Virus record (IMG/VR): IMGVR_UViG_3300045988_137032
Span: 96,001-160,000 of that record
Reading direction: 5' to 3' (one strand)
Length of the DNA: 64,000 nucleotides
Source of the DNA: a virus
The translations under genes were made by a program, and so were the position numbers. This document shows positions 1 to 64,000 of the stretch, in pieces. The notes below the pieces were generated by a model. That model was not told the DNA's origin. It saw nothing but the letters and a program-made list of their open reading frames with translations, and did not search any database. Within the stretch, counting starts at the first letter, position 1; each line of letters starts with the position of its first letter.

Positions 1-14
1 GTAAAGTATCTATC

Positions 15-1847
15 ATGTCTGCTATTAGCAACTACTATGACTTCATGATCGATCCTATTACAGAAGAAATCCTTCGGGATATTAATCTTCCTACGGATTT
101 GATTGATGTTTGTATCTATGCTAATAGTCTGCTTGTTGATGATAGCTATACCTTTGAATCTAGCCAGCGTATTGCGCGTGTGCGTTCTAGTGAAGTTATT
201 CCTGCAATTCTCTATTATCAGCTCTCCCGTTCCTATCTTGAATATAAGAATAGTAACGGTAAGAAGAAACTGAGTCTTCCTAGAAATGCAGTCATTAAGG
301 AACTCATGGCATTACAGACAGTGGAAGATTACTCTACACTGAATCCTGTCGTTGAACTTGAGAAGGATCGTTCCATCTCTGCTAAGGGATATCGTGGTGT
401 CAACGTGGAACGTGCGTATACAGAAGAGAAGCGTTCTTACGATGCATCTATGATTGGTGTTATCGGTATGAGTACTTCTCCTGATGGTAACTGTGGTATC
501 AATAGAACTCTTACTATGGAACCCAATATTACCTCTGCACGTGGATACGTTGATATCAAAGAGAATGAGCGTGATGATCTTAAGGACGTTAACGTATTCT
601 CTCCCGGTGAACTTCTGTATCCTCTTGGCGCAACTCGTGATGATTCCATCCGTACTGCAATGGCTGTCAAGCAGTCTAAGCATGTTATTCCCGTTAAGAA
701 TGCAGCACCTGCATTGATTGCTAATGGATCTGATGAAGCAATTCGTTTTGATCTGTCGAGTGATTTCGTTATTAATGCTGCTGAAGATGGTAAGGTTATT
801 GACTACGATCCAAAGAGCAATATTCTTATGCTGGAGTATAAGTCTGGTAAGCATCAGGCAGTTAATCTTGCACCGAATATTGTGAAGAATGGCGGCGGCG
901 GTTTCTATCTTTCCAATGAACTTATCACGAAATACAAAGTAGGCGATAAGTTTAAGAAGGATGACGCTATTGCATGGCATAAGGATTTCTTCAAAGACGA
1001 TGGTATGAATGGTCTTCGTATGAATGTGGGTGTTCTTGAGAAGGTTGCTATCATCTCTAGCTACAATACCTACAACGACTGTACCGTTATTACCAAGAAG
1101 CTTGCAGGTGATGCAGAAGCCAATATGACTTTCTGTAAATCTGTAGTTATTGGTAAGAATTCTAACGTCTATGACATTCGTAAAGTCGGTGATCATCTTA
1201 GCATTGGTGATCCATTGATCGCATATGATACTTCCTTTGAAGATAGTGATCTGAATAAGCTTCTTGCATCACTTTCTGATGATAATAAGGAGCTTATTGA
1301 TGAAGGAAGTAAGAATGTCATAAAGAGTAAATACGCTGGTAAAATTGTCGGCATCAAGATCTATTCTGCTGTAGAGCTTGAAGATATGAGTCCTTCTCTC
1401 CGTAAGATTGTGTCCAGTTACTATAACGGAGTTAAAGAAAAGAAGGGATTCCTCGATAAGTATGCCGAGGAAGGTAGCAGCATTGTCAAGTGTGGACTTC
1501 TCGTAAATGAAACTACTGGTAAGATTGAACCTAATATCTATGGCGTTATTAAGGGTCAAAAGATCAATGACGATGGCGTTCTCATTGAATTCTATATCGA
1601 ACACCCGGATATCTTAGGAGTAGGCGATAAAATCGCCTATTTCACAGCTCTTAAGGGTATTATCGGTGAGATTATACCTGAAGGCTATGAACCTTATAGT
1701 GAATTTCGCCCGGATGAAGAAGTTTCTTCGCTAATCCCACCGTCCTCAATTTTGAAACGTCAGGTTCCTTCTATTCTGATCACAGTTCTTGGTAACAAGA
1801 TTATGGTTGAATTGAAGAGAAAACTTGAGGAGATCTACAACTCCTAA
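15..1847 (+). CDS. multisubunit RNA polymerase beta-like subunit (C-terminal part of a split beta; may start upstream of the window)
   Basis: 610-aa ORF. IRTAMAVKQSKHVIP resembles the beta motif RALMGxNMQRQAVP. GDKIAYFTALKGIIGEIIPEGYEPY resembles GDKxAGRHGNKGVxSxIxPxEDMP. The frame is open from nt 3 to the ATG. Confidence 0.65.
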   Translation: MSAISNYYDFMIDPITEEILRDINLPTDLIDVCIYANSLLVDDSYTFESSQRIARVRSSEVIPAILYYQLSRSYLEYKNSNGKKKLSLPRNAVIKELMALQTVEDYSTLNPVVELEKDRSISAKGYRGVNVERAYTEEKRSYDASMIGVIGMSTSPDGNCGINRTLTMEPNITSARGYVDIKENERDDLKDVNVFSPGELLYPLGATRDDSIRTAMAVKQSKHVIPVKNAAPALIANGSDEAIRFDLSSDFVINAAEDGKVIDYDPKSNILMLEYKSGKHQAVNLAPNIVKNGGGGFYLSNELITKYKVGDKFKKDDAIAWHKDFFKDDGMNGLRMNVGVLEKVAIISSYNTYNDCTVITKKLAGDAEANMTFCKSVVIGKNSNVYDIRKVGDHLSIGDPLIAYDTSFEDSDLNKLLASLSDDNKELIDEGSKNVIKSKYAGKIVGIKIYSAVELEDMSPSLRKIVSSYYNGVKEKKGFLDKYAEEGSSIVKCGLLVNETTGKIEPNIYGVIKGQKINDDGVLIEFYIEHPDILGVGDKIAYFTALKGIIGEIIPEGYEPYSEFRPDEEVSSLIPPSSILKRQVPSILITVLGNKIMVELKRKLEEIYNS

Positions 1848-1861
1848 AAAAGAAAAAAAAT

Positions 1862-1917
1862 AAAGAGTGCACTACCTGTTTATGATAGTGCACTCTTTAT
1901 GAATCCTATATAGGATT
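1862..1917. terminator. tandem hairpins between convergent genes
   Basis: AAAGAGTGCACTA/TAGTGCACTCTTT stem (1862-1898), then the AATCCTATATAGGATT palindrome followed by a T-run. An A-run lies upstream. Confidence 0.6.
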
Positions 1918-1926
1918 TTTTCTTTA

Positions 1927-2448
1927 TCATTCTTCCGTATCGCTTGCAATTATATTTGATGCTTCTTCATATTTCTTTCTGTACTCTGAATATACAGGAG
2001 GAATCTTTCCTGTAACTGCTGCCATATAGCAGTCGAGTACATAGCTCTTTAAGACTTCATCGTCAACGGATCGGATATATCCCTTGATGGCATCTGCCGG
2101 TAAATCAAAGAATTGGAATAACTTGATGCATCCAATTCTTGGTTTCGATTCATCTTTCAGATTCTCGCCAAGATCAACGAAAACGCGTAAGCGATTGACG
2201 ACTTCCTTATCTGGATTGCTTGTACCAACAAACTTGCTGGTTAACATTGCCACCTTAACAGTAGAACTTGATGCGTACCAGTTGTCGGTTGATATGACAA
2301 GTGCCGGATGAGGTTTGCAATTAGGAATAACGCTACTGAAATCACACCAGTAGATATTCCATTTTGAAACCTGTAATGGCTTACGGATTGTAGATACGAT
2401 ATCATCTTTTGTGATACCAAGCATCTGCATTTCTTCGGTTAATTCCAT
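1927..2448 (-). CDS. PemK/MazF-fold (toxin-like endoribonuclease) domain protein with C-terminal extension
   Basis: WNIYWCDF...HPALVISTDNWYASSSTVKVAMLTSK fits the MazF/PemK pattern GDIxWVDF...RPxLVISND...TVxVxPxTS. Hairpin terminators lie on both sides. Confidence 0.5.
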   Translation of the reverse strand: MELTEEMQMLGITKDDIVSTIRKPLQVSKWNIYWCDFSSVIPNCKPHPALVISTDNWYASSSTVKVAMLTSKFVGTSNPDKEVVNRLRVFVDLGENLKDESKPRIGCIKLFQFFDLPADAIKGYIRSVDDEVLKSYVLDCYMAAVTGKIPPVYSEYRKKYEEASNIIASDTEE

Positions 2449-2476
2449 AAATTACTTTCTCCTTATAAATAAAAAA

Positions 2477-2525
2477 TTAACTCCGTGAAAGTAGTCATTA
2501 TTAGACTTACCTTCACGGAGTTAAT
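2477..2525 (-). terminator. rho-independent terminator after 2538..3398
   Basis: ATTAACTCCGTGAA/TTCACGGAGTTAAT stem, followed on the minus strand by TTTTTT. Confidence 0.6.
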
Positions 2526-2537
2526 TACTAATGATTA

Positions 2538-3398
2538 TTAAAAGCTGATTTTCTCGAGGCTCTCTGCAACAATGTCACACTCACTGTCACTGAACTTATC
2601 GATCTGCTTGTCGCGGATGATCATGCCTTCAACAACCATGTTGAGGATGTCGGTGTTGTAGATAGACTTGATCTTCTCACGGCTGGTCTTGGGCTTGGTA
2701 GCATCTTCAGCAACAACAGCATCCTCTTTGATGTGACGCATAGTTTCGAGAAGCTTTTTCTCGAAAGGATCGTATGCATCAGGATAGTTTTCCTGGACGT
2801 AATCCTTCCAATAGCCATCCATGCCAGGAATGATGTTACGGATTTTCCTGATAGCGTTGATATCCCCAGCAAGCTCAACGAGGTACTTAGCCATGTGATG
2901 TGCTTCGTCCTTCTTGATCTCGTTAATGGCGAGCTCCTCAAAGTCCAAAGGATCACCATCCTGATCGATATACCTGGCATTGATGATAGGCATACGATCA
3001 TTGGGAATGGCAATCTTGATGATGATGGAACTGATATACCTGGGGCTCGTAATGTTCTCGCCAAAGGAAAGCAGCTGATTCCGAAGGATATTGTCGATCA
3101 GAATCGAGAAGTTTCCCTCCGTGATCAGGTCACGGGAAATGCTGTAGTTGTGGATCTGCTTGCAGATCGTGATATGGACATTGATCATTGCAGGAACCAT
3201 GCCCATATCCTTGCTGTTTTCGTTATCCCAGCAAGCACAGACGATATGCTGGTCAACTACGTTGCCGATGAACGGAAAACCTTCGTCTTCCTCATCATCG
3301 TCAATCGGGTTGTAGTGGAGCATCGTTACAGGCCCCTGCCAGACAATGCTGTAGTTGTTACGGGTGAATTTCCATTCAGGTAACTGTTTCTCGCACAT
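2538..3398 (-). CDS. hypothetical protein
   Basis: 286-aa ORF with GGAGGAGG upstream of the ATG. Abuts the stop of the upstream gene. Confidence 0.7.
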   Translation of the reverse strand: MCEKQLPEWKFTRNNYSIVWQGPVTMLHYNPIDDDEEDEGFPFIGNVVDQHIVCACWDNENSKDMGMVPAMINVHITICKQIHNYSISRDLITEGNFSILIDNILRNQLLSFGENITSPRYISSIIIKIAIPNDRMPIINARYIDQDGDPLDFEELAINEIKKDEAHHMAKYLVELAGDINAIRKIRNIIPGMDGYWKDYVQENYPDAYDPFEKKLLETMRHIKEDAVVAEDATKPKTSREKIKSIYNTDILNMVVEGMIIRDKQIDKFSDSECDIVAESLEKISF

Positions 3399-3400
3399 AA

Positions 3401-4258
3401 TTATTCCTCCTCCTTGATTTCCTCGATGTCATATTCTTTGAGATTCTTGTTGATAGCGCATTTGGCAGATTCCTCATTCAACTTGAACTTATCGGGATAC
3501 TTCTTTGCCATGGCGGTCTCAATGTTCTTCATGAAGGCCTTGTACCACCTGAACAGCTCAGGGTACTTGGAACAGATCTTATCAGCTTCACGAGTACGAC
3601 TTTCAACGTTGTTGAGAAGTTCAATGACACAAGAATCATCATTACCGACATAGTTGCTACCGTCGTAGCGTGCAGTAATGGTGCTCTTCATGCAATCAAC
3701 ATCATTCTCACGATTGTCATGCCATGCTTCGCTCACAGAGCTTTCGAGGATATAGTCGTTATTGTAATCACCGCTGCGAAGCCCATAGCGGCAGGTGATG
3801 ATCGGATCCTGGCCAATGAAGAGGTACATGTAGATGTTGATGCTATTGAGCTTATAGGGAGCTGTGAGATCATCAAACGGCTTCAACAGCAGTAAAATCC
3901 GATCGATGTCAATCTTCGGAGTAAACTCCATGGTTTCGAACGGGATTTTCACCGTAGGCATCGTGACCTCCAAATTGACGTTCACGGAAGACGGGACGTA
4001 CTGCTTGCGGTCCCAAGGATCCGGGAACTGCCAGCAGTGGATGAGGAACTTCTGGGAGTAGCACTGAGTGGGAATAGAGCCGTTATAGCCATTGCCAGCG
4101 TTTGCTGCCAACTGAGCAGCGGTGGACACATCCGCGGTTGCATAGAAAACAGAGCCGTTGGTGGTTACCTCACGAATCGGGGTAGCAAACGCAACCTCAA
4201 AATTCTTCTCGTACTTATTGCTCTCCTTATCGAATTTACTTTCAAATTTCCATGCCAT
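3401..4258 (-). CDS. hypothetical protein
   Basis: The ORF is open to 4300, but the ATG at 4258 (MAWKFES) has AAGGAG 8 nt upstream. Confidence 0.65.
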   Translation of the reverse strand: MAWKFESKFDKESNKYEKNFEVAFATPIREVTTNGSVFYATADVSTAAQLAANAGNGYNGSIPTQCYSQKFLIHCWQFPDPWDRKQYVPSSVNVNLEVTMPTVKIPFETMEFTPKIDIDRILLLLKPFDDLTAPYKLNSINIYMYLFIGQDPIITCRYGLRSGDYNNDYILESSVSEAWHDNRENDVDCMKSTITARYDGSNYVGNDDSCVIELLNNVESRTREADKICSKYPELFRWYKAFMKNIETAMAKKYPDKFKLNEESAKCAINKNLKEYDIEEIKEEE

Positions 4259-4377
4259 AATACTTTCTCCTTGTCTCGCTTTCATTTGATTGATTTTCAA
4301 AATAAGTAAATCTTACATTGGATTCACTCCCTTTCTTCATAGCTATAATATATAACTATGATTATTGATTGAATTGA

Positions 4378-5040
4378 TTACTTCTTGATGTCAGCGTAAT
4401 CGTCGCTGGACATGTACGAGAATCCGTTCGTCGCGTCATAATTGGGATCGAAATCATCGGACGAATATTCCTTGGTATCAGGAATGAAGACAAGATACCG
4501 AGTCTTATCAGGTACCTTTTCGTAGGTCTTGGGAGCAGTTTTCAGAACTCCAACGAGATCGGCATAGATTGTTTCACCGGATGCGATCTTGTTGACGAAG
4601 ACTCCCCAATTGTCAGGATTCAGGCCGAGATGTGCTGCGAGCATGTTGAAAGAATCGTATTCACGATCATCAAAATCACCCAGACCAGCATCGATCATGA
4701 TGAATGTCTTGAAGGACTCATTGCTGGCATCAACGAAGATAAATCTCCGATAGAAAAGCTGGAGATTGCCGGTGGGGTGATCAGAGACCAGACGATCGAT
4801 GATGCTGGAGTAAGGCTTCAGTACGTCAGGCAGTTTTGCCTTATCGTCGACATCAATCTGTTTGTCAGACTTCATGCAGCCATCAGTAGAGATCTGATAA
4901 GTGTTGTCGTTGACAACGAAATTCACGCTGTTGTCGATCGCCATACACCCTTCAAAAAGATCGATAGAGCGACCACGCGTGGAAGAAGTCACTTCCACAA
5001 AGTTGGTGGTGGGTTCGGTGTTAGTTACGATTTTACACAT
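4378..5040 (-). CDS. hypothetical protein, paralog of 5551..6222
   Basis: 220-aa ORF with AAGGAG SD. Shares NxVxNDNTYQISTDG / FxVDGHGYEITVDG and C-terminal IPDxKxYxxxxFDPN motifs with 5551..6222. Confidence 0.7.
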   Translation of the reverse strand: MCKIVTNTEPTTNFVEVTSSTRGRSIDLFEGCMAIDNSVNFVVNDNTYQISTDGCMKSDKQIDVDDKAKLPDVLKPYSSIIDRLVSDHPTGNLQLFYRRFIFVDASNESFKTFIMIDAGLGDFDDREYDSFNMLAAHLGLNPDNWGVFVNKIASGETIYADLVGVLKTAPKTYEKVPDKTRYLVFIPDTKEYSSDDFDPNYDATNGFSYMSSDDYADIKK

Positions 5041-5063
5041 AGTCGTTTCTCCTTTTTTATAAA

Positions 5064-5522
5064 TTATTTATTCTTTTTCTTCTTATCAGTCTTCTTTTCA
5101 TCGGACTTCAAAGTAGAACTGAAATCTGCGGCGCGGTCTTCGCCACGCACCCAGATATCGACATTGGGTTTCTTGTTACCGGACTGGGATTCTGCGAGAT
5201 TGATGTTGATGGCTTCCAGGGCACTGATATCAATCTCACCAAAGTCAATCCGATTCAGGATAGACTGGATGCGGTGCTTGTTACTCTTGACATCGCCGAG
5301 GATGCTGCAATTGATGGTATCCCGAACCTGAACGGTGATGGGATACTTGACAGGGAACTCACCATGGAGAACGAGGACATAGCTGTCCATCGTCTGGATG
5401 GTAAAGAGGTTGGTGAGATCACGGATAGCATTGCTCCATGCATTGTGCTCACGATAGATGACATCGTACTTAATGTCATCAATCTTAACGGTCTTGTATT
5501 TCTTTGTATCCTTCTTGCTCAT
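5064..5522 (-). CDS. hypothetical protein with Lys-rich C-terminus
   Basis: 152-aa ORF with AAGGAG SD. Confidence 0.65.
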   Translation of the reverse strand: MSKKDTKKYKTVKIDDIKYDVIYREHNAWSNAIRDLTNLFTIQTMDSYVLVLHGEFPVKYPITVQVRDTINCSILGDVKSNKHRIQSILNRIDFGEIDISALEAININLAESQSGNKKPNVDIWVRGEDRAADFSSTLKSDEKKTDKKKKNK

Positions 5523-5550
5523 TTTTTACTCTCTCCTTGTGTTATTTACT

Positions 5551-6222
5551 TTAGCCCATAATGGATTTTACACCATCATGATTCACGTACATGAGTTTAT
5601 TGGCAACGGGATTCGGATCGAATTCAGCATTGTCATAGACTTTGTCATCAGGAATGATGAGAATCTCTCTATCATAGGAAGTGATATGCTCAATATTTCC
5701 TTTCCCAATCGGAACCTTGATTGCATACATCCGGTCACAGAATGGATCTCCTTTGTTGATATACTCAACGAATTCTTTCCAATCTTTGGAATTCTCACCG
5801 AGATATTCTGCAAGCAGGTTGATAGATTCAATATCACGAGCTTCCCGATTAGGAGCCTTGCTCGGATATGCGTATTTATCGAGCATCGTAAAGATGCGAT
5901 ACTGATCTTTATCCGAATCAACGAGGAAGAATCTACGCCAATGATAGAATACATCCATTCCATAAGGCGTATCAGACATGAACTCATGAATGACGTTACG
6001 GTGATGCTGTAATTCATCCGGGATCATACATTCGTTCGTGTTGTAACGCTGGGCAAAGTCATGAGACATGTAGCCATCCACGGTTATTTCATAACCATGA
6101 CCATCAACCATAAAGTCGATATGGTTGTTGATATACATGACTCCTTCCTTGTAGGTTGCGTTTTCACCAATCACCACAATGGATCCAGCGTTCTCAGGAA
6201 TCTGATCTTTCGTATTACTCAT
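5551..6222 (-). CDS. hypothetical protein, paralog of 4378..5040
   Basis: 223-aa ORF with AAGGAG SD. TAATG overlap with the upstream gene. Confidence 0.7.
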   Translation of the reverse strand: MSNTKDQIPENAGSIVVIGENATYKEGVMYINNHIDFMVDGHGYEITVDGYMSHDFAQRYNTNECMIPDELQHHRNVIHEFMSDTPYGMDVFYHWRRFFLVDSDKDQYRIFTMLDKYAYPSKAPNREARDIESINLLAEYLGENSKDWKEFVEYINKGDPFCDRMYAIKVPIGKGNIEHITSYDREILIIPDDKVYDNAEFDPNPVANKLMYVNHDGVKSIMG

Positions 6223-6776
6223 TAGAGACTCTCCTTATAACCTTCAGCAAGAACCTCCGTATCAGATTTCTCCACCGGAACATTCTTATTTGCATCGCGA
6301 ATCATCTGGTCAATGACAGCGGCATCCTTCTCCTTATCACTCCAGAAGAGCTTGGAGCAAGAGTACATGAAGTCACCATTGACACCGACCATGAAGCCGA
6401 GATCGTTGATGTGAATGACGATGGCAACGGGAGCAAAGTCCTGAACGCTGAGAGAAGTGACAACCTTATGCAGGAACTGTTGGAACATGTTTTCCTGAGT
6501 GGAACGCTCAACAGCTTCCATGACCTTCTTGAAGTTCAAGGAAGAACCCTTTGCCTTGATTTCGTCGTTGATAACGACATAAGCACGGGTATTGTGCTTC
6601 TTGTTCTTGAAGTAATAGGTACGTGTGGTCTTGTTGCCCTTGACAGTGGCAACGCCATCATCATCCAACTTCATGTCACCGATCTTCACATCAAAGCCAT
6701 CCTTAGCCTTCTCGATCTTGATCTTCATCGCTTTCTTCTCATCTTTCTTGATCTCAACTGCATTTTTCTTAGCCAT
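6222..6776 (-). CDS. hypothetical protein
   Basis: 184-aa ORF with AGGAGG SD. A promoter-like TTATATATTATATCCATGAAGAAAGG lies upstream on the minus strand. Confidence 0.65.
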   Translation of the reverse strand: MAKKNAVEIKKDEKKAMKIKIEKAKDGFDVKIGDMKLDDDGVATVKGNKTTRTYYFKNKKHNTRAYVVINDEIKAKGSSLNFKKVMEAVERSTQENMFQQFLHKVVTSLSVQDFAPVAIVIHINDLGFMVGVNGDFMYSCSKLFWSDKEKDAAVIDQMIRDANKNVPVEKSDTEVLAEGYKESL

Positions 6777-6863
6777 TTTAATTTCCTCCTAGAATTTTTT
6801 ACTTGTGAATATACGGATAGATTATATAATATATCCTCCTTTCTTCATGGATATAATATATAA

Positions 6864-7895
6864 TCAACCATACGGGTTGATTTCCATATCATCATCGTCA
6901 GAATCTTCGGCTTTTGCGATGTCAATTAGGATATCATGCCAGTTTTCTGGAGCAGAGATAATGGCATGCATGGTGCCATTGTATGTGATTGCCAAATTCG
7001 TCGGACTTAAGATATCCAGGAATACATAATGATTCTGTACTTCTGGTTCTCTCTTCACTGTTTCATGGATGATATTTTCGAAAATCTCCCGATTGAAGGT
7101 ATTTTTATCTCCATAATTAAGTGCATATACAACGAAGTCGACTGCATATTCATATGCAGATTGATAATCTTCTTTGCTTGCTCCAAAATCATCTGTGTAT
7201 GTGGTGAGAACACCAAAGATTCTACGATCTTTCGGAATCTGGAGATAAGTCCTTGCATTCTCAATGATACCTTTAAAGCATTCTCTTGCTTCTTTCCGAT
7301 GCTCTGCATCTTTGACATTTATGATGATATCAGAGCACTGATACGAATCAATGGAATTCTTCAGAAGATAGAAAGGAGTATCATGCTCCGGATTTCTTAG
7401 ACTATCATCCTGAGAAGGATGATCCTTATCCAAGATAGGAAGAATATTTGGAGATCCATGACAAGCAGGTTTACCATTGAGATAGAGATAGTAGTTATTC
7501 GGGGTTACAAAGATCATTGCTGGAAATGCTTTTGCTTTCGTTTTGCTGGCTTCTTTCACAGCCTCCAAGATGCAATTGTATCCATTATTCCAACGATCAT
7601 CTGGACGGGGAGAATTGGACATGCTGTAAATGATATTACGGCCAATAGACCACATATCATTTTCCGGACTATTGAAGATATGCAGGAACATCTGAATGTC
7701 GTTAGAATCCATGAAAGCTTCCTCTTCTTCAGGAGCAACATGATCAAATGCGTCCTTAGATATTTTTGCCATCTCTTCACGGAAACTTTGATCATGGATA
7801 CCCTTTCCGCCGAGTTCCATGCACATTACATTCTGAGAGTGAACGAAAACTTTATAGTTTTCAAATTCCATGTATCTATAAGTACATTCTTTCAT
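6864..7895 (-). CDS. hypothetical protein
   Basis: The ORF is open to 7967. The ATG at 7895 (MKECTYRY) has AAAGGAG upstream. Confidence 0.65.
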   Translation of the reverse strand: MKECTYRYMEFENYKVFVHSQNVMCMELGGKGIHDQSFREEMAKISKDAFDHVAPEEEEAFMDSNDIQMFLHIFNSPENDMWSIGRNIIYSMSNSPRPDDRWNNGYNCILEAVKEASKTKAKAFPAMIFVTPNNYYLYLNGKPACHGSPNILPILDKDHPSQDDSLRNPEHDTPFYLLKNSIDSYQCSDIIINVKDAEHRKEARECFKGIIENARTYLQIPKDRRIFGVLTTYTDDFGASKEDYQSAYEYAVDFVVYALNYGDKNTFNREIFENIIHETVKREPEVQNHYVFLDILSPTNLAITYNGTMHAIISAPENWHDILIDIAKAEDSDDDDMEINPYG

Positions 7896-7917
7896 ATTCT
7901 TTCTCCTTTCAAAAAAG

Positions 7918-7955
7918 AATCCGCTGTTGGGTGTTATTGGTTCCAACAGCGGATT
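7918..7955 (-). terminator. terminator after the beta-prime gene
   Basis: AATCCGCTGTTGG/CCAACAGCGGATT stem, followed on the minus strand by TTTTTT. Confidence 0.65.
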
Positions 7956-7960
7956 ATACT

Positions 7961-9376
7961 TTAACAAGTGCAGAAGTTGTACAGGTTGATCTTCTCACAC
8001 TTATCAATCATGAAGTAGTTATTCAGTTTACCAGTATCACGACTGATCATCATACGAGAGACGGGATCGAACTTGCGGAATGCATGTTCGAGTTCTTTGT
8101 CCATAAGGCCGATGATATTCAGAATATCACCATCGAAGTCTGCATTCAAACCAGGAAGAACGCTCAGAGGAACCGACAGAGTAAAGTCAGATACATCAGA
8201 CTTAATGCTGCGGATATCCATCAGAAGCATGCTGTAATAGTTCAGAGTAGGATTTCGGTTGATGATAATCTTTGGATGCTCCTTATTGACGATGAAGCAC
8301 ATAACCTGATAAATCTTCGGATCAAACTTATAAGCATTGCGATAACGCTCATAAGCTTTTGCCAGAGGAATATCATCCAGCTTCATCAGCCATTCAATGA
8401 TCTTGAACTTAAACATCTCAAGGAAGGTATTGTAACTCAGATCAACCTCAGAGTCACGCAGAGTAGGATTCGGGATAATGACATTACGAGAGGTGTAGTT
8501 TAATGCACCACCGAGAATCTGTCCACGAATCCAACCTTCCTTACCATTCAAGGCATCGAAGTTTTCATCCCAGATATCATTGACACGACCCTGGATGCTA
8601 TGCAGGATATATGCACGATCAATATCCTCGCTGTTCTTGAGCTTATCGCTCAGACTAAACAGCGGGTTGATATTACGGTCGATTGTATTGTAGTAGTAAG
8701 TATCAGTAGTCGTAGACTGAGGACGAAGAAGAGTAGAGTAGATAGGAATGTGTGAAGTAAACACAGCACTCTTTTCACTCTTAATGCGATCAAGTTCATT
8801 GATCGCACTCTTCTTTTTGGTCTTAACGAACTCAATGATTTCATCGAAGTTCTCTTTGAATTCGACAAGACCAATTCCACCAAATCCACCAAGAGCCGCC
8901 TGCTCTTCAGGATCAAAGTATCTCTTTCTCTGACCATCCACGTCAACGATGTACTTATCGTTGATCATGGCCTCCAACATACCTTTCTTCATACAAGAAG
9001 ACAACTTCTTATAGTAGAAAGGATTGATGATGAAATTATCACCCAGTGCAATCCAACCAGTGAATTCGATGTTGACATCTTCGTACTTCACAGGCTTTCC
9101 GCAGATGGGACAAATTTCACCAGCGAACATCTTCCCTTTGAATGCACCACATTCACAGCGATAACGCTCAATGAATGCGTTCTCGTCTTCGTAGTTCGTT
9201 CCGTACAGTGGCGAACGAGCACCATAAAGACTCTTCTGTTTCGTGTCATCAAACTTGATAACTGCGGGCTCCGTAATGGTAAACCCGTTATTCGTCAGGA
9301 TGTCATTTACATATTCAACGTCCCAATTCAACCGCTTAATACGCACACGGTTTTTCCCATGCTTGTGCTTGCCCAT
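7961..9376 (-). CDS. multisubunit RNA polymerase beta-prime subunit, N-terminal fragment
   Basis: Catalytic NADFDGD motif (LNADFDGDILNIIG). N-terminal Zn-ribbon CECG...CPICG. GGAGG SD. Confidence 0.85.
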   Translation of the reverse strand: MGKHKHGKNRVRIKRLNWDVEYVNDILTNNGFTITEPAVIKFDDTKQKSLYGARSPLYGTNYEDENAFIERYRCECGAFKGKMFAGEICPICGKPVKYEDVNIEFTGWIALGDNFIINPFYYKKLSSCMKKGMLEAMINDKYIVDVDGQRKRYFDPEEQAALGGFGGIGLVEFKENFDEIIEFVKTKKKSAINELDRIKSEKSAVFTSHIPIYSTLLRPQSTTTDTYYYNTIDRNINPLFSLSDKLKNSEDIDRAYILHSIQGRVNDIWDENFDALNGKEGWIRGQILGGALNYTSRNVIIPNPTLRDSEVDLSYNTFLEMFKFKIIEWLMKLDDIPLAKAYERYRNAYKFDPKIYQVMCFIVNKEHPKIIINRNPTLNYYSMLLMDIRSIKSDVSDFTLSVPLSVLPGLNADFDGDILNIIGLMDKELEHAFRKFDPVSRMMISRDTGKLNNYFMIDKCEKINLYNFCTC

Positions 9377-9398
9377 ATTAATCAGCCTCCAATCAAAT

Positions 9399-9446
9399 CA
9401 AGTGACTAATCTATGCCTTCTCAGGGTAACATAGATTAGTCACTTG
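9399..9446 (-). terminator. hairpin after the RNase H gene
   Basis: Perfect 17-bp stem CAAGTGACTAATCTATG/CATAGATTAGTCACTTG. Confidence 0.5.
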
Positions 9447-9455
9447 TCGTTTGGG

Positions 9456-9983
9456 TTATTCGTTTTCATTCTTATCTTTCTTCTTCTCAACGTAAAAGTT
9501 TCCTTCTTTTACGAGAGTATTGCAAGGGTCACACATTGTAGAAGCAAGATAATCACATCTCTCATTATCTGGATTTCCATCATGGCCTTTTACCCAGACG
9601 AAAGATACCTTATGCGGCTCTTTTGCTTTCAGAAGTCTCTCCCAAAGATCCTGATTCTTTACGGGTCCTCCAGTTCTTGTCTTCCACCCATTCCGTTTCC
9701 AGTTATACATCCAACGCTTATTGAAAGCATTGACGATATAAGAAGAATCAGAATAGATACGAATCATGGAAGGCTCTGTGACTCTTTCAAGACCAATGAT
9801 AACTCCCATGAGTTCCATCTTATTATTGGTAGTTACAGGAGAACCACCAGCAAATTCTTCAATGGATTCAAACTCATTGGAATCTTTCTTGTATACCTTT
9901 ACGATTGCTGCATATCCACCAGGGCCTCTCGGATTTGCTTTTGCAGCACCATCTGTAAAGATATCAACGTGACGCATCTCCAT
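9456..9983 (-). CDS. rnhA: ribonuclease HI
   Basis: TDGAAKANPRGPGGYAAIV, TNNKMELMGVI, IYSDSSYIV and VKGHDGNPDNERCDYLA match RNase HI motifs. Confidence 0.85.
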   Translation of the reverse strand: MEMRHVDIFTDGAAKANPRGPGGYAAIVKVYKKDSNEFESIEEFAGGSPVTTNNKMELMGVIIGLERVTEPSMIRIYSDSSYIVNAFNKRWMYNWKRNGWKTRTGGPVKNQDLWERLLKAKEPHKVSFVWVKGHDGNPDNERCDYLASTMCDPCNTLVKEGNFYVEKKKDKNENE

Positions 9984-10165
9984 TAATCTACCTCCTTAGC
10001 ATCAATCGTTATAAATATTGGAACTTGCGGAATATATCCGCATTCTTTACATGGTATCATATCTAGTCCAGCGTGATATGTTTTACCACATTTACATTGG
10101 TAAAATTGTATAGATGTACGTATTCCTCCATCAATGATTTTTATAATTTGAGTTTCTACTTTCAT
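9983..10165 (-). CDS. small zinc-ribbon protein
   Basis: 60 aa with CKCG...CKECG. AAAGGAGG SD. 1-nt overlap with the rnhA start. Confidence 0.5.
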   Translation of the reverse strand: MKVETQIIKIIDGGIRTSIQFYQCKCGKTYHAGLDMIPCKECGYIPQVPIFITIDAKEVD

Positions 10166-10275
10166 ATTTCAACCTCCTTTCTAAGCTTCAAAGTTATAAC
10201 ATATCAATCAAAAGTTTCATTGATTAAAATGAATATCATGTGATACTTGTAAGTAATTAAGCTACGTAGAAAGGA

Positions 10276-10707
10276 ATGGTTAGTGTGTTTACAGTAAAGA
10301 CTCCTCCCTATAATTATATGGCAGCAGATGATGACGAACTTGATAAACCTTTCAATTACAACATGGAGAATCATAGCGAGTGTCCATATAAACCTTATGG
10401 AAATAAACTTGATATCCATTACGCTTATGAGTATGATAGAGCAATAACGGATATCTTTCAGGATATGGAAAAGCGTACTAATGAAGGTGTTATGCTCGTG
10501 AGAAAAGATGTTGGTTCTTACTTCATTACAGTTCTCTATTATATCAGGAGATATGAATCGTATTTCGTAAGTAGAGTTTGTTTTGACAGGCTAAATGAGT
10601 TCAAAGAAGAATTAACTCGTCTTGCATTTGATAAAGAAGTCATGCATTACAGTGGACTGAGATATAGTATATTTACTGATGCATATTTTGAATACTGCCG
10701 TCGATAA
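10276..10707 (+). CDS. hypothetical protein
   Basis: 143-aa ORF. The SD is too close to the ATG at 10276, so the GTG at 10285 is an alternative start. Confidence 0.55.
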   Translation: MVSVFTVKTPPYNYMAADDDELDKPFNYNMENHSECPYKPYGNKLDIHYAYEYDRAITDIFQDMEKRTNEGVMLVRKDVGSYFITVLYYIRRYESYFVSRVCFDRLNEFKEELTRLAFDKEVMHYSGLRYSIFTDAYFEYCRR

Positions 10708-10710
10708 AAA

Positions 10711-10744
10711 AAGAAGTGCTATAGTTTCGACTATAGCACTTCTT
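10711..10744 (+). terminator. rho-independent terminator
   Basis: AAGAAGTGCTATAGT ttcg ACTATAGCACTTCTT followed by TT. Confidence 0.65.
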
Positions 10745-10792
10745 TTGACATTAGTTTAAGCTTCATTTATTAGAGAAAGGAGAGATTCAAGT

Positions 10793-12019
10793 ATGGCTAT
10801 TTTAATCAATGAGCAAAAGCTCATGGATGATAATGCGTTTAAATTTGAGAATCGATTGAATACTCAGATTACACGCTTTCTCGATAAATCTCCTGTATTT
10901 GTCACATACTACCATGTGAGTGCAGATGAGGTCACAACTGATGGCGGATACAAAGACGTAGAAGAAATCTACGGTAAGAATTCACCTCTTCGTTATAAGA
11001 AGATTGAGAATTTCCCTCTGTATGGATTGGATACAGTCCAGCTTGCTATTCAGGATACAGATCAAGGTCTTGATACAGATTATCAGGGAGATGCAGTATC
11101 TCTTCCCAATACAATCAAACCTCTTCAGAATGACTTCTTTACCATCAATCATGTAAAGAAAGGAACTTTCCTTTTCCGTGTCATTCAGGTTGATTATGAT
11201 AATATTAGACCGGATAACTTCTATAAGATTACCTATCGTTTGGAATCTCTTGAAGAATCCGTTTTGAATAATATCAATGATCAAGTTAATGAGAAATACA
11301 CTTGCATCTTAGAGAATATTGGTAGTGAGAATAACTGTATCATCGAAGAAAGTTACTATGAGCAATTACAGAAAGTGGATGCACTTTACAATGACATGGT
11401 TGATACGTATAAGAGTATCTTCTATAGTCCTCGGTATAATTGCTTCTTAGGTGAGACTGCAATTGGTATGAAGATCTATGATCCGTTGCAGTCCGTTTTC
11501 ATGAATAAGCACGGCCTTCTCACACGAGCTACTGATCTGAGTGCTATCATGCTGACTGAGATGTTTGCTGATAGGAAGCGTCAGATTAAATACGAGAGAA
11601 GTATTTACCGTTTCTTTGAGCGTAGAGATCTCAGTATTATCAGTAACTTCAAGTATTATCTGTATCAGGGAATGGATCGAAAAGATTCTGCATTCTATAT
11701 GTGGCAGGATGAATCTGTCATGTATGTGGAAGTACCTGAGAAGGCTGTATTCGATAAGAATGCTCCAAATGAGCTTCTTCCTATCGAACTCGTAAATAGC
11801 TTCAAGATGAATGCACCTACAGTGTCTCCGTATGTAGATCTCATGCAGAAGTTTATCCGTAAGGATCCTCTTACCATTTACGATATTCCTCTTAACTTAA
11901 ATGAGGAACTTCTTAAATTGGATGCAAATGAGGAAGTGTATTTCTATACACCGATTCTTCTGTATATCATCAAATCTGTCACGGAAGAATTCCTTCATAC
12001 GAAGAAATCCATTTCATAA
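10793..12019 (+). CDS. hypothetical protein
   Basis: 408-aa ORF with AAAGGAG SD. Lies between the RNAP genes. Confidence 0.7.
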   Translation: MAILINEQKLMDDNAFKFENRLNTQITRFLDKSPVFVTYYHVSADEVTTDGGYKDVEEIYGKNSPLRYKKIENFPLYGLDTVQLAIQDTDQGLDTDYQGDAVSLPNTIKPLQNDFFTINHVKKGTFLFRVIQVDYDNIRPDNFYKITYRLESLEESVLNNINDQVNEKYTCILENIGSENNCIIEESYYEQLQKVDALYNDMVDTYKSIFYSPRYNCFLGETAIGMKIYDPLQSVFMNKHGLLTRATDLSAIMLTEMFADRKRQIKYERSIYRFFERRDLSIISNFKYYLYQGMDRKDSAFYMWQDESVMYVEVPEKAVFDKNAPNELLPIELVNSFKMNAPTVSPYVDLMQKFIRKDPLTIYDIPLNLNEELLKLDANEEVYFYTPILLYIIKSVTEEFLHTKKSIS

Positions 12020-12026
12020 CAAAAAA

Positions 12027-12066
12027 AATCCACAGTGAGTAATCATTTAGATACTCACTGTGGATT
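12027..12066. terminator. bidirectional terminator between convergent genes
   Basis: AATCCACAGTGAGTA/TACTCACTGTGGATT stem with an A-run before and a T-run after. Confidence 0.7.
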
Positions 12067-12073
12067 TTATCAG

Positions 12074-14368
12074 TTAGGCTTCTCCGCGAAGACCAGTCTC
12101 ATCAACTACGGTATCCTCCTTAAAGGCGGGTACATTATCGTACTCACTCTTATCAGGACCAATCACGTAGTCGGTGTTCTTAAGCTGCTCCATAACAAGC
12201 TTCTTGAACTCATCAGCATCCATAAGTCCCTGATTTGCAAGGACTTCTTTCTCGATTTCCTTCTTACGCTTGAGAAGCATGAATTGATATTCGGTGCACA
12301 TATACTCCTCATCATCCAGAGTATATACGTTGATGTGATCATCGTCATATTCCCGAATCTCATCTTCATCGTCTACGAATTCAATCTTGATGCCAAGACT
12401 CTTCAGATAGACAGCAAAGATTTCATTGACACGTGAAGTGTATGTCTTAGGCAGGACAAATTCATCCTTACCCTCAACAAGGTTCTTTGCGAGATCACGA
12501 CGAGCACCAGAAGATGCACGATAGAACAGGTTGAACAGCTGGATATCTTCAGGCTCCACCGCAATAGAGAAGTTGAGCGTCTCAAACTCGCCAAAACGAA
12601 TCGGAGTAGAAGACCGAAGCTCTGTGAAGTTCTTATTCCGGTAACTTCTTTCCGGAAGTCCCTTCGTATTCACAGAACCAGTGCTACGAACACTGAAGCC
12701 CTTACGAGAAGTCTGCTTCAGTTTCAAGATGTACATCTCTCCACAATACATGGGATTGAGCATCTTTATCTGACGACCAAACCGATTGATGTAAACATCG
12801 TAGGGTTTCAGGAAATCGTACTTATCGAAAATCTTAAGGAACCGATAGAAGATAGGTTCATGCTCCCACATAGGTTTCTGATGAATATAGATACGATTAT
12901 TCATTGCATCGTTGATATAATCATCTTTATCCTTTTCAGAGAGCTTGTCGTAGACTTCCTTCATACGATCGTGCTGTTCGGGGTTAAAGTCGTTGATGAT
13001 ATCGAAAAGAAGTTTCTCACGTTCTTTCCGAGTTTTCTTCATCTTCATCTGATCACGGACTTTATTGCAGATGAAGTTGATTGTGATTTCATAGATTGGG
13101 AATGCAGTCGTACGGTTAATGATTGCCAACACATTGAAGAGCAAGTCAACCGTCACCTTATTACCACAATCATCGAAATAATACGGCATCTGGTCATCCG
13201 GACGAATCTCGGAAATAACGCATTTATTACCGTATCGACCAGTAATCTTCTGACCGATATCCAGATGGACAATACCCTTTACCGTAATCTCGATAAAGAC
13301 ATTGGAGAAGAGAGAATCCTGATTCTTCCAGCGCTTCGTATCATCAAGGAACTCAACTGCTCTCTTGTAGATATAATTGATTTCTTTAGAATACTTTGCG
13401 CCAGAATCAAAGATCTTCTCACAGGCATCTTTGATCTGTTCATAGTAGACTTTCTGGCTATTCAGATACTTCAGAATCTGATGGTTAAACGGAGTATCTT
13501 CCATTTCCGGATTATTCGAATAGATGGTAATATCCACAACCTGACCATTCTTGAAATACGAGATATCGCCTTCTCCACTACGAGACAAAGAGTCGTCTTT
13601 AAATTCACTCAGAAGCTGATCTTTGCTAAGAGCACGTTTTGCTGCTACTTCGCCAGTAGCATATTCTCCAATATCAGGGAACGGCTTATACTCACCGTCT
13701 TCACCATAAAGATTCAGAAGGAATTCGTTGTCGTTCACACTAATAGGAACCTGATTGATTTCGATGCTGTCCATTTTATTCCGCATGCTCTCGGAAATAA
13801 CAGCAGCATCTTCGGACGTGGAGGAATCTGTCACATACATAATGTGGACGTTCTTACCATAACCATAGTTCATGGTTTCATCGTAAGAACGAGACTTCTT
13901 TACAACAGTACCCTTCGGAATCTTATCGCCAATATCGAGTCCATCAATGTACTCGTTATTGTATTCGTATCCGAAGACTTCTGTCAGAGATTCGGAATCT
14001 CCGCGTTTCCATACTTCGTAATAGTCGTTTTTCTTGTCATACACGAAAAGCATGTAAGTAGTAGGATGATCAACGATATCCTCATACTTTACAACTTTAT
14101 CAACGACAACATAGTTACCTTTTGCTTCCCGATAACCACTAGAATGCTTACCAACGACATTTTCGCCATTGGTAAAGACACCAGGAAAGTCAGGGTTTAA
14201 AAGGTTCACAGTCTGCCGAAGATGAGAGGTAAACATAATGGAACGCATTGATGAGTTATACTGTGGAATACCCATCATGGTCATGCCGATTAAGCTATTA
14301 GAACCTTGCAGTTCTTCATTTGCTCTAAGCAGCATTTCCTTGTTAGAATACTTGACGTTTTCTGCCAT
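12074..14368 (-). CDS. multisubunit RNA polymerase beta-like subunit
   Basis: MRSIMFTSHLRQTVNL resembles RALMGxNMQRQAVPL. GQKITGRYGNKCVISEIRPDDQMPY resembles GDKxAGRHGNKGVxSxIxPxEDMPY. AGGAGG SD. Confidence 0.8.
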   Translation of the reverse strand: MAENVKYSNKEMLLRANEELQGSNSLIGMTMMGIPQYNSSMRSIMFTSHLRQTVNLLNPDFPGVFTNGENVVGKHSSGYREAKGNYVVVDKVVKYEDIVDHPTTYMLFVYDKKNDYYEVWKRGDSESLTEVFGYEYNNEYIDGLDIGDKIPKGTVVKKSRSYDETMNYGYGKNVHIMYVTDSSTSEDAAVISESMRNKMDSIEINQVPISVNDNEFLLNLYGEDGEYKPFPDIGEYATGEVAAKRALSKDQLLSEFKDDSLSRSGEGDISYFKNGQVVDITIYSNNPEMEDTPFNHQILKYLNSQKVYYEQIKDACEKIFDSGAKYSKEINYIYKRAVEFLDDTKRWKNQDSLFSNVFIEITVKGIVHLDIGQKITGRYGNKCVISEIRPDDQMPYYFDDCGNKVTVDLLFNVLAIINRTTAFPIYEITINFICNKVRDQMKMKKTRKEREKLLFDIINDFNPEQHDRMKEVYDKLSEKDKDDYINDAMNNRIYIHQKPMWEHEPIFYRFLKIFDKYDFLKPYDVYINRFGRQIKMLNPMYCGEMYILKLKQTSRKGFSVRSTGSVNTKGLPERSYRNKNFTELRSSTPIRFGEFETLNFSIAVEPEDIQLFNLFYRASSGARRDLAKNLVEGKDEFVLPKTYTSRVNEIFAVYLKSLGIKIEFVDDEDEIREYDDDHINVYTLDDEEYMCTEYQFMLLKRKKEIEKEVLANQGLMDADEFKKLVMEQLKNTDYVIGPDKSEYDNVPAFKEDTVVDETGLRGEA

Positions 14369-14491
14369 AGTAACCTCCTAAAGAAAATAAGTTTCATGAT
14401 AGAAAGATTCCTTTATAGATCTATCACATGGGTATAACATATAATTTGAATGCTATATTGGTTGAAAATTATATGGATACCATTATAAAAT

Positions 14492-14595
14492 ACGTCAATG
14501 AGAATATTGATTATCAGGCAATATTCTCATTGACGTATTTTACCGTAAAGTCTCGATTTATAATGATATATTATAATGGTGAATAAAAAGAAGGG
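14492..14595 (+). promoter_or_regulatory. hairpin plus conserved ~57-bp promoter-like module (copy 1 of 3)
   Basis: Perfect 18-bp stem (14492-14536), then TTTTACCGTAAAGTCTCGATTTATAATGATATATTATAATGGTGAATAAAAAGAAGG. Near-identical blocks occur at 15358 and 62646. Confidence 0.55.
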
Positions 14596-14650
14596 AATAG
14601 AAATATAACCTTCGAAAATTAACTTTGTATGATCCTAAGGAGGAATCACT

Positions 14651-15004
14651 ATGAGTGCAATCATTATCGTTAAGGAACAGATCAGCTGGAGCTACGACGT
14701 TTCTGATCCCCCTACTATCAGAAGCGTTGATGTATCCGCGTATACCACTCAGGAAGACGCGGTGAAAGGTCTTCACATGTTCATGAACCTTCAGCTCAAA
14801 GAAGATAAAGATCGTCCAACCAGCGTATACAAGCGTGAGGTTGTGTATGATAAAGGGGACCGGGCTAAGATTCGGATATACTATCACCCCAGTAAGCGAG
14901 AGCTGAAGCAGAACCCGGAATGCCCTGACCACATTAGAGAGATTCTGTACACGACCGATGTGATCGGCCTTAATGTAGGATCCGATCGCAATTACGAACT
15001 GTAA
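14651..15004 (+). CDS. hypothetical protein
   Basis: 117-aa ORF with AAGGAGG SD. G/C-ending codon bias compared with its neighbours. Confidence 0.7.
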   Translation: MSAIIIVKEQISWSYDVSDPPTIRSVDVSAYTTQEDAVKGLHMFMNLQLKEDKDRPTSVYKREVVYDKGDRAKIRIYYHPSKRELKQNPECPDHIREILYTTDVIGLNVGSDRNYEL

Positions 15005-15017
15005 GGAGGAAATCACT

Positions 15018-15323
15018 ATGATGTTCGTTTACAACATGTTCCACAGCCTGCCCATGATTGATCAGGTTCTGATCCTGACGATCGTTTCCATCAAGCTCGT
15101 CGACGGTATCTTCTGGATACGTCGGCTTTTCTGGATCGTGAAGACGGTCCTCAACAAAAGCTATGAGCTTCATGGCAACTACGACTGCATCGATGATGAC
15201 GTCGAGCTATTCATGAGCCGCAAAGGCTTCAGCGCTGAGATTGATGGAAAGACAAAGACCTTCGTCCGTGGCACTGAAGTCCTGAGTGAAGGCGAAGCAA
15301 TGATTGCTTTCGCTGAAGCTTAA
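15018..15323 (+). CDS. hypothetical protein with N-terminal hydrophobic helix
   Basis: 101-aa ORF with AAGGAGG SD. Hydrophobic segment VLILTIVSIKLVDGIFWI. Confidence 0.65.
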   Translation: MMFVYNMFHSLPMIDQVLILTIVSIKLVDGIFWIRRLFWIVKTVLNKSYELHGNYDCIDDDVELFMSRKGFSAEIDGKTKTFVRGTEVLSEGEAMIAFAEA

Positions 15324-15357
15324 TGTCCGCATATTATTATAAATCGAGACAACGCGA

Positions 15358-15414
15358 TTTACCGTAAAGTCTCGATTTATAATGATATATAATATATGTG
15401 AATAATAAGAAAGG
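15358..15414 (+). promoter_or_regulatory. conserved promoter-like module (copy 2 of 3)
   Basis: TTTACCGTAAAGTCTCGATTTATAATGATATATAATATATGTGAATAATAAGAAAGG. Confidence 0.55.
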
Positions 15415-15497
15415 AATAATAAAGCAAACGGCTTTAAAATATCCTTTCTATGATCCTGATTAGAAAGATCAGGAAAAGTACTAGGAGGTACTATAAT

Positions 15498-15818
15498 ATG
15501 TTTACTTTCAACAAGAAGTCCGCTGACACCACCACCGCTATGACCACTGGCGATCGTTTCCACTATCATGCCAAGAAGGCCCTGCACGATACCGCCATTG
15601 CATATGGTGGCAAGTGCGTTGTGGCCGCTGGCTATGGTTGCATCGCCGGTGGCTGTGGCGACAAGACCGCAACCAAGATCGGCCAGGGCACTGTCATGGT
15701 TGGCGGTGCTATGGCACTGGCAGGCTCTGTTGGTGCACTGTACCATGGCTACAAGGCCACGGCTGCAGCCATCGACTACAGCGCCGACAAGATGAATGAG
15801 CTGTACAAGGATCTCTAA
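15498..15818 (+). CDS. small Gly/Ala-rich protein, MFxFNKKSA family
   Basis: The ATG at 15498 has AGGAGG 8 nt upstream. MFTFNKKSAD N-terminus is shared with 15933. GC-rich biased codons. Confidence 0.7.
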   Translation: MFTFNKKSADTTTAMTTGDRFHYHAKKALHDTAIAYGGKCVVAAGYGCIAGGCGDKTATKIGQGTVMVGGAMALAGSVGALYHGYKATAAAIDYSADKMNELYKDL

Positions 15819-15932
15819 TCCCGACAGTTCATTCATCAATTTCTATGATCCAAAAGATGTTGCGATTGCAACATCTCAAAAATTAAGATAGTGCGCCCGA
15901 CACTATAAAGACTGGGAGAAAGTGAGAAAATT

Positions 15933-16367
15933 ATGTTCGGTTTTAACAAGAAGTCCGCCGCTAACTTCGAGAAGGATGTCAAGAAGTTCAACACTGCATC
16001 CGCAGTTACTGTTGCGGCTCACAAGGTTGCACACATCGGCTTTGGTACTGCAGGCGCAGCTACCACTGTCGTAGCAGGAAACTGCTACTATGCTTCTCAG
16101 AAGAAGCACATGAGCCGCAAGCAGCGGAAGCAGGGTCAGAAGATCAACCAGATGGCTACCGGAGTTGCCATCATTGGTGCTGGCATCGGCAGCGTTGCGA
16201 CTGTGATCGAAGCAGTTGCACAGCCGCTCCCGTTCGACCAGAGCAAGTACCTTTTCGATGATGATATCGACGGCCAGGTCGCTGAAGCAGAGGAAGTAGT
16301 CGATGCAAAGATCGCTCCCGAAGATACTGAGGAGACTCAGGAAGGCGCTGAGCAGAATGCTCAGTAA
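15933..16367 (+). CDS. small Gly/Ala-rich protein, MFxFNKKSA family, acidic tail
   Basis: MFGFNKKSAA N-terminus, a Gly/Ala hydrophobic stretch (VAIIGAGIGSVATVIEAV) and biased codons. Confidence 0.7.
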   Translation: MFGFNKKSAANFEKDVKKFNTASAVTVAAHKVAHIGFGTAGAATTVVAGNCYYASQKKHMSRKQRKQGQKINQMATGVAIIGAGIGSVATVIEAVAQPLPFDQSKYLFDDDIDGQVAEAEEVVDAKIAPEDTEETQEGAEQNAQ

Positions 16368-16384
16368 CCTTCACCATCCGCTAT

Positions 16385-16459
16385 ACGTGCTGGGAGTTGG
16401 ATACCCAGCACGTCCACCTTAATGATAGAAGAGCTGCAATAGTGGCTCTTCTTTTTTTC
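16385..16459 (+). terminator. two tandem hairpins, the second with a T-run
   Basis: ACGTGCTGGG/CCCAGCACGT, then AGAAGAGC/GCTCTTCT followed by TTTTTTT. Confidence 0.65.
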
Positions 16460-16809
16460 TTTTCGTTTATATATTATATACTAGGTAATACTTACAGACA
16501 GATAATAGAAAGGCGGTGAATAATATCCTTATGAATATCCAAAAGATATTAGAACTACCTACCATAGAAATAGTGATTTGCATATTGGTTGCTATTAACA
16601 TGAGACTATTATCGCTCATATCAAAACAGCATATACGTAAGCCGAGGAGAACTTATTCCGGAGCATGCGTTATATTAATTCTATTTTATATGATCCTGTG
16701 GGTGTTGAGCAATATGCAATGATGAATAGAATATCCCTCTGTATGAAAATACATGGGGATATTCTATTCTCATGTCCACATCAAGATAATGAAAGGAGTC
16801 TGATTATGT

Positions 16810-17154
16810 ATGCAAGAAATCAAATCAATCAAGTTCCACGGATACCTTGGATGGCTGGTGCTTAATACAGGAGAAGAGGTTCCATTGGATCCAGTAACGG
16901 ATAACAACATCATCGATCTTTGTTACAATAAGAAATCGAAGATATTGAAACCGTTACGGGATATCATGGAAGGAATTTACTTCTTAGTAGCCGAATCTCC
17001 ATTGTACCAGCATCCATTGAAAGGAAGAGCAGCTTTTGGCGTATACGTCATTCATTTGGCAACTATGAAATGTGCACCAAGTAAGTACAAAGAACTTGAT
17101 GGTACATACGTGCTATCGTACAACGATAATCGTGTTATGAAAGTGAGAAATTGA
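16810..17154 (+). CDS. hypothetical protein
   Basis: 114-aa ORF with AAAGGAG 12 nt upstream. Confidence 0.55.
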   Translation: MQEIKSIKFHGYLGWLVLNTGEEVPLDPVTDNNIIDLCYNKKSKILKPLRDIMEGIYFLVAESPLYQHPLKGRAAFGVYVIHLATMKCAPSKYKELDGTYVLSYNDNRVMKVRN

Positions 17155-17156
17155 TT

Positions 17157-17489
17157 ATGGCTAACAACAACGCAGTATATCAGCAGATGACAAACGTCAG
17201 CATTCCTCGTGATCGTTTGATGTGGCTCGCAGCAGATGATGCTATGAGTAAGAAAGCATACAAGGTAATGCTTTGCTTATTTACTCAGCTGGATGGGTAT
17301 AATAAGATTACCCAAAGACGTACGAAGGATCCTCTCAACTTCAAGATGATCGATTTCAAGGCAATTTCCAGTGCAATCGGTGTTTCCAAGAAAGAAGTGA
17401 AAGAAATCGTCGGTGAACTCATTGATGCAGATTATATTGAGATGGGTTCTTCCGATACGATCAATGAGGGATATCGTTTTACCTTCTAA
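17157..17489 (+). CDS. putative winged-helix DNA-binding protein
   Basis: An MarR/replication-initiator-like wHTH is suggested by KAYKVMLCLFTQLD...FKAISSAIGVSKKEVKEIVGELIDADYIE. Confidence 0.4.
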   Translation: MANNNAVYQQMTNVSIPRDRLMWLAADDAMSKKAYKVMLCLFTQLDGYNKITQRRTKDPLNFKMIDFKAISSAIGVSKKEVKEIVGELIDADYIEMGSSDTINEGYRFTF

Positions 17490-17530
17490 AAACAATGGTT
17501 TAATCTTTTTAGAAAGGAGATGAAATTTAT

Positions 17531-17977
17531 ATGTCTAAGAATAAGAACCGTTCTACGGTTACATTCTCAAATGAGAGCAAGAATACTTCTCCTGAAGTTG
17601 AAAAGCTCTCTGCTATGGTGGATAACGGACAAGTTAATATGGAAGCACTTGACGAAGTTACACCTATTATGGTTTCTGCGGAAGAAGTCCCTCCGATGGT
17701 TATTAACCCGGAAGTGGTAATCACACCGAAGCCTTTTACAATTCCTGATCCCATAATTGATACATACAATATCAAGATGGAGCCTAAGTTCTTTCAGATG
17801 GGCGATATCGTGCGGATTAAGGAAAATACCACAAAGACTGCAACTGGAGCAAATCTCCCTGATTTCGCTCTGAAGAATACTTATCGGGTTTCTAAGATTC
17901 TCGATGATCGTATTATCATTAAAGCTGGTTTCTACCAGACTGCAGTCACCATGAATGATTTAGTATTCGTGGATTAA
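17531..17977 (+). CDS. hypothetical protein, disordered N-terminus, SH3-like C-terminus (weak)
   Basis: 148-aa ORF with AAAGGAG SD. Lies immediately upstream of the cell-wall hydrolase. Confidence 0.6.
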   Translation: MSKNKNRSTVTFSNESKNTSPEVEKLSAMVDNGQVNMEALDEVTPIMVSAEEVPPMVINPEVVITPKPFTIPDPIIDTYNIKMEPKFFQMGDIVRIKENTTKTATGANLPDFALKNTYRVSKILDDRIIIKAGFYQTAVTMNDLVFVD

Positions 17978-18108
17978 CCAATAAATAGGTTCGTTGAATA
18001 TTTGGTATAAGCGCTTAGACATATCTGATTTTCATCAGGAGTCTACAGCGCTTATACCTTTTATTCGTTCAAACACACATGGTGTCAAAATACGAGGTGA
18101 TATAAACC

Positions 18109-19020
18109 ATGGTTACATTAATGCTTATTGTTTTAGCTTGTCTTTTCGTATTCACCGGCAAGCCCGTTATCAAGCATCTTGAGAAGAGCTATACTCGAAT
18201 GGCTATTGTCATTCTGTATGCTTGCTCTCTGTGGGTTGGAATCGCAACCATCAATCTTGTTGCTCCCACATTTTCTGAGAGCGTAGGTCTATTTAATTTT
18301 GGTCTACGCGCTTATGCATTGGAACCTTCCAATGTCGAAGATGATTCTGAAGAGAATGGAATCATGAATATTTTAAACTTCTTCAATATTTACAAGGTGG
18401 ATGTGAAATCGGATAGTGAGGTAGTAGAATCTATCGTAAATCCTAATCCGATTGTAGAAGAAATGGCTACATCCACAAATACAGATCCCCTTGCAGCGAA
18501 TACTACATACGAAGAAGAAGTAAACCCCGATGAAGTTCAAGGACCTCCGTGTCTTGGTTCTTTTGTAGATGAAGTTCCTGCAACTCCCACCACGAATGAG
18601 GTAAAGCAGGTTGCAACCGCTACGAATATTTCCAGCAAGAAGTCCTATAAATATAACCTTAGTGAAGCTGATAAAATTGCCCTTCAGAAAGTGGCTCTCG
18701 CTGAAGCTAAGTGTGATGGCGTGAAGGGTATGGCTCTCGTTATGAAAGTCATTCTGAATCGTCTTGATTCCCCGAAGTTCCCGAATAGTGTAACAGCAAT
18801 CGTTGCACAGAAAAATCAGTTCAGCACTTATTATAATGGAACTTATCATAAGGCAAAGCTTTGTGATGAAAGTTATGAAGCTTTAGAACTGGTACTTACC
18901 GGATGGGATGAAAGTAATGGTGCTCTGTATTTTGAGCATAATCCAAAAGGTAAAGCCACATGGCAGAGAAAGAACTTGACTACTCTGTTTACGTATAAGG
19001 GTCATACCTTTAGCAAATAA
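18109..19020 (+). CDS. SleB/CwlJ-type cell wall hydrolase with N-terminal membrane anchor
   Basis: ALQKVALAEAKCDGVKGMALVMKVILNRLDSPKFPNSVTAIVAQKNQFS fits the Hydrolase_2 (SleB) signature. Two hydrophobic N-terminal segments. Confidence 0.7.
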   Translation: MVTLMLIVLACLFVFTGKPVIKHLEKSYTRMAIVILYACSLWVGIATINLVAPTFSESVGLFNFGLRAYALEPSNVEDDSEENGIMNILNFFNIYKVDVKSDSEVVESIVNPNPIVEEMATSTNTDPLAANTTYEEEVNPDEVQGPPCLGSFVDEVPATPTTNEVKQVATATNISSKKSYKYNLSEADKIALQKVALAEAKCDGVKGMALVMKVILNRLDSPKFPNSVTAIVAQKNQFSTYYNGTYHKAKLCDESYEALELVLTGWDESNGALYFEHNPKGKATWQRKNLTTLFTYKGHTFSK

Positions 19021-19035
19021 GTAGTCGTGAAATTA

Positions 19036-19077
19036 AAGTAAGCTAACGGTATAGATACATAAACCGTTAGCTTACTT
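19036..19077 (+). terminator. rho-independent terminator
   Basis: AAGTAAGCTAACGGT/ACCGTTAGCTTACTT followed by TTTTT. Confidence 0.7.
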
Positions 19078-19101
19078 TTTTAAATGAGAGGAGAATAGTT
19101 T

Positions 19102-19332
19102 ATGCCGTTTAAAGTATATATAGAATCTCTTAATACGGTATACACAAAATGTGAGTCATTTGACTCAAAAGACCTCGCACTGTCATACATGGATAATCTT
19201 GCAGAAGAAAAGAGAAATAAGAACGGTAATAAGTCCGTTCGTTATAATAGGAAAACTGGTCGTATGAAATACAGAGAGAAATCTGTATTCGGGACTTATG
19301 TGACTATTAAAGCATGGATTTCTGAAGAATAA
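19102..19332 (+). CDS. hypothetical protein
   Basis: 76-aa ORF with GAGGAG SD. A terminator follows at 19336-19376. Confidence 0.6.
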   Translation: MPFKVYIESLNTVYTKCESFDSKDLALSYMDNLAEEKRNKNGNKSVRYNRKTGRMKYREKSVFGTYVTIKAWISEE

Positions 19333-19397
19333 AAAATACAGACTGAGATTAGATTTATTTCTATCTCAGTCTGTATTTTTTGTCCGTGTAGTCTCCA

Positions 19398-19440
19398 TTT
19401 TCATTTATATATTATAGATGTAATATAAAATGAAAGGAGG
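19398..19440 (+). promoter_or_regulatory. conserved promoter/5'UTR block of a small-gene cassette (copy 1 of 3)
   Basis: TTTCATTTATATATTATAGATGTAATATAAAATGAAAGGAGG. Near-identical blocks occur at 48564 and on the minus strand at 52291-52335. Confidence 0.55.
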
Positions 19441-19449
19441 TGAATGGAC

Positions 19450-19641
19450 ATGTGTATCATTTCAAATACATTTCCATATTGTACTTTTAAAAGTACAGGT
19501 GACATGGAAACATTTGCCAGAATTCACTGCGGACATTTCATCCCGGTGAAGACTGGCAATGCTTCTGTCAGGTCGTGTAATGGTGATAGTGTGACATACT
19601 ATTGCTTCGAACATGACCCGATCAAGCAGTTACAGATGTAA
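19450..19641 (+). CDS. small hypothetical protein, homolog of 48613..48810
   Basis: The ATG at 19450 has the same SD spacing as copy 2. Shares FxSxxxxxxFAxxxCGHF and DPIxxxQ with 48613. Confidence 0.55.
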   Translation: MCIISNTFPYCTFKSTGDMETFARIHCGHFIPVKTGNASVRSCNGDSVTYYCFEHDPIKQLQM

Positions 19642-19656
19642 TTGCTGACAAATGAA

Positions 19657-19697
19657 GAAAGGTTAGATTGGATCTAGCACATCTGATCTAACCTTTC
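19657..19697 (+). terminator. cassette terminator (copy 1 of 3)
   Basis: GAAAGGTTAGAT...ATCTAACCTTTC followed by TTTTTTGTT. The same stem ends and tail occur at 48817 and 52034 (minus). Confidence 0.65.
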
Positions 19698-19801
19698 TTT
19701 TTTGTTGGCATACGTATTAAAACGAATATTAATGATATATTATATATGTGAAATAAAGCAGACAAAAGAGTTGCTTTAAAGTGAAAGAGAGGTTTTAAAT
19801 T

Positions 19802-21595
19802 ATGGCAAAGAATACGTGGAATAAAATGGTTTACCCTGAACGTGCTTACGAATGGATTCGCTACTATGTCCTTGACGGTCTGTTTGATTATATTAATGAG
19901 AAATATAATCCAGTCATCCTTCGTATCATTGAAGATTATATTCGTGAATCGGATAATATTAATGATCGTGAAAGAAAATTGTACGATCTATATATCATCA
20001 AGGGGTTAAACCAGGCTGAAATAGCTGTCGAGTTTGGAGTATCTTATGAGAAAATTAGACAGCTGCTTGCAAAACTTGGAAGAAAGATTCATGGTAGGAA
20101 GATAATTTGTGAGATTCGCAAAAGATATGATCTCATGGTAAATCCTGATGAAGTTATGTATAATGAAGAACTGGATCATTATACACAGGATATCTACATG
20201 CCGGAATGGGATAGCTATGCATGTAGAAAACTTCAGAGATATATTCTGACCAGAATCAATGAGTATCTCTATCCCGATTGCCAGATGCGTGAGCCGTCCA
20301 TTTCTGATATCTTGTCCATTATGGAAGATAAGAATATCACCATGGAGGATATGTTTAACGACATTGACGAAAATATGGCTGAGATGCTTAACTGGTACTT
20401 CTCTGAAAATCCTTATCGTACGGAAGAGTATGAGAAGGATGAACCTGCAACGGTTCTTTATCTCGATTATTCTGAAGTGTTACGTCATCGGAAACCGGTT
20501 TTGCCGAAAGGTAAAAAGAGTATCCGTCGTAAGAAGACATCGGAACAATACAAGTCTGAGTATCATTATGGTGAAATGTATCTTGGACCCGATAAAGTTC
20601 CTATGAAGGACGGCATTCCGAACATATCCTTCTACAAACTTGTCAACTATCCGACGAACGTTATATGGTTTCTGCGTGATGCTAAAGTCATTAGTGGAAT
20701 CGATCGGAGAGAGACTAGACTGACGGAGAAGGAATCGGCAGCAAACTTCATGGGATATGTCTACCGTAAGATGAACGATGATAAAGCTGCAGCTGCATTT
20801 ACCCAGTTCTTCATGCACAACGATGATTCACACATTGATGAGATGGCTATCTATAGTCTTTTCTGTGCTGTGAGAAAAGATCGTGATATCGTAAGACCTC
20901 TTGTCTTAGGTGAAACTGATGCTGCCCGTGCTCAGTTTATGCTTGAGTGCGATACTACCTACAAGAATAACTACAATAAGCACATTGATGATTTCTTTAG
21001 AGGTGTCAAGTCGACCAAATACATTGGCAGCTTCTTTAAAAATCATCCGGAGATTCGGTTTGTTGATGACTTCACATGTGGGATTATCAACGGAACCATC
21101 ACAACCGCAAGCTTCAATAATGATGAAGAAAGCGTCCGGATCATCAATACAGTTATCACACAAGCACCTTTTATCAATTACGATGCTGGCGGATTCGATA
21201 CGAGCAAGTTCAAATGCTATAATATCAAAATGCCACATCTGAAGTTCGTTAAGAATGAACGGGTTAGCCATAAGAGCTTTGATGAAATCGTCAATGACAA
21301 ATCAGTGAATGCCGATAAGTTTGATGCAACTCCTTTGACGATGGATACAGCTGTAGTTTATGATCTTAAGGTTTTCGAGAATGAGACTGAATACTATAAG
21401 ATTATTAATAATGCTGAGATCAAAACCATTGGAAACCTGGTACGTGCTGTCATGAAGGATTATGATTTCTGCGGAGATGCTGGAATTAGTATGGAAACTG
21501 CTCGTAGGATTTTCATCTATGTAGCATATCTTGAAGATGAAATCACTGCCGTTAAAACAAGAAAGGAGCAAAAATATGACCTTCTCGGAATTTAA
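19802..21595 (+). CDS. large protein with N-terminal sigma-70 region-4-like HTH
   Basis: ERKLYDLYIIKGLNQAEIAVEFGVSYEKIRQLLAKLGRKI resembles sigma region 4.2 / LuxR HTH. The remaining ~500 aa are unrecognised. Confidence 0.5.
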   Translation: MAKNTWNKMVYPERAYEWIRYYVLDGLFDYINEKYNPVILRIIEDYIRESDNINDRERKLYDLYIIKGLNQAEIAVEFGVSYEKIRQLLAKLGRKIHGRKIICEIRKRYDLMVNPDEVMYNEELDHYTQDIYMPEWDSYACRKLQRYILTRINEYLYPDCQMREPSISDILSIMEDKNITMEDMFNDIDENMAEMLNWYFSENPYRTEEYEKDEPATVLYLDYSEVLRHRKPVLPKGKKSIRRKKTSEQYKSEYHYGEMYLGPDKVPMKDGIPNISFYKLVNYPTNVIWFLRDAKVISGIDRRETRLTEKESAANFMGYVYRKMNDDKAAAAFTQFFMHNDDSHIDEMAIYSLFCAVRKDRDIVRPLVLGETDAARAQFMLECDTTYKNNYNKHIDDFFRGVKSTKYIGSFFKNHPEIRFVDDFTCGIINGTITTASFNNDEESVRIINTVITQAPFINYDAGGFDTSKFKCYNIKMPHLKFVKNERVSHKSFDEIVNDKSVNADKFDATPLTMDTAVVYDLKVFENETEYYKIINNAEIKTIGNLVRAVMKDYDFCGDAGISMETARRIFIYVAYLEDEITAVKTRKEQKYDLLGI

Positions 21596-21797
21596 GCATA
21601 TTCAATCTGAATATGCGAGGCAATTGGAGAACCTTGAAGATTCGTACCAGAATAAGAAAATTTCTGATACGGACTTCAAGGTTCGTTTCCGTTCTCTTAT
21701 TGAGAACTATCTGATGCATACCAGACCAGATGATGTAATTGACACTGATGTTTACATCATCCAAAATGGTCATGTAGAACTGAAAGTGATTCACTGA
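21576..21797 (+). CDS. hypothetical protein
   Basis: The ATG at 21576 has AAAGGAG upstream. Overlaps the end of the preceding gene. Confidence 0.55.
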   Translation: MTFSEFKHIQSEYARQLENLEDSYQNKKISDTDFKVRFRSLIENYLMHTRPDDVIDTDVYIIQNGHVELKVIH

Positions 21798-21909
21798 GAA
21801 AAGAAAGAAGGTTGTGTATGCAAATTGTGCACAACCTTCTTTTTTAGGATCATAGTAAATAAGATCGCTTTTGACTATCCAGTAATCTGTATACTAGGAG
21901 GTCGATATC

Positions 21910-22230
21910 ATGCCATTCAGATGGGAAACTAGAGAAATCCATGATGAAAACGGAAACGCATACAAGCTATCATTTGAAGAAGCCCAAAAGAAGTATGGCT
22001 TAAAACTTGAATTAGCACCAGACTATATTTGTGATGAATTTAGTAATGATGTATCCGAATACTTCTGTAGCATAAATATAAATGCAAAATCTATTTATGA
22101 GCATAAGAAGTATATTGTGGAAAATTGGCCAGCCACTTCTATTGGCTATATGATTACATTCAAAGAGGCTCAAGATAAATATGGTTATCTTCTTGAAAAA
22201 GCACCGGATGCTGTAAAAAATAGCATTTGA
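21910..22230 (+). CDS. EAQxKYG-repeat protein (2 repeats)
   Basis: LSFEEAQKKYGLKLELAPDY and ITFKEAQDKYGYLLEKAPDA. AGGAGG SD. Confidence 0.65.
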   Translation: MPFRWETREIHDENGNAYKLSFEEAQKKYGLKLELAPDYICDEFSNDVSEYFCSININAKSIYEHKKYIVENWPATSIGYMITFKEAQDKYGYLLEKAPDAVKNSI

Positions 22231-22305
22231 GTGTGAAATAGAAGATGAATCTCAAGATATTACTTACGGTGATATGATCACTATATGATTAAGGAGGTTT
22301 TTATT

Positions 22306-23163
22306 ATGACTTATGAAAGCATTGAAATTATAAAAAAACCTGATGGTACTACAGAATCGCTTACCTTCAGTGAAGCACAGATGAGGTATGGCGATTTCCT
22401 TGAGAAAGGATACCATGAACTTTCGGAACGATTTGAGCCGTGCTTAGTCCATTTCAAAGCAATGAATGCCATTGGCAAAAATGGTTATGAGTTACAAAAG
22501 CTTTTGGCTACAAAGAGGTGTACTCTCATTGATAGCTTCGAAAAAGTGAATCTTACGTTCGGCGAAGCTCAAGAAAAATATGGATTCGATCTTGAGTTTC
22601 TTCCTAGCTATGCAAAAGATGTATGGAAAGACATCTTAGAGAAGTATAACTATCTTACTGGAAAAAAGAAAGATATTGATATCACTACAGTAGATATGAA
22701 GAATGTAAATGAAACTACTGAGACCAGTGATACCAAAATTACTTTTCCCAGTATTTATGTCATCACTTGTACACGTGTACAGATTCCTGACTATACGTAC
22801 GACAATCCTGACGTCTGTGTCAATAATCCAAATATGGAATTTATCTCCACAGAAATCTATGAGGGAAAATACTATACGTCTTCTCGTGAAGCATTAAAAG
22901 CATTGAATTACTCTTATGAACTGGATCTTGATCTTCAGAAGCGTAGGCCGAATTTCTTCCATGTAAGCAAACTCAATACGCACAACTACGTATATTCTGA
23001 AGTTAGTAAATCGCTTAATGGTAGAGATTACTATATCTATTCCATTTCCCAGCTTTCTAAGGAAGGAACTGCTCTTGACATTCAGCATATCTTTGATGAT
23101 ATTGAAGATACGATGTTTAAAGTGAGTGGTCATAAATATAGCAAGAAGGAGTTGTATGAATAA
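22306..23163 (+). CDS. EAQxKYG-repeat protein (2 repeats plus C-terminal domain)
   Basis: LTFSEAQMRYGDFLEKG and LTFGEAQEKYGFDLEFLPSY. The ATG at 22306 has AAGGAGG upstream. Confidence 0.65.
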   Translation: MTYESIEIIKKPDGTTESLTFSEAQMRYGDFLEKGYHELSERFEPCLVHFKAMNAIGKNGYELQKLLATKRCTLIDSFEKVNLTFGEAQEKYGFDLEFLPSYAKDVWKDILEKYNYLTGKKKDIDITTVDMKNVNETTETSDTKITFPSIYVITCTRVQIPDYTYDNPDVCVNNPNMEFISTEIYEGKYYTSSREALKALNYSYELDLDLQKRRPNFFHVSKLNTHNYVYSEVSKSLNGRDYYIYSISQLSKEGTALDIQHIFDDIEDTMFKVSGHKYSKKELYE

Positions 23164-23690
23164 TGGCAGTTATAGTTACCGATGATAATGGAAAATCCCG
23201 TAGTGTAGATATCTCTTTTGAGGAAGCCCAAAGAGTATTTGGACCTATGCTTGGTGATGCACCGGAATTTCTCAAAGCAAAATATGCTAGTCGAATTAAA
23301 GCTGTTCGGGATTGCTTATGTGAATTGGCTACATCTAATTCAAATAAAGAAACCTGTGGAGATAAAATGAAAACTATGTACATTATTAGCAAAGCAAACG
23401 TAACCGTTGATAATACAGGATGTATCCGTAATATTATATCTAGCATCCATGGTGATGCTTATAACACTATCGAATATGCTGCTGATGAAATTATAAAGCT
23501 AAGTAAGCATTATAGCACCATTAGCAGTGAGCTTGGTCTTAATCTTCAGATTTCTATGAGTACTGATGAAGAGACTGGCGAGAGATGTCTAACCGTTTCT
23601 CATGTATCGTATACTCCCCAAGGAAATGGAGATAAGATGTTTGAATGCGAAACGATGGTTGTCTTTAAGATCTGCGAGGTTACTGTATAA
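23163..23690 (+). CDS. EAQxxFG-repeat protein (1 repeat)
   Basis: ISFEEAQRVFGPMLGDAPEF. TAATG overlap with the previous gene. Confidence 0.65.
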   Translation: MAVIVTDDNGKSRSVDISFEEAQRVFGPMLGDAPEFLKAKYASRIKAVRDCLCELATSNSNKETCGDKMKTMYIISKANVTVDNTGCIRNIISSIHGDAYNTIEYAADEIIKLSKHYSTISSELGLNLQISMSTDEETGERCLTVSHVSYTPQGNGDKMFECETMVVFKICEVTV

Positions 23691-23965
23691 TGGATGAATG
23701 GTATCTCGAAAAATACACCATGCAGATGAAAGACTCCATTTGCATTTCCATACTGGCGCAAGCTATTATGAGTAGTTGGAATGGAATGGGTGCTGCTGCA
23801 TATGATGATGAAGCTACACGTAAAAAGCTGTCAAGAGCTATGGACATTGCAAAAGATGTCTATGATAAGAAACTGAGGACTTATCAAAAAGACAGTGATG
23901 GAAACTATATAGATAGTAATGGAGATCACAAAAATAAACCCGGAGTGTCTGTGACATTCAAATGA
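23690..23965 (+). CDS. hypothetical protein
   Basis: 91-aa ORF with TAATG overlap. Confidence 0.55.
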   Translation: MDEWYLEKYTMQMKDSICISILAQAIMSSWNGMGAAAYDDEATRKKLSRAMDIAKDVYDKKLRTYQKDSDGNYIDSNGDHKNKPGVSVTFK

Positions 23966-24046
23966 TAAAAATCACCTAGATACGTTGAATATGCGTATCT
24001 AGGTGATATTATTTTTTTCATAAAGCATTTATAGATTTCAATTACA

Positions 24047-24090
24047 TCTCAAAAAACCTAACAAATGCTATGCATTTGTTAGTTAAATAG
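24047..24090. promoter_or_regulatory. conserved 44-bp block with a 25-bp palindrome (copy 1 of 3)
   Basis: TCTCAAAAAACCTAACAAATGCTATGCATTTGTTAGTTAAATAG. The palindrome CTAACAAATGC-TAT-GCATTTGTTAG spans 24058-24082. Confidence 0.6.
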
Positions 24091-24122
24091 TTGACAAATG
24101 AATGCTAGAAAGAGGTGAGACT

Positions 24123-24443
24123 ATGAATGTACCTATAACACTAGCAAACGGAAATACCGTTGAACTTAATAACATCACTGAATCTGGTAATGGGTATATC
24201 AGATTCAGTGATGGTACCCAGATATGTTATGCTGTATATCAGCATAATAATGAATTATCAACGTATGTATCATTCCCAAGATCATATGCTAAACATATTC
24301 ATGTCATAGCAACACCAATAGATTATAATGATGGAGCTGAAACTATAGTTAATATAGGCCATATAGATCAATATGGGTTTTTATCATATTCGAATTCTAA
24401 TAGTGCAATCATTAACTATATTGCTATAGGTCGTTGGAAATAG
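24123..24443 (+). CDS. standalone tail-fibre-tip-like (gp53-like C-terminal domain) protein
   Basis: NGYIRFSDGTQICYA near the N-terminus and ...NYIAIGRWK at the C-terminus, as in fibre-tip domains (G-x-x-x-x-[NS]G-x-x-I-x-WG ... AIG-x-W). Confidence 0.55.
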   Translation: MNVPITLANGNTVELNNITESGNGYIRFSDGTQICYAVYQHNNELSTYVSFPRSYAKHIHVIATPIDYNDGAETIVNIGHIDQYGFLSYSNSNSAIINYIAIGRWK

Positions 24444-24452
24444 CCTCTTTAT

Positions 24453-24490
24453 AAATGACAGTGTAGATTTTTTAGTCTACACTGTCATTT
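24453..24490 (+). terminator. hairpin after the tip-like gene
   Basis: Perfect 15-bp stem AAATGACAGTGTAGA/TCTACACTGTCATTT. Confidence 0.55.
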
Positions 24491-24516
24491 TAGCACTTGT
24501 ATAGTTTTCAATTGTA

Positions 24517-24560
24517 TCTCAAAAAACCTAACAAATGCTATGCATTTGTTAGTTAAATAG
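24517..24560. promoter_or_regulatory. conserved 44-bp palindrome block (copy 2 of 3)
   Basis: Identical to 24047-24090. Confidence 0.6.
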
Positions 24561-24599
24561 ATGTAATTGGTTGACAAATGCAAGAAAGGAAGTGGTAAA

Positions 24600-24986
24600 A
24601 TGAATGTACCGATGTCATTATCCAGCGGTAAATCCATTGAATTAAACAACATCACTGAATCTGGTACTGGGTATATCAGATTCAGTGATGGTACACAAAT
24701 TTGCTATGGAATATGTAATGCGTTGAATGAATCAGGAATAAAATCAGATAGAGTTGCTGGTAAGTTTACATATCCAAAGTCTTTTATTAGTACGCCTGTA
24801 TGTAGCGTCATTAGACAATATGACAACTATAGTGAAAATATTGATAGTCTTAATAAAAATCTTACAATTGATCGAATCGTATCAAGCAGTTCAATTTGTT
24901 TATTTGATATTGTATGTACAACAGGCGAAATCGTTTTTCCTGATATAACATCTGCTAAATATATAGCAATCGGCCGTTGGAAATAA
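24600..24986 (+). CDS. standalone tail-fibre-tip-like protein (paralog)
   Basis: MNVPMSLSSGKSIELNNITESGTGYIRFSDGTQICYG ... KYIAIGRWK. Confidence 0.55.
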   Translation: MNVPMSLSSGKSIELNNITESGTGYIRFSDGTQICYGICNALNESGIKSDRVAGKFTYPKSFISTPVCSVIRQYDNYSENIDSLNKNLTIDRIVSSSSICLFDIVCTTGEIVFPDITSAKYIAIGRWK

Positions 24987-24995
24987 CTTCCTTAG

Positions 24996-25030
24996 ATTGA
25001 CACTGTAGATGTGTGTTCTACAGTGTCAAT
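24996..25030 (+). terminator. hairpin after the tip-like gene
   Basis: ATTGACACTGTAGA/TCTACAGTGTCAAT. Confidence 0.55.
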
Positions 25031-25075
25031 TATCATCCATTTTCTATCGTAGCATCGTTAGATTTCAAAACTTTT

Positions 25076-25117
25076 TCAAAAAACCTAACAAATGCTATGC
25101 ATTTGTTAGTTAAATAG
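25076..25117. promoter_or_regulatory. conserved palindrome block (copy 3 of 3)
   Basis: TCAAAAAACCTAACAAATGCTATGCATTTGTTAGTTAAATAG. The palindrome spans 25085-25109. Confidence 0.6.
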
Positions 25118-25144
25118 ATGATAAACGGTTAAAGGATGTTTATC

Positions 25145-25549
25145 ATGATTACTAATATGCAACTATCAGATGGATCATGGTACCAAATTGGTGATATAGA
25201 ATCAGTGCATTATGACGATGGTCAAACTGTTATTCGATATAAAAATGGAATCCAAATATCTATGGTCGGTTCTAATATAGTATTAGGTGATGCGAGTTGT
25301 CATAAGATTAATCTAGTACGTCCTTTTGTTGAAGATTCTTTTGTTACGTGTGTTGTATCAGCGAATAACTCAAAGGCTAGTGATGAAAGCAATATCGTTG
25401 AATCAACGGCACACTTAAATTCTTATCTACAGATAGGATCTGTTTCAACATGGAATTGTTTATATGTCTATCCTCAGTGGCTACCAAATGTTCCTACAAT
25501 AGATATTCAGGCCGGAATCCACGCAATTTTATTCGGCCGATGGAAATGA
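25145..25549 (+). CDS. standalone tail-fibre-tip-like protein (divergent paralog)
   Basis: GQTVIRYKNGIQISMVG ... HAILFGRWK. The start could be 25136 or 25145. Confidence 0.5.
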   Translation: MITNMQLSDGSWYQIGDIESVHYDDGQTVIRYKNGIQISMVGSNIVLGDASCHKINLVRPFVEDSFVTCVVSANNSKASDESNIVESTAHLNSYLQIGSVSTWNCLYVYPQWLPNVPTIDIQAGIHAILFGRWK

Positions 25550-25599
25550 GTGTACACTATAGAACTCTACGGGAAGAAATTCTATAATGCACACTCAAA

Positions 25600-25673
25600 T
25601 GCGCTCGGTGGAAGTCGAATCCACACTGAACGAAGCTTAAGTTCGTTGCCTCTGCCAATTGGGCTACCAGCGC
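25600..25673 (-). tRNA. tRNA, anticodon UAA (Leu UUA/UUG by anticodon), class-I architecture, no encoded CCA
   Basis: Minus strand: GCGCTGG-TA-GCCCAATTGGCAGAGGC-A-ACGAA-CTTAAGC-TTCGT-TCAGT-GTGGA-TTCGACT-TCCAC-CGAGCGC-A. Perfect anticodon and T stems, TTCGA T-loop, one G-G mismatch in the acceptor stem. Confidence 0.8.
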
Positions 25674-25715
25674 GTATCTTTTAACTAACTAATAGTTTGT
25701 ATTATAATAAGAAAA

Positions 25716-25753
25716 AAGAAGGAACCTAATCGTTTTGAATTAGGTCCCTTCTT
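25716..25753. terminator. bidirectional terminator between the small-gene array and the tRNA
   Basis: AAGAAGGAACCTAAT/ATTAGGTCCCTTCTT (1 mismatch), with an A-run before and a T-run after. Confidence 0.6.
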
Positions 25754-25756
25754 TTT

Positions 25757-26113
25757 TTAATCCCTATTGTATCCTGTAGACAGTTTCACTCTCACAAGGA
25801 AACTTTCTCCATCCATACCGCTGTCTTTTACATCCATTTCATATTTACATCCATCCACTAATGCATTCACAGCACCAATGAAAATGTCATCATCGAATGC
25901 AATCACGTTCATGACATATCGTTCCGGGTTTAACGAAACACAGCGTCTTTTGTCGAAGTGCAATACCTTTGCATATGCATCTAAGATGATATCTTCTTTC
26001 TTACCATCTTTCTCATATTCCAGTTCATAGTTTTCGTCAGTAATCTTTTTGAATATGATCTTATCATATCCATGGAAATTACTCTCTTCACGAAATACAA
26101 CGGGTTTTATCAT
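25757..26113 (-). CDS. small hypothetical protein (last gene of the minus-strand array)
   Basis: The ATG at 26113 (MIKPVVF) has AAAGGAG upstream. Confidence 0.6.
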   Translation of the reverse strand: MIKPVVFREESNFHGYDKIIFKKITDENYELEYEKDGKKEDIILDAYAKVLHFDKRRCVSLNPERYVMNVIAFDDDIFIGAVNALVDGCKYEMDVKDSGMDGESFLVRVKLSTGYNRD

Positions 26114-26126
26114 GTAGCTTTCTCCT

Positions 26127-26678
26127 TTAATGAATATCAAAATCCTCCAATTTCTTGGAAGCAGGTAATACCGGATGAATGAACCATGCTTTCACAATTC
26201 TTCCCTGAGGATCACGAATATACGTAACCATGCAATTCTTTGCATAGAGCATAATCTGAGGAGACACACTATTCTTGCCAAGACCCAGTTGCTTAGCTTG
26301 CTGATTAGCCTGCTCAAGCACATAGCTAGTAGCAGACTCACAAGTATATTCATACATAGGGAGAATCTTGGGATACCGGTTACTATAAGCAACAACAGCC
26401 ATATCATTCTCCATATCATAGTCTACGCTGGTAACGATATATCCAACCAAGGGAATATCACAGGGGTCTTCACCATCCAGTTCACATTCAAGTGTATAGT
26501 CGTAATTGCGAATGTATTCGTCTTCATCTTGTACGCGTGTTTTGCAATGCAAGTCTGCTCTTTCTTTATTCCCAAAGAAGAATGGGAATACGGTATCAAC
26601 GCAATGATCCGGAGTCATGTTATATGCGTTCATAGAAGTATTCCGGATGCAATGGTTAATCACAACGTATGCTTTCAT
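26127..26678 (-). CDS. MK(V/A)Y(A/V)I-family protein
   Basis: The ATG at 26678 gives MKAYVVINHC. GGAGG SD. Confidence 0.6.
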   Translation of the reverse strand: MKAYVVINHCIRNTSMNAYNMTPDHCVDTVFPFFFGNKERADLHCKTRVQDEDEYIRNYDYTLECELDGEDPCDIPLVGYIVTSVDYDMENDMAVVAYSNRYPKILPMYEYTCESATSYVLEQANQQAKQLGLGKNSVSPQIMLYAKNCMVTYIRDPQGRIVKAWFIHPVLPASKKLEDFDIH

Positions 26679-26710
26679 AATAAGTTTCCTCCATGTGTTA
26701 TATAAGTTGA

Positions 26711-27184
26711 TTATCCCCAAATAACAGCGTTATTTGGAAGATGTACGTTTTGAGCTACCAATTGATATTGGGTTCCTTCACTTACCATTTTCACATAATG
26801 GTCTTTTACAGTATGCTCATCATTGAGCATTTCAAACCCCTCATAAATACGATGTTCTACTTCCTCTTTGATGTCATTGACAACGGCTTCCTCTGTAGGA
26901 TATGCGTAGCACTTTGCATAGAAAGGAGAGATGATGCAACTAGCACCTAAGTATCTTGTATCGTAAAGAATCTCAATCCAGATATTTCTAGTCCATCCAA
27001 TCAGGGTATCAGAGAAATTCTTCTCATTAAAGATATCTACCTTAATCGGACATACTTTCCATAATACGGAATTTGAAATGGAATGAGAAGCATATTGGAT
27101 AGCTTCCGCTTCTGTAGTAAAGGTCTTGTCATGCGCCCACATGAAATCACCATTTCTACATACGATGGCATATACAGTCAGCAT
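26711..27184 (-). CDS. MK(V/A)Y(A/V)I-family protein; intact paralog of 37563..37916
   Basis: MLTVYAIVCRNGD...KTFTTEAEAIQYA...WKVCPIKVDI. AAAGGAG SD. Confidence 0.65.
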   Translation of the reverse strand: MLTVYAIVCRNGDFMWAHDKTFTTEAEAIQYASHSISNSVLWKVCPIKVDIFNEKNFSDTLIGWTRNIWIEILYDTRYLGASCIISPFYAKCYAYPTEEAVVNDIKEEVEHRIYEGFEMLNDEHTVKDHYVKMVSEGTQYQLVAQNVHLPNNAVIWG

Positions 27185-27199
27185 TTATCTGTATCTCCT

Positions 27200-27715
27200 T
27201 TATTCGATATATCCAATTTGATCGATATTAGCAACTCGGATGGGAATGATCTTACACCAGCACTTCTTAGTCCGAGTGGAATCAGAAAGTACCGCACTGG
27301 TATCGTATTTCTCAATGACAGTGTCAAGACACTCATCAATACGATATTTGGGGCGATACACAATATCACCAAGCAATGTCATAGCCATTGTCTTAGTAGG
27401 AATGATCTTAGAGCAGAAAAGAGAATGGACCGGATTCAACGGGCCTCCTTCTCTCACATTGAAGTTTGTCTTAAAGACGATGACGTAAACAAAGTCGCTC
27501 CAAGGGATATCATTGAAAAGTTTAATCTCCTTTTCATAGCATGCATACTCAATGGTAGTATGATTCATATCAAGATCCGTCTGCTTTGTAAGCCATGTAT
27601 TATATTGCGCGATAGCTTCATCAGAAGATTTGTAGGTTTGTGTAAAACCACTAGGGCTATGATGATCGGGATTGTCATCCTTCACAATGTCAAGTAATAG
27701 AAGATAGACTTTCAT
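27200..27715 (-). CDS. MK(V/A)Y(A/V)I-family protein
   Basis: MKVYLLLLDIV...YKSSDEAIAQYNTWL. AGGAGG SD. Confidence 0.65.
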   Translation of the reverse strand: MKVYLLLLDIVKDDNPDHHSPSGFTQTYKSSDEAIAQYNTWLTKQTDLDMNHTTIEYACYEKEIKLFNDIPWSDFVYVIVFKTNFNVREGGPLNPVHSLFCSKIIPTKTMAMTLLGDIVYRPKYRIDECLDTVIEKYDTSAVLSDSTRTKKCWCKIIPIRVANIDQIGYIE

Positions 27716-27736
27716 AATACTTCCTCCTAGAGTTAT

Positions 27737-28012
27737 TTAAGATGCAATATATTCCACACAAATGTGCTCAAACGTATTGTTGCCTATGAAGTTATCGTAC
27801 TCCAGAGCAAGATCATTGATACGGTGAATATTATTCGCATCACTATCTTTCATGAGTACTTTCTCATCAAAGATAGATTGAATCACAGCTTCTTTTCTTG
27901 TATAATGCTGGCAAAAGTTTGTAGTAATGGTCTTAAGATTCCCATTACTATCTTTGAAAGATACCAGCTTCCTACAGAAATATTTCCTTCTCTTACTGGC
28001 TTTGAAAAACAT
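27737..28012 (-). CDS. small hypothetical protein
   Basis: 91-aa ORF with AAGGAG SD. Confidence 0.6.
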   Translation of the reverse strand: MFFKASKRRKYFCRKLVSFKDSNGNLKTITTNFCQHYTRKEAVIQSIFDEKVLMKDSDANNIHRINDLALEYDNFIGNNTFEHICVEYIAS

Positions 28013-28026
28013 CTATCGCATTCTCC

Positions 28027-28323
28027 TTAATAATAGTAAATTTCGGTAGACTCAATGTGGTATTTATTCATACCCTTCTTTCCATCAACGTCATAGCTGA
28101 CAGTAAGAGTATTATCATCAGGACGATCGATGTCAAGCTTCATATCATGATACCCACGGAAAGTTTCTTCCAGAGAATCAAGATAATCAACTGCGTCATC
28201 CTTATTGTAATATCCATGAAGTACTTTACTGGGAACACAAACTACTTCATTCCCAGAAGTAGTATCATAGATATCGTACATGATAAGGTTGACGTTAATG
28301 GTTTTTACTTCAGGATTTTCCAT
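28027..28323 (-). CDS. small hypothetical protein
   Basis: 98-aa ORF with AAGGAG SD. YNKDDAVDYLDSL helix motif. Confidence 0.6.
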   Translation of the reverse strand: MENPEVKTINVNLIMYDIYDTTSGNEVVCVPSKVLHGYYNKDDAVDYLDSLEETFRGYHDMKLDIDRPDDNTLTVSYDVDGKKGMNKYHIESTEIYYY

Positions 28324-28337
28324 AAATACAAATCTCC

Positions 28338-28619
28338 TTATACATATCCTTCGTCTTCTACACGAACTTTTTCAATTTGCACGGTATGGACTTCTTGAAT
28401 TACTTTAGATTCTGCTCCAGGAATCATATCGCATGCTGTGATACGTTTCGTATAAGTGAGGCCCATTCCATCCGGATGCATCATAGCGGTTAAATTATTC
28501 TTTGAAAACTTCTCCAACCACTTTTGTGCATTCAGCAAACGATAGAATGCGGAATTTACTTTTACTTCAATTCCGTATCCATATTCTTCTCGGTCGATGG
28601 TTTCAAGTATTACGTACAT
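28338..28619 (-). CDS. small hypothetical protein
   Basis: The ATG at 28619 (MYVILETID) has AAGGAGG upstream. Confidence 0.6.
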   Translation of the reverse strand: MYVILETIDREEYGYGIEVKVNSAFYRLLNAQKWLEKFSKNNLTAMMHPDGMGLTYTKRITACDMIPGAESKVIQEVHTVQIEKVRVEDEGYV

Positions 28620-28645
28620 AAACAATCCTCCTTGTGTTAATATAA

Positions 28646-29143
28646 TCAATAAAGGTTCATACCTTTTATCAATTCAAAGTTAAAGCAATAATACGTATCA
28701 TCTCTTGACGTATATGCTTTAATCGTACGAGGAACCCCATAGGTTGCAACTACTTCAGGAGAAGCAAGATCAGCATTCTTATTGATCTTAAGAACGATAT
28801 GACCTTTTGTATTCATCAAAGAAACCATATTAGGAATTTTGATCATCATTCCTGCTTTATAATAAGTGACCTTATGAGATGGATCATATCCAGTGGATTT
28901 TCGGCGGAATGTAACGGTAGCAATCTCATTATCGGGAGCCACTTCTACATTCGTTTCGCCATTGTAATTGCGTTTGAAGTATTTATCTTCACAATCACAA
29001 ATCAGTTTATTCCATGTGATATTTCTTGCAGTAGGTTTCATATACAGCTTAGACTGATACAAAGAGAATTTAGGTGCATAAGAACCATCATAGGATTCTT
29101 TCTTTTGAAGAATGGCAAATACTGCCATTTCTGTTTCAAACAT
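28646..29143 (-). CDS. small hypothetical protein
   Basis: 165-aa ORF with GAGGAGG SD. TAATG overlap. Confidence 0.6.
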   Translation of the reverse strand: MFETEMAVFAILQKKESYDGSYAPKFSLYQSKLYMKPTARNITWNKLICDCEDKYFKRNYNGETNVEVAPDNEIATVTFRRKSTGYDPSHKVTYYKAGMMIKIPNMVSLMNTKGHIVLKINKNADLASPEVVATYGVPRTIKAYTSRDDTYYCFNFELIKGMNLY

Positions 29144-29415
29144 TATTCGTCCTCCTCAACAAGAGTTTCCTTCTTTACCATCACGCGGATATCAACCGTT
29201 TTATCCGGATATTCAAAAGTTTGATGCAATATGCGATTGAGAAGTTTATTCAATGTGATGAAAGGAGATTCACATCCATTCGCATAATACTCCACAAGTC
29301 TATCATGTGCCAGTTTAATGGAAGCATATTTCTTTCCTTCAGTATACATAATGACATGATCTTTTGAAGTATCTTTAATATAAACATGAATCTCATAGAT
29401 AGGTATTTCTTTCAT
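29143..29415 (-). CDS. small hypothetical protein
   Basis: 90-aa ORF with AAGGAG SD. Confidence 0.6.
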   Translation of the reverse strand: MKEIPIYEIHVYIKDTSKDHVIMYTEGKKYASIKLAHDRLVEYYANGCESPFITLNKLLNRILHQTFEYPDKTVDIRVMVKKETLVEEDE

Positions 29416-29420
29416 AGAGT

Positions 29421-29711
29421 CTACTCTCCTTCATCAAATTCACATTCCTGAATTTGTGCTACTATGAGTATACAACCATACTTCTTGATATCACTGTAAT
29501 TGTAATAAGAAGCATAGCAAAACACGGTACCGTCATCTTCATTGACTTCAAATGGCGTATGCTTGAAAAGACTATGAACGGAATCACCATCTTTATTAAA
29601 GTCATCTTTAATGCGATAAAGAGCTTTAATTGCTTTCTCTCTATTCTTAAAGACTTTCTTTAAGATAGATGACGAATGGTTATTCGTAACCATAATGACA
29701 TAGGCTTTCAT
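29421..29711 (-). CDS. MK(V/A)Y(A/V)I-family protein
   Basis: MKAYVIMVTNN...FKNREKAIKALYRI. AAAGGAGG SD, preceded by TTAATGATATATTATA. Confidence 0.65.
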   Translation of the reverse strand: MKAYVIMVTNNHSSSILKKVFKNREKAIKALYRIKDDFNKDGDSVHSLFKHTPFEVNEDDGTVFCYASYYNYSDIKKYGCILIVAQIQECEFDEGE

Positions 29712-29754
29712 CTATTTAATACCTCCTTTAATGATCTATAAGTATAATATATCA

Positions 29755-30042
29755 TTAAAGGTTTCTTATTTCAACCCATACGGAAATCACTTCAGACGTA
29801 CTGGGTTCTTTTCCGTGATACACCATATCATGATAAATACACATCTTGTCATCATTTACTTTGTATTCAGAGAATTCAAAGTCTTTATGCTCAAGATGTG
29901 TATTATTTTCTTCATTGAGATTCAGTGTATCACAAATCTCATGAAGTGTATTGAGGGCTTGATCTTTTGAATAATACAGAGGATCATACAAATGATGGAT
30001 TCTGTCAGGATAATACCCTGATACGATAGCATAAACTTTCAT
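29755..30042 (-). CDS. MK(V/A)Y(A/V)I-family protein
   Basis: MKVYAIVSGYY...YYSKDQALNTLHEI. Confidence 0.65.
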   Translation of the reverse strand: MKVYAIVSGYYPDRIHHLYDPLYYSKDQALNTLHEICDTLNLNEENNTHLEHKDFEFSEYKVNDDKMCIYHDMVYHGKEPSTSEVISVWVEIRNL

Positions 30043-30054
30043 AATTAAACCTCA

Positions 30055-30339
30055 TCATTCTTTAGTAAATTCTGATGTATTTTCTGTATACATTTCTTTT
30101 GCAAATGCACTAATATTCGGTTCCTTAGAATCTTTCCAGGTTTCAATAACAGAAAGATCCTCTTCATCAACTGTGTAATACACATGACCATTTTCAACAG
30201 AAATAAGCTGTGACAGTGCGTTCTTTATTTCGTTAAGACGAGAAATACAGCTTTCTTTCGTTGTATAAACCATATCCTCTATCCGAGCAATATTCTTATA
30301 AGGCCCACCATAGGTATGGCAGATAGCATAAACTTTCAT
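30055..30339 (-). CDS. MK(V/A)Y(A/V)I-family protein
   Basis: MKVYAICHTYG...YTTKESCISRLNEI. Confidence 0.65.
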   Translation of the reverse strand: MKVYAICHTYGGPYKNIARIEDMVYTTKESCISRLNEIKNALSQLISVENGHVYYTVDEEDLSVIETWKDSKEPNISAFAKEMYTENTSEFTKE

Positions 30340-30341
30340 AA

Positions 30342-30617
30342 TTAGTTTACCTCAAATTCACGAATATATGCTACAATAATATTATGCTTAAGCTTAGGAT
30401 AATCTTTATATTTTATTGGGTAAAATATCGTCTCGGCCTTTTCATCAACTTCATACGGCTCATGTAATTCAGCAGCCGGTATACGAACCATTCCTTCATT
30501 ATACTGATTGCAAAGTTCATGAAGACGATCAATTGCTTTATCATGATCAAAATGGAATGATTTTATCTCAGGACCATTATTATTAATCAAACTAACTACA
30601 AAATAAACTTTCGTCAC
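30342..30617 (-). CDS. MK(V/A)Y(A/V)I-family protein; paralog of 37001..37282
   Basis: The GTG at 30617 (TKVYFVV) lies 10 nt after AAAGGA. The C-terminus EPYEVDEKAETIFYPIKYKDYPKLKHNII matches 37001..37282. Confidence 0.65.
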   Translation of the reverse strand: MTKVYFVVSLINNNGPEIKSFHFDHDKAIDRLHELCNQYNEGMVRIPAAELHEPYEVDEKAETIFYPIKYKDYPKLKHNIIVAYIREFEVN

Positions 30618-30709
30618 GGTAAACACATCCTTTCATATTTAACCGTCTACTATGATATGAAAAAATAAGCACACAAGCCGGATATAAAATCACAGCTTGT
30701 GTGCTTATT
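30618..30709. repeat. left copy of a perfect 92-bp inverted repeat (partner 36909..37000)
   Basis: GGTAAACACATCCTTTCATATTTAACCGTCTACTATGATATGAAAAAATAAGCACACAAGCCGGATATAAAATCACAGCTTGTGTGCTTATT equals the reverse complement of 36909-37000. It contains the hairpin 30664-30709. Confidence 0.9.
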
Positions 30710-30854
30710 TTTGCATTTCTTAGTTAGTTATTAGATGACTTTGTTAAAAGATGATAAAGGGGTTTTTGTTATATTTTTTTTTTGAAAAATTTATTGATCC
30801 TAAATGACAAAAATCAATAAATTGTTAACAATTTAAACGTGCATAAAAGTATAA

Positions 30855-32696
30855 TCATTCTCCGTTACCATTCGCTGTAATAATGCTTGTATTACCGAAT
30901 CCAATTTCGATATTCCAGGAATTGCACCAATGAGATACAATTTCAATATTACCTGATGGAAGCATTTCGGTTTTATAATCATTTGGTCTAAAGCCCAAGT
31001 TGCCGGTAAAATCAATAACAAGCTCTGTATTCGGCTTAACTAAGAATGACTCCTCAATATCCGTAACACTAATAGATTTAATATCCCTCTCTGTAAAATT
31101 AACCGTTGAATGATCTGATGATATTCTTCCTTTCACATACACATTAGATTTATATGATTTCAATAGATTTACAATTGTACTATTTTTAAATTCATCGCCT
31201 ATATTAAAAGTAAATTTTACCGTATCGGATTTATATCCATTATAATAGTAACCACCATCACTATCAGTTTTTATTGTATACATGTCAGCAGCCAATCCCC
31301 AATGAGACCTAAAATAGTTCTCATTTTTTGAAAGTTTTACATTTTCGACTATAATAAATCTTTCTTGAGCTGTATATTGCCCGCTTTTTACAGTGATCAC
31401 AGTATCGACTGTATTGCCTGTAACTTCACTATACGACATATCGCCAGTGGACGAATTTACATTGACAACTGAATTATTCGAGCTATACGAAATCGGACTT
31501 GATTGCGTGCATGTATCAGGTGTCGGCTTATACCTCAGGGTGCATGATTGCGCAATGCCAGGAATATAATATACACCACCAAAGTTACCATAATAGTATG
31601 GCCATGAACCACTTACTTTAGCAATACCAGTCTGAGCAACGCCCATATTATTCAAGTCAAGAATCTGAGAGAAAGTCTTCCCTCCATATTTATATGCAGC
31701 ATTCGATCCAGGATTGTCTTTCACCATGATATAATTTAAAACCCACTGCAATGTACTATAGTGGTCATTTGCGGTAGATATTGCATCAAATTTTGATTTT
31801 AAAGAATTTACAGCATCCGATATCGTAGAATCTTTCTGATCAACTTCGAATTGTGTGTAATATCTATCATCATGATTATGTGCTTCAGGAGGATATGCGG
31901 TAGGCTTATTGGTCACATTAGACCACGATATACCATCGGATGTTGTTACGATTTTAAACCATTCGCCAAACGAATTCGTTGAATCGCCATGTGCTTGTTT
32001 TCTCATATAAATGAGACCGCTATCCGTGATAGCAAGTTCAACCGCTCCAATTCCACTAGAATCAGTCCATCCGTCAAAGCCAATCACAGTTGCATAAGCT
32101 GTATTTGTTCCTGCATCTGGTAAACCGATAACTGTAGAATCTTTAATTCCTACAAAATTAAAACCATTTGTGTAATCACTAGGTTTTGTAGCAGTATCCC
32201 TAGTATCTTCGGTTATCTCAAGGCTATCATGCGTATGCGTATTAGGACTCTTGGTGTCCAGTTCTTCTTTCAGAAGTCTGCCACAGTTTGCAGACAATGC
32301 AGATTCACTGTCCGTAGAATCTAACCAGTCTTTCACCAGCGGTGAAACCTTATACCACGTGATATTAGCATTTGCTAATTTTTTACCGTAGAACACACTT
32401 GTCTCAAGATTAAAGATATAGTCGCCAGTTCCCGCTACGAATACATCATATCCATAGCTCTTACCGGATGTCAATTCATCTTTGATCTTAATAGCAGGTG
32501 TGTTTTTGACGTTGGAAGTATCCGTTACATTGTCACCGTCTTTATTGACGCTGTATGTAAAGCTTCCATGATACCAACCGGGTTCTGTAATCTGGATAAT
32601 ATCAGTCATAGTACTGGAAATTGTAATCGGTTTATTCAATGTAATATTAGATCCATCGTTTCTAATTAGAGATGCTTTCTTATCTCCAATAGTCAT
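30855..32696 (-). CDS. tail fibre protein
   Basis: SALSANCGRLLKEELDTKSPNTHTH and WSNVTNKPTAYPPEAHNHD are typical fibre repeat motifs. The ORF is open to 32804, but the ATG at 32696 has AGGATG upstream. Confidence 0.7.
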   Translation of the reverse strand: MTIGDKKASLIRNDGSNITLNKPITISSTMTDIIQITEPGWYHGSFTYSVNKDGDNVTDTSNVKNTPAIKIKDELTSGKSYGYDVFVAGTGDYIFNLETSVFYGKKLANANITWYKVSPLVKDWLDSTDSESALSANCGRLLKEELDTKSPNTHTHDSLEITEDTRDTATKPSDYTNGFNFVGIKDSTVIGLPDAGTNTAYATVIGFDGWTDSSGIGAVELAITDSGLIYMRKQAHGDSTNSFGEWFKIVTTSDGISWSNVTNKPTAYPPEAHNHDDRYYTQFEVDQKDSTISDAVNSLKSKFDAISTANDHYSTLQWVLNYIMVKDNPGSNAAYKYGGKTFSQILDLNNMGVAQTGIAKVSGSWPYYYGNFGGVYYIPGIAQSCTLRYKPTPDTCTQSSPISYSSNNSVVNVNSSTGDMSYSEVTGNTVDTVITVKSGQYTAQERFIIVENVKLSKNENYFRSHWGLAADMYTIKTDSDGGYYYNGYKSDTVKFTFNIGDEFKNSTIVNLLKSYKSNVYVKGRISSDHSTVNFTERDIKSISVTDIEESFLVKPNTELVIDFTGNLGFRPNDYKTEMLPSGNIEIVSHWCNSWNIEIGFGNTSIITANGNGE

Positions 32697-32751
32697 AGAA
32701 TCACATCCTAACATAAAACTAACATTACCCCGTAGGGGAATAAGATAGTTC

Positions 32752-32808
32752 CTGAATGGTATCCAATAAACAAATCCGTAACGGATTTGTTTATTGGATA
32801 CCATTCAG
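32752..32808. repeat. perfect 57-bp palindrome (28-bp arms, 1-nt centre) between divergent fibre genes
   Basis: CTGAATGGTATCCAATAAACAAATCCGT-A-ACGGATTTGTTTATTGGATACCATTCAG, checked base by base. Confidence 0.9.
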
Positions 32809-32859
32809 CATATTGTAGAAATTGTAAATGAAGCAATATGTATGAGAGAGGTGGTTAAT

Positions 32860-33750
32860 ATGGCATCTGAAAAAGTTTTATATAAAGCTGAAGATGGCAC
32901 ATTAATTAATCTTAGTACTAAGGTAATCAATAATACAACAACTGATAGTACAACGGATGCATTAAGTGCTGCTCAAGGCAAAGTATTAGCTTCTAAGTTT
33001 ACTACTCTTACAAAGAGTTCAGTTGGACTCGGTAATGTAGATAATACAGCCGACTCCGCTAAAACTGTAAAAGCTGCAACTAAACTTCAGACATACAAGG
33101 CTGGCAGCACTACAGAAACATATGGTGATGAGTATCCGTTTTATGTGCAGTGGCAGAGTGATAATACATTGAAACTGACTTGTGATGGTTATAAAACAAG
33201 AGTAGATATAGCTGATTCTGCTCTCCCATTGTCGGGTGGAACTTTATCCGGGCAGGTTAATTTTGGGTCCAGCTCATACTATGTGAAAGCAGATGGTACT
33301 GCTAATTTCAAGACAGTTACGGGTGCAGTCTATAACGACTATGCTGAGTTCTTCCCTCGTGGAGAAGCCACTGAACCTGGCGATATCGTAGCACTCGATC
33401 TTTCTTCTGATCATGAATCTTACATCAAAGCAACTGCAACAAGTAAAATTGTTGCTGGTGTCCATTCCGATGAGTATGCTATGCTTATTGGTGGTGATAA
33501 GGTTGATGATGGGAATTACGTGGAAAAGAATATTGAAAAATATATTCCCGTAAGTCTCTGTGGCCGTGTCTTCTGCAAGTGTGTTGGCAAGATTCACCGT
33601 GGTGATACGATTGTCGTATCGGATATTCCCGGTATCGGACGAGCAAAATTACCCAACGATTATGTGGAAAATACACAGATCGTTGGATACGCAGTGGATG
33701 AAGACATGAACGAAGAGATTCGTCGAGTACGTATTCGTGTAAAGGGGTGA
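32860..33750 (+). CDS. tail fibre/spike protein with C-terminal peptidase-G2-like intramolecular chaperone domain
   Basis: DALSAAQGKVL...GLGNVDNTADSAKTVKAATKL fibre motifs. NDYAEFFPRGE...GDIVALD...KIVAGVHSD resembles the ADYAEYFEW...GVVS pattern of IMC domains. GAGGTGG SD. Confidence 0.55.
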   Translation: MASEKVLYKAEDGTLINLSTKVINNTTTDSTTDALSAAQGKVLASKFTTLTKSSVGLGNVDNTADSAKTVKAATKLQTYKAGSTTETYGDEYPFYVQWQSDNTLKLTCDGYKTRVDIADSALPLSGGTLSGQVNFGSSSYYVKADGTANFKTVTGAVYNDYAEFFPRGEATEPGDIVALDLSSDHESYIKATATSKIVAGVHSDEYAMLIGGDKVDDGNYVEKNIEKYIPVSLCGRVFCKCVGKIHRGDTIVVSDIPGIGRAKLPNDYVENTQIVGYAVDEDMNEEIRRVRIRVKG

Positions 33751-33756
33751 TGTGAA

Positions 33757-34620
33757 ATGGCAAGTCAAGGTTCAAAGATTACTGCTTCTGATTTTACCTC
33801 TTTGAAAAATCTCGTCAATAGCGAAATTGGTCGGCGAGGTAAAGCAGAAGGTACTGGGCAGAACCAGAGCTACGGAAGTTTATCTTCTTATTCTGGATCT
33901 GCTTATCAATATACAACTACTCCTGCAGCAGGAGTAAAGATTGCTACGGAGCATATTACGAAGATTACAACACCAATCGGTGCAATCAATGGATCAACTC
34001 CTTCCTTTTCCAGTGGAACTGTGGTAAGAGCATCCGATATTGCAAATGCCGCAAATACACTAAGTGGACTCACTGTCATTAAGGAAAACGCTTCCTCTAG
34101 TGGCTGCGCTGGTAAATGCAGTGGACTTTGCTCTTCTGGATGTAATACAACATGCTCAAGTTGTTCCAGTAACTGTGGTAGTGGATGTGCAACTTGCGCT
34201 AGTGGTTGTTCTAGTGGATGCACGAATACATGTTCTGGAGGCTGTTCAGGTAGTTGCGATGGCGATTGCAATGGCTGTTCCGGCTGCGACGGATGTAGTG
34301 ATACCTGTAAAACAGACTGTAGTGGCGGCTGTAAAGAACGCTGTAATGCTAACTGTGCTAGTGATTGTGGTGGATCTTGTAGATTTACCTGCCTCGCACT
34401 ATGCGGAAATTGCCAAAATTCTTGTGATGATTCATGCTCTGGCCATTGCGGAACAAAATGTACAGATAGCTGCGACCTTGACTGTACTGGATCATGCAAA
34501 GGAAGTTGTAGTGGCGGTTGTGACGGTAGTTGTAGTGGCGGTTGTAAGAGTTGCTCTGGCTCATGCGAAGGAAACTGTACAGGTAGCTGTAGTGGATGTT
34601 CCGGTAAATTCTTATTTTAA
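33757..34620 (+). CDS. CXXX-repeat cysteine-rich protein (Cys-free 116-aa N-domain plus ~170-aa Cys repeat)
   Basis: From nt 34105 onward I count 44 Cys at 3-4 residue spacing (CAGKCSGLCSSGCNTTC...CSGCSG). Confidence 0.8.
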   Translation: MASQGSKITASDFTSLKNLVNSEIGRRGKAEGTGQNQSYGSLSSYSGSAYQYTTTPAAGVKIATEHITKITTPIGAINGSTPSFSSGTVVRASDIANAANTLSGLTVIKENASSSGCAGKCSGLCSSGCNTTCSSCSSNCGSGCATCASGCSSGCTNTCSGGCSGSCDGDCNGCSGCDGCSDTCKTDCSGGCKERCNANCASDCGGSCRFTCLALCGNCQNSCDDSCSGHCGTKCTDSCDLDCTGSCKGSCSGGCDGSCSGGCKSCSGSCEGNCTGSCSGCSGKFLF

Positions 34621-34647
34621 TAGATAGTGTGGAATGAGGTGCTATAA

Positions 34648-35229
34648 GTGAGCGTTTATAAACCAAATAATGATCACGAACTTAAGAAAGTCTTTATAGA
34701 AAATACCCCGATAATTAAGTTCGTTTCCCATGATGTATTTGAAGACAACGATTGGAAAGAATTCATGCAGCAATGCCCCGATAATTCGAATCAGTTCGAA
34801 TGGTGCATTTGGGCCGCTGGAATTTTCCGTTGCGATAATATCATGGATGATAAGTTTGACACATACGCGGCATACTGCGCATCCGTGATTCAAAGCATTG
34901 CAAAAGATTGTAATGTGGAGTGTTCTGACGATCGTATGATCGTCCTTGCATATGGTCTCGCAGCACGGACTTTCAATTTTGAAGCTGCAAAACTTGAAAA
35001 GTCCGATTATAATTTTGATGCAATGCTTAATGCATCTGATTACGAATGCACCGATGATATTGATTTCTTATCAATGTGGGAAATGCTTGTCATGACTATC
35101 CGATTCATTCGTGTTCTTGATCCGTCAAATGTCAAAGCACTGATCAAAGTCATGAAAAAGGTAAATTCCATTCGTGATAAGTATAATGAAGTATACACCC
35201 GGATGAGTAACATGACAGCTAATTATTAA
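34648..35229 (+). CDS. hypothetical protein
   Basis: 193-aa ORF. GTG start 8 nt after GAGGTG. Confidence 0.55.
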   Translation: MSVYKPNNDHELKKVFIENTPIIKFVSHDVFEDNDWKEFMQQCPDNSNQFEWCIWAAGIFRCDNIMDDKFDTYAAYCASVIQSIAKDCNVECSDDRMIVLAYGLAARTFNFEAAKLEKSDYNFDAMLNASDYECTDDIDFLSMWEMLVMTIRFIRVLDPSNVKALIKVMKKVNSIRDKYNEVYTRMSNMTANY

Positions 35230-35254
35230 TATATTTTAGGGAGAGTGCACGTTT

Positions 35255-35554
35255 ATGAAAATTATTAGCATTACGACTCAAGAAAGCGAAGCCGTTGAGC
35301 GGGCTTATTATGAGTCGCAATCATATGAATCCATCGTTTCTATTCTCTGTAGAGAATTGAATGAAAACGCAAATCCTTTAACATCTGAGATGCTCCATCA
35401 TTATATCGACTTGTGCAAAACTGCAAAGATGCGTCTCAAATTGACGCAAGACAATGTAATTGGCAGATACGTCGACAAGTCGGAGTTTAATAATGCCCCG
35501 GTAACATTTGATTTTGAGCGCGAGGAGATGTTGGTATCAGATGAAAAAGCGTAA
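35255..35554 (+). CDS. small helical protein, possible accessory factor of the radical SAM enzyme
   Basis: 99-aa ORF. Its 3' end overlaps the ATG of the radical SAM gene, suggesting translational coupling. Confidence 0.55.
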   Translation: MKIISITTQESEAVERAYYESQSYESIVSILCRELNENANPLTSEMLHHYIDLCKTAKMRLKLTQDNVIGRYVDKSEFNNAPVTFDFEREEMLVSDEKA

Positions 35555-36905
35555 TAAGCGTCTCTATGAAGAGTATACTGATATGGTCCAAAGGCTGTAT
35601 AAGAAAGACTTTGTTCTCAGCGGAGCATTATCAGCATTGAAAATTTGCAGATATGTGACTTTTCAGATTACGAATGCTTGCAATCTTCGGTGTTCTTATT
35701 GCTATGAGCATAATAAGAACTGTGGAGCCATGAGCCTTGATACAGCCAAGAAAGTCGTCGACTATATTCTTGACTTGTATGCTGACAACACATCTGATTT
35801 CATCTCTCAGCAAACAAAGGGTGTTGTTCTTGATTTTATCGGCGGAGAGCCTCTTCTGGAAGCTGAACTGATTGAGCATATTTGCGACTATTGGTTCGAG
35901 CAGTGCTATAAAAGAGACATTCCTCTCGGCCCGTTTACAAGAATCTCGTTTGCTACAAATGGTAAGGCTTGGTTTGAGCCTGCATCCATGCATTTATTTG
36001 AAAAATACCATGATATCATGTCGGTCACAGTATCTATTGATGGTGTTCAAGAACTTCATGATATGTACCGTGTTGACAGTAATGGCGTTGGAAGTTTTGA
36101 AATGGCTTGGCGAGCTTTTCAAGATGCAAAAGCTCGATATGGCTGGCTTAATTCCAAGATGACATTTGTTCCCGGATCAATCAAATATTTATACTCCAGT
36201 GTGAAAATGATGATTGATGAAGGGTGCACTTATATTCATGGTAATTGTGCATATGAGCCCATGTATACAAATGAAGATGGGAAAAACTTGTATAACGAGC
36301 TTAAGAGACTTGCCAATTATATCATAGATGAGCATCCGGATGTATTCTTTGCAATGTTTAATCCAGATGAATATGGTGAAGCAGTCGATTTAGTGCATGA
36401 TGATAACAACTACTGTGGTGGTACGGGAAATATGCTATCATTTGCTCCGGACGGCAAAGCATATCCATGTATCAGATACGCTCCCATTTCTATCGGAAAT
36501 GAGAAAGCAGCCAAAGTATGCTTTGGCGATGTCAATAATGGTGGACTATACGCAACCGAAGAACAACGCAAAATTAAGCGTGAGTTGGATGCTATCACCC
36601 TGACATCGCAATCTACAGACGAATGTATCAATTGCCCTGTATCCAAAGGATGTGGATGGTGCTCTGGATATAATTACGAAAAATATGGTACTGCAAATAA
36701 GAGATATACTGGAATTTGCAAAGCACACAAAGGCAATGTCCTTGCTGTGTACTATTATGTGAACACTCGGTATCTTAAACTTGGCGATACGGAACCGAAG
36801 AAGATTAAACTGCCTTATGATGAGGTAGTAGAAATTCTCGGTAAAGAAGAAGCTGACAATCTTTTCGCCCTTGAAAAGGAAGCTTTTTCTCACTACGAAA
36901 TGTAA
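35541..36905 (+). CDS. radical SAM enzyme with SPASM-type C-terminal Cys clusters (peptide maturase-like)
   Basis: CNLRCSYC (CxxxCxxC), GGEPLL and C-terminal CGGTG...PCIRY...CINCPVSKGCGWCSG...CKAHKG. Confidence 0.8.
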   Translation: MKKRNKRLYEEYTDMVQRLYKKDFVLSGALSALKICRYVTFQITNACNLRCSYCYEHNKNCGAMSLDTAKKVVDYILDLYADNTSDFISQQTKGVVLDFIGGEPLLEAELIEHICDYWFEQCYKRDIPLGPFTRISFATNGKAWFEPASMHLFEKYHDIMSVTVSIDGVQELHDMYRVDSNGVGSFEMAWRAFQDAKARYGWLNSKMTFVPGSIKYLYSSVKMMIDEGCTYIHGNCAYEPMYTNEDGKNLYNELKRLANYIIDEHPDVFFAMFNPDEYGEAVDLVHDDNNYCGGTGNMLSFAPDGKAYPCIRYAPISIGNEKAAKVCFGDVNNGGLYATEEQRKIKRELDAITLTSQSTDECINCPVSKGCGWCSGYNYEKYGTANKRYTGICKAHKGNVLAVYYYVNTRYLKLGDTEPKKIKLPYDEVVEILGKEEADNLFALEKEAFSHYEM

Positions 36906-36908
36906 AAG

Positions 36909-37000
36909 AATAAGCACACAAGCTGTGATTTTATATCCGGCTTGTGTGCTTATTTTTTCATATCATAGTAGACGGTTAAATATGAAAGGATGTGTTTACC
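36909..37000. repeat. right copy of the perfect 92-bp inverted repeat
   Basis: Reverse complement of 30618-30709. Contains the terminator hairpin 36909-36954 (AATAAGCACACAAGC/GCTTGTGTGCTTATT followed by TTTTT). Confidence 0.9.
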
Positions 37001-37282
37001 ATGGCAAAAATTTATTCTGTATTTACTTTGATTGGTGGTTATGGCCCTGAGATAGAATCATCCTATTTTGATCATGATAGAGCAGTCAATCATCTTTATG
37101 AACTTTGCGATTACTATAATGAAGAAATGCGGAATGATCATGTACCGGCTGCTGAATGTCATGAGCCGTATGAAGTTGATGAAGAGACTGAGAAGATATT
37201 TTACCCAATAAAATATAAAGATTATCCTAAGCTTAAGCATATGATTATTACAGCATGGATTAGAGAATTGGAGGTTCAATAA
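37001..37282 (+). CDS. MK(V/A)Y(A/V)I-family protein; paralog of 30342..30617
   Basis: MAKIYSVFTLIGGYGPEIESSYFDHDRAV...EPYEVDEETEKIFYPIKYKDYPKLKHMII. Confidence 0.65.
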   Translation: MAKIYSVFTLIGGYGPEIESSYFDHDRAVNHLYELCDYYNEEMRNDHVPAAECHEPYEVDEETEKIFYPIKYKDYPKLKHMIITAWIRELEVQ

Positions 37283-37284
37283 TT

Positions 37285-37560
37285 ATGAAAGTTTATGCTA
37301 TTATTTCCACTTATGCATCAAATCCTGAAGCTGAGCTTGAATCTATTGCTTATTCTAGTAGAGAGAAAGCGATTGCGTATTTGTATTCATTATGTGATAA
37401 ATATAATGCATGGTGTAGAAAATCATCTTATCCAGAGCAGCGTACTCGGATATATGAAGTTGATGAAATTAACGGCGCCATCTATTATAAATACATTGAC
37501 TCTTTAAATCGTGTTTCTCGTATTGATGAAACATGGATTAAAGAATTAGAGGTAGAATAA
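37285..37560 (+). CDS. MK(V/A)Y(A/V)I-family protein
   Basis: MKVYAIISTYA...YSSREKAIAYLYSL. GGAGG SD. Confidence 0.65.
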   Translation: MKVYAIISTYASNPEAELESIAYSSREKAIAYLYSLCDKYNAWCRKSSYPEQRTRIYEVDEINGAIYYKYIDSLNRVSRIDETWIKELEVE

Positions 37561-37562
37561 TT

Positions 37563-37916
37563 ATGAAAATTTATGTTATCGTATGTAGAAATAACTATTC
37601 CACGTGGATAGATGATAAAACCTTTACTGAAGAAGCAGAAGCATTCCTATATGCTTACCGTTCAATTTCAAGTCCCGTAATGTGGAAAGTATGTCCGATT
37701 AATGTTGATATCTCTAATGAGATGAGTGTTTCTGACACACTACTTGGACAAAATAAGGATGTCTAGATTGAAATTCTCTATGACCCAAGAAACCACTTAG
37801 GTACTAGGCATGTTATCTCTCCTTCTCATATAAAGTATTATGCGCTTCCTACAGAGCAAGGTGATATAAATAACCTTAAAAGAGGATTAATACGTCGTAT
37901 TTATCAAGGGCTTTAA
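37563..37916 (+). pseudogene. MK(V/A)Y(A/V)I-family gene interrupted by an in-frame TAG (37764-37766)
   Basis: MKIYVIVCRNN...WKVCPINVDI...GQNKDV*IEILYDPRNHLG...ISP aligns across the stop with 26711..27184 (...TRNIWIEILYDTRYLG...ISP). The TAG sits at the W position. Confidence 0.6.
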
Positions 37917-37992
37917 ACGCTTGATGATGCGCATACGATAAAGATCATTATCTGAAAACACCAAATTAACGTAGAGAGAGAAAGGAGGAAAT

Positions 37993-38544
37993 ATGATGGA
38001 AATAAAAGAAGCCATTGTGGAAGCTTGTAGTAATAGTCTCATTACTGCAACAGAAGCAATGCAGTTATTTTCCATTATAACGGAATCCGAAGTAAGTGAA
38101 GTTGATAAAGACTTTAAACCAAAAGAAAGTATGAAATTATCATCTTTTCAGAAAATCCATATTACAGAATCCATCACAGAAGAATACAAAAGTAAATATC
38201 CGGATCTAAAGCATGTAAGATGCAAAGATACGGATACATACAAGTGTGATGGATATATGTGGATGGACGGAGAAAATCTAGTATGCCATGTAGGATCATG
38301 TGAATACTTGGATGATAAAACAAAATGGATCGTATCGTTAGAAATAACGAAAAACTATAAAGGTCATGGATTATCAAAACAACTGATTGATTATGCTGTG
38401 AAGAATATGAAATGCAAATATCTATCAGTGGATAAGAGCAATAAACTCGCAAAGATGATCTATGACGAATATGGGTTTAAAGTATATCAAGAAGACAAGA
38501 AAATGTATTATATGACACTGGATAAAAATCCAGTAAAATCATGA
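37993..38544 (+). CDS. GNAT-type acetyltransferase with capsid-targeting-like N-terminal leader
   Basis: Leader MMEIKEAIVEA. GNAT motif A-like NYKGHGLSKQLIDYAV...MIYDEYGFKV. Confidence 0.6.
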   Translation: MMEIKEAIVEACSNSLITATEAMQLFSIITESEVSEVDKDFKPKESMKLSSFQKIHITESITEEYKSKYPDLKHVRCKDTDTYKCDGYMWMDGENLVCHVGSCEYLDDKTKWIVSLEITKNYKGHGLSKQLIDYAVKNMKCKYLSVDKSNKLAKMIYDEYGFKVYQEDKKMYYMTLDKNPVKS

Positions 38545-38565
38545 TGAAAGGAGAATATAGCATAT

Positions 38566-39648
38566 ATGGATTGGATGAAATTACAACTTTCTATTTATGA
38601 AAGTTATTCCAATGGTGATATTACAAAAGACGCATGCGATAGTCTTATCAATTCCATCTATAATAAGATTGGTGATAGTATCGTTGAAGAAGCAGAAAAT
38701 GCTGAAAACGAATTCATCAATACTTCACTTAACGTGCTTACTGAAAATACTCATGATAGCAATTTACTTATGGAAGCAGCTAATACGTTCGCTGATAAAG
38801 TAAAAGCATTATGGGAAAAATTTAAAGCGTGGCTGAAAGCTTTAATTAATAGGCTATTTGGCAGAAAAGAAAAACCTTCCGGGAAAGTAAATGGTCCGAA
38901 AGGTTTAATGAATGCTTTAAATACGCTGAAATCGAAAGTGAAATCACTGAAAGGTGCTACTGGAGCTAAGGTAGCAGTAGCTATCGGTGGTATTGCAGTT
39001 TCTATCGCTGGTGTAAAGAAAGTTCTCAGCAACAAAGGCGATACAGAAGAAGTAGATGCTAATGCTGTAGATAAATCTTGTAAAGATATCATGGATGGTT
39101 GCCAATCAGTATCTGAAGATCAATCCAAAAAAAAAGGTACTGTGGATAAAGAGAATCCTGTATCAAAAGTTATCAAAGCACTCCGTGATACTGCATCATT
39201 AATTGGAAGTGTTGTGAGTGGATTGATCCATCGCAAGGCTTCCAATCAAACTGAAAATAAAGCGTCAAATAATCCAGTTCTTAGTAAAGAATTTATGGAC
39301 GCAATCAATAAGAAAGATAATCTTGCTGTAAAGATTATGATTAAGGATGCTATTGTTTTTGATGCCACAGACACAAAAGGGATTCGTAGTGTTCCTCCTA
39401 TGCTTTCAGAAGCTAAGAAGAGTACTCCTGAAATTTTTGACAACCAAGAAAAATTCGATGATATGACAGATGATAAGTCCAAATGGACAATGGATTATAT
39501 GAATTTGCATCTTGTGAAATTGATGAGTGGTAACTTCACGGAAGAGAATATTCATTATCTTGAAAAAGTTGCTAAAATAGCGATGAATAATAATTCTAAG
39601 AAAGATACTACATCAAAATCTTCTGATAATGATAAAGAAAGGGGATAG
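38566..39648 (+). CDS. leader-bearing putative internal head/ejection protein (type I leader)
   Basis: MDWMKLQLSIYES, LLMEAANTFADKVKALWEKFKAWLKALI, hydrophobic helix AKVAVAIGGIAVSIAGV. Ends with TAG. Confidence 0.45.
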   Translation: MDWMKLQLSIYESYSNGDITKDACDSLINSIYNKIGDSIVEEAENAENEFINTSLNVLTENTHDSNLLMEAANTFADKVKALWEKFKAWLKALINRLFGRKEKPSGKVNGPKGLMNALNTLKSKVKSLKGATGAKVAVAIGGIAVSIAGVKKVLSNKGDTEEVDANAVDKSCKDIMDGCQSVSEDQSKKKGTVDKENPVSKVIKALRDTASLIGSVVSGLIHRKASNQTENKASNNPVLSKEFMDAINKKDNLAVKIMIKDAIVFDATDTKGIRSVPPMLSEAKKSTPEIFDNQEKFDDMTDDKSKWTMDYMNLHLVKLMSGNFTEENIHYLEKVAKIAMNNNSKKDTTSKSSDNDKERG

Positions 39649-39653
39649 GAAAA

Positions 39654-40685
39654 ATGACAAATTTACAGCACGCTATTATGGAAGCTTCCAATTCAGATCT
39701 CATCTCATTTGAAAATGCATCAATGATGCTTACTATGTATGAGTCTGATGGTGAAGAAAAGGACACTATGGCCGATAAGATTAAAAAAGCTTGGGAGGCA
39801 TTTAAGAAATGGCTTCGTGACCTTATCAATAAGCTTACTGGTAAAAAGATTAACGACCGTGAGGTTAAAGTTCAGGAGCATAAGTGGAATGCTCTTAACA
39901 AATGCGCAAGCTATGTCAACAAAGCAGCGTCTAAGAATTTTACTGATGAAGATTCTGATGATGATCCTGTGATTGATAATCTTTTCATTGCATCAGAGTA
40001 TTTTACTGCAAAGACAGCAATTTCTCAGAAGATGGCAACTGTTACAGTCCAAGAGGTTCATGATCTGACAGTTAAAATTCATAAAGATCTTGATAAGATC
40101 ACTGAGAAAGCTGAAAATGGTACTCAAACACAGAAGAAGACCACAATGATGTATGTGCGGAAGATTTCCAATAACGTAACCTCTATTGAGAATCAGTGCA
40201 CGTCTTCTGATCATGCAAACTATGACACTGCTATTAAGCGTGCTTATCAGGATTATTTCGATAAGAATGTCAAGGACTATATGTACGTGCTGAATCTTCA
40301 GCTGATGTGCTCTAATGAGGGTCGCCCTGAAGATGACGATGGCCGATATGATTCGAAAGCCGACGCATATCGAGATTTCTGTCAGTCAATTAAAGCAAGA
40401 ATTGACGCTGAGTATTACAGAATTTCCAGAAATCCCGATATTGCAACTACCGAGGAAGAGAAGGCTAAACTACAAAAGGATCTTGAAGCTGGCAATGTGT
40501 CCGGCTATGCTGGTGATGTAATAAATCTTGCTAAGTTTGTTGGTAAGTGCTGCTCTCAGGTTAAAGCAAATAATTCTAGTAGCCTGAAGACAAAGTCTGG
40601 TAAGATTTATGATGAATATCATAAGATTATCAATTATCTTGCCTTCGAGATGAGATGGTGCAGGAATGCCAGACTGACTCACTAA
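39654..40685 (+). CDS. leader-bearing putative internal head/ejection protein (type II leader)
   Basis: MTNLQHAIMEAS...MYESD...ADKIKKAWEAFKKWLRDLI. Confidence 0.45.
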   Translation: MTNLQHAIMEASNSDLISFENASMMLTMYESDGEEKDTMADKIKKAWEAFKKWLRDLINKLTGKKINDREVKVQEHKWNALNKCASYVNKAASKNFTDEDSDDDPVIDNLFIASEYFTAKTAISQKMATVTVQEVHDLTVKIHKDLDKITEKAENGTQTQKKTTMMYVRKISNNVTSIENQCTSSDHANYDTAIKRAYQDYFDKNVKDYMYVLNLQLMCSNEGRPEDDDGRYDSKADAYRDFCQSIKARIDAEYYRISRNPDIATTEEEKAKLQKDLEAGNVSGYAGDVINLAKFVGKCCSQVKANNSSSLKTKSGKIYDEYHKIINYLAFEMRWCRNARLTH

Positions 40686-40697
40686 CAACTTATTTAA

Positions 40698-40741
40698 AAA
40701 TACACGTCTTATTAGTGATAATACTAATAAGACGTGTATTT
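40698..40741. terminator. bidirectional terminator between convergent family members
   Basis: Perfect 19-bp stem AAATACACGTCTTATTAGT/ACTAATAAGACGTGTATTT with flanking A and T runs. Confidence 0.75.
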
Positions 40742-40746
40742 TTTAA

Positions 40747-41616
40747 TTAAGAACGGACAACAAGATCTTTACCATTTCCAATAATACGATGACCGTTTTT
40801 ATCGAAAACGTCTGTTTCCGGATTTACGTATACTCGTTCAACAGGAACTGGTTTATTACTAAAAACACTCGGAAGAGATTCCACCCAAACAAGAATCCGA
40901 TGGAGAGTTCGAATCAGCTTACCTGTATTGGTTTGATCGCAATAATGTTGCTCAAGAGTAGAAATGATCTTATTGATACTCTTCTTGATGGTATCCACAA
41001 TACCAATCAGAGCAGCAACACCAACAAGCACCATGCCTTTCGAAATACGAACGGCATCAACTCCTGCAGACACTGTAGTCCAACCGATCATACCGCACTG
41101 AACCACAATCTCCAAAAGGTTTTTATACCAGGCTTCATCATCAATTGAACGTTTTGCTTTCTTGATATCCTTAGCAGATGGACTATCATTCGGATAAAAG
41201 AATTGAGTTACCTTAGCCGAAATATCAATAAGACTCTTATCAATATTTTTCAGAAGATCAACTGCTGCTTTCGGGAGAGAAACCTTTTCTTCACGCTTAC
41301 GTGCGCCAAGCTTTGTAAGAAGTTTGTCCCAAAGTTCAGATACCCATTTCTTAAACTTCGCAAGTGCATTGGAAACCTTCTGGCCGAAAGTTTCTGCTTT
41401 CTTTTCAAAATATGCACATGCAGCATCACCGTTTGCATAGTCGATAGCAGTCTCAATGAAAGTGGATTCTGCAAGATTCATTTCTGAAATAGCTTCTTCC
41501 ATATATGAAGATGATTCAGAATCAATCATATTCATAAGATCAAGTGCTGCCTCTGATGAAATAGATCCATCAGATGCGCCCTCATAAATCATAGATTTCA
41601 AATCATAAAAATCCAT
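40747..41616 (-). CDS. leader-bearing putative internal head/ejection protein (type I leader)
   Basis: MDFYDLKSMIYEG...ETFGQKVSNALAKFKKWVSELW. Hydrophobic helices near the C-terminus. Confidence 0.45.
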   Translation of the reverse strand: MDFYDLKSMIYEGASDGSISSEAALDLMNMIDSESSSYMEEAISEMNLAESTFIETAIDYANGDAACAYFEKKAETFGQKVSNALAKFKKWVSELWDKLLTKLGARKREEKVSLPKAAVDLLKNIDKSLIDISAKVTQFFYPNDSPSAKDIKKAKRSIDDEAWYKNLLEIVVQCGMIGWTTVSAGVDAVRISKGMVLVGVAALIGIVDTIKKSINKIISTLEQHYCDQTNTGKLIRTLHRILVWVESLPSVFSNKPVPVERVYVNPETDVFDKNGHRIIGNGKDLVVRS

Positions 41617-41677
41617 AATTATATATCTCCTTTCTAGTTTAAATATATTAAGACGCTTATATTGATGTTTTCTGATA

Positions 41678-41719
41678 AAAATGACTGAGAATAATTGGTT
41701 TTATTATTCTCAGTCATTT
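41678..41719 (-). terminator. terminator after 41726..43129
   Basis: AAATGACTGAGAATAAT/ATTATTCTCAGTCATTT stem with T-runs in both directions. Confidence 0.65.
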
Positions 41720-41725
41720 TTTTAG

Positions 41726-43129
41726 TTAAGACCAATTACGAGTCCTGAAAGTCTTCTGCATAACACAACCTTCATACCCACAAAGCATAGCGCGAGCAAT
41801 CTGGAGATCATCAACACACTTTACAATACCTTTGATTGCATCTAAATCATATTTCACATGGTTCTGGTTTTCAATATATCTGTATTTTTCAACAGCATCA
41901 GTTGCTTTCTTAGCGCGAGCAATCAATTCTTTTCCGAGATTGCACACATCACCAGACCCTTTCCTAAGATCCGCAGCATACCTATCAAAACTCGGGTCAC
42001 TGCTACCATAGAAATTTTCGTCGGTTTTATAATAAATCCCTTTAATCAGCTTTTCGCAATTATTATATGCACTCTGTACGAGTTTGGAATCGCTTTGCCA
42101 TTTTCCATACTGCTTTAAATATTCACCATAGAATGGTTTATTAGGATCCTGCCGTGACATCAATCTAAGATATTTATGGCAATCACCAATAGAAGCGTCA
42201 ACCGACTCATATACACCGTCAAAGTCAATACTCTTAAGGAATTCCTTTGCAGCAATACGTGCCTCTTTAGAAACCTTAGCGTCAGCAGCCTTACCAGCTT
42301 CCGTACTCATAGGAAGCATGAGAACAACTGCGTTACTTACAGCATCTGCTACAGATGCAGCAGCCTGAACAGCAGAAACAGCTGCAGAAGGAGAAGGCTT
42401 ATTATCTTCTTCTTTCTTCGCTGCGTTATTCGGTGCCTGAACAGGTGTGTCCGTCTTGTTATCATGAAGAACTGTCCTACTATCACGGCGAGCAAGATCT
42501 TCATAAGTCTTCGGAGTATGGTTTGAACTTTCTTCAGAAATAGGCTTTGCCGCGTCTGAATCAGCTACAGCGCTCGATGCCTGTGCAATCTCACCAGAAA
42601 TCTCAATGATTCTCACAGGCTCAACTTCTTCAGTAGGACCTTCAACTTTCTTGGAAGGCTTCAGCTTCTTAACGATCGCAACTGCGCCAACAACAGCTGC
42701 CAGCGCGGAAGCAATAGCAACTGCACCTTTAGCGCCCTTAAGCTTATTAAGACCATTCTTAAGCTGTTCAAGAGCCTTCATAAGTCCCTTAGGAACTTTA
42801 ATCTTACCCTTCTTAGCCTTCTTGGATCTGCCAGTGATCTTGTCGATAATACCTTTGACCCACTTCTTAAACTTTTCCCAAAGAGCACGAACCTTATCAC
42901 CGAAGGTCTTAGCTGCTTCAACAACGATATCGGTATCAATGCTTGCTGCCGACTCCATGATATTCATAGTAGAATCAATGAATTCGGTTTCAGCATGCCG
43001 CATTTCACTTACGATATCTTCGCCACGCTTGTTGTCGATGCTACAAATCATCGACTCACAGACAGCTTCTGAGATATCACCACATTCACATCTCTCATAG
43101 AGAGATAACTTAAGAGTATAATAATCCAT
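41726..43129 (-). CDS. leader-bearing putative internal head/ejection protein (type I leader)
   Basis: MDYYTLKLSLYER...IVVEAAKTFGDKVRALWEKFKKWVKGII...AVAIASALAAVVGAVAIV. Confidence 0.45.
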   Translation of the reverse strand: MDYYTLKLSLYERCECGDISEAVCESMICSIDNKRGEDIVSEMRHAETEFIDSTMNIMESAASIDTDIVVEAAKTFGDKVRALWEKFKKWVKGIIDKITGRSKKAKKGKIKVPKGLMKALEQLKNGLNKLKGAKGAVAIASALAAVVGAVAIVKKLKPSKKVEGPTEEVEPVRIIEISGEIAQASSAVADSDAAKPISEESSNHTPKTYEDLARRDSRTVLHDNKTDTPVQAPNNAAKKEEDNKPSPSAAVSAVQAAASVADAVSNAVVLMLPMSTEAGKAADAKVSKEARIAAKEFLKSIDFDGVYESVDASIGDCHKYLRLMSRQDPNKPFYGEYLKQYGKWQSDSKLVQSAYNNCEKLIKGIYYKTDENFYGSSDPSFDRYAADLRKGSGDVCNLGKELIARAKKATDAVEKYRYIENQNHVKYDLDAIKGIVKCVDDLQIARAMLCGYEGCVMQKTFRTRNWS

Positions 43130-43150
43130 AGTTAATTTACCTCATTTCTA

Positions 43151-44392
43151 TTACATCAGTCCACGAGATTTACATACAGACTTCAAAGATTTGATCTGTC
43201 TAGCATATGCGTCAACTTCACGCTTATACTTTGTATAACGCGTCGCTTTATTTGCTTCCTTATCGCCAAGATCCATATCCTTCGACTGCTTATAGAATTC
43301 CTCGATAAAGGTATCTGCAGAATCAAAACAATGAGAGATAATAATCTTTTTCGTTGAATCCGAGATGTTCTTATCATTCATAAGACGAGTAATGTTTGCA
43401 ATACTCTTACGGATAACAGGGCCGCTGTATGTATATACAGAAAGGAACGATTGGACCATGGTGTCAGACCACTTTTTATACTCAGGACTATTCCGTTCGA
43501 ACTTCATGACAGCGTTCTTATATTTATTTCCCATCAAGGTGAGATCCACAATGAATTTGCTATGGATCGCCATGACCTTGTCATATTCATCATTCAGCTT
43601 CATGTACTTAGCCAGTTCAGCATTATATTCTGATGTGCCGGTTTTGTATTTCGACATTTCGCTATTGACTTCAGACATTTTACTTTCGAGATCATTGCAC
43701 TTAGCATAATTTCCGCTATCATTATATTTTTTAATGAAAGCATCCATCTTTTGCTTAATAGACTCGGCTTCAGAACCAATAGGTTTTTCACCAGCTTGTG
43801 CAGCGTTCATTTGATTGATCATATAATTAGTAATGCCTTTGCGCTCGTCTTCGGTTTCAGCTAAAACGATACTAGCAATAGCACTATTGCACAGCGAAAT
43901 AATTGGACGAAGAATCTTGATAATCTTACTATCACCATTCTTCGCTTCCAGATCATTCAGTTTACCTTCAATTTTAAGAAGGTTATCTTTAATGCCAGAA
44001 ACGATATCATCACTATATGCAACGACCATTGCCGTAGTAAAAGCAAAAGTTGAAATACCGATAGTTGACAGGGTTTCCAGCTGTTCGGAATCATAGGGAG
44101 GCTTAAGATACTTAATGACATCATCAGTAAGTTTCTTAACCTTCTTCAGATCATAACGAACACGAGTTTTGATATCACCCTTACCAGTCAATTTCAGCTT
44201 TACTTCCGAAATCTTATTCTGGATTTTTACAACGATATCATGGACCCACTTCTTAAAAGCTTCCCATGCTTTCTTCAGTTTTTCTGCAAATGATTCAGAC
44301 TCATACATCATCGAAATCATCTGGTTTGCTTCAGAAATACTAATCAATCCTGAACTTGATGATTCAAGGATTGTGCATTGTAAATCAGTCAT
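43151..44392 (-). CDS. leader-bearing putative internal head/ejection protein (type II leader)
   Basis: MTDLQCTILESS...MYESESFAEKLKKAWEAFKKWVHDIV. Confidence 0.45.
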   Translation of the reverse strand: MTDLQCTILESSSSGLISISEANQMISMMYESESFAEKLKKAWEAFKKWVHDIVVKIQNKISEVKLKLTGKGDIKTRVRYDLKKVKKLTDDVIKYLKPPYDSEQLETLSTIGISTFAFTTAMVVAYSDDIVSGIKDNLLKIEGKLNDLEAKNGDSKIIKILRPIISLCNSAIASIVLAETEDERKGITNYMINQMNAAQAGEKPIGSEAESIKQKMDAFIKKYNDSGNYAKCNDLESKMSEVNSEMSKYKTGTSEYNAELAKYMKLNDEYDKVMAIHSKFIVDLTLMGNKYKNAVMKFERNSPEYKKWSDTMVQSFLSVYTYSGPVIRKSIANITRLMNDKNISDSTKKIIISHCFDSADTFIEEFYKQSKDMDLGDKEANKATRYTKYKREVDAYARQIKSLKSVCKSRGLM

Positions 44393-44477
44393 GTTATAAC
44401 CCCTTTCTTATAGATTAAAGCGTTATAAACCTGTTTTCACTATACAACCAGGATTAAATGTAAAAAATCGTTTTTAT

Positions 44478-44519
44478 GAAAGGAGAGTTACCCATACTAA
44501 AATAGGTAACTCTCCTTTC
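44478..44519 (-). terminator. hairpin after 44523..45239
   Basis: Perfect 15-bp stem GAAAGGAGAGTTACC/GGTAACTCTCCTTTC. Confidence 0.55.
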
Positions 44520-44522
44520 ATA

Positions 44523-45239
44523 TCATTTCAGATTCAAAGGAAGCATATAAGCATATTTCAGCTTATCAACGATCTTGGATTCTTTTATACATTTCAAAAG
44601 CATAGCATAATATTGCGGATCCGGATATTTACAGTCAGCTTCATCCTGAATCTCCGAATAAAACGCCTGTAATGTCATATCCACATTTGAAGAAATATAT
44701 GTGTAGATTGATCTAGATACGACTACTTTATCAAAACCTTGATTTGCAAAAAGTGGAATTTCCATAGCATGCTTAAACTTAATTCCACCGCCAAATATAC
44801 TGGTTCCTAAATAAATGCCTTCGGTAATCATATCTTTACCTTTGTATGCATTCATGTAGCACTTAATGGTGTCGTTAAGTTCGTCACATTCACAATTTAT
44901 GAGTTGATCTTTTATATCCATAGCGGTTTTAAACATGATCTTTGTACTGGTTGGTTTTGTCATGTACACATCATGATCATATGGATCATCATTAGGATAT
45001 TTCTTACAGATACTAATAGCTCTTTTGTATTCACGGTCTAAATTCTTAAAGAATCTATCAATATCAGCAATACGATCATCTACAACCTTTTTATAGTTAT
45101 CATATAAAATTTTCTTGTATTCGTCAGTAAGGAATGTTTCAGACCCTTCTGTAACCATAGTAAACATGGAAGCCGCTTCATTAGATGAAATGAGATCATC
45201 TTTCATAGCTTCCATGATAGACATTTGTAAATTTGTCAT
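44523..45239 (-). CDS. leader-bearing protein (type II leader)
   Basis: The ATG at 45239 (AAAGGAG upstream) gives MTNLQMSIMEAMKDDLISSNEAASMF. Confidence 0.45.
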   Translation of the reverse strand: MTNLQMSIMEAMKDDLISSNEAASMFTMVTEGSETFLTDEYKKILYDNYKKVVDDRIADIDRFFKNLDREYKRAISICKKYPNDDPYDHDVYMTKPTSTKIMFKTAMDIKDQLINCECDELNDTIKCYMNAYKGKDMITEGIYLGTSIFGGGIKFKHAMEIPLFANQGFDKVVVSRSIYTYISSNVDMTLQAFYSEIQDEADCKYPDPQYYAMLLKCIKESKIVDKLKYAYMLPLNLK

Positions 45240-45350
45240 TTTATATCTCCTTTCATAAGTTAGATACGTTAAGAAAACGTTTTTTTTTGTCTTGTATAGC
45301 GATTTCTCATACGACAATTAGTTATACATAGTTACTATAGGAGGGTGCTC

Positions 45351-46550
45351 ATGATGTATGATATAACGAAATTAATTACGCCTCATCTTAAATTCATTTA
45401 TCAGGATAATGAACTATCTTCTCTTGAATATTCCATCTCCGGGTTTGATGAGGAAGGAAATATTCCTGTTGATATTTCAAATCCTATCTTTGAATGGAAT
45501 CCTTTTGAAGATATGATTTTCTCTGATATAAATGAGGGAATTGAAGCATTGATGGCTTTTGCTGATGCAATTCATGCTACATCACAAGAAAACCGTTACA
45601 ATAAAGATTCTTATCAGAGAACGCATGATAAGTATAAATTTATCAATGGTATTTTTGATTTCTCTGCAAAGATTATTTGTGGTGGAATTCATGGATGCTT
45701 TATTGATATTACACGAATTGATATGGATATTCCGGGTACTCTTCCTCATAAGAAAGGCGTACTCATTAATGGGAATACGGATCAATACTATTCCTCTTTT
45801 GGGAATTCATCCATTATTCGTGTATCGGAAAATGGTTCATGGAAATTCATTGATAACTTCCAACAAATGGAGTTTTCTTCTTATGAGAATGCTGCAAAAG
45901 TGATTAGTTTCTTAATTGGAAGAAGTACCAGTAAACTTGCTAATGATAAATACATTTTTCCTGGATATGATGGGAGAATTATTAATGTCAATGAATCAAC
46001 GAATCTCTTTACAGGAGCATTTGATAATCTTTCTCGATATACTCCGTATACAATAACGGGAATGTATCTCATGAGAATTGATACAACTTATCGTGTATTT
46101 CCTATTTGTGAATCACGGTATCCTATTGCCAATACAGTAGTACCGAATAATCACATTGTGATGGATCCTGTTACAAAAATCGTATTGGATAGTTTCCATA
46201 ATCTTTACAGAATTCGTAAGATTTATCCCGATGGTACTATCTACGGAACAGAGATTTCCAATCAGATGTATTCAGAAGAAATTTCTTTGACCATGTATCC
46301 ATATTCCTCTCTTGATAATTTCAGGAATGTGGTAGATCAGTTCTTAGGAGATGGATATACCGTTATTGAATCAGCATATAATAATGATGGAAAAGAAATT
46401 CATCGTATTTGGACTATTTCCAATTATGAAAAGAAAACCACATGGAACTATATGCTGATTGCAAAAAAGATTTCTTATAATAATGACTTCGTAACAGTTT
46501 ATTATCCGAAATTCATTGATACAAGAAACAATGCCCTCATTATCGATTGA
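45351..46550 (+). CDS. hypothetical protein
   Basis: ~400-aa ORF. The ATG lies 6 nt after GGAGG. Confidence 0.65.
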   Translation: MMYDITKLITPHLKFIYQDNELSSLEYSISGFDEEGNIPVDISNPIFEWNPFEDMIFSDINEGIEALMAFADAIHATSQENRYNKDSYQRTHDKYKFINGIFDFSAKIICGGIHGCFIDITRIDMDIPGTLPHKKGVLINGNTDQYYSSFGNSSIIRVSENGSWKFIDNFQQMEFSSYENAAKVISFLIGRSTSKLANDKYIFPGYDGRIINVNESTNLFTGAFDNLSRYTPYTITGMYLMRIDTTYRVFPICESRYPIANTVVPNNHIVMDPVTKIVLDSFHNLYRIRKIYPDGTIYGTEISNQMYSEEISLTMYPYSSLDNFRNVVDQFLGDGYTVIESAYNNDGKEIHRIWTISNYEKKTTWNYMLIAKKISYNNDFVTVYYPKFIDTRNNALIID

Positions 46551-46677
46551 TATACATAGATTGAGATAGCAAGTATAGAATAAATATACTTGCTATCTCA
46601 ATTATATATTATATACATGATGACAGTGAAGTACGAGTATCTGTCAACTAGCTTATATTACTTAGGAGGTAATAATT

Positions 46678-47592
46678 ATGGCTAACCTGAATTGCTTGAT
46701 CCATGACATCAAAGACATGAAAGAGTGGACTTATCGAATCGATGGATGTGACAAGTATTTCATGTTCAAAGGAAACATCTATCCGTACATCGATGATCCC
46801 AATGTCTATCCGAACTGTACTGACCGTAAGAAGCTTCCCGATCCTGTTGAGAGCGTCTTTGATCTCCGCTTCGATGACATCGATGAAGCAAAGAGCTTCT
46901 TCGAGACCTTTGATTATTTCAATCACTTCAACGAGAACGTCCTGTATCTGGATCAGTCCATGGACGGTGAGCATCACTTCCCTGATGACTTCAGTGAGAA
47001 AGTGCTCACAAAAGAAACTGGTGATCTTCCTGATGCAATCGTACTCGTGAGGAAGACTAAGAACAGCGAGTACGTGGCCATTCCTTGTGACATGGCGTCT
47101 GTCTATGTTGAGGATGATGACAAGGAAGAAGCTACTCAGCTGAGAGCAGATGTCAGTACGAAGCTGACTGTATGTGACGGTGTTGTTGCATACAGGAGTG
47201 AAGATGGTTCCAAGATCATCCTGGAGGGCTACGAGTATGATGAAATCTCTCGTAATTGGACCGAGGTAACTACTACTCGTCATATTGCTGATCTGTCTCA
47301 CATCAGCCGCATTGCTGACTTCAAGTATTTCTCCACTGACGACTATCTCAAGATGCTGACTTTCCTGGCACAGTGCAATAACACCAATGGTGTTATTACC
47401 TACGAGGAGTACAAGAACGTCAACCATGCATCCAATGCAAGTGAGTATATCGATCTTGTCATCTATGATGCGAATGACCATAACTATTGTGCGATCATCT
47501 ATCGTGAAGATAGTCCCGACTATCCTGTTACGATTCTGGAGCCGAACATCTACGAGCGCATTGATTCCATCAAGAAGATGTTCCATCAGTAA
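46678..47592 (+). CDS. hypothetical protein, strongly codon-biased (probably abundant)
   Basis: AGGAGG SD. G/C-ending codon bias. The antisense 312-aa ORF is judged an artefact. Confidence 0.7.
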   Translation: MANLNCLIHDIKDMKEWTYRIDGCDKYFMFKGNIYPYIDDPNVYPNCTDRKKLPDPVESVFDLRFDDIDEAKSFFETFDYFNHFNENVLYLDQSMDGEHHFPDDFSEKVLTKETGDLPDAIVLVRKTKNSEYVAIPCDMASVYVEDDDKEEATQLRADVSTKLTVCDGVVAYRSEDGSKIILEGYEYDEISRNWTEVTTTRHIADLSHISRIADFKYFSTDDYLKMLTFLAQCNNTNGVITYEEYKNVNHASNASEYIDLVIYDANDHNYCAIIYREDSPDYPVTILEPNIYERIDSIKKMFHQ

Positions 47593-47604
47593 GGAGGTTC
47601 ATTC

Positions 47605-48495
47605 ATGGATGAATTCATGAAGAAAACTGTTGTAGGTAAACCTGGGTATATCGTTGATACAGATTCTCATAATATCTACTACAGAATTAATGGAGTACCG
47701 AACTATACACTTCGTCATGATGGAGTTATCTGTTACATGACGAATAATACATGCACTGACATTATCAAGAATCTCAGTGATGTTATTTTCACCAACATGG
47801 GTGAAGCTCGGATATTTCTCAAGTTCTTTGGCTGTGAAGCATCTGATGATGTGAACTATCCGGATATCTTCTATGCTGGTGGTGTATCGGATGACAATAA
47901 AGTCTTTGCTGATCTCACCAGTTATGCATATGAAGAAGATGTCTATCTTCCGAATAATATCATTATTACATCGGAAGCAAGCATGCATGATGGTACTACG
48001 CTGTATCGTCCGCAGGTCATGAAAGAGTGTGCTTTCAATCTTTCTGAGATTAATGACCATAATATTAATATCGGTTCTTTTGGGTCACAGATCTTAAAAG
48101 GAATTGATCAGCTTCCTGATTGCTACTTCATTACCGGTGGAGTGAATCGGAAACTGATTCAAATCAGAATGGTCCAGTCTCCCCTTACAAGTACTAATAA
48201 GGTGCTTCGTTGGAATGTGTCAACTCTTTCTCCTGAGCATGCAAAAGACATCACTAATTTCAAATTCAATACGATTGATCAGATTGTCTTTGCATTGAAT
48301 CTCTATGGTGTAAAAGACGTTACAGCTTTCGATGAGGTGTTTACTTACAGCCATCCCAGTTATGGTGGAGAGAGAACCTTTACAAGACACTACATCCGGT
48401 ACTTTGATAAGGATGATAAGGAAGTCATCCTCCTGTGCCGTGATAACATCATCTCAGACAAAGAGAATGTATTCAATGTCTGTGAAATCGTCTAA
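47605..48495 (+). CDS. hypothetical protein, distant paralog of 46678..47592
   Basis: AAGGAGG SD. Shared FxNMGEARIFLKFF / FDDIDEAKSFFETF motif. Confidence 0.65.
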   Translation: MDEFMKKTVVGKPGYIVDTDSHNIYYRINGVPNYTLRHDGVICYMTNNTCTDIIKNLSDVIFTNMGEARIFLKFFGCEASDDVNYPDIFYAGGVSDDNKVFADLTSYAYEEDVYLPNNIIITSEASMHDGTTLYRPQVMKECAFNLSEINDHNINIGSFGSQILKGIDQLPDCYFITGGVNRKLIQIRMVQSPLTSTNKVLRWNVSTLSPEHAKDITNFKFNTIDQIVFALNLYGVKDVTAFDEVFTYSHPSYGGERTFTRHYIRYFDKDDKEVILLCRDNIISDKENVFNVCEIV

Positions 48496-48563
48496 ATGAC
48501 GGAAAAGAAGATAGTACGAAATGCAAATCGTACTATCTTCTTTTTTGTTCCGTAAACCTCCAT

Positions 48564-48603
48564 TTTCATTTATATATTATAGAGATATATAAATGAAAGG
48601 AGG
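48564..48603 (+). promoter_or_regulatory. small-gene cassette promoter/5'UTR block (copy 2 of 3)
   Basis: TTTCATTTATATATTATAGAGATATATAAATGAAAGGAGG. Confidence 0.55.
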
Positions 48604-48612
48604 TGAAGGAAC

Positions 48613-48810
48613 ATGCTCACCATGGGTCAGAATCCTGTATTCGACAGCATGGAGTCTGCACAGATGTTCGCTGCAAGATGCGGCGGTCACTTTGTGCAGA
48701 CTCCAGGCGTCAACGCGGATATCGATCTTGGGAACGGACATATGCTGAAAAGCATTCGCTTCGTCAGGGATCCTATCCAGCCTATGCAGATTCCAAAATC
48801 CGCTAGGTAA
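48613..48810 (+). CDS. small hypothetical protein, homolog of 19450..19641
   Basis: FDSMESAQMFAARCGGHFVQ...RDPIQPMQI. Confidence 0.55.
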   Translation: MLTMGQNPVFDSMESAQMFAARCGGHFVQTPGVNADIDLGNGHMLKSIRFVRDPIQPMQIPKSAR

Positions 48811-48816
48811 ATGAAA

Positions 48817-48856
48817 GAAAGGTTAGGTTTGATCTTACCATCAGACCTAACCTTTC
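48817..48856 (+). terminator. cassette terminator (copy 2 of 3)
   Basis: GAAAGGTTAGGT...ACCTAACCTTTC followed by TTTTTTGTTATCA. Confidence 0.65.
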
Positions 48857-48882
48857 TTTTTTGTTATCATACTTATATTTTT

Positions 48883-49815
48883 TTAAACTGCAACAGGAAT
48901 ATTCTTAACCTGAGGGCCTGCCTGATAATTTTCCACAATCAGAGAATCCGTTGTGAAATCATAGAAGTTCTTGATCTCAGGATCAAGGGTAACCTTCGGT
49001 GCGTGATAAGTGGGTCTGGTAATCATCTCTCTAATAATATCCATGTGACGATCATAAATATGAGCATCAGCAATGACATGCACCAGTTTACCAGCAGTCA
49101 TGCAAGATACCTGTGCAACCATCATGAGAAGAATTGCATACTGGCACACATTCCAGTTATTTGCAACCAGAGTATCAGAACTACGCTGATTGAGAATCAT
49201 ATTCAGTACAGGTTTATCGGAGAAGGGATCTACCGTTACGTTCCAAGTAGTAGAATATGCACAGGGATACAAACCCATTTCAGAAAGATCATTGAAGTTG
49301 TAGGTATTCGTCATGATACGGCGAGAATAAGGATCGTTCTTTAAATCATAAAGAACTGCATCCATTTGATCCATCATGACATAAGGATTTCCGTTCTTTG
49401 CAAATACAGTATTCTCAGGATAAGCACCATAGATGTTCATATGTGCTTTGTGATGCTTATACTGCTTACCAATCTGATAGCCATATGCTTTACCAATGGA
49501 ACCATCAGCATCTGCCCAAGAATCCCAAATATGGGAATTCAGGTTATGGACGTTATTATCCTTCTTCTGGTAAATCCAAAGGATTTCATCCATACAAGAT
49601 TTCAATGCAGTCTTACGAAGAGTCAGTGCAGGAAATTCTTCACGAAGATCATAGGTATTTACAATACCAAACTCCTTTGCTGTACATGCAGTAATCTTCG
49701 TATCAGGCCACATTGCTCTTGTAGCATAAAGAGGTACAGGACCAAGTTCAGAATATTCTCCAATATGGAGAATCTTCTTACACTCATCAATGAAAATATT
49801 ATCAGCCTTACTCAT
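48883..49815 (-). CDS. thyA: thymidylate synthase (ThyA type)
   Basis: FPALTLRKT...EILWIYQ...IWDSW, LYPCAYST (catalytic Cys) and QRSSDTLVANNWNVCQYAILLMMVAQV...DAHIYDRHMD. Confidence 0.85.
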   Translation of the reverse strand: MSKADNIFIDECKKILHIGEYSELGPVPLYATRAMWPDTKITACTAKEFGIVNTYDLREEFPALTLRKTALKSCMDEILWIYQKKDNNVHNLNSHIWDSWADADGSIGKAYGYQIGKQYKHHKAHMNIYGAYPENTVFAKNGNPYVMMDQMDAVLYDLKNDPYSRRIMTNTYNFNDLSEMGLYPCAYSTTWNVTVDPFSDKPVLNMILNQRSSDTLVANNWNVCQYAILLMMVAQVSCMTAGKLVHVIADAHIYDRHMDIIREMITRPTYHAPKVTLDPEIKNFYDFTTDSLIVENYQAGPQVKNIPVAV

Positions 49816-49829
49816 GTTTCATTTTCTCC

Positions 49830-50459
49830 TTACATATCTTCTAGTGCGTTATAATACGTAATATGCCTGCCAATATTGGTATGAAGAATATCATACGTAT
49901 CATGACCAGAAATAATGGTATACTTATTCTTATCCGTCATACGAGGTTCTATTGCATTAACTCCATAGGTATATGTACGATTATGGCCGCTCATACAATC
50001 ATCCGTTCTAGGATGCACACAACCAACAAAGCAGTTATCGTCAAGATCAAACGTATACTCATACTGTGCAATATAAGAATACTTTGCAGATCCAATGTAA
50101 TAGTGCCTATTGAGTCGACTATATGCAAGAAGTTTCATAATGAGAGAGAATCGAGATTTCTTAATGAAATAACGAATCTTTCCCATAATCCAATAAAACT
50201 TCTCCTCCGTACCAGCCATCACACAGATATCAAAATCAGGATCAGTGAGTGCACAATATGCAAAATACGCACAAATCGTTTCTTCACCATATGCATAATC
50301 TGGTTGAAAGTTATAGAAGACGTTATTGTGACTGAAAGCATTGAGAATCATTTCCATATTGAATGGATAGAGTGCCTTAGAATCAGGATTTCTCATCCTA
50401 TCAATAAAATCCATGAACGCTCTTTCTTTCTGTTGAGATGAAAATATCTCAGGATACAT
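49830..50459 (-). CDS. hypothetical protein
   Basis: 209-aa ORF with AAAGGAG SD. The 5'UTR contains GGATCATAGAAA. Confidence 0.65.
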   Translation of the reverse strand: MYPEIFSSQQKERAFMDFIDRMRNPDSKALYPFNMEMILNAFSHNNVFYNFQPDYAYGEETICAYFAYCALTDPDFDICVMAGTEEKFYWIMGKIRYFIKKSRFSLIMKLLAYSRLNRHYYIGSAKYSYIAQYEYTFDLDDNCFVGCVHPRTDDCMSGHNRTYTYGVNAIEPRMTDKNKYTIISGHDTYDILHTNIGRHITYYNALEDM

Positions 50460-50583
50460 ATGAATTAGCTCTCCTTTCTATGATCCGAAAATAAGACTTA
50501 TACTCAAGTTGAAAGGATACTTAAGTAAAATAAGAAAAAAAAAATAAGGGATACCTAACTGGATGTTAGGTCCCTTATCGTGA

Positions 50584-50919
50584 TTACTCACAATCGTAAT
50601 CACGATAGCGACACTCCAGAATATCAGGATCAAGAGGATCGCCTTCATTAACTTCGATGCTGAACTTACGGATAGTGGTGTTTCCGTACAAACTCCGTTC
50701 CGGATATTTTACGGAAATGAAGTCCTCGCCCATGCTATCCACGACAGCACCTTTATGCTCCGTGATGAACCGTCCGGCCTCCATGACCATGATGGCTACT
50801 GCTCTTTCGAAAGAGCTAATAGCTGGGAAAACACTACCATTCTCGACTACGCGCTCCGAGATATTTCCAACCCCAGCCGTATCCTCATAGATGACAGCGA
50901 ACTTATCGTTGTAAGACAT
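50584..50919 (-). CDS. hypothetical protein
   Basis: The ATG at 50919 (MSYNDKF) has AAGGAGG upstream. Confidence 0.6.
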   Translation of the reverse strand: MSYNDKFAVIYEDTAGVGNISERVVENGSVFPAISSFERAVAIMVMEAGRFITEHKGAVVDSMGEDFISVKYPERSLYGNTTIRKFSIEVNEGDPLDPDILECRYRDYDCE

Positions 50920-51060
50920 TATAGTTTCCTCCTTATAGAAACTAATCAATGAAGGTTACTCTTCTTCGCCTTCTTATTATTCGCATTTATAATATATCAT
51001 TATAATTCTAAACTATACGATTATTGACATTTTGGAAACTAATAAGGAGGCTATTGTGCT

Positions 51061-51552
51061 ATGGTTATTATTGGATTCCCTGCAATTGGTAAGAGTTCTT
51101 ACCAGAAAGATCAAGCAAGATTTAGTGCTTATGAAGGTCCTAGATGCATTGATCTGGAATCGTCTAATTTTGTCAAATCTCCTAATTGGGAAGTTAGCTA
51201 TGCAAATATTGCAATTGATCTATCCCGTCAGGGATTTGATGTGTTCTGCTCTTCTCATAAGCTTGTGAGAGAAGCATTATTAAAGAAAAAAGAAGATGGT
51301 GAGCTTGATAAGCTCTTCATCATTTATCCAAGCATTACCGTATACGATGCTTGGCTAACGCGATGCAAGAATCGCTATTACACAACACAACTTGAAAAAG
51401 ATTCAAGAAGTCTTGCTCGTGTACAGAATTTCTTCCAAGCTGATGTTATGGAATTGGATGAGGAAGTAAAGGCCGGTAAGTACACGGATGCATGTGTCAT
51501 TGATGGTCCTTACAGTCTCGATCGGATTATTAGAGGATTTAGAAAGGCATGA
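51061..51552 (+). CDS. P-loop kinase-like protein (possible (d)NMP kinase)
   Basis: Walker A GFPAIGKSS at the N-terminus. 163 aa. Lies near thyA and DHFR. Confidence 0.45.
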   Translation: MVIIGFPAIGKSSYQKDQARFSAYEGPRCIDLESSNFVKSPNWEVSYANIAIDLSRQGFDVFCSSHKLVREALLKKKEDGELDKLFIIYPSITVYDAWLTRCKNRYYTTQLEKDSRSLARVQNFFQADVMELDEEVKAGKYTDACVIDGPYSLDRIIRGFRKA

Positions 51553-52010
51553 TTATTCTATTTGATTTCGATAAAGATCCGGAAGAAGAATTCCGTGAAT
51601 ACGAATTGAAATTACGACGTGACATAAGCAAACGTATTTTCATGATGGAACCTTTATCATGGTATGAGCCATATAAGAATAAAAAGTATGAAGCTATGGT
51701 TGCTAATGCAATTAACCGTAGTAATCTTAAGGACGAAATCGTATTGCTCCCTGCATACTTTGAAGTTCTTTCATGCTTGATAAGTAGGAATGAATTAAAG
51801 GATTGCTACTATATAGCAATGCCACAAGGTATTTCTGATATTGAGGAGAATTCAGCCTTCGATATGGAAGAAGTACTAATGAAAACCAAAGGATATGCTA
51901 TTGATTATCCTCGTTATAGTAAATTCATACTGCACGTGACAGAATTTATCAAAAAGAATGATCGTAGCGATTTCTGGAAATGGTTTAAGTTTGATAGAGG
52001 ATTATATTAA
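51549..52010 (+). CDS. hypothetical protein
   Basis: 153-aa ORF with ATGA overlap. Confidence 0.6.
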   Translation: MIILFDFDKDPEEEFREYELKLRRDISKRIFMMEPLSWYEPYKNKKYEAMVANAINRSNLKDEIVLLPAYFEVLSCLISRNELKDCYYIAMPQGISDIEENSAFDMEEVLMKTKGYAIDYPRYSKFILHVTEFIKKNDRSDFWKWFKFDRGLY

Positions 52011-52033
52011 GTAATCACTATGATAACAAAAAA

Positions 52034-52070
52034 GAAAGGCTAGATCTGATTGGGTCAAACCTAGCCTTTC
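52034..52070 (-). terminator. cassette terminator (copy 3 of 3)
   Basis: Minus strand: GAAAGGCTAGGT...ATCTAGCCTTTC followed by TTTTTTGTTATCA. Confidence 0.65.
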
Positions 52071-52078
52071 TTTATCGG

Positions 52079-52282
52079 TTAGTGGCGAACTACATCTACC
52101 ACTCCGTCATGGTGGTACGTAGTAGCAATTTGCTCCCACTCAATACCTTCAGGTAATGAAACGGATGCATTATTGCCATTGTGGTAGACACTCATGATCG
52201 GTCCATCTACACCGAAACGTACACTCTTAGGGAGAGCTACAATTCCGCTGTACATGAAGTCTGGAATCGATTCACGAATCAC
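52079..52282 (-). CDS. small hypothetical protein in the third cassette
   Basis: The GTG at 52282 lies 9 nt after GGAGG, the same spacing as in cassettes 1 and 2. The GTG at 52291 abuts the SD. Confidence 0.5.
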   Translation of the reverse strand: MIRESIPDFMYSGIVALPKSVRFGVDGPIMSVYHNGNNASVSLPEGIEWEQIATTYHHDGVVDVVRH

Positions 52283-52290
52283 GGTAATCA

Positions 52291-52335
52291 CCTCCTTTCA
52301 TTATATATTACCTCTATAATATATAAATGAAAAAA
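52291..52335 (-). promoter_or_regulatory. small-gene cassette promoter/5'UTR block (copy 3 of 3)
   Basis: Minus strand: TTTTCATTTATATATTATAGAGGTAATATATAATGAAAGGAGG. Confidence 0.55.
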
Positions 52336-52469
52336 GAGAGTATACGGGACAAACGAAGACTATATCTTGGTATAACCTTGATATAGTCTTCGTTTCTACC
52401 ATGCGAATTACACTAGCATAAGTAACCCTGTTCGTATAAAATCTTTTATGAAAGGATGGGTGCATTACA

Positions 52470-52991
52470 ATGCGCGCTATAGTTGCAGTTAGTAATAACT
52501 GGGGTATTGGAAAGAATAATAAACTTCTTTTCCATATCAAAGAAGATATGCAGAGATTTAAGGAATTAACTACCGGGCATGTCTGTATTATGGGAAGAAA
52601 AACATTTGAATCTTTCCCATTTAAGAAACCATTACCAAATCGTACCAATGTAGTATTGACTCATGATACAAACTACAAGAGTGAATACGATAATGTGATC
52701 ATCGTTCATACCATGGATGAACTTAAGGAACTCATTAAGATGTATCCTTCGGAAGAAGTTTATCTCATTGGTGGCGATAGTCTTTACAATGCATTGATTG
52801 ACTATTGCAGTACAGCATACGTTACTTACGTTGATAAAGAAATGGATGCTGATGCATATTTCCCGAATCTTCATAAGAAGAAAGATTGGTGGATGATGAT
52901 TGATACTTTCCCGAATTATCATCATGATGATAAGACAGGATTGAATTACAGATTCTCTACCTATATCAATGATAACGTAAAAAGTTTATAA
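52470..52991 (+). CDS. folA: dihydrofolate reductase
   Basis: MRAIVAVSNNWGIGKNNKLLFHIKEDMQRFKELTTGHVCIMGRKTFESFP and LIGGDSLY. Confidence 0.85.
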   Translation: MRAIVAVSNNWGIGKNNKLLFHIKEDMQRFKELTTGHVCIMGRKTFESFPFKKPLPNRTNVVLTHDTNYKSEYDNVIIVHTMDELKELIKMYPSEEVYLIGGDSLYNALIDYCSTAYVTYVDKEMDADAYFPNLHKKKDWWMMIDTFPNYHHDDKTGLNYRFSTYINDNVKSL

Positions 52992-53023
52992 AAAATATAA
53001 TCAATTAGGAGAAAGTAAAGAAT

Positions 53024-53314
53024 ATGAAAACCGGATATATGATAACTCGTTATATGACAAAGAAAAAAAATGGAACGAGTCATATTATAACACCGAAAAA
53101 CTTCGTAATGCTGGCTGGAAAAACACCAGGTGTCTTTATGAATGAATCAGATGGATGTAATGCATTTGAAGAAATCACAAATAAAGTACTTGATATGCAT
53201 GATAAGTTCGAAGAAGATATGAGTGAAAGAACTTCTCATATGCGAGTATTCCATGATAAAGAAAATGGATTTGACTACGTATATGTGTTAGAAACCATTT
53301 TCTTACAAGAATAA
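53024..53314 (+). CDS. hypothetical protein
   Basis: 96-aa ORF with AGGAG SD. Confidence 0.6.
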   Translation: MKTGYMITRYMTKKKNGTSHIITPKNFVMLAGKTPGVFMNESDGCNAFEEITNKVLDMHDKFEEDMSERTSHMRVFHDKENGFDYVYVLETIFLQE

Positions 53315-53316
53315 AA

Positions 53317-53358
53317 AATACAGGCTATACTAGAAATAGATCTAGTATAGCCTGTATT
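53317..53358. terminator. bidirectional terminator between convergent genes
   Basis: Perfect 18-bp stem AATACAGGCTATACTAGA/TCTAGTATAGCCTGTATT. Confidence 0.7.
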
Positions 53359-53431
53359 TTAGATTATTTTTAATAGGAGGTTTTATATATTATATACTTG
53401 GTATTATATCATTAAATCAGTCTTTATAATA

Positions 53432-54259
53432 TTACGTATTAGCCCTATATTTAAGGATGTTGAGGTCATCAGACTGATCTTTGTATCCATGAACAACTGC
53501 ATGTGCTTTACGCGGATCCTCACCTGCAATTAAAGAAAGCGCGCCATATGTAGCATCCATAGCTCCTCCAGCAACACAACGTAAAATAAATTTTACAATA
53601 TCTTGAACGAATCCTATTGCTTTTCTAAGTGCATCAATGCATTTAGATGATTCCTTATTCGGGTCATTTGATTCTGATTGTTTTTCTGCATGTTTTTGCA
53701 TATCTCGAGACATCTGTTCAGAATCCTTAAGAATTTTTCCCAAGGTATCACCACCAACATAGTCGAAACGGACATCATCTGAAAGTTCACGCTCATGCTT
53801 TATGTAACTGATAAAACTTAAGCTGCTAACAATAGCAATTGCTTGAGCATATCCTGATGATGACCCACTTATTAAGTTATGAACTGCAGTTTTTAATTGT
53901 GAAAACTTTTCACGAAATCCTTTTGGAAGTTTATATTTTTTATCATTTTTAATATTAGGCTTTTTATTAAAAATCCTATTGATAATAGATTTAATCCATT
54001 CCGCAAATTTTCTCCATGCAGCTTTAATTTTATCGATAAACGTAGAAGCTGCCTCTGTCATTACATAGAAGTCACTTTCTTTATTTACGACAGACATGGA
54101 AGATTCAATGAATTCATTTTCAGCAGATGCTGCTTCACTGATGATTGAATCTACATATTTCTCATTGATTGTTTCAAGCATATCACATGCTGCATTCTTT
54201 GTAATTTCACCATTTTGATAACTTTCATAGATAGAAAGTTCCATATCTCTAAAATTCAT
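53432..54259 (-). CDS. leader-bearing putative internal head/ejection protein (type I leader, dispersed copy)
   Basis: MNFRDMELSIYES...YVMTEAASTFIDKIKAAWRKFAEWIKSII. Confidence 0.45.
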   Translation of the reverse strand: MNFRDMELSIYESYQNGEITKNAACDMLETINEKYVDSIISEAASAENEFIESSMSVVNKESDFYVMTEAASTFIDKIKAAWRKFAEWIKSIINRIFNKKPNIKNDKKYKLPKGFREKFSQLKTAVHNLISGSSSGYAQAIAIVSSLSFISYIKHERELSDDVRFDYVGGDTLGKILKDSEQMSRDMQKHAEKQSESNDPNKESSKCIDALRKAIGFVQDIVKFILRCVAGGAMDATYGALSLIAGEDPRKAHAVVHGYKDQSDDLNILKYRANT

Positions 54260-54536
54260 AGAAATACCCTCACCCTTTCAAATGGATAATTGTATGATAA
54301 ATATTAAGAATGTGTTTTTTTTGGTAATATTAGCAATTCAACGTTTTTATATCTCGTTACATCGCTCCCTAGTTATAGAAATTACAGCTATAATCAGGGA
54401 GCGAAGCCAGATTTTCATTCATCGGAGACGGCCGATGTGCTGCACCGATGTATTTAAAATCAACAAATGGTGGTGTATACATTGTAGGATTTTATATAAA
54501 TTAACATTGCACTAGATCACAAATATACTAAAAATA

Positions 54537-54570
54537 CCTAGTATGATAATCATTGCATTATCATACTAGG
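54537..54570. repeat. perfect 14-bp-stem hairpin
   Basis: CCTAGTATGATAAT-cattgc-ATTATCATACTAGG. A T-run follows on the minus strand. Confidence 0.8.
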
Positions 54571-54642
54571 TAAAAGAACCATCTGTTTGACATAAAATGA
54601 GCATAAATGTGACGTAAAATGCAGTATTTTGATAGAAAAATA

Positions 54643-54701
54643 CTGGAATATACATCTATAACAAATATACTTAGTATATTTGTTATAGATGTATATTCCA
54701 G
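54643..54701. repeat. perfect 59-bp palindrome (28-bp arms, 3-nt loop) upstream of the fibre/tip operon
   Basis: CTGGAATATACATCTATAACAAATATAC-TTA-GTATATTTGTTATAGATGTATATTCCAG, checked base by base. Confidence 0.9.
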
Positions 54702-54766
54702 CCAAATGGAAAAATATGTCGAAAGATTGGTTGATAACGATTTTTGAAAATGAGGTGAAAATCGTT

Positions 54767-55186
54767 ATGAAAGCCGAATATAAGGCAGAGAATATCAATG
54801 CGACTGAACTTTTGCTAAGGTATGCTGAACCAGAAAAATTCATCCTCCCAAAAGAACACACGAATGATTTTGGAGATGTAGGGCATGATTCAAAATCAAT
54901 GCAAGTATTTGAATCATATGAGCTGGAAGGAGCTCCTGATTTGTATGGACATATAATCCATATAAATGGTCAATACGGTAGCATGTATCATTATGCATCA
55001 TCTGAGTTATTCTTAGGATGGCCATCGCATACCGATACTACATCTATAAAAACGCCACCCATATATTATAGAGCTCATTCAGATAAAATCGATGAGCTTG
55101 GTTGGACACCGTGGAGAAGACTTGTTTACGAAGACGAAGTTGTAGAAATCGTAAATTCAGTCTTAGCGGAAAAAGGATTGATTTAA
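54767..55186 (+). CDS. putative fibre-associated protein (weak)
   Basis: The ATG at 54767 has GAGGTG upstream. First gene of an operon with three tip-like genes. C-terminus DELGWTPWRRLVYEDE. Confidence 0.4.
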   Translation: MKAEYKAENINATELLLRYAEPEKFILPKEHTNDFGDVGHDSKSMQVFESYELEGAPDLYGHIIHINGQYGSMYHYASSELFLGWPSHTDTTSIKTPPIYYRAHSDKIDELGWTPWRRLVYEDEVVEIVNSVLAEKGLI

Positions 55187-55197
55187 GGAGAATGAAT

Positions 55198-55580
55198 ATG
55201 GCTGAAAAAATTTTACTCACAAAAAAAACAATGAAGCCATCAGCCTACAACCGATAGCAATTCACGACATTGGTGTTGATTATATCCGATTCACCAACGG
55301 AGTTCAAATATGCTGGGGAACTAAAAGATTTAACGGTGATGAAATTGATTTAAATCAAGACGTATCAAAAGCATTCATTAAATTTCCAGTAGCTTTCAAT
55401 AGTGTACCTAATATTATACTCGGGCGTCAATGTGGATATCGTTATACTACAAACAACGATGATGCTGGACTATATGCAGGGTATATAGAACCAGACCATT
55501 TTGTAGTCTGTGGCTCTACTAAAATGGACCGTTCTGAAATCGCAGTGTGTATGTATGTTGCTTTTGGTAGATGGAAATAA
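55198..55580 (+). CDS. tail-fibre-tip-like paralog needing a -1 shift/+1 A in an A8 tract (55221-55228)
   Basis: AAGGAG plus the ATG at 55198 gives MAEKILLTKK, then a stop at 55255. The -1 frame reads NNEAISLQPIAIHDIGVDYIRFTNGVQICWG...MYVAFGRWK to the TAA at 55578, with no in-frame ATG of its own. Confidence 0.55.
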
Positions 55581-55591
55581 AGGAGACTATT

Positions 55592-55965
55592 ATGAGCGAA
55601 GTTTTCGTTGAAAAAAAAAAACGAATGAACTTATTCAGCTAATCAGCGTTGCTGATGCTGGAGACGGTTATATTCGTTTTTCTAATGGATTACAAATATG
55701 CCATGCCATTATAAACGATGATACCCCAAATGAAACTATCGGAAATTTCAATGGTGGTACTGTTACCTTTGCTATGCCGTTTATCAATGAGCCATCAATA
55801 ACATTATCACGATGGCTAAATGACCTATATTACAGTAATGAATATAGAAAAGAAATTCATTATTCATCACTTAGTCGTAAATCATTTATAGTTGTTGGCG
55901 TTAATGAAGCTGATGAAGCTAAAGTTATTAACTTTTCCTATATCGCAATAGGAAAATGGAAATGA
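55592..55965 (+). CDS. tail-fibre-tip-like paralog needing a -1 shift/+1 A in an A11 tract (55611-55621)
   Basis: AGGAG plus the ATG at 55592 gives MSEVFVEKKK, then a stop at 55640. The -1 frame reads TNELIQLISVADAGDGYIRFSNGLQICHA...YIAIGKWK. Confidence 0.55.
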
Positions 55966-55973
55966 GGATTTTT

Positions 55974-56303
55974 ATGTATATTAATTTGAAAAAAAAAAAC
56001 GGAGAGAATATTTCTGTAGTAGCTGTCGAAGATATTGCTAATAATTATATTAGATTTTCTAACGGTCTACAGATTGTATATTCAAATGGAATGATCACGG
56101 AATCAGGAGATACTATAACATTTCCTGTAGACTTTACCACAAATCCAGTTATAGTATTTAATCGTGATGGAGGATGTGATGGACTTTCCAACATCCATGG
56201 AGCTTTCGTTAACGGGCATGAACATAAAATATTCATTGATGATCCATCAAGTGCTATATTTCCGATATACTTCAACTATATTGCCATCGGTTGGTGGAAA
56301 TAA
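55974..56303 (+). CDS. tail-fibre-tip-like paralog, in frame through an A11 tract (55989-55999)
   Basis: MYINLKKKNGENISVVAVEDIANNYIRFSNGLQIVYS...NYIAIGWWK. Confidence 0.6.
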   Translation: MYINLKKKNGENISVVAVEDIANNYIRFSNGLQIVYSNGMITESGDTITFPVDFTTNPVIVFNRDGGCDGLSNIHGAFVNGHEHKIFIDDPSSAIFPIYFNYIAIGWWK

Positions 56304-56372
56304 AAATCCAGCATAAGCTAGTCTTGCATTTCTTAGCCTATACTGGATATAAAGGAAAATTAAAGCGTATAA

Positions 56373-56403
56373 GACCGAGTGTAGTTCTCAGCTACACTCG
56401 GTC
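56373..56403. terminator. hairpin between convergent genes
   Basis: GACCGAGTGTAG/CTACACTCGGTC. Confidence 0.55.
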
Positions 56404-56442
56404 GCTTTAACCCTAAATTACTGTAGATTGTATAGTATCTAT

Positions 56443-56874
56443 TTACACATCCACATAAGGGCCATATGTAGCGCTCATACCTTCAGGATCTGGATAATTC
56501 ACAAATTTAAAGCTTAACTGAACTGCATCAGCTTTTCCAGTATTCTTAACCTTACTCTTGAAACGGTTAAGAATATCTTTTTCTTTATAGTACGGATCAA
56601 TACTAAGTTCGATTTTCTTATCACTATGAGTAAGCTTTGTAGTGATTTTAGGATCACCTGATTTAAGATTATCAATTTTGATGAATACTTTCACTGTATC
56701 CTTTGGAAACTTTCCCTTTCCGAAGTCATCAAGTAAGGTATTTGCAAACTGAGTAAATGCATTATCATCTGGCCAGTCATCCTCATTACTCAATATCTTA
56801 AGTTTCTCAACAACGAAATCACCATCCACAAGGCCTTCTTTATATGCTTCAAGAATAGCTTCTTGTAAGTCCAT
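56443..56874 (-). CDS. leader-bearing small protein (type II-like leader, dispersed copy)
   Basis: The ATG at 56874 (AAAGGAG upstream) gives MDLQEAILEAYKEGLVDG. Confidence 0.45.
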   Translation of the reverse strand: MDLQEAILEAYKEGLVDGDFVVEKLKILSNEDDWPDDNAFTQFANTLLDDFGKGKFPKDTVKVFIKIDNLKSGDPKITTKLTHSDKKIELSIDPYYKEKDILNRFKSKVKNTGKADAVQLSFKFVNYPDPEGMSATYGPYVDV

Positions 56875-56999
56875 TTTATTAATCTCCTTTCTATAAGTAT
56901 TTTCATTAAGAAATTGTCTTTTCCTATAAAATACCCTGAAAAACAAATAGCTAATCATACTAACTTAGTATAATAACTCATGAAAGGGGATAAACCAAA

Positions 57000-59183
57000 A
57001 TGATCGAATTCGATAAAGAAAAGATCTTCAATGGTAGCCCTGTGAAAGCTCTTCGGAATCAGTTCGAAGAATTAAAGCAGGACTATACGAAGGCTAATGC
57101 AATTCGGTATTCTCAGGTATATAGTGAGATGACTCTCACTGATATTCTGGATGGGTCTGAATATATCTTTACGGAACCTATGCGTGGTTGTGCTTTCTAT
57201 AAAGATCTTATGGAAAGCTGTGTAATTCCTTACGATCGTATCGAAGAAGAGTACGATAAGGTGAATCATTATCTGAAAGAAAATCAGAAAAAGATGAGCC
57301 CCACGATGCTTACTGAGTATACTGAACTTCTGAACCTCATGGAAACGAAGTTTACGAATACTTGCTATACTCGTATGATGTATGAGACGTTCCATGATAA
57401 TACTCATGCAAATGATCGTTTTTATGATTGCCACTTCAATCGTGAAGATGGCGTCATTGAGGAATCTACTGCAAATCCCATTTATAAAGCAAAGGGTCTG
57501 CGTCTGATTGATGCAATTACCCTTGGAGTTAAAAAGCCTGAAAAGAATGCTTCTTCCCTGTATAAGTACATGGTGGAAGAAGCTTTAGTTGAGAATCCTA
57601 CTACTCCGGAAGAGTATCAGCTGAATGCATACACAACCAATGTGGTTCGTCGTATGATGAAGGATTCCTACATCTCTGAAGCAGTCAATAATCTTCAGAA
57701 TATGAATCTTCGTACTCTGCTGAAGGGTCTTGCTAAGGAAGACCAGAGTGAATTTCTTGAGTCTGTTGTCATTGAGAAGGGTGATCCGGATGACATCGTC
57801 TATTCCACTACTGAGAATGCGGTGAATATGATGTTTGATGATGAGGATTCTCATTGTATCTTTGCAGAGAGTGATGCTCAGGAGAAGATGCATCGTCTTA
57901 GTTGTGAAAAAGCTATCATCGATATGAATGAAAGCTTCCTTTCTATGGATGCTATCAATGGTGTATCTGCTGGGTCTACCGCAAACTGGGATCCTATTGT
58001 GGAGAAGATTTGCTTTGAGTCTTCTTCCATCACAAAGATTCCTACTGATATTTCTGAGCAGGTTAAGATGCTTCGTGAAAAGTCTGAAGAGATTGCCAAC
58101 GAATATCAGCTTACCTGTGAAGCATATTACACTGCTGATGGTAGCCCTTCTAAGGTTGTGGCAATGGCCGTCAACGAGTATATTCCCAAGAAAGCATCCA
58201 AGCTGAAGAAGCAGAAGGCTGAGGATCTCGATGACGATGAAGATGAGGACGATTCCGAAGATGATACTACGGATGATGATTCATCTGATAGTGGTCATGC
58301 TGAGACCGATGCTGAGCATAACGCAAAACTTCAGTCTAAGAAGGATGCTCAGACAGCCAAGTATGCTGCCATGGATGACAGCGATATAAATTTTAACGAA
58401 GCGTCAGAAGACGAAGAGGAAGAAGACGATAAGAAGAATCCTAAGTCTGGCAAAGCCACTTCTGACGCAAAAGCATCTCCTGCTAAAAAGGATGATGGGG
58501 AAGAAGCCGAAGACGATACTCAGGATGATGAATCTTCTGATGATGAGGACGAATCTGATTCCAAGGAGCCTGTAAAGGATACTGTGGATAAAGAAGAGCC
58601 TAAAGCAAAAGAAGATGAAAAGAAACCTGATGAGAAGCCTAAGGAAGTAGAAAAACCTCAGAAGCGTTCTCTTGCTCAGAGGATTCAGAATAAGGCACTG
58701 GATACCAATGCTAAAGTTCATAAGAAGCTCGCTGAGATTCATCGTAAGAATATCGACCGAAAGAACGCTGCAAAAGCTGTAGGTAAAATTCCTGCTGGTG
58801 CTGGCGGTATGTTGAAAAAACAAATTGCTGAGTGGGAAGAAATGGATGATGATAAGCGTAAAGAGTATATCATCAAACCTGGTACTCGTAAGAAGTACTT
58901 CCGTGCTCTTAAGTTTGCTATTGAGCATTACATCGCTTTTGCCATTAATCCTCTGATGAATATCGTTCTTCTTATTTGCCAGAAGTTCTCTCATGATAAG
59001 GATATTCGTATTCGTAACGAATTGATTCATGAGCTTAAGACAGAGCAGAAAGTCATTGACGCTAAGATTAGCGATATGCAAAGTAATCCGAAGATGAATA
59101 ACGAACGCTATAAGCTGATGCGCTTTAAAGATAAGCTGGATGCTGAAATCGTTCGTGTCTCTGCAAATTCCAAGTATGTCTAA
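57000..59183 (+). CDS. large structural-module protein with a long acidic/Lys-rich central tract
   Basis: 727-aa ORF with AAAGGGG SD. Central DDDEDEDDSEDDTTDDDSSD...EEEEDDKK tract. Upstream of the capsid genes. Confidence 0.65.
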   Translation: MIEFDKEKIFNGSPVKALRNQFEELKQDYTKANAIRYSQVYSEMTLTDILDGSEYIFTEPMRGCAFYKDLMESCVIPYDRIEEEYDKVNHYLKENQKKMSPTMLTEYTELLNLMETKFTNTCYTRMMYETFHDNTHANDRFYDCHFNREDGVIEESTANPIYKAKGLRLIDAITLGVKKPEKNASSLYKYMVEEALVENPTTPEEYQLNAYTTNVVRRMMKDSYISEAVNNLQNMNLRTLLKGLAKEDQSEFLESVVIEKGDPDDIVYSTTENAVNMMFDDEDSHCIFAESDAQEKMHRLSCEKAIIDMNESFLSMDAINGVSAGSTANWDPIVEKICFESSSITKIPTDISEQVKMLREKSEEIANEYQLTCEAYYTADGSPSKVVAMAVNEYIPKKASKLKKQKAEDLDDDEDEDDSEDDTTDDDSSDSGHAETDAEHNAKLQSKKDAQTAKYAAMDDSDINFNEASEDEEEEDDKKNPKSGKATSDAKASPAKKDDGEEAEDDTQDDESSDDEDESDSKEPVKDTVDKEEPKAKEDEKKPDEKPKEVEKPQKRSLAQRIQNKALDTNAKVHKKLAEIHRKNIDRKNAAKAVGKIPAGAGGMLKKQIAEWEEMDDDKRKEYIIKPGTRKKYFRALKFAIEHYIAFAINPLMNIVLLICQKFSHDKDIRIRNELIHELKTEQKVIDAKISDMQSNPKMNNERYKLMRFKDKLDAEIVRVSANSKYV

Positions 59184-59194
59184 TAGGAGTACAC

Positions 59195-59311
59195 ATGATT
59201 TCCCATATTATTGAAGCAATCATTGCCTGCTTTATTCTGGATGGAATCTTTTACTACATGATTCCTAATGCTTATAAGCATATTCTAAATAAAGCACGTA
59301 ATATGATGTAA
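59195..59311 (+). CDS. 38-aa hydrophobic peptide (not in the ORF track)
   Basis: AGGAG 6 nt upstream of the ATG. MISHIIEAIIACFILDGIFYYMIPNAYKHILNKARNMM. Confidence 0.4.
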   Translation: MISHIIEAIIACFILDGIFYYMIPNAYKHILNKARNMM

Positions 59312-59337
59312 CCTATATGACAAGGAGAAAGTATATT

Positions 59338-59658
59338 ATGAATCCAATTTTGATTCATCTCTTAAATGGCGTAAATTATGAAGAGTGTGCAAATCTCATC
59401 AAAGGGCTAATCCTATTTTGGTGGTTCATTCTTATGCCAACAACCATTACCGCGATCTTTATAGATCAATTCAATATCATCTATAATAAAGCAATCATTC
59501 AAGCAAATGATGCTTTTCCGAAGTTAGTAAATCATTGGAAGAATCCATTCTATCATTTCGCTATTTTGGTATCGGCAATGAGTAGAATTATTTTCATTCC
59601 AATGAATTTACTACTAGCATATGCAGATGGGAAGGAGAAGTGGTGGAATTGTCTGTAG
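59338..59658 (+). CDS. small membrane protein
   Basis: The ATG at 59338 has AAGGAG upstream. About 3 hydrophobic helices. Confidence 0.6.
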   Translation: MNPILIHLLNGVNYEECANLIKGLILFWWFILMPTTITAIFIDQFNIIYNKAIIQANDAFPKLVNHWKNPFYHFAILVSAMSRIIFIPMNLLLAYADGKEKWWNCL

Positions 59659-59882
59659 ATGAAATTTCTGGTATCGTAATTGGTATTGCAGGAATTCCAT
59701 TCCTCATTGCATCAATCGTTTTATTGCTTCCAACATTTAGCAATATGGCTTATTGTGTAGTGTGGTTTTTACGCGATTACATAATCAATCCCATTTATGA
59801 TACAATTCATGATTTCGTTTGTAGTTGTGTAGAATCACATCACAGACGTGAAATCCATAAGAAAGGAGGTTTTCGAGATTGA
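59640..59882 (+). CDS. small membrane protein
   Basis: GTG start (59640 or 59643) after GGAAGGAG. Two hydrophobic helices. Confidence 0.55.
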   Translation: MVELSVDEISGIVIGIAGIPFLIASIVLLLPTFSNMAYCVVWFLRDYIINPIYDTIHDFVCSCVESHHRREIHKKGGFRD

Positions 59883-60721
59883 TTGAAGCAGTTCCGATGA
59901 AAAGATCTCTTTTTAATTCCTTTATGTTTGAAGCTCCTGGTGATGAAGATGATGGGAAGGTATCCGTTACTGTAGCACCTAGAGCAAACCGTGGTAACGA
60001 TTACGGTGATGATACCGTGAAAGCTACTGTAAGACCTACTGCTGCTCGTGGTGCTACTGACTATGGTGCAGACGACGATGCAGAAGATACTCCCGATGAT
60101 ACTCCAGACGCTCAGGATGCTGGTGATGATACCACAACCGATGATACTGGAGATACCGATGAAGGAGATGATACTGATGCCGATACTGCAACAGACTATG
60201 GAGCAGATGATGACGACGATGGCACCGGGGATACTGGTGATGAGTCTGGTGATGATGGTGATTCAGCACCCGAAGGCGATGCTGGGGATGATACTGATTC
60301 TCCTACGGACTATGGTGCTGATGACGGTGGCGACGATGGGTCTGATGCTGGTGGTGAAGATGACTCAGGCAATTCAGGGGACGGTAATAGCAATGGGAAT
60401 AATAAAGGCGAAGCACTTCGTAAGTTCCATATGTATGCTCGTTTCCAGCATCTTTACAACGTAATCGAAACTTTCATTGAGAAGATGAGAGATGTCGTGA
60501 AGGATGACCCGACACAGAATGCTGTCATCAAACGTGTTACTACGAATTTTACAAATCTTTATGATAATCTTTATGATTTCATGATGGTAAAATTCTCCCG
60601 TGCATCATACGTAGAATTGCTCGTCTATATGGAACAGGCCGTTGCAATTTGCAAACTCAACTTCGAATTGCTTAAAAACAACAGGATTGAGCTAAAACAG
60701 TATCCTAACGATTGGAAATAA
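59879..60721 (+). CDS. acidic repeat protein, putative scaffold
   Basis: TTG start 9 nt after AAGGAGG (or the ATG at 59897). Four (T/N)DYG(A/D)DD repeats in an Asp/Gly-rich tract. Helical C-terminus. Directly upstream of the capsid-like gene. Confidence 0.5.
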   Translation: MIEAVPMKRSLFNSFMFEAPGDEDDGKVSVTVAPRANRGNDYGDDTVKATVRPTAARGATDYGADDDAEDTPDDTPDAQDAGDDTTTDDTGDTDEGDDTDADTATDYGADDDDDGTGDTGDESGDDGDSAPEGDAGDDTDSPTDYGADDGGDDGSDAGGEDDSGNSGDGNSNGNNKGEALRKFHMYARFQHLYNVIETFIEKMRDVVKDDPTQNAVIKRVTTNFTNLYDNLYDFMMVKFSRASYVELLVYMEQAVAICKLNFELLKNNRIELKQYPNDWK

Positions 60722-60798
60722 CCAACTCCAATTTGTAATGGATTTCTATTACATATGAGTAATTCTTTTAATTCTATAAGAAAAGGAGCGAATTCGCA

Positions 60799-62541
60799 AT
60801 GAATAATCATCTGAGTTTTCTGACCGAATCTTCCAAGGGCTTCCAGGAGACCCCTACCATTGGTAGCTTCTCTCTGGGTGCACAGAAGAATGAGTTTGAT
60901 ACCGTTTTTGAGCAGGCATGTAATGAGCTGATGGCTCAGGGTATTGATGCTAAGATCAATATCAATGACCTGGTTCAGAATAAGCCCATCTACGAGGCTT
61001 ATCGTGATGCCCTGCTTTCTAACCTGAAGGATGACTGTGAGAATTTCCAGGATGTTGCAGAGGGCACCCGTTATGCTACTCTGTACGAGCAGACCGAGGC
61101 TATGCTGGATAACTGCCGTGCAGACCTGCTGCAGGAGTCTACCCGCGTTGGCCAGCTGCTGCCCATTAAGGCAGTTGACTTCCCCGTTCTGATCAAGCAG
61201 AACCTGGCTCTGGCTTCCAAGGATATCATCCAGACTGAGGTCACCAAGACCCCCGTCATCAAGAAGCACATCGAGCGTCGTTGGGTCGTTGATCCCAAGA
61301 CTGGTAAGCGTTGGGAGTATCCCCAGTGCTTCTTCAAGGATGAGTTCACTGATATCTTCAACGCTGGTAAGGGTCTGCCGATTAAGGATACCGATGTTGA
61401 TATTACCGCTGGTAAGTGCTTCAACTACAATATCCCGAAGAACCTGACCGATACCACTGATTATACCCGTGAGCACATCACCTTCGATCTGAAGATCGTG
61501 TCCGCTAAGGTCACTACCGATGATGGTGATAAGGACTTCCCGCTGGAGATGCGCATCAACATGTCCGATAACACCTGGCTGGGTGGTCAGATTAAGGACG
61601 AGAAGACTGGTGAGATCATCGATGTGATCACTGGTACTGTCGACTTCCTGGCCAACAACGTCTGCCTGTCTTCTGCTGCTGGTAAGGTCAAGAGCGTTAA
61701 GTTCGGCGGCTACCTGAGCAACGAACTTAACGAGCGTACTGTCACTTGGGATCGCACCCGTGAAGAGTACGAATGGAAGATCGAGGACGGCTTCCGTGTG
61801 GATATTCCGTACTCTCTGGAGGAGCTGGAGGATGCAAAGGCTCTGATGGATATGGATCTGTACAAGCTGACCTACAACGATCTGTCTGACATTCTGGTTC
61901 AGATGGAGGATAGCCAGATCCTGAAGTATCTGGATGACCAGTACACCAAGTTCAATGGCATTGAGCTGGATCCGCTGGGCTTCAACCCCTTCATTCGTAC
62001 CCAGACCTTCGACTGCGATTCTAAGACTCAGACCGTCGCCCTGCAGTCCGAGTACATCCAGAAGATGCTGAAGTTCTACATCGATCGTTTCGTTATCGAC
62101 ATCTGCGATAGCGCTAAGATCGACGATATGACCTTCGTCTGCTATGGTAACCCCCGTTACATCTCCCTGCTTGATCCTGAGGTCAACTGGGTGGTGCGTT
62201 CCGGTGACTCCGTTGGCGGCGTGAAGGCTAACTACAGCTATGGTATCATGAACGCTGCTGGCATGAAGATCCAGGTTGTCTCTACCTACAAGTACAACAA
62301 CAAGGACGAGCGTAAGCTGCGCTTCATCCCCTATCCTCTGCATGACAACCAGTTCACCTTCAAGCACTACAAGTACACCACTCACATTCTGACTGCTCAG
62401 AACAGTGGTTACCGTGCTGCTAACCAGCCTGGTGGCTCCATGACCTACCTGATGGGTACTACCCGTAACACCACCTGCACCATTCAGGGTATTCAGGGTA
62501 GCATGAGCCTGGAGAACACCAACTTCATTCTGGAGAAGTAA
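60799..62541 (+). CDS. putative major capsid protein
   Basis: 580-aa ORF with the strongest codon bias in the window (CTG, ACC, GGT, ATC). Follows the scaffold-like gene. N-terminal LTE-S motif. Strong terminator downstream. Confidence 0.55.
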   Translation: MNNHLSFLTESSKGFQETPTIGSFSLGAQKNEFDTVFEQACNELMAQGIDAKININDLVQNKPIYEAYRDALLSNLKDDCENFQDVAEGTRYATLYEQTEAMLDNCRADLLQESTRVGQLLPIKAVDFPVLIKQNLALASKDIIQTEVTKTPVIKKHIERRWVVDPKTGKRWEYPQCFFKDEFTDIFNAGKGLPIKDTDVDITAGKCFNYNIPKNLTDTTDYTREHITFDLKIVSAKVTTDDGDKDFPLEMRINMSDNTWLGGQIKDEKTGEIIDVITGTVDFLANNVCLSSAAGKVKSVKFGGYLSNELNERTVTWDRTREEYEWKIEDGFRVDIPYSLEELEDAKALMDMDLYKLTYNDLSDILVQMEDSQILKYLDDQYTKFNGIELDPLGFNPFIRTQTFDCDSKTQTVALQSEYIQKMLKFYIDRFVIDICDSAKIDDMTFVCYGNPRYISLLDPEVNWVVRSGDSVGGVKANYSYGIMNAAGMKIQVVSTYKYNNKDERKLRFIPYPLHDNQFTFKHYKYTTHILTAQNSGYRAANQPGGSMTYLMGTTRNTTCTIQGIQGSMSLENTNFILEK

Positions 62542-62604
62542 TTCGTCACAATAAAGCTTGATAAGACGAGTAGTCTTTCATAATAGACCTCCTAGGGTAA
62601 TATA

Positions 62605-62702
62605 AAAACTCCCCTCTAGTTGCTATAAAGTGACTAGAGGGGAGTTTTACCGTAAAGTCAAGAATTATAATGATATATTATAAATGCGAATAAAAGAAAG
62701 GA
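62605..62702 (+). promoter_or_regulatory. terminator hairpin plus conserved promoter-like module (copy 3 of 3)
   Basis: AAAACTCCCCTCTAGT/ACTAGAGGGGAGTTTT, then TTTTACCGTAAAGTCAAGAATTATAATGATATATTATAAATGCGAATAAAAGAAAGG. Confidence 0.6.
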
Positions 62703-62771
62703 TCATGAATAAAATACTTCATTTTCTATGATCCGAAAAATAAAAAAAAAAGAAACTTAGGAGGTTTCATT

Positions 62772-63005
62772 ATGTCTACTATTATCAATACCATTAGCAC
62801 TATCAATTCCGAAGTTGTTGTGAAGAACATCATGACCGCTACAGCTGTCCTTGGTACCGTCGTGATGATTCTGATGCTCGTAGCAGGTACCATCTGCATC
62901 ATGCAGAATGGCTTGACTTCTCAGGAAGCCAGTACCTGCGGTGCCATCGCTCTCTGCGCTGGATTGATGGTGTACTTTGCATGCAGCTACATCAGCATGC
63001 ATTGA
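62772..63005 (+). CDS. small membrane protein
   Basis: 77 aa with two hydrophobic helices. AGGAGG SD. Biased codons. Confidence 0.65.
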   Translation: MSTIINTISTINSEVVVKNIMTATAVLGTVVMILMLVAGTICIMQNGLTSQEASTCGAIALCAGLMVYFACSYISMH

Positions 63006-63036
63006 CATCATTCTTTAATTAAAGGAGGAATAAAAA

Positions 63037-63312
63037 ATGTACGAAAATGCAATGGAAATTTATAAGCTTGACGAGACCCATGCAAGATTACTATTATATG
63101 ACAGATCACATAGAAAACAAGTCATAGCAGAAGCCCTACAGATGCACAAAGATGCGATGGCTGAATATTCTCGAATCATGGAGGCCGTCAAGCATACAAA
63201 AGATTCTGATGAGCTTAATAAGCTTTATGATGAGCTCGATAAATCAAGCAATCTTTCAAAGATATCCAACTATGTTTTGAACTTTGTAAACGGAATGAAT
63301 CTATCCATGTAA
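63037..63312 (+). CDS. small helical hypothetical protein
   Basis: 91-aa ORF with AAGGAGG SD. Confidence 0.6.
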   Translation: MYENAMEIYKLDETHARLLLYDRSHRKQVIAEALQMHKDAMAEYSRIMEAVKHTKDSDELNKLYDELDKSSNLSKISNYVLNFVNGMNLSM

Positions 63313-63336
63313 AAAAATAAAGGAGAAGTTAAAATT

Positions 63337-63672
63337 ATGAAAGCATATGAAAAGATGACCGCTATCTCTTACCAGAGCTTCCGCAAGATCCGCAGCATCA
63401 GCAAACTGATGATGTTTGCTGGTGCTGTAAACACCATCCTGATGGTTATCGGGATGGCTACTTATCGTAGTGAGGTTATCGATCCCACTACGATTGAATG
63501 GATCTGTGCATTGAGTGATGCACAGTTCACTCTTGCCATCATCATGATGATGGTTGGCATCATTGGCATGGTGATGTTCGCTTCCATGAATCATGGAAGC
63601 GACATCAAGAAATGCTACAAGCTGTGGTGTGAGGAGCATGGTTATGCTCCTTACAACGCTTGTAAGCATTAA
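63337..63672 (+). CDS. small membrane protein
   Basis: 111 aa with 2-3 hydrophobic helices. AAGGAG SD. Terminator at 63681-63711. Confidence 0.65.
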   Translation: MKAYEKMTAISYQSFRKIRSISKLMMFAGAVNTILMVIGMATYRSEVIDPTTIEWICALSDAQFTLAIIMMMVGIIGMVMFASMNHGSDIKKCYKLWCEEHGYAPYNACKH

Positions 63673-63775
63673 CCCAAAAAAGACGTCCCGTTCCATTCGC
63701 GGGCTCCGTCTTTTTTTGTTTTCATAATGATTTTAACAGCAATCTAACTCGAATACACATGGAGGATCATAGAAA

Positions 63776-63976
63776 ATGAAAAAGAATGATTATGGTGGAT
63801 GGCTGTTTATGTATTGGATTATTTCTGTATCATCGTTTGTAGCATTCACACTTATGCTAGTATCATGTAATTTCTTTGAATTAGCCGCATGGGCTAAATG
63901 TTTTTTGATCGGAATTTTACTCGTTGGAATATTTTCCACGTATTGTGCTTGGAAACTTACCCACAATGACCCCTAA
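63776..63976 (+). CDS. small membrane protein
   Basis: 66 aa with two hydrophobic helices. GGAGG SD overlapping GGATCATAGAAA. Confidence 0.6.
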   Translation: MKKNDYGGWLFMYWIISVSSFVAFTLMLVSCNFFELAAWAKCFLIGILLVGIFSTYCAWKLTHNDP

Positions 63977-64000
63977 AAACAATTGTCTAATGGTAGTTCT

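Follow-up and report, generated by a model that had tools for sequence, protein, structure and literature searches.

A probable CXXX-repeat-type radical SAM cassette behind a tail-fibre gene of a gut jumbo phage, and its possible role in crosslinking a fibre-associated protein

Directly behind a tail-fibre gene of a gut phage lies a small group of genes that very probably forms a maturation cassette of the CXXX-repeat type, acting on a cysteine-rich protein encoded at its 5' end. On balance, we lean towards regarding it as the bacterial CXXX-repeat system in a phage-specific form, one that introduces crosslinks into a protein associated with the tail fibre. This reading builds on direct observations, namely gene content, homologies, synteny with the fibre, the fusion of two domains, the coupling of the N-terminal domain (N-domain) to the cysteine array and the selection pattern, while the roles of two accessory proteins, p99 and p193, are ones that we infer. 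No literature on the phage-type CXXX cassette was found. Within the window, by which we mean the whole stretch of 64,000 nucleotides analysed, the features concerned are the following.

30323..30712, no strand: left arm of an inverted repeat (repeat pairs I1 and I3), 88 % complementary to the right arm
30855..32804, minus strand: second tail-fibre gene, 649 aa, Pfam Phage_fiber_rpt (E 1e-7), divergently transcribed
32794..33750, plus strand: tail-fibre gene, 318 aa, Pfam Phage_fiber_rpt (E 3e-8), directly 5' of the cassette
33757..34104, plus strand: N-domain, aa 1-116 of the Cys-rich protein, Cys-free, three helices predicted by AF2
34105..34620, plus strand: CXXX-repeat array recognised by its Cys spacing, aa 117-281, 44 Cys, followed by a hydrophobic tail GKFLF and the stop codon
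34648..35229, plus strand: p193, 193 aa, all-helical accessory protein specific to the phage-type cassette
35255..35554, plus strand: p99, 99 aa, remote homolog of TIGR04116 ("CXXX repeat peptide modification system protein")
35541..36905, plus strand: radical SAM (rSAM)/SPASM enzyme, 454 aa from the ATG at 35541, best curated match TIGR04115
36906..37301, no strand: right arm of the inverted repeat (repeat pairs I1 and I3), starting one base past the rSAM stop codon

The genome is jumbo-phage-like, as a preliminary description of this region had it: it encodes a major head protein and has its RNA polymerase beta-subunit genes split. IMG/VR contigs near-identical to it are 255–262 kb long; its source is a gut phage, a lytic-type phiKZ-like jumbo phage. 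The same description had placed two tail-fibre genes ahead of the cassette. Both do carry Phage_fiber_rpt, PHROG tail-fibre families also match the 318-aa product, and linkage to a fibre recurs in about 20 independent loci. The 649-aa fibre gene is context only and has no cassette of its own; in a close relative (L005) another fibre takes its position and has a second, complete cassette behind it. The segment had further been said to be bounded by an inverted repeat over 6.2 kb. The arms are real, lie about 6.2 kb apart and bracket the module of fibre and cassette, but they are paralogous small genes flanking that module (the left arm encodes a small protein, and the paralogous ORFs are of 94 aa and 96 aa) and are not part of the CXXX system.

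The Cys-rich ORF (33757-34620, plus strand) encodes 287 aa, beginning MASQGSKITASDF, and the initial count of a Cys-free region of 116 residues followed by 44 Cys every 3-4 residues is exact, coordinates included. The first array Cys is residue 117 and the last residue 281, with a spacing of 4 in 35 intervals and of 3 in 8, and the residues between them are mostly small (S33, G32, T12, D12, N9, A6, K6). Across six diverged relatives none of the 44 Cys columns changes, while 46 of the 125 other array columns (37 %) vary, with a pN/pS of 0.13–0.30 in the annotated reading frame; the periodicity is not that of a recent DNA tandem repeat. The 44-Cys array is thus not a chance feature. It is matched by phrog_6085 (E 5e-11), a family with no assigned function, and by the composition of its units it cannot be told apart from bacterial targets of the TIGR04114/04117 type. 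The window target itself matches none of the curated NCBIfam HMMs, while the target of a related locus, L001, reaches 21.3 bits against TIGR04114 (cutoff 20). Judged from sequence, the array is proposed to be the substrate of the rSAM enzyme.

The enzyme gene is the third gene 3' of the Cys-rich ORF, two others lying between them, and the motifs first quoted for its product are real: the CX3CX2C motif (C47/C51/C54) and seven Cys of the SPASM pattern (C292, C310, C362, C365, C371, C374 and C393) are invariant in relatives down to 34 % identity. The CXXX-repeat maturase family named in the preliminary description exists as TIGR04115 (radical SAM peptide maturase, CXXX-repeat target family) and is the best NCBIfam match (297 bits, E 2.5e-88, model positions 3-359 of 359). 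The reading first offered is partly supported, and the enzyme does group with this family: 297 bits is far above its score as a sulfatase maturase (anSME, 52 bits), so that the grouping with sulfatase maturases which was to have disproved the assignment is not seen, but it is below the curated cutoff of 350 bits. The L001 enzyme is similar (301 bits), and clade-mates whose targets carry the same N-domain (L024-L032) score above the cutoff at 383–492 bits. In the tree the window rSAM falls within a clade from phages and prophages, the other members of which score above the TIGR04115 cutoff, and its sequence makes it a divergent member of the clade of CXXX-repeat target maturases. As the family definition asks, a CXXX-repeat target is nearby, the 44-Cys array lying two genes 5' of the rSAM. 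The second-best model is that of PapB (NF047865), at 150 bits and well below its cutoff of 340, and the next-best models after TIGR04115 are all maturases that form Cys thioethers (PapB, CcpM, SCIFF maturase and QhpD). The enzyme also matches phrog_1802 (209 bits). A role as a defence or viperin-like rSAM is not supported; there was no specific defence-system match, only a generic rSAM-core match to pVip (46 bits).

The bacterial CXXX-repeat system, comprising TIGR04115, TIGR04119, TIGR04116 and the TIGR04114/04117 targets, has curated models but no biochemical characterisation; examples are L002 and about 70 loci in Bacteroidales and Clostridia. The phage cassette has in common with it the type of enzyme (best match over the full model length, SPASM intact, sister clade in the tree), a homologous partner of about 90 aa and a substrate unit C-[S/T]-G-[S/G/T] with a period of 4. 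The partner is p99, in line with the small accessory protein ascribed to the family at the outset: although neither p99 nor the window rSAM reaches the curated cutoffs, and p99 gives no match to the TIGR04116 HMM directly even at E<=10, hhalign of 18 phage p99 sequences against 63 bacterial TIGR04116 proteins yields a probability of 95.9 % (E 5.5e-9) over 84 of 90 columns, end to end. The p99 ORF overlaps the ATG of the rSAM gene by 14 nt, as had been spotted, which suggests translational coupling, and in L024 the two form a single 544-aa ORF with p99 at the N-terminal end. Taken together, p99 is a likely partner or recognition subunit of the rSAM.

The canonical second maturase, TIGR04119 ("CXXX repeat peptide maturase", a SPASM-like protein), is missing: it is absent from all 28 phage-type loci, and the phage reaction may for this reason differ from the bacterial one. 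In its place stands p193, a helical protein unrelated to TIGR04119 (hhalign against TIGR04119 members gives a probability of 0.1 %). p193 is syntenic in 21 loci and evolves fast (16–33 % identity between lineages, no invariant Cys). AF2 predicts a helical bundle (pLDDT 81, pTM 0.79), for which no significant PDB fold match was found, nor were there matches in Pfam, NCBIfam, PHROG or PADLOC.

The missing TIGR04119 and the sub-cutoff enzyme score could also mean that the array simply forms a disulfide or zinc domain on its own after release, with the rSAM acting elsewhere, on the fibre protein or a small molecule. This we regard as very improbable. All phage-type loci, and about 70 bacterial ones, have rSAM and CXXX target together, the rSAM stays with the Cys-rich gene even where the fibre gene changes (L008, L024, L026), and anoxic hosts and habitats make disulfides unlikely.

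As to the chemistry that the favoured cassette would perform, the nearest biochemically characterised enzyme is that of the PapB/freyrasin ranthipeptide system, to which the Cys-thioether maturases SCIFF maturase, QhpD and CcpM are related. PapB installs leader-dependent Cys thioethers in a substrate with repeated Cys motifs and requires an acidic acceptor C-terminal to each Cys, in the form Cys-X3-Asp/Glu (PMC12373016). Like PapB, the window enzyme belongs to the SPASM rSAMs that have no RRE fused at the N-terminus. Unlike the short peptide modified by PapB, the substrate here is a protein of 287 aa with 44 Cys, and most of its CXXX units lack the acidic acceptor. Asp or Glu occurs in 29 % of the units in the window, in about 21 % of those in phage-type targets and in none (0 %) of those in the Erwinia phage Asesino, so that a PapB-style link from Cys to Asp/Glu cannot be the general reaction. 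Whether the modification is a thioether at all is, to our mind, about evenly balanced, the type of crosslink being deduced from sequence relationships.

The same array would suit a scaffold, whether part of the virion or not, of the metallothionein-like or iron-sulfur/metal-thiolate kind. Instead of crosslinking the chain, the rSAM/SPASM enzyme and its partners would then load or remodel its metal sites or introduce some minor modification. Its Cys density of about 27 % in a small-residue context fits such a scaffold, as does the AF2 result, which gives the array no confident fold (pLDDT <50), as expected of a metal-dependent domain. The Tat pathway exports folded, often cofactor-loaded proteins, and 38 of 55 homologous bacterial targets have Tat signals; a covalently stapled, bulky product would, however, be equally compatible with Tat export. 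Metal-thiolate proteins usually do not require a dedicated rSAM and typically arrange their Cys as CxC, CC or CxxC, unlike the strict period of 4 found here. Since, moreover, the closest characterised enzyme families all make Cys thioethers (PMC12373016 for PapB), the metal scaffold appears improbable. It must nevertheless be said that the sub-cutoff score of the enzyme, the lack of TIGR04119, the sparse acidic acceptors of the PapB type (~21–29 % of units) and an array for which AF2 finds no fold all speak against the reading that we favour.

Bacterial and phage targets also differ at their N-termini: the bacterial ones mostly bear a Tat signal peptide and the phage ones a folded domain of about 115 aa, with no Tat or Sec signal in the phage-type targets. 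The early impression of a repeat fused to a structural-looking domain is upheld by AF2 (pLDDT ~90), which places helices at residues 10-27, 64-78 and 92-106; L16, K17, E23, R26, R27, E65 and K69 are invariant. The family comprises 126 clusters at 50 % identity, and the array is attached in 68 of 76 full-length representatives. By sequence, the N-domain is essentially always joined to a CXXX array, the exceptions looking frameshifted or truncated. Two variants of the Cys-rich protein (P0072 and P0117) have added beta-rich domains, and in L032 a motif homologous to the N-domain (weakly supported at 15.9 bits) sits C-terminal to the array. By comparison, the leader of a classical RiPP precursor is N-terminal, short, unstructured and cleavable, and is recognised by a PqqD-like RRE. 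Searches of PDB by sequence and by fold returned no match for the N-domain, and a BFVD search of the Cys-rich protein only uncharacterised homologs. In the phage collection the N-domain matched one unannotated metagenomic contig and none of the cultured phages. The AF2 model leads us to propose this domain as a docking and/or recognition domain.

Its partner in docking could be the fibre encoded just 5'. The order fibre, N-domain plus CXXX protein, p193, p99 and rSAM is kept in about 20 gut-phage loci, and Clostridia prophages carry variants of it. Over some 20 loci in several phage types, with rSAM identities of 62–100 %, the Cys-rich gene starts 4–7 nt after the fibre gene or overlaps it. 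The C-terminal domain of the 318-aa fibre (~176 aa, 33220-33750) is strongly conserved, travels with the cassette in other phages and precedes the Cys-rich gene in 22 loci; Pfam Peptidase_G2 IMC matches it weakly and below threshold in 3 of 6 members (best E 0.006). This gene arrangement, set in a tail-fibre module where the bacterial system is a stand-alone operon with TatA/TatC, tips the scales slightly towards a product that is associated with the tail fibre or the virion. Against it, the N-domain and p193 match no known virion-protein fold.

The fibre neighbourhood may instead be no more than a permissive insertion site for cargo (a "moron"), with the modified product acting outside the virion, released at lysis or kept in the cell, as an antimicrobial or signalling RiPP-like protein or a lysogen-benefit factor. 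The rSAM clade does resemble RiPP maturases, the bacterial relatives have nothing to do with virions, being products that stand alone and are exported through Tat, and in the temperate, prophage-like L024 and L026 the cassette occupies the classic cargo slot between fibre genes and holin/endolysin genes. We nonetheless consider cargo unlikely, given how tightly the Cys-rich gene abuts the fibre gene. In L001 the cassette is embedded among tail genes on both sides, in prophage L026 it lies 3' of a baseplate wedge gene and a fibre gene, and L005 has duplicated it together with a second fibre, each of its two cassettes standing behind its own. A benefit to a lysogen makes little sense in a lytic-type phiKZ-like jumbo phage, and the Cys-rich protein has neither an export signal nor an obvious leader-cleavage protease, none being encoded within the cassette by NCBIfam, Pfam or PDB fold comparison.

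The preferred placement on the fibre has a functional analogy in T-even phages. There, tip adhesins of the gp38 type are small separate proteins whose gene comes right after that of the fibre; an N-terminal domain attaches them, and their C-terminal domain is rich in Gly and hypervariable. gp38 lacks a Cys ladder and does not depend on an enzyme to modify it. The Cys-rich gene likewise lies immediately 3' of a fibre gene and its product combines a conserved N-terminal domain with a Gly/Ser-rich C-terminal region in which exposed residues differ among close relatives; there is no similarity to gp38 in sequence or fold.

CXXX ORFs paired with an rSAM also occur in phiKZ-like enterobacterial jumbo phages, the Erwinia phage Asesino (gp183-185 with gp180/181) and the Salmonella SPN3US-type SEGD1 (gp166-170). 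As in the window, small CSGx-array proteins are encoded directly 5' of a SPASM rSAM, and the CXXX genes adjoin annotated virion structural genes. Their rSAM is only ~26 % identical to that of the window and scores about 125 bits on PapB and TIGR04115 equally; these phages also encode a protein of 295 aa and another rSAM, which is shorter. The N-terminal regions of their targets, about 50 aa long, are not homologous to the window N-domain (hhalign 0.2 %), and no homolog of p99 or p193 was found in these loci.

In the mechanism we propose, the 287-aa Cys-rich protein would be the substrate. Its three-helix N-domain would be the handle that the enzyme complex recognises and, probably, also the part that attaches the protein to the fibre from the gene just 5'. 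The rSAM/SPASM enzyme would work with p99, while p193 may serve as chaperone or scaffold. Through 5'-deoxyadenosyl radical chemistry the 44-Cys array would acquire many covalent crosslinks along its length, most likely thioethers from Cys sulfur to a carbon of neighbouring Ser, Thr, Gly, Asx or similar residues. The crosslinked Gly/Ser/Cys-rich chain could then become compact or rod-like, withstand proteases and be unaffected by redox conditions, with the variable inter-Cys residues exposed on it. All of this would happen inside an anaerobic gut host, whose reducing cytoplasm keeps disulfides from forming.

A broader picture, offered tentatively and as something possible rather than probable, is that a class of tail-fibre tip proteins, widespread in gut phages, consists of a docking domain and a ribosomally made poly-Cys chain that a phage-encoded rSAM turns into a "ladder" stapled by multiple thioethers, RiPP-type radical chemistry being used to build a virion. 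If true, phages that infect anaerobes would gain an adhesin or whisker proof against both redox changes and proteases, with diversity arising at the exposed residues between its Cys. Such a post-translational crosslink, installed by an rSAM, would be a first for a virion protein, and it would show what chemistry the uncharacterised CXXX-repeat family performs.

The proposed maturation cassette consists of four genes, one behind the other:

33757-34620 (+), Cys-rich protein of 287 aa; residues 1-116 lack Cys, residues 117-281 hold 44 Cys
34648-35229 (+), p193, after the Cys-rich ORF
35255-35554 (+), p99, between p193 and the radical SAM (rSAM) gene
35541-36905 (+), rSAM enzyme; its ATG at 35541 overlaps the p99 end, and C47/C51/C54 form the CX3CX2C motif

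The preliminary description had claimed a Cys-free N-terminal stretch of 116 aa followed by a 44-Cys array in the first gene, and a radical SAM/SPASM enzyme starting at 35541 within the end of p99. The former is borne out by reading of the ORF, the latter by the CX3CX2C motif and seven further cysteines in a SPASM arrangement, none of which changes in an alignment that includes relatives as distant as 34% identity.

Among NCBIfam models the enzyme matches best TIGR04115, ‘radical SAM peptide maturase, CXXX-repeat target family’, over the entire model with 297 bits, a score under the curated cutoff of 350 bits. PapB (150 bits) comes next, then CcpM, the SCIFF maturase and QhpD; the anaerobic sulfatase maturase model yields only 52 bits. 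When 100 non-redundant rSAM domains of the collected loci are placed in a tree, a single clade holds every enzyme that adjoins a phage-type N-domain (the Cys-free region of the Cys-rich proteins), and the canonical bacterial enzymes are its sister. Within this clade the window enzyme forms a long-branch subgroup with those of loci L001, L009 and L018, and the other members reach 383-492 bits against TIGR04115, above the cutoff. Judged by its sequence, the window enzyme belongs, as a divergent member, to the phage/prophage branch of this family, since it is nested in a clade whose other members pass the cutoff. Scores and tree together identify a CXXX-repeat maturase rather than a sulfatase maturase or another non-peptide enzyme. 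It is very unlikely that the enzyme acts on a substrate other than the array. Membership in a defence system was rejected, the sole match being to a generic rSAM core.

The cysteines of the array are separated by 35 intervals of spacing 4 and eight of spacing 3, filled chiefly by S, G, T, D and N. An AF2 model predicts with confidence three long helices and a small hairpin for the N-domain, and in the same prediction the array adopts no confident fold. That the array serves as a metal-binding scaffold is a doubtful alternative. A known fold or family for the N-domain was rejected: it has no match in Pfam, NCBIfam, PDB sequences or PDB folds, and its matches in BFVD are only to uncharacterised gut-phage proteins. 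Word-indexed searches with the N-domain and p193 gave few or only close relatives, and homologs of both were collected by exhaustive search and locus mining. The exhaustive HMMER search defines an N-domain family of 126 representative clusters at 50% identity, in which the domain lies at the N-terminus of nearly all members. Of the 76 representatives that measure 140 aa or more, 68 contain at least eight CxxxC steps; the other eight seem to stem from frameshifted or truncated assemblies. Across the family, arrays vary in size between about 20 and 95 Cys. Variations on the theme include an additional beta-rich domain ahead of the N-domain (representative P0072) or within it (P0117), and a conserved N-domain motif positioned after the array in locus L032, the last being a weak match of 15.9 bits.

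An alignment of six close relatives shows no change in any of the 44 Cys columns or in 106 of the 116 N-domain columns, and variation in 46 of the 125 non-Cys array columns. The corresponding pN/pS values are 0.05-0.10 for the N-domain versus 0.13-0.30 for the array. The array unit approximates C-[S/T]-G-[S/G/T], with equal composition in phage-type and bacterial targets. A recent origin of the array by DNA tandem repetition or slippage was rejected, TRF reporting one weak 12-nt stretch (x3.5) alone. Two ORFs that run across the array, 33906-34499 (-) and 34064-34627 (+), were likewise discarded as genes because selection acts on the frame from 33757; they arise from the repetitive codon composition of the array. 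For the 3' third of the array (34300-34620), comparison of the window with L004-L008 shows at least two alleles in phages otherwise 95-99% identical. Array pS is 0.17-0.48, mostly 0.31-0.48, and N-domain pS is mostly 0.12-0.21 but 0.36-0.46 relative to L008; that array pS mostly exceeds N-domain pS suggests recombinational mosaicism inside the array.

The genomic setting is that of a tail-fibre module. Both genes preceding the Cys-rich ORF contain the Pfam phage fibre repeat, and an inverted repeat (about 30323-30712 and 36906-37301, arms 88% complementary) brackets the segment of fibre genes and cassette. The window comes from a phiKZ-like jumbo phage; among its genes are those for split RNA polymerase beta subunits and for a major head protein. 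Copies that are 95-100% identical occur in IMG/VR, on contigs of 145-262 kb. Placement directly behind two fibre genes, enclosure by an inverted repeat and a jumbo-phage-like genome, all proposed at the outset, were thus upheld. Paralogous small genes of about 90-100 aa, many with an MKVYAI start, form arrays at 27737-30626 (-) and 36992-37766 (+), in inverted orientation on either side of the module, and their innermost pair constitutes the 88% inverted repeat. These arrays could help the fibre module to invert or be exchanged. An acetyltransferase-like ORF (37993-38544; phrog_21214, E 5e-7) lies just past the right array. It is followed at 38566-43129 by four paralogous genes of 289-467 aa, two per strand, which share the N-terminal motif MD(W/Y/F)..LK.S.YE....G.I... 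and a helical Lys/Ala-rich middle and have no PHROG match. A tRNA-Leu gene with anticodon TAA is located at 25600-25673 (-). A promoter and terminator scan returned counts at the level of the shuffled background.

Coupling to fibre genes extends well beyond the window. The order fibre (with a conserved C-terminal domain of about 176 aa), Cys-rich protein, p193, p99 and rSAM recurs in the window, L001 and L004-L022, with rSAM identities from 62% to 100%, both on contigs of 30-54 kb and on jumbo-sized ones. The fibre gene either overlaps the start of the Cys-rich gene or ends 4-7 nt before it, and in L001 tail-fibre and tail proteins are also encoded downstream of the cassette. Prophage tail modules in Clostridia/Bacillota MAGs (L025, L026, L028, L029, L049, L099) contain the same N-domain targets, L026 in the order baseplate wedge, fibre, 95-Cys target, p99-like protein, rSAM, holin and endolysin. 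Carriers of the N-domain thus comprise jumbo phages, mid-sized phages and Clostridia prophages. A non-virion product carried as cargo is unlikely, given the tight and repeated coupling of the cassette to fibre genes, the lack of an export signal and the presence of the cassette in a lytic-type jumbo phage. In L005, a close relative of the window phage, a second complete cassette lies at 1-3480 (-), divergent from the first. It comprises a fibre of 372 aa, a Cys-rich protein of 228 aa (29 Cys), p216, p100 and an rSAM gene truncated by the contig end, which shares about 54% identity with the first copy; a 649-aa fibre gene occupies the same place in the window. The fibre C-terminal domain (33220-33750) and its homologs share the motifs AVYNDYAE.FPR...PGD..AL and GRV.VKV.G.V..GD. 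Tentatively, it could be a self-cleaving chaperone domain, given a match below threshold to Pfam Peptidase_G2 (IMC autoproteolytic cleavage, intramolecular-chaperone domain); nothing was found in the PDB.

The canonical bacterial system is represented by locus L002:

CXXX target with Tat signal, TIGR04114/04117
rSAM enzyme, TIGR04115, 630 bits
second maturase of 321 aa, TIGR04119, 235 bits
partner protein of 91 aa, TIGR04116, 105 bits

This arrangement is repeated in about 70 Bacteroidales and Clostridia loci. L002 itself (MT837480.1) was deposited as ‘Bacteriophage sp.’, a 6.8-kb contig on which the CXXX system is followed by TatA and TatC. Its enzyme falls within Prevotella/Bacteroidales loci in the rSAM tree, and for this reason L002 is probably bacterial rather than phage DNA. 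In Clostridia loci L034-L038, L040, L045, L046, L048, L063, L064, L074 and L096, TIGR04115 and TIGR04119 form a single fusion protein of about 710-735 aa, which supports joint action of the two in the bacterial system. In Candidatus Termititenax/Margulisiibacteriota MAGs (L094, L100, L101, L102, L104), a TIGR04115-like rSAM (about 267 bits, below the cutoff) and a distant TIGR04116-like protein adjoin giant CXXX proteins, which are 495-667 aa long and have 79-122 Cys; TIGR04119 is absent from these loci.

The phage cassette resembles the bacterial system in its likely mode of working and in its enzyme, which sits in the phage branch of that family. However, it lacks TIGR04119 and has p193 instead of it in the gene set, its substrate bears a folded N-domain where the bacterial target has a Tat signal, and it resides in a tail-fibre context. 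TIGR04119 is missing from all 28 phage-type loci. p193 was considered as a degenerate form of it and rejected (hhalign probability 0.1%, no conserved Cys, helical bundle). It evolves fast (lineages share 16-33% identity), and a prediction of good confidence (pLDDT 81, pTM 0.79) makes it an all-helical bundle; comparison with PDB folds gave no significant neighbour (best E 0.66). p99 has no match to the curated TIGR04116 model, and hhalign aligns a profile of 18 phage p99 proteins end to end with one of 63 bacterial TIGR04116 members (probability 95.9%, E 5.5e-9). In the phage contig L024 a 544-aa ORF (6686-8320) joins a p99/TIGR04116-like domain to the rSAM N-terminus. Because of this homology and this fusion, p99 is likely the partner subunit of the enzyme. 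The gene order of L024 is altered to rSAM, target, a 187-aa protein and an endolysin-like gene.

An analogous, separately organised arrangement with two rSAM genes is found in Erwinia phage Asesino and the SPN3US-type enterobacterial jumbo phages, whose target N-termini are not homologous to the window N-domain. An ‘SLKN’ recognition helix common to both was rejected (hhalign probability 0.2%). CXXX-repeat ORFs lie upstream of the two rSAM genes in Salmonella phage SEGD1 (L105, SPN3US species; 2095-3123) and in Asesino (L003; 2097-3140). In the former, 2497-2901 encodes a 134-aa CXXX-repeat protein, and 2095-2238 looks truncated or frameshifted. GenBank has these ORFs in wrong reading frames or unannotated (SEGD1 gp169, gp170; Asesino gp184, gp186), so that published proteomic searches may have missed them. 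No literature was found on the chemistry or biology of the CXXX-repeat rSAM family, and no publication on the phage variant, the bacterial system or the enterobacterial jumbo-phage arrangement.

The best-supported reading, to which we give slightly better than an even chance, is a phage-specific variant of CXXX-repeat maturation with a tail-fibre-associated substrate. The N-domain would be the handle recognised by the p99/rSAM complex and, probably, an element docking onto the fibre, while the array would receive multiple crosslinks by radical chemistry. By analogy, the chances that these are thioether bonds are about even; thioethers are favoured because all characterised rSAM relatives form them and because PapB provides a precedent for leader-dependent Cys crosslinking (PMC12373016). 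A PapB-style Cys-X3-Asp linkage as the general reaction was rejected: with Asp or Glu in only about 21% of CXXX units, unit composition indicates that these residues cannot be the general acceptor.

For particles built in a reducing cytoplasm and released into the anoxic gut, covalent staples that do not depend on redox state would be sensible; rSAM crosslinking would suit anoxic habitats, where disulfides are unavailable. Curated in NCBIfam, the CXXX-repeat rSAM family is common among Bacteroidales and Clostridia of the gut. Its phage variant offers a convenient biochemical entry point, as a compact cassette of four genes with one large substrate. The cultivable SPN3US-type and Erwinia jumbo phages with analogous ORFs are genetically accessible. 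With its 126 clusters, the N-domain family is not rare; an effect on host recognition or on the stability of particles in the human gut virome is probable. If a phage-encoded rSAM enzyme does crosslink a tail component, this would be a new principle of virion assembly. The system offers a way to test both the family's chemistry and a possible new mode of virion maturation.

Follow-up and report, generated by a model that had tools for sequence, protein, structure and literature searches.

A candidate family of polymorphic internal head proteins with a common N-terminal module in an AR9-related jumbo phage from the human gut

Proteins that a phage packages in its head and injects form its first line against host defences, and, to our knowledge, detailed work on them rests mostly on T4 and phiKZ-like phages. 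In T4, Alt is an ADP-ribosyltransferase, and the internal-protein locus is described as hypervariable; the prohead core components gp22, gp67 and gp68 are cut at h-x-E sites, degraded and expelled. The T4 capsid-targeting sequence is MKTYQEFIAE, with one cut directly after it (PMC8442874). In Alt and in the internal proteins of T4, this sequence is cut by the prohead protease gp21. The phiKZ proteins gp92-97 form a paralogous cluster with a conserved N-terminal leader of 11-15 residues ending in h-x-E, and gp93 is cut at E13|S14 (PMC11297242). Their counterparts in SPN3US include gp47, in which a transmembrane (TM) domain opens the mature part, as well as gp53 and gp54.

The phage examined here is a human-gut jumbo phage of ~260 kb, distant kin of AR9/PBS1, the Staphylococcus jumbo phages and phiR1-37. 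Its window (the whole stretch of 64,000 nucleotides that was analysed) contains nine ORFs whose products, 143-467 aa long, are alike only over their N-terminal 30-130 residues. A preliminary description had placed all nine correctly, in both coordinates and strand, and the leaders quoted there are exact for translation from the ATG downstream of an AAAGGAG-like Shine-Dalgarno site. Strong ribosome-binding sites lie upstream of every one of these ORFs, and the shared N-terminal module begins at residue 1 in each. Two of the ORFs have longer upstream extensions; their starts are at 45239 (the 44523 gene) and 56874 (the 56443 gene). Homologues of the 44523 gene product (P0006, P0007 and P0009; 238-240 aa) likewise begin at MTNLQ. 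An HMM of the first 36 residues gave E-values of 1e-13 to 1e-17 for the nine, the next best of 912 six-frame ORFs reaching 0.23; because the model was built from the nine themselves, this shows only that no tenth member exists in the window. We consider it probable, at roughly 60%, that the products of the nine genes form a polymorphic family of internal head (core/ejection) proteins in a phage of the AR9/PBS1/phiR1-37 lineage. To judge from the sequences, the shared tag most likely sends varied cargo into the virus head for trimming and injection into the host.

The shared element had been described as a leader of 10-13 residues. Its conservation instead reaches about residue 32, with the consensus L-x-x-x-I-x-E-[AS]-x-x-x-G-x-I-[ST]-x-x-E-A-x-x-h-h-x-x-I. 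The two leader types previously distinguished are indeed related, but they represent a single module: types I and II differ by a two-residue N-terminal offset. Type I has, in addition, an acidic insert of ~35 residues. In an AlphaFold2 model of member 6 (mean pLDDT 74), helices 3-13 and 19-31 constitute a hairpin, and residues 33-69 a long helix. As modelled, the tag is a folded two-helix hairpin of ~32 residues with an almost invariant [S/A]-I-x-E|[S/A] motif. A structure search returned generic helical matches only.

The sequence I/L-x-E occurs at residues 7-12 in all nine window proteins. At P3, 67 distinct N-termini of the family have I in 63 cases, L in three and V in one; at P1', 57 of them have S or A. 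Glutamate occupies P1 in 67 of 67 by construction, as the site was located through its h-x-E pattern; independently of that procedure, Glu fills at least 90% of this column in a 54-sequence alignment (A3). By sequence, then, each protein appears to open with a targeting-type element at residue 1 that contains (L/I)-x-E and resembles the T4 capsid-targeting sequence. In T4 IPI, IPII, IPIII and Alt, as here, the residue-1 tag has I-x-E with A or S as the next residue. For the phiKZ protease the motif is S/A/G-x-E, whereas P3 in the present family, almost always Ile, is T4-like. The tag differs from the ~10-residue T4 sequence in that it is ~32 residues long, folded and conserved well past the putative cut, and structural reasons alone could have conserved an I-x-E within such a folded helix pair. 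Independent support for the module came from beyond the window: when 1.84 billion protein representatives were searched with a profile, only 76 matched, and the matches nearly always start at residue 1-6. The module is also found internally, at the C-terminus and repeated along the protein in distant relatives; from the internal and C-terminal placements, we infer that it behaves as a binding domain containing a cleavage-type motif.

Downstream of the module the proteins diverge. Member 1 (37993..38544, +; MMEIKEAIVEA..., module HMM E 6.5e-15, Shine-Dalgarno site GGAGG) heads the plus-strand operon 37993-40685. Over residues 62-169 it scores 27.8 bits against Pfam Acetyltransf_10, whose cut-off is 23.6, and 27.9 bits against Acetyltransf_1, whose cut-off is 20.7, with a PHROG acetyltransferase match of 5.2e-7, and is thus a predicted GNAT acetyltransferase. 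Member 2 (type I; 38566..39648, +) comprises the module, the acidic insert, LLME|A, an amphipathic Lys/Trp helix, a basic stretch, a hydrophobic segment (136-154) and a unique C-terminus; a 93% identical homologue, P0001, is encoded on a contig of 265,914 bp. In member 3 (type II; 39654..40685, +), the module is followed by MYE|S, the amphipathic helix and a unique C-terminus. A hairpin with a 20-bp stem, then a T-run as listed on the plus strand (40698..40741), separates two convergent family operons and is likely a terminator common to both. On the minus strand, member 4 (type I; 40747..41616) has a diverged helix and a hydrophobic segment at 189-207. Member 5 (type I; 41726..43129) carries IVVE|A, the helix, a basic stretch, a strongly hydrophobic segment (135-153) and a long unique C-terminus. 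Member 6 (type II with helix; 43151..44392) is all-helical and 413 aa long, and its subfamily ends in K-S/Q-R-G-L/I; member 7 (type II) occupies 44523..45239, its true start being the ATG at 45239. Two dispersed minus-strand copies are member 8 (type I; 53432..54259), between a DHFR gene and the head-gene block, and the short member 9 (type II; 56443..56874), which is divergent from that block.

The amphipathic helix of the preliminary description is present in six of the nine and missing from the other three. In those six, an h-x-E site stands directly ahead of it; further h-x-E sites occur in type I members, and most of the sites fall within the first ~70 residues. A TM-like helix had also been proposed, but by Kyte-Doolittle hydropathy (19-residue mean >1.7) only four of the nine (the 38566, 41726, 40747 and 43151 genes) have a clear hydrophobic segment, and the feature is not general. 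An amphipathic helix in many members and a TM-like segment in some are additions that set the family apart from the T4 internal proteins. The order of an acidic linker followed by helix-rich domains is one that the family has in common with the inner-body proteins of phiKZ and SPN3US.

A radical SAM / 4Fe-4S gene (35541-36905) lies ~1 kb upstream of the cluster. Its position, together with the common leader and variable downstream sequence of the family, would suit a RiPP-type leader read by the radical-SAM enzyme. The proteins are not short precursors, however, and have folded domains; the upstream neighbours of the syntenic cluster in a relative (L004) are a repeat protein and XkdX, with no radical-SAM gene; and no radical-SAM neighbour accompanies the dispersed members at 53432 and 56443 or the relatives in L196. 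Because adjacency to a radical-SAM gene is not conserved, identity as RiPP precursors is effectively refuted, and we regard it as extremely improbable.

The locus is hypervariable. Genes flanking the cluster share 88-96% identity in the window and L004, and the cluster genes match in the tag only; in a 94%-identical relative, half of the cluster is replaced. At the syntenic locus of L004 (1470-2885), the tag is fused to two SUKH domains in tandem. Cargo is swapped (GNAT here, tandem SUKH in L004) in a locus that turns over fast among near-identical phages. Alt and the internal proteins of T4 likewise bear their tag on unrelated, non-essential-looking cargo that includes an enzyme (Alt in T4, GNAT here), and the T4 locus is variable in the same way; we know of no description of GNAT/SUKH cargo swapping for phiKZ internal proteins. 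Polymorphic toxin/immunity systems follow a similar logic, with a constant N-terminal delivery module and cassette-like C-terminal variation, and a SUKH domain, of the immunity-protein type found in those systems, is one cargo in a relative. Neither toxin domains nor a secretion apparatus nor immunity pairs accompanied the family, and we treat these systems as an analogy, not as a group to which the family belongs.

Homology to the described internal proteins was sought directly. No significant Pfam or PHROG match to T4 IPI, IPII, IPIII or Alt was obtained, and a tblastn search against 50,697 phage genomes found nothing; the only internal-protein-like matches were to phrog_2497 'internal head protein' (E 0.0015) and T4_CASP (E 0.063). 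PF12699 (phiKZ_IP, the phiKZ internal head proteins) is matched by seven of 54 family members. One of these, P0026, shares the type I N-terminal region and scores 29.5 bits, above the 27-bit gathering cut-off; the other six score 19.0-24.4 bits (E 2e-5 to 1e-3) in the same region. None of the nine window proteins matched PF12699 at E<=0.1. The family as a whole thus appears borderline for PF12699, and by the Pfam rule the window proteins are not members. An hhalign comparison with phiKZ gp92-95 and gp97, five paralogues only, was not significant (E 0.21, probability 0.3%), and the aligned regions were the GIS... segment and the amphipathic helix, as expected. The PF12699 likeness centres on one amphipathic helix, and the phage is of AR9-like descent and not one of the Chimalliviridae. 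Within the AR9-like lineage, AR9 g096 (a 'virion protein') and two paralogues on an IMG/VR contig (L204) have the same unit of h-x-E followed by an xF..KVK..W/F..K helix. The genes for these proteins lie near a gp21-type protease gene, which the L204 paralogues adjoin. This likeness is weak, with E of 3e-5 to 7e-3 against very small databases, and the g096-type proteins do not have the 32-residue N-terminal module.

The capsid protein of the same phage provided a further comparison. The gene for the major capsid protein precursor (60799..62541, +) was identified by a PHROG major head protein match (3.5e-32) and by tblastn matches to the capsid proteins of AR9, a Staphylococcus jumbo phage and phiR1-37. 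The product contains SFLTE10|S and PIYE66|A, and its conserved core runs from about residue 70, where the alignment to PDB 7x30 begins. SFLTE|S has the P5-P1 residues of T4 gp23, whose site (GSFLTE|AEIGG) we confirmed against PDB sequences; this identity is a further point in common with T4. IYE|A sits exactly at the boundary between propeptide and core, where core homology starts. Both predicted maturation sites are kept in clade relatives, and in one relative the capsid site reads PIYESY, a string of type I leaders. The I-x-E|[S/A]-type motif of the family recurs at two predicted maturation sites of the capsid protein. Upstream of the capsid gene are a 727-aa head-block gene (57000-59183, +) and a gene for an acidic, low-complexity, scaffold-like protein of 280 aa (59879..60721, +) that starts MIE|A ... 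FMFE|A and corresponds in position to AR9 g116. In the more distant relative L196 (capsid protein 68% identical), two module-bearing genes lie directly upstream of the 727-aa/scaffold/capsid block.

Such linkage to scaffold and capsid genes would also be expected if the proteins were prohead core or scaffold components only, which are targeted, cut at many h-x-E sites, degraded and expelled, with no delivery to the host and with variable C-termini as tolerated filler. The multiple h-x-E sites and acidic linkers of type I members fit this alternative, as do the all-helical proteins and the repeats of the module in distant relatives, since cleavage at each repeat would chop the protein into small pieces. 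On the other hand, folded enzyme or immunity cargos (GNAT, tandem SUKH) would be odd as disposable scaffold, a fast exchange of cassettes among near-identical phages typifies host-interaction genes and not core assembly, and the h-x-E sites are confined largely to the N-terminal portion instead of being spread throughout. We think a purely scaffolding role unlikely.

The family and the head genes also share a promoter-like motif. AAAACA-N6-TAA has eight exact sites (vs. 1.06 expected), of which four are ahead of family transcription units, one is ahead of the capsid gene and one is ahead of a neighbouring head gene (hypergeometric P = 0.0025). The family sites lie at 37955..37969 (+), upstream of member 1 and the operon 37993-40685; 41657..41671 (-), upstream of member 4; 44423..44437 (-), upstream of member 6 and the operon 44392-41726; and 54304..54318 (-), upstream of member 8. 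The head-gene sites are at 56940..56954 (+), upstream of the 727-aa gene, and 60694..60708 (+), upstream of the major capsid gene, with ~90 nt between the motif end (60708) and the ATG (60799). Versions with one mismatch show no enrichment. The AR9 late-promoter consensus, AACA-N6-TA/G (PMC5312081), is contained within the motif, and the late-promoter assignment is borrowed from AR9.

AR9, Machias and phiR1-37, the closest cultured relatives, all encode T4 gp21-type (Peptidase_S77-type) proteases. A gp21 HMM and AR9-group motif scans found no such protease in ~124 kb of the ~250-262 kb clade genome (the window plus ~60 kb of same-clade flanking sequence), and the gene is also missing at the syntenic slot that it occupies in AR9 and Machias, which is filled here by member 9. 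This result favours a different alternative, namely that the module is a SHOCT-like oligomerisation or docking hairpin of late proteins that are not packaged but act in the infected cell (at the membrane, in lysis timing, superinfection exclusion or remodelling), the I-x-E being structural. The modelled two-helix fold, the internal and C-terminal modules of distant homologues, a weak resemblance to the hairpins of SHOCT, plectin-repeat and VbhA, the hydrophobic TM-like segments and basic stretches of several members, and a holin gene near P0076 in L196 all agree with it. It leaves unexplained, however, why the tag is at residue 1 in nearly all 76 representatives, why IYE[S/A]Y and FLTE|S strings stand at capsid propeptide boundaries, why Pfam offers a link to the internal head proteins of phiKZ, and why soluble cargos (GNAT, SUKH) bear the tag. 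We deem it rather improbable.

The preliminary description had proposed head-packaged, processed and ejected proteins. The tag on unrelated C-termini, the I-x-E|[S/A] motif, the capsid sites, the promoter motif, the PF12699 link and the hypervariability are circumstantial evidence for that proposal, which is supported in part; its short leader and general TM helix have been dropped. The linkage to head genes and the gp21-type proteases of the closest cultured relatives also speak for the internal head protein reading. In the internal head protein reading, the hairpin would be a capsid-targeting domain that docks the protein either to the prohead core during assembly or to the inner shell surface, and it would carry a site of the T4-like prohead protease type ([S/A]-I-x-E|[S/A]). 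On head maturation, tag and acidic linker would be clipped and exit the head. What is retained would be, in six of nine members, the amphipathic Lys/Trp helix and then a variable C-terminal domain, with a basic stretch and hydrophobic segment clear in only some of the six, and in the other three cargo alone, for example the GNAT acetyltransferase. These remnants would be ejected along with the DNA. Membrane-active members might aid DNA entry, and enzyme- or immunity-like cargos (GNAT; tandem SUKH in the relative) might act on host targets or defences. A bolder proposal, which we offer tentatively and with the odds somewhat against it, is that human-gut jumbo phages use the 32-residue hairpin as a portable tag to pack and inject ever-changing capsid-loaded effectors, including acetyltransferase and SUKH-type proteins that could neutralise host toxin-based defences at entry. 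The locus would then be a phage counterpart of polymorphic effector systems, and the tag could serve in engineering cargo delivery by gut phages.

If the internal head protein reading is true, an abundant, uncultured clade of human-gut jumbo phages uses an injected-protein strategy with its own easily recognised tag, and the family would join the T4-style Ile-x-Glu logic of targeting and cleavage to the phiKZ internal-protein family via the AR9-like lineage. Candidate injected effectors could then be listed from metagenomes directly by the sequence of the tag, with GNAT and SUKH as the first examples, and the tag would be a candidate for loading foreign proteins into phages of gut anaerobes. 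One of the window proteins is indexed in 54 assembly-collection blocks, 11 of which hold contigs of 0.2-1 Mb.

All nine ORFs that the preliminary description had grouped by their N-termini were found: seven in a cluster (named by lower coordinate, 37993, 38566 and 39654 on the plus strand and 40747, 41726, 43151 and 44523 on the minus strand) and two dispersed (53432 and 56443, both on the minus strand). In every one, a strong Shine-Dalgarno (SD) sequence lies 5–10 nt ahead of the ATG that gives the quoted leader. The longest ORFs for the 44523 and 56443 genes begin further upstream; the SD-supported ATGs, at 45239 and 56874, respectively, bring the motif to the very N-terminus (residue 1), which is also where homologues of the 44523 gene product in databases begin. 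An HMM of the first 36 residues returned the nine ORFs with E-values of 1e-13 to 1e-17, while the runner-up among 912 six-frame ORFs scored 0.23. The window therefore holds nine members and no more.

The shared element proved longer than the proposed leader of 10–13 residues: conservation in the alignment reaches approximately residue 32, with the consensus L-x-x-x-I-x-E-[AS]-x-x-x-G-x-I-[ST]-x-x-E-A-x-x-h-h-x-x-I. The two leader types distinguished previously are indeed related, but they constitute a single module with a two-residue offset rather than separate types. Type I has an additional acidic insert of ~35 residues (..AENEFI..) preceding the amphipathic helix. That helix, which had been ascribed to the family, is clear in six of the nine members, and a strongly hydrophobic segment matching the described TM-like helix is present in four. 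AlphaFold2 predicts the module to be two short helices (residues 3–13 and 19–31), followed by a long helix. The model of the 43151 gene product was all-helical (pLDDT 74), and a Foldseek comparison of it with BFVD yielded generic coiled-coil matches alone, none at E ≤ 0.001.

We favor the view, with a probability of roughly 0.6, that these are polymorphic internal head proteins. The N-terminal hairpin would dock them into the prohead and would then be cut off at I-x-E↓[S/A] sites (the arrow marks the putative cut); the remainder, comprising membrane-active helices and/or variable cargo, would travel with the DNA. The I-x-E lies within the folded hairpin, and its conservation might have a structural cause.

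Only 76 family proteins, of 33 to ~630 amino acids, emerged when 1.84 billion representatives were searched exhaustively with a profile, and the match starts at residue 1–6 in nearly all of them. In 67 distinct N-termini, the motif reads [S/A]-I-x-E↓[S/A], with Ile at P3 in 63 and Ser or Ala at P1' in 57. Glu occupies P1 in 67/67 by construction, as a hydrophobic-x-Glu pattern was used to locate the site; independently of that pattern, an alignment of 54 sequences shows this Glu column conserved at 90% or more. Megablast of the cluster, and tblastn of the type I N-terminus and of the family proteins P0074 and P0076, gave nothing usable against 50,697 phage genomes. Eight proteins outside the window (P0028, P0030, P0040, P0042, P0045, P0046, P0056 and P0063) form a subfamily with a conserved acidic C-terminal tail (..DFDFESMLADLDI), and members of the 43151 gene's subfamily have K-S/Q-R-G-L/I-I/L/M at the C-terminus; both endings look like second, C-terminal interaction motifs.

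Similar sites occur in the phage's own capsid protein. Its N-terminus reads MNNHLSFLTE↓SS, and T4 gp23 is cut at GSFLTE65↓AEIGG (checked on PDB sequences), which is identical from P5 to P1. A second site, PIYE66↓A, lies just ahead of residue 70, where homology with the solved capsid protein of a jumbo phage (7x30) begins. Both SFLTE↓S and PIYE↓A are kept in clade relatives; the capsid protein of one reads PIYESY, the type I leader string, and VVFE↓SY is found at the corresponding position in Machias. Since the first site is that of T4 gp23, the second falls at the core boundary, and relatives retain both, I-x-E↓[S/A] marks the places where capsid maturation is expected in this phage.

Late promoters of AR9 conform to AACA-N6-TA/G (PMC5312081). 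With this consensus, which is borrowed from AR9, AAAACA-N6-TAA was found at eight sites in the window, compared with 1.06 expected; none of 100 shuffles reached eight. All of the sites point toward a downstream gene. Four stand ahead of family transcription units (37993, 40747, 43151 and 53432; hypergeometric P = 0.0025 for the family's share), one ahead of the capsid gene and one ahead of the 727-aa gene of the head block. For the 44523 and 56443 genes, upstream variants with one mismatch are suitably positioned but lack statistical support. Sites resembling sigma-70 promoters were not enriched (34 found vs. 32 expected). The enrichment of the motif before both family and head genes, with none for sigma-70-like sites, argues for late expression of the family together with the head genes. 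The hydrophobic segments would also suit late membrane proteins that are not packaged and whose tag is a SHOCT-like oligomerisation hairpin; given the capsid-like sites in the tag, we consider this unlikely.

How do these putative internal head proteins compare with known ones? The family resembles the T4 CTS/internal-protein/Alt system in function but fails sequence membership; its resemblance to the inner-body proteins of phiKZ and SPN3US is likewise functional, with borderline sequence membership. PF12699 (phiKZ internal head proteins) was the only Pfam family matched repeatedly, by 7 of 54 members at E < 1e-3: P0026, from outside the window, reached 29.5 bits (cut-off 27), and the others 19–24 bits. 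These matches all span the acidic insert and the amphipathic helix. The nine window proteins had no score against PF12699, and hhalign gave no significant match to five phiKZ paralogues. Leaders analogous to the family's are present at the N-termini of phiKZ gp92–95 and gp97 (MSLLKMLDKLSLE↓S and similar). [quoted passage not shown] Relative to these systems, what is new here is the longer, folded tag, a T4-like P3 Ile in a family faintly related to phiKZ_IP, the placement in an AR9-like lineage of gut phages, and the documented swapping of cargo that includes GNAT and SUKH domains.

That swapping is evident at the syntenic locus of a related phage, L004, where the flanking genes are 88–96% identical to those of the window and seven tag-bearing genes resemble the window genes in their first 30–130 residues only. 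The first cluster gene of L004 encodes two SUKH domains; its window counterpart encodes a GNAT domain. In another relative, the first three cluster genes are 94% identical in DNA and the remainder are different tag-bearing genes. From these replacements, we conclude that the locus is a hotspot of cassette exchange in which the tag stays constant. A phage related more distantly, with 68% identity in the capsid protein, has two tag-bearing genes directly upstream of its 727-aa-like/scaffold/capsid block. This position might be taken to mean that the proteins serve purely as core or scaffold and are degraded, a reading that the exchanged cargo leads us to regard as improbable. One of the two products, P0076, has three further copies of the module close to the C-terminus; the module is thus a small independent domain and not a leader only.

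A radical SAM/4Fe-4S enzyme gene (35541–36905, plus strand; Pfam 9.8e-10) neighbors the cluster, and the tag could in principle be a RiPP leader for that enzyme. We rejected this very remote reading because the adjacency is not conserved. The gene is followed by three small paralogous ORFs (93, 91 and 67 aa; 37001–37766, plus strand), two of which end ...ELEV. Enzyme and paralogues could be a small system of their own; their pairing is not kept beside the tag family in L004.

Removal of the tag from internal head proteins would call for a prohead protease, and the preliminary description looked to the rest of the genome for one of the gp21 or phiKZ gp175 type. No gp21-type protease was detected by tblastn with the AR9 protease, an NRNxRxY regular expression or a five-sequence gp21 HMM on six-frame ORFs in the window and the related sequences L002, L007, L094, L109–113 and L115–116, that is, in the window and ~60 kb of flanks (about half of the genome), the flanks having been obtained from ENA and IMG/VR relatives by walking. 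When a protein database was searched with a protease alignment, aquatic T4-like proteases swamped the results; an IMG/VR scan with degenerate protease motifs was likewise swamped, by unrelated T4-like ones. A narrower scan with AR9-group motifs found 17 loci, none from the window's clade. IMG/VR scans with a DnaB fragment and a 399-aa flank protein had no matches. Each of AR9, Machias and phiR1-37 has a protease gene of the T4 gp21 type. In AR9 (g114) and Machias (Machias_065), the intron-containing protease gene lies immediately before the scaffold and capsid genes, in opposite orientation; the same slot in the window holds the tag-bearing 143-aa gene (56443–56874, minus strand). The protease has probably been moved or replaced in this clade. 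On an AR9-like IMG/VR contig (L204, equal to L015), two adjoining paralogues (7615–10260, minus strand) lie 2–5 kb from a gp21-type protease gene. In both, an I-x-E precedes an amphipathic helix, F..KVK..W/F..K, that resembles the one in the window family (t1 HMM, 3e-5 and 1.6e-4); the 32-residue N-terminal module is missing.

The only protease-like gene seen near the clade's head genes encodes a zincin-like protein with an HEVGH motif (L002:13913-15163). It lies ~3.1–4.4 kb past the window's right end and ~1.4 kb downstream of the capsid gene, with four small ORFs between. Homologues or same-sized genes just after the capsid gene are AR9 g118, one in L196 and, by position only, probably Machias 069.

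The window encodes split RNA-polymerase beta/beta' subunits, RNase H, a head-tail joining protein, thymidylate synthase, DHFR and the major capsid protein. The last is 23–27% identical to the capsid proteins of Staphylococcus jumbo phages, Bacillus AR9/PBS1 and Yersinia phiR1-37, and an identical sequence occurs on a 261,761-bp human-gut metagenome contig; IMG/VR relatives are 250–262 kb. From the capsid gene on, AR9 order is kept: the zincin-like gene, a g125-like virion protein gene, a 651-aa ORF and, on the minus strand, an 803-aa ORF. Sequence matches to AR9 are confined to the zincin-like and g125-like genes; by size, order and strand, we assign the 651-aa ORF to the tail sheath position and the 803-aa ORF to the portal position. 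In the closest cultured relatives (AR9/PBS1, phiR1-37 and Staphylococcus S6-like phages), dU replaces dT. The clade probably does without uracil-DNA, as thymidylate synthase and DHFR are encoded (48883–49815, minus strand, and 52470–52991, plus strand); the AR9-type late-promoter motif is present despite these genes.

A tight tandem run of ~13 small ORFs (90–185 aa) with strong SD sites, none annotated, occupies 25757–30617 (minus strand); within it, the 165-aa ORF at 28646–29143 has a stop/start overlap with its upstream neighbor. A PemK/MazF-type toxin gene (1927–2448, minus strand) is flanked on one side by the large RNAP beta' gene and on the other by a run of seven unknown ORFs on the minus strand. 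Fifty-four blocks of a public assembly collection index this exact protein, and 24 contigs that carry it were read. An anaerobic ribonucleotide reductase gene is immediately left of the window, and NrdD there (L007 16217–19312) has a weak, sub-threshold Pfam match to an intein-splicing domain. In a sister contig, the PemK toxin and large RNAP beta' genes are separated by an HNH homing endonuclease gene, and the NrdG and NrdD genes by a second, weaker HNH match. The clade has active mobile elements.

Follow-up and report, generated by a model that had tools for sequence, protein, structure and literature searches.

Poly(A) tracts of variable length as probable phase-variation switches in a tandem family of tail-fibre-tip-like genes of an uncultured gut jumbo phage

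The window of 64,000 nucleotides analysed here belongs to a human-gut jumbo phage, uncultured and AR9/PBS1-like, and carries three tandem paralogous genes, each with an uninterrupted run of A's a few codons past its Shine-Dalgarno sequence (SD) and ATG. Comparison with related contigs suggests that each of these tracts is probably a contingency locus, at which slipped-strand mispairing would produce heritable phase variation gene by gene. A pure tract of A7 to A12, maintained by selection, would gain or lose A's when strands slip during DNA replication, presumably at a high rate and with reversion, so that each paralog would toggle heritably, reversibly and independently between ON (conserved domain in frame with the start codon) and OFF (out of frame), and the phage population would thereby come to hold differing combinations of expressed tips. 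Slippage of RNA polymerase or sliding of the ribosome on A10-A11 may in addition allow a leaky product from OFF copies, and the proteins, if they are virion adhesins, would alter host recognition through their changing mixture. The properties by which contingency loci are recognized in sequence are found at this locus, namely a repeat within the coding region (A8, A11 and A11, in codons 5-11), a frame that changes with repeat length, polymorphism of that length, and OFF alleles that are intact and under selection.

Anatomy of the array

Gene 1 (55198..55580, plus strand) has the SD AAGGAG at 55185-55190 and an ATG at 55198, and its tract, A8, occupies 55221..55228. The frame opened by this ATG reads MAEKILLTKKTMKPSAYNR* and ends after 19 codons at a stop codon at 55255-55257; the conserved domain is encoded in the -1 frame, which stays open between 55206 and the TAA at 55578-55580 and contains no ATG, GTG or TTG before 55524. 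Gene 2 (55592..55965, plus strand) is arranged likewise, with the SD AAGGAG at 55580-55585, an ATG at 55592 and a tract of A11 at 55611..55621. Its ATG frame, MSEVFVEKKKRMNLFS*, has 16 codons and ends at 55642, and its domain frame, again -1, stays open between 55612 and the TGA at 55963-55965, with an internal ATG at 55774 as the sole start codon. Because the domain sits in the -1 frame relative to the SD and ATG, both genes are OFF in the window, and either of them would be in frame with A9 or A12. Gene 3 (55974..56303, plus strand; SD GAGGA, ATG at 55974) has its A11 tract at 55989..55999 and is in frame, encoding a protein of 109 aa; A8 would also place it in frame.

The addition of a single A to genes 1 and 2 yields predicted proteins of 127 and 124 aa, respectively, which align with gene 3 at 32-33% identity and share with it the motifs YIRF(S/T)NG.QI and Y.A.G.WK. 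Among the peptides predicted to span the tract at the restored junctions are ...LLTKKNNEAISLQPIAIHDIGVDYIR (gene 1) and ...VEKKKTNELIQLISVADAGDGYIR (gene 2). The initial annotation had described this layout, and the three tracts, the leader frames of 19 and 16 codons, the domains displaced to the -1 frame and their restoration by one A were all recovered here; its placement of the tracts at codons 8-11 is correct for gene 1, the tracts of genes 2 and 3 lying at codons 7-11 and 5-9. In an independent Logan assembly (L001), 8098 nt agree with the window but for a single mismatch, and the lengths are again A8/A11/A11; the run behind L001, ERR636414, is probably that of the window as well.

Tract length and reading frame in relatives

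The same array is present in related contigs, with up to eight tract-bearing paralogs. The 36 distinct alleles found there give 40 allele-states, 18 of them ON and 22 OFF (45% ON, counted after removal of two spurious A6 rows). The tracts measure 7-12 nucleotides, A10 being the commonest length and 35 of the 40 allele-states having at least nine A's, and in every allele the frame status follows the tract length modulo 3. The initial annotation had seen one common -1/+1A step in the OFF genes, but this proved peculiar to the window: OFF copies in relatives occupy both wrong frames (with A7, A8, A9, A10, A11 or A12), and the shift that would restore the domain is forward in some and backward in others. 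This variability speaks against a programmed -1 ribosomal frameshift that is fixed, and against a recoding event that is obligatory and conserved.

Which genes are ON varies by strain, and in the strain variant L105 all three are. The leader of gene 1 has A7 in L101, A8 in L039 and A9 in L002-9 and L103-6, and its in-frame orthologs (P0003, P0005, P0007, P0009, P0011 and P0013-16) are 126-128 aa long. Gene 2 has A9, A10 (the commonest), A11 or A12 in relatives, with in-frame orthologs of 121-124 aa (P0001, P0002, P0012 and P0017), and gene 3 has A8 (L109, P0018), A10 in the OFF state (L002-6, L108), A11 in the ON state or A12 in the OFF state (L100). As had been claimed, the three genes are genuine paralogs, and the products restored by the extra A are the authentic proteins, other strains having genes 1 and 2 in frame.

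In a binomial test that still included the two spurious rows, 18 of 42 states were ON against the 33% expected of a random phase (p ~0.19). This closeness of the ON fraction to random phase speaks against phase variation and, together with gene 2 at an out-of-frame A10, would also fit an expression that depends little on the DNA frame, for example through slippage at the RNA level.

Among GenBank phages, the locus and a 24-kb part of the window gave no match by megablast, nor did the restored gene 2 by tblastn; a scan of IMG/VR with gene 3 gave none, and the exact DNA pattern of the gene 2 leader and tract had no match in IMG/VR and GTDB genomes. An exact protein match of gene 3 was obtained with the version chosen by the gene caller (P0006), two other choices of start being without match. 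With the exception of L039, profile scans of IMG/VR and the JGI metagenomes returned only distant relatives (25-35% identity) that have no A tracts.

Length differences between near-identical genomes

The length of the repeat is polymorphic among genomes that are otherwise identical, with 0-2 other differences over 2-8 kb in three cases. L103, L104, L105 and L106 (four assemblies, two of which bear the same biosample label) have A10, A10, A9 and A11 in gene 2, respectively, and agree with one another to 99.94% or better over 2-7.5 kb, the variation falling on a 420-nt gene that is otherwise identical. Gene 3 has A8 in L109 and A10 in L002, with only one further mismatch over 2484 nt, and the sole difference between L002 and L003 over 8384 nt is A11 versus A10 in a minus-strand paralog; these comparisons are of consensus assemblies, some of low coverage (2.3x for L106 and 4.8x for L003, according to the contig names).

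Such differences would also be seen if the tracts had been misread and the true genomes were all in frame. Homopolymers of 10-11 are error-prone, errors of sequencing or assembly would be confined to the tract just as these differences are, and the coverage of some contigs is low. Nevertheless, we consider this explanation very unlikely: more than half of the 40 allele-states are OFF, far above the error rate of a short-read consensus, other tracts are stable in the same contigs, and the same out-of-frame lengths recur across independent samples and assemblers. The A10/A10 of genes 2 and 3 in one strain is found in five samples from at least two studies (L002-L006), and out-of-frame lengths recur likewise in L098/L099, in L101/L102 and, as A8/A11/A11, in the window and L001. 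Recurrence in up to five independent samples thus shows that these lengths are not assembly noise. Most tracts are identical across the 4-5 samples of a strain, and switching therefore seems too slow to randomize the consensus lengths.

Selection on the tracts and on the OFF copies

The window contains only two homopolymer runs of 11 or more, and these are the A11 tracts of genes 2 and 3, at homologous positions of the paralogs; shuffled sequences gave an expectation of 0.24 such runs, and five of 100 shuffles reached two. The genome prefers AAG for lysine (AAA makes up 46% of Lys codons), and elsewhere in the window only six of 93 KK pairs and one of seven KKK triplets are written entirely in AAA. 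In the array, the Lys run consists of AAA alone in all three genes, as the initial annotation had stated, and the tract is pure and uninterrupted in 36 of the 36 distinct alleles of relatives. On this evidence the homopolymer itself clearly appears to be under selection and to be kept pure against codon preference.

The OFF copies are no less well preserved. Every copy, whether ON or OFF, retains an open domain frame of 101-146 codons, and none of the OFF copies contains a stop codon or a further indel. Between diverged alleles, with pairs in which both are OFF included, dN/dS is about 0.1-0.55; for the domain frame of gene 1 it is 0.24-0.54, and for gene 2, again with both-OFF pairs, 0.35-0.67. 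To judge from these alignments, the OFF copies are under purifying selection and are not decaying. The decay in relatives that would have spoken for loss of the genes was likewise not seen, OFF copies being intact across the related contigs compared.

It might still be supposed that a mutational hotspot has lately inactivated genes 1 and 2 and that they are pseudogenes on their way to being lost. The tract of gene 1 has shrunk to A8 in the window and to A7 in its closest relative, L101, and between these two the gene shows 15 nonsynonymous and 2 synonymous differences (dN/dS ~2). Over longer distances, however, dN/dS is 0.24-0.55, also in both-OFF pairs, sister strains carry these genes in the ON state, and neither the intact OFF copies nor the purity of the tract is what inactivation would leave, so that we hold this explanation to be highly improbable. 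Since the OFF alleles are intact and the gene is under selection, the changes of frame are better understood as switching, presumably reversible, than as decay.

Slippage in transcription and translation

According to another interpretation, decoding takes place mainly through slippage in transcription, perhaps with ribosome sliding in addition. The RNA polymerase of the phage or the host would stutter on A9-A12, every copy, regardless of its length in the genome, would give a set fraction of in-frame mRNA, and the tract would tune dosage instead of switching genes, the DNA frame counting for little. We think this rather unlikely as a full account, and several observations nonetheless agree with it. 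The lengths seen in relatives, mostly nine or more with A10 at the peak, correspond to the range of efficient slippage; the ON fraction is near that of a random phase; gene 2 is under purifying selection despite an out-of-frame A10 in at least eight diverged alleles; and the phage encodes its own split multisubunit RNA polymerases. Transcriptional slippage at A runs operates in Thermus dnaX and in IS elements. In tssM of Citrobacter and Yersinia, slippage on an A run (A11 in Citrobacter) restores the out-of-frame downstream domain by the gain or loss of A's in the mRNA (PMC4256274), and the polymerase of phage T7 slips even on short A runs (PMC6260861).

The array resembles tssM, dnaX and the IS elements in having a coding run of A9-A11 with the downstream domain out of frame. 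It differs from them in that its frame relation varies among orthologs, whereas known programmed sites keep theirs in a fixed, conserved arrangement with a defined ratio of two products, and in that its upstream product is merely a peptide of 16-19 residues. Runs of A or T of at least about nine, as expected of programmed transcriptional slippage, are present in genes 2 and 3 (A11), gene 1 having only A8, and the out-of-frame arrangement, which should be conserved at such sites, is not so here, about 45% of the states being in frame. A8 in gene 1 of the window and A7 in L101 are, moreover, short for efficient slippage by RNA polymerases of bacterial type, and changes of length at the DNA level are seen directly. 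As a leak, transcriptional slippage is compatible with phase variation, alongside which it would act without replacing it, and slippage of RNA polymerase or ribosomes on A10-11 probably does give some leaky expression.

Programmed -1 ribosomal frameshifting on A-AAA-AAA was also offered in the initial annotation. All tracts contain the slippery heptamer, a -1 shift is what both OFF genes of the window require, and a stable RNA hairpin (55622..55676, plus strand; -21 kcal/mol, z -3.3) is predicted to begin at the first base 3' of the gene 2 tract and is present in six alleles. Programmed sites of this kind combine the heptamer with a structure 5-9 nt downstream and a conserved frame relation, but the spacing of the gene 2 hairpin is 0 nt, and the tracts of genes 1 and 3 have no such structure downstream. 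The hairpin has a single covarying pair and two pairs that are broken, in two sequences each, and it lies in a segment whose nucleotides are invariant regardless of pairing; its significance is uncertain. About half of the strains have the orthologs in frame, and among OFF copies a shift of +1 or -2 is required as frequently as one of -1 (gene 2 with A10; gene 3 with A10 or A12), for which reasons we give programmed frameshifting almost no credence. In short, among the mechanisms first offered, heritable slipped-strand variation is favoured by the tract-only differences between contigs, and programmed -1 frameshifting is disfavoured by the variable frame relation.

Fold and possible role of the proteins

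The AF2 model of gene 3 is all-beta (pLDDT 84.5), and its top Foldseek matches in the PDB, all with probability 1.0, are the tail fibre gp53 of Acinetobacter phage AP22 (4mtm; TMq 0.68, E 1.3e-3), the fibre foot of R1/R2 pyocins (6cl5, 6cl6, 6ct8 and 6cxb; TMq 0.58-0.63) and H-type lectins, at sequence identities of 15-18%. In BFVD, 39 matches were found at E <=1e-3, mostly to tail fibres or receptor-binding proteins, and in PHROG the matches fall on tail-fibre families, at their C-terminal ends. Scores against the Pfam families Gp53-like_C (PF21882; 17-18 bits, with a gathering cut-off of 24.9) and H_lectin (PF09458; 14.5-17 bits, with a cut-off of 24) were below threshold. As modelled, the array proteins thus have the fold that tail-fibre gp53, the R-pyocin foot and H-type lectins share, and the tip-like domain proposed in the initial annotation is borne out by fold and by homology to the C-terminal tips of tail fibres.

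In AP22 gp53, pyocin feet and H-type lectins, the domain of this modelled all-beta fold (TMq 0.58-0.68) ends a long fibre, and in the distant homologs it forms the last ~90 aa of fibre open frames of 250-1000 aa; here, by contrast, it is encoded in a standalone ORF, with ~25 residues ahead of the domain. We take the three genes to belong to a family specific to this lineage, whose small proteins of ~110-127 aa stand alone and have the fold of the C-terminal tip of tail fibres. The genes neighbouring the array gave no structural-module context in Pfam or PHROG. A fibre-repeat protein is encoded elsewhere in the window, at 30855-32804 (minus strand), and may, like the 139-aa protein upstream of gene 1, be a docking partner of the tips.

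A further step, which we take only tentatively and regard as possible rather than probable, is that the array constitutes a combinatorial phase-variable repertoire of detachable tips or adhesins, in which DNA slippage would set which of up to eight paralogs are fully ON in a lineage, and polymerase slippage on the same tracts would hold the others at a low basal level. A single burst would then contain virions with different tip mixtures, hedging host range, and the locus would be a phage analogue of the Neisseria Opa system and a multi-gene homopolymer counterpart of invertible tail-fibre cassettes and of diversity-generating retroelements (DGRs).

Comparison with known systems

The statement of the initial annotation that no tip array gated in this way had been described needs qualification, in that homopolymer switching in phages has published precedents in the hypermutable polyG tracts of Campylobacter phages (Cell Rep 35:109214) and the poly(A) contingency loci of T2 and T4 (PMC12633550).

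Many adhesin paralogs are encoded by the opa genes of Neisseria, each with a coding repeat 5' in the gene, after the start, so that their frames switch independently and the surface display is combinatorial; the repeats are pentameric (CTCTT) and lie in the signal-peptide region. Our array is likewise a paralog family with a frame-switching 5' repeat in each member, but it belongs to a phage and not a bacterium, and the repeat is a mononucleotide Lys tract in place of CTCTT. In the Fletchervirus phages of Campylobacter, Sorensen and colleagues reportedly described, in 2021, hypermutable polyG tracts in genes that included those for receptor binding, and changes in polyG length are said to give mixed phage populations that escape variation of the host receptor. 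Homopolymer tracts of changing length inside phage genes are common to both cases; unlike those G tracts, which concern a few single-copy genes of cultured phages, the tracts of the present uncultured gut jumbo phage are of A's and stand at a fixed 5' position in every tandem paralog, three in the window and up to eight in relatives.

Contingency loci have also been described in T2, T4 and T6, where A9 in agt and A6 in rIIA undergo reversible +/-1 frameshifts (Gomez, Barrick & Waters 2025, bioRxiv, PMC12633550). The poly(A) runs of T2 agt and T4 rIIA revert ~10^3-10^4-fold faster than SNPs, the switching has been read by its authors as bet-hedging, and runs of at least six are under-represented in coliphage tail-fibre genes (PMC12633550). 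The present locus agrees with the T-even loci in its coding poly(A) runs and changes of frame. It differs from them in that a whole array of fibre-tip-like paralogs is gated, in place of single runs scattered over many gene classes, and in that its tracts are longer (up to 12) and clearly selected against codon preference.

Three routes are known by which phages diversify their host range, namely DGRs, invertible cassettes and homopolymer tracts, of which the homopolymer route is known from a few cultured phages. The locus described here indicates a systematic use of the homopolymer route, by which a whole fibre-tip-like family would be switched gene by gene in a lineage of abundant uncultured gut jumbo phages. 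Apparent frameshifted pseudogenes of this class in metagenomic phage genomes should accordingly be neither discarded nor automatically corrected, and more such loci may be sought by the simple signature of an SD and ATG, 4-7 codons, a run of at least eight A's and then a conserved domain in any frame. The array also offers a testable system for the question of how slippage at the DNA and RNA levels share the work on one tract.

Other features of the locus

Other long homopolymers of the window are intergenic (A10 at 50535-50544 and at 62742-62751, T10 at 30774 and T9 at 45280), and an A9 at 39127 lies inside a gene, in frame. A run of A8 at 53063, in frame with a 'TKKKNG' segment, was considered as a further member of the family and rejected; the codons in L103 are AAG AAA GAA, and since the run is not conserved there, we attribute it to chance.

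In gene 2, a TTG directly 5' of the tract would come into frame as a start codon when the tract is A10, and gene callers begin the gene there in P0004, P0008, P0010, P0021 and P0022. Initiation at this TTG seems unlikely, there being no SD at a usable distance, and reinitiation after an 11-codon leader ORF is conceivable.

The apparent operon opens with a tractless gene of 139 aa (54767..55186, plus strand), followed by gene 1, and orthologs of this gene lie directly upstream of gene 1 in all relatives. Its protein had no match in Pfam or PHROG and no sequence match in the PDB, showed no relation to the tip family by hhalign, and has only three close homologs, its AF2 model being unusable (pLDDT 35); the C-terminus is conserved as GWTPW...LVY.DE...EKGLI. 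At the other end of the array, a hairpin with a perfect 12-bp stem (56373..56403) lies between gene 3 and a convergent gene (56443-56958, minus strand) and, judging from its sequence and the positions of the ORFs, is the probable end of the transcription unit.

Three tandem genes with 5' poly(A) tracts

The comparison of related contigs well supports a tandem fibre-tip-like family in uncultured gut jumbo phages of the AR9/PBS1 type, with a poly(A) contingency tract in the 5' coding region gating each gene. In the window, the sequence of the three adjacent plus-strand paralogs reads exactly as the initial annotation described. Gene 1 has a consensus SD (AAGGAG, 55185-55190), an ATG at 55198 and a tract of eight A residues (A8, 55221-55228); gene 2 has an SD (AAGGAG, 55580-55585), an ATG at 55592 and an A11 tract (55611-55621); and gene 3 starts at 55974, carries an A11 tract (55989-55999) and is in frame to 56303. 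The ATG frames of genes 1 and 2 stop after 19 and 16 codons, and the conserved domain runs on in the -1 frame, which stays open for 124 codons in gene 1 and 117 in gene 2 and lacks a usable start codon close to its 5' end. One additional A in the tract gives proteins of 127 aa (gene 1) and 124 aa (gene 2), the expected parallels of the in-frame gene 3: all three are 32-33% identical to one another and have the motifs YIRF(S/T)NG.QI and Y.A.G.WK in common.

These tracts are not explained as a by-product of composition. Both A11 runs are the longest homopolymers of the window (0.24 expected from shuffles), AAG makes up 54% of the Lys codons, and only six of the 93 KK pairs elsewhere in the window are all-AAA, so that AAA-AAA is avoided.

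Tract length and reading frame in related loci

A profile search yielded 44 homologs. The gene 1 orthologs are in-frame and full-length (126-128 aa), and the gene 2 orthologs are either in frame with KK or KKK or, in an out-of-frame arrangement, were called from an internal TTG. In the DNA of 22 related loci we tabulated all tract-bearing paralogs, which number up to eight per relative and are distributed over the two strands around this locus. The A tract is pure in 36 of 36 distinct alleles. Counted as 40 allele-states, with two spurious A6 rows excluded, the lengths are A7 (1), A8 (4), A9 (8), A10 (16), A11 (9) and A12 (2); 18 states are in frame with the SD and ATG (ON) and 22 are out of frame (off). 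Because the latter are spread over the two wrong frames, genes 1 and 2 of the window do not show a conserved property in their "same -1/+1A step". The ON genes vary among the seven strains tabulated: gene 3 only in the window and L098 (L numbers denote loci of related contigs), gene 1 only in L002, genes 2 and 3 in L101, genes 1 and 2 in L100, genes 1 and 3 in L107, and all three in L105.

Relatives also harbor tract-bearing paralogs that are missing from the window: three lie on the minus strand, and a further two are plus-strand genes upstream (L002 1-1100 (-), L098, L101, L103 (-) and L002 2580-3200 (+)). One of these, of 59-66 aa, has the array-type leader MDINL-K(n)-NG and a divergent C-terminus (...SLFPVGFSF...SITRTV).

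Three cases show that the tract is a hypervariable site. Four assemblies (L103-L106, two of them with one biosample label in common) share at least 99.94% identity over 2-7.5 kb, and their gene 2 tracts are A10, A10, A9 and A11, respectively, in a gene otherwise identical across about 420 nt. L109 and L002 differ over 2484 nt by one mismatch and by the gene 3 tract (A8 versus A10), and the sole difference between L002 and L003 over 8384 nt is the tract of a minus-strand paralog (A11 versus A10). Out-of-frame lengths also recur, with A10/A10 at genes 2 and 3 in each of five samples of one strain (L002-L006), concordant tracts in L098 and L099 and in L101 and L102, and the window's A8/A11/A11 in an independent assembly of its locus (L001). 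Since the out-of-frame lengths are reproducible, random assembly error cannot explain the pattern, although some individual variant contigs are of low coverage and the comparison is at the assembly level.

Selection on the off copies

The domain frame is unbroken in every out-of-frame copy. Between diverged alleles its dN/dS is 0.1-0.55 (Nei-Gojobori), including pairs in which both copies are off, such as gene 2 of L002 and L098 (0.35) and gene 1 of the window and L098 (0.33). Judged by these ratios, the off copies are alive and not decaying. The only sign of relaxation among the allele comparisons is gene 1 of the window (A8, 55227-55580) against that of its nearest relative, L101 (A7, 3631-3990), with 15 nonsynonymous and two synonymous changes between genomes otherwise about 97% identical. 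Selection for diversity may account for this excess, as may a relaxation of constraint within a sub-lineage with a shortened tract.

Proposed mechanism of switching

A selected pure repeat, near-random phase, the use of both wrong frames, constrained intact OFF copies and tract-only polymorphism within strains together give the comparative pattern, as far as sequences tell, the signature of contingency loci. Slipped-strand mispairing at each 5' coding poly(A) tract would switch that paralog in or out of frame; among the mechanisms first proposed, this phase variation is favored by the differences confined to tracts within strains and by the intact OFF copies. Sorensen reportedly found in 2021 that polyG tracts in Campylobacter phages behave likewise. 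In T2 agt and T4 rIIA, poly(A) runs have a reversion rate 10^3-10^4 times that of point mutations (PMC12633550). The principle is already known, so the feature is not categorically new; of the initial remark that no described tip array gated in this way was known, what stands is the homopolymer gating of each gene in a whole array of putative adhesin paralogs.

Tracts of A10-11 are efficient transcriptional slippage sites (PMC4256274, PMC6260861), and so the OFF alleles are probably leaky. Room is left for RNA-level decoding as more than a leak, given that A10 is the commonest tract length and that at least eight diverged alleles of gene 2 stay at an out-of-frame A10. The comparison does not support a fixed -1 ribosomal frameshift, also proposed initially: the frame relation differs among orthologs, and a hairpin after the tract is predicted in gene 2 only, not in genes 1 or 3. 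This stable hairpin (55622-55676, plus strand; -21 kcal/mol, z -3.3) begins with the base that follows the tract and has one covarying pair, within a segment that is nucleotide-invariant anyway; six alleles with an overall dS of 0.6-0.8 have the same 25 nt 3' of the tract. The segment may act as an RNA element or simply represent a conserved 5' module in a gene of mosaic origin.

Fold and homology of the array proteins

Fold and homology support the "tip" label. Pfam gave sub-threshold matches only (Gp53-like_C and H_lectin), and in PHROGs two tail-fibre families matched at their C-terminal ends. AF2 predicts an all-beta structure for gene 3 (pLDDT 84.5), which in the PDB most resembles the AP22 gp53 tail fibre, R1/R2 pyocin fibre foot domains, tailspike C-terminal domains and H-type lectins. 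Tail-fibre and receptor-binding proteins account for most of the 39 BFVD matches at E <= 1e-3, and some of the matches are standalone proteins of 105-145 aa; in distant relatives the domain forms the last 90 or so residues of long fibre proteins. The tip of the initial annotation therefore holds at the level of fold and homology, and a role of the proteins on the virion is putative.

Three tandem standalone paralogs of the domain without A tracts were found in an unrelated metagenomic contig (L042, 2180-3800), and thus standalone tip arrays exist outside this phage lineage. The window itself has two tandem tractless paralogs (24102-24443 and 24567-24986, plus strand; MNVPITLANG...GYIRFSDGTQICY...YIAIGRWK), with TLANG at the position of KKKNG in the array genes, so that the switch is specific to one sub-family.

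Source phage and neighborhood of the array

GenBank phages contain nothing close to the window at the DNA level. The window contains genes for split multisubunit RNA-polymerase subunits (beta/beta', at 15-1847, 7961-9376 (-) and 12074-14368 (-)), whose best cultured matches, at 31-34% identity, are Bacillus AR9 and PBS1 and the Staphylococcus (S6) and Listeria jumbo phages; AR9 and PBS1 are uracil-DNA jumbo phages. Human-gut metagenomes (Hadza, MERR22 and several SRA runs) supply the close relatives, which are uncultured contigs of 215-267 kb. The source of the window is an uncultured AR9/PBS1-like gut jumbo phage.

Family and profile matches gave no structural-module context for the neighbors of the array. 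A conserved 139-aa gene lies directly upstream; it had three close homologs, no PDB sequence match and, by hhalign, no relation to the tip family. A 727-aa protein with a long acidic, Lys/Glu/Asp-rich low-complexity centre and no family match (57000-59183, plus strand) lies directly downstream in every relative. A DHFR gene (52470-52991) is found 2 kb before the array. Immediately 5' of the array operon, the divergent intergenic region contains a perfect palindrome with 27-bp arms and a 5-nt loop (54643-54701) and a second hairpin with a 16-bp stem (54535-54572), which could act as an operator or terminator. On the minus strand, 30855-32804 codes for a 649-aa protein containing phage tail-fibre repeats (PF22337). 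About nine consecutive ORFs, each of 90-100 aa, follow downstream on that strand (27737-30626) and may be another small-protein array beside a fibre gene.
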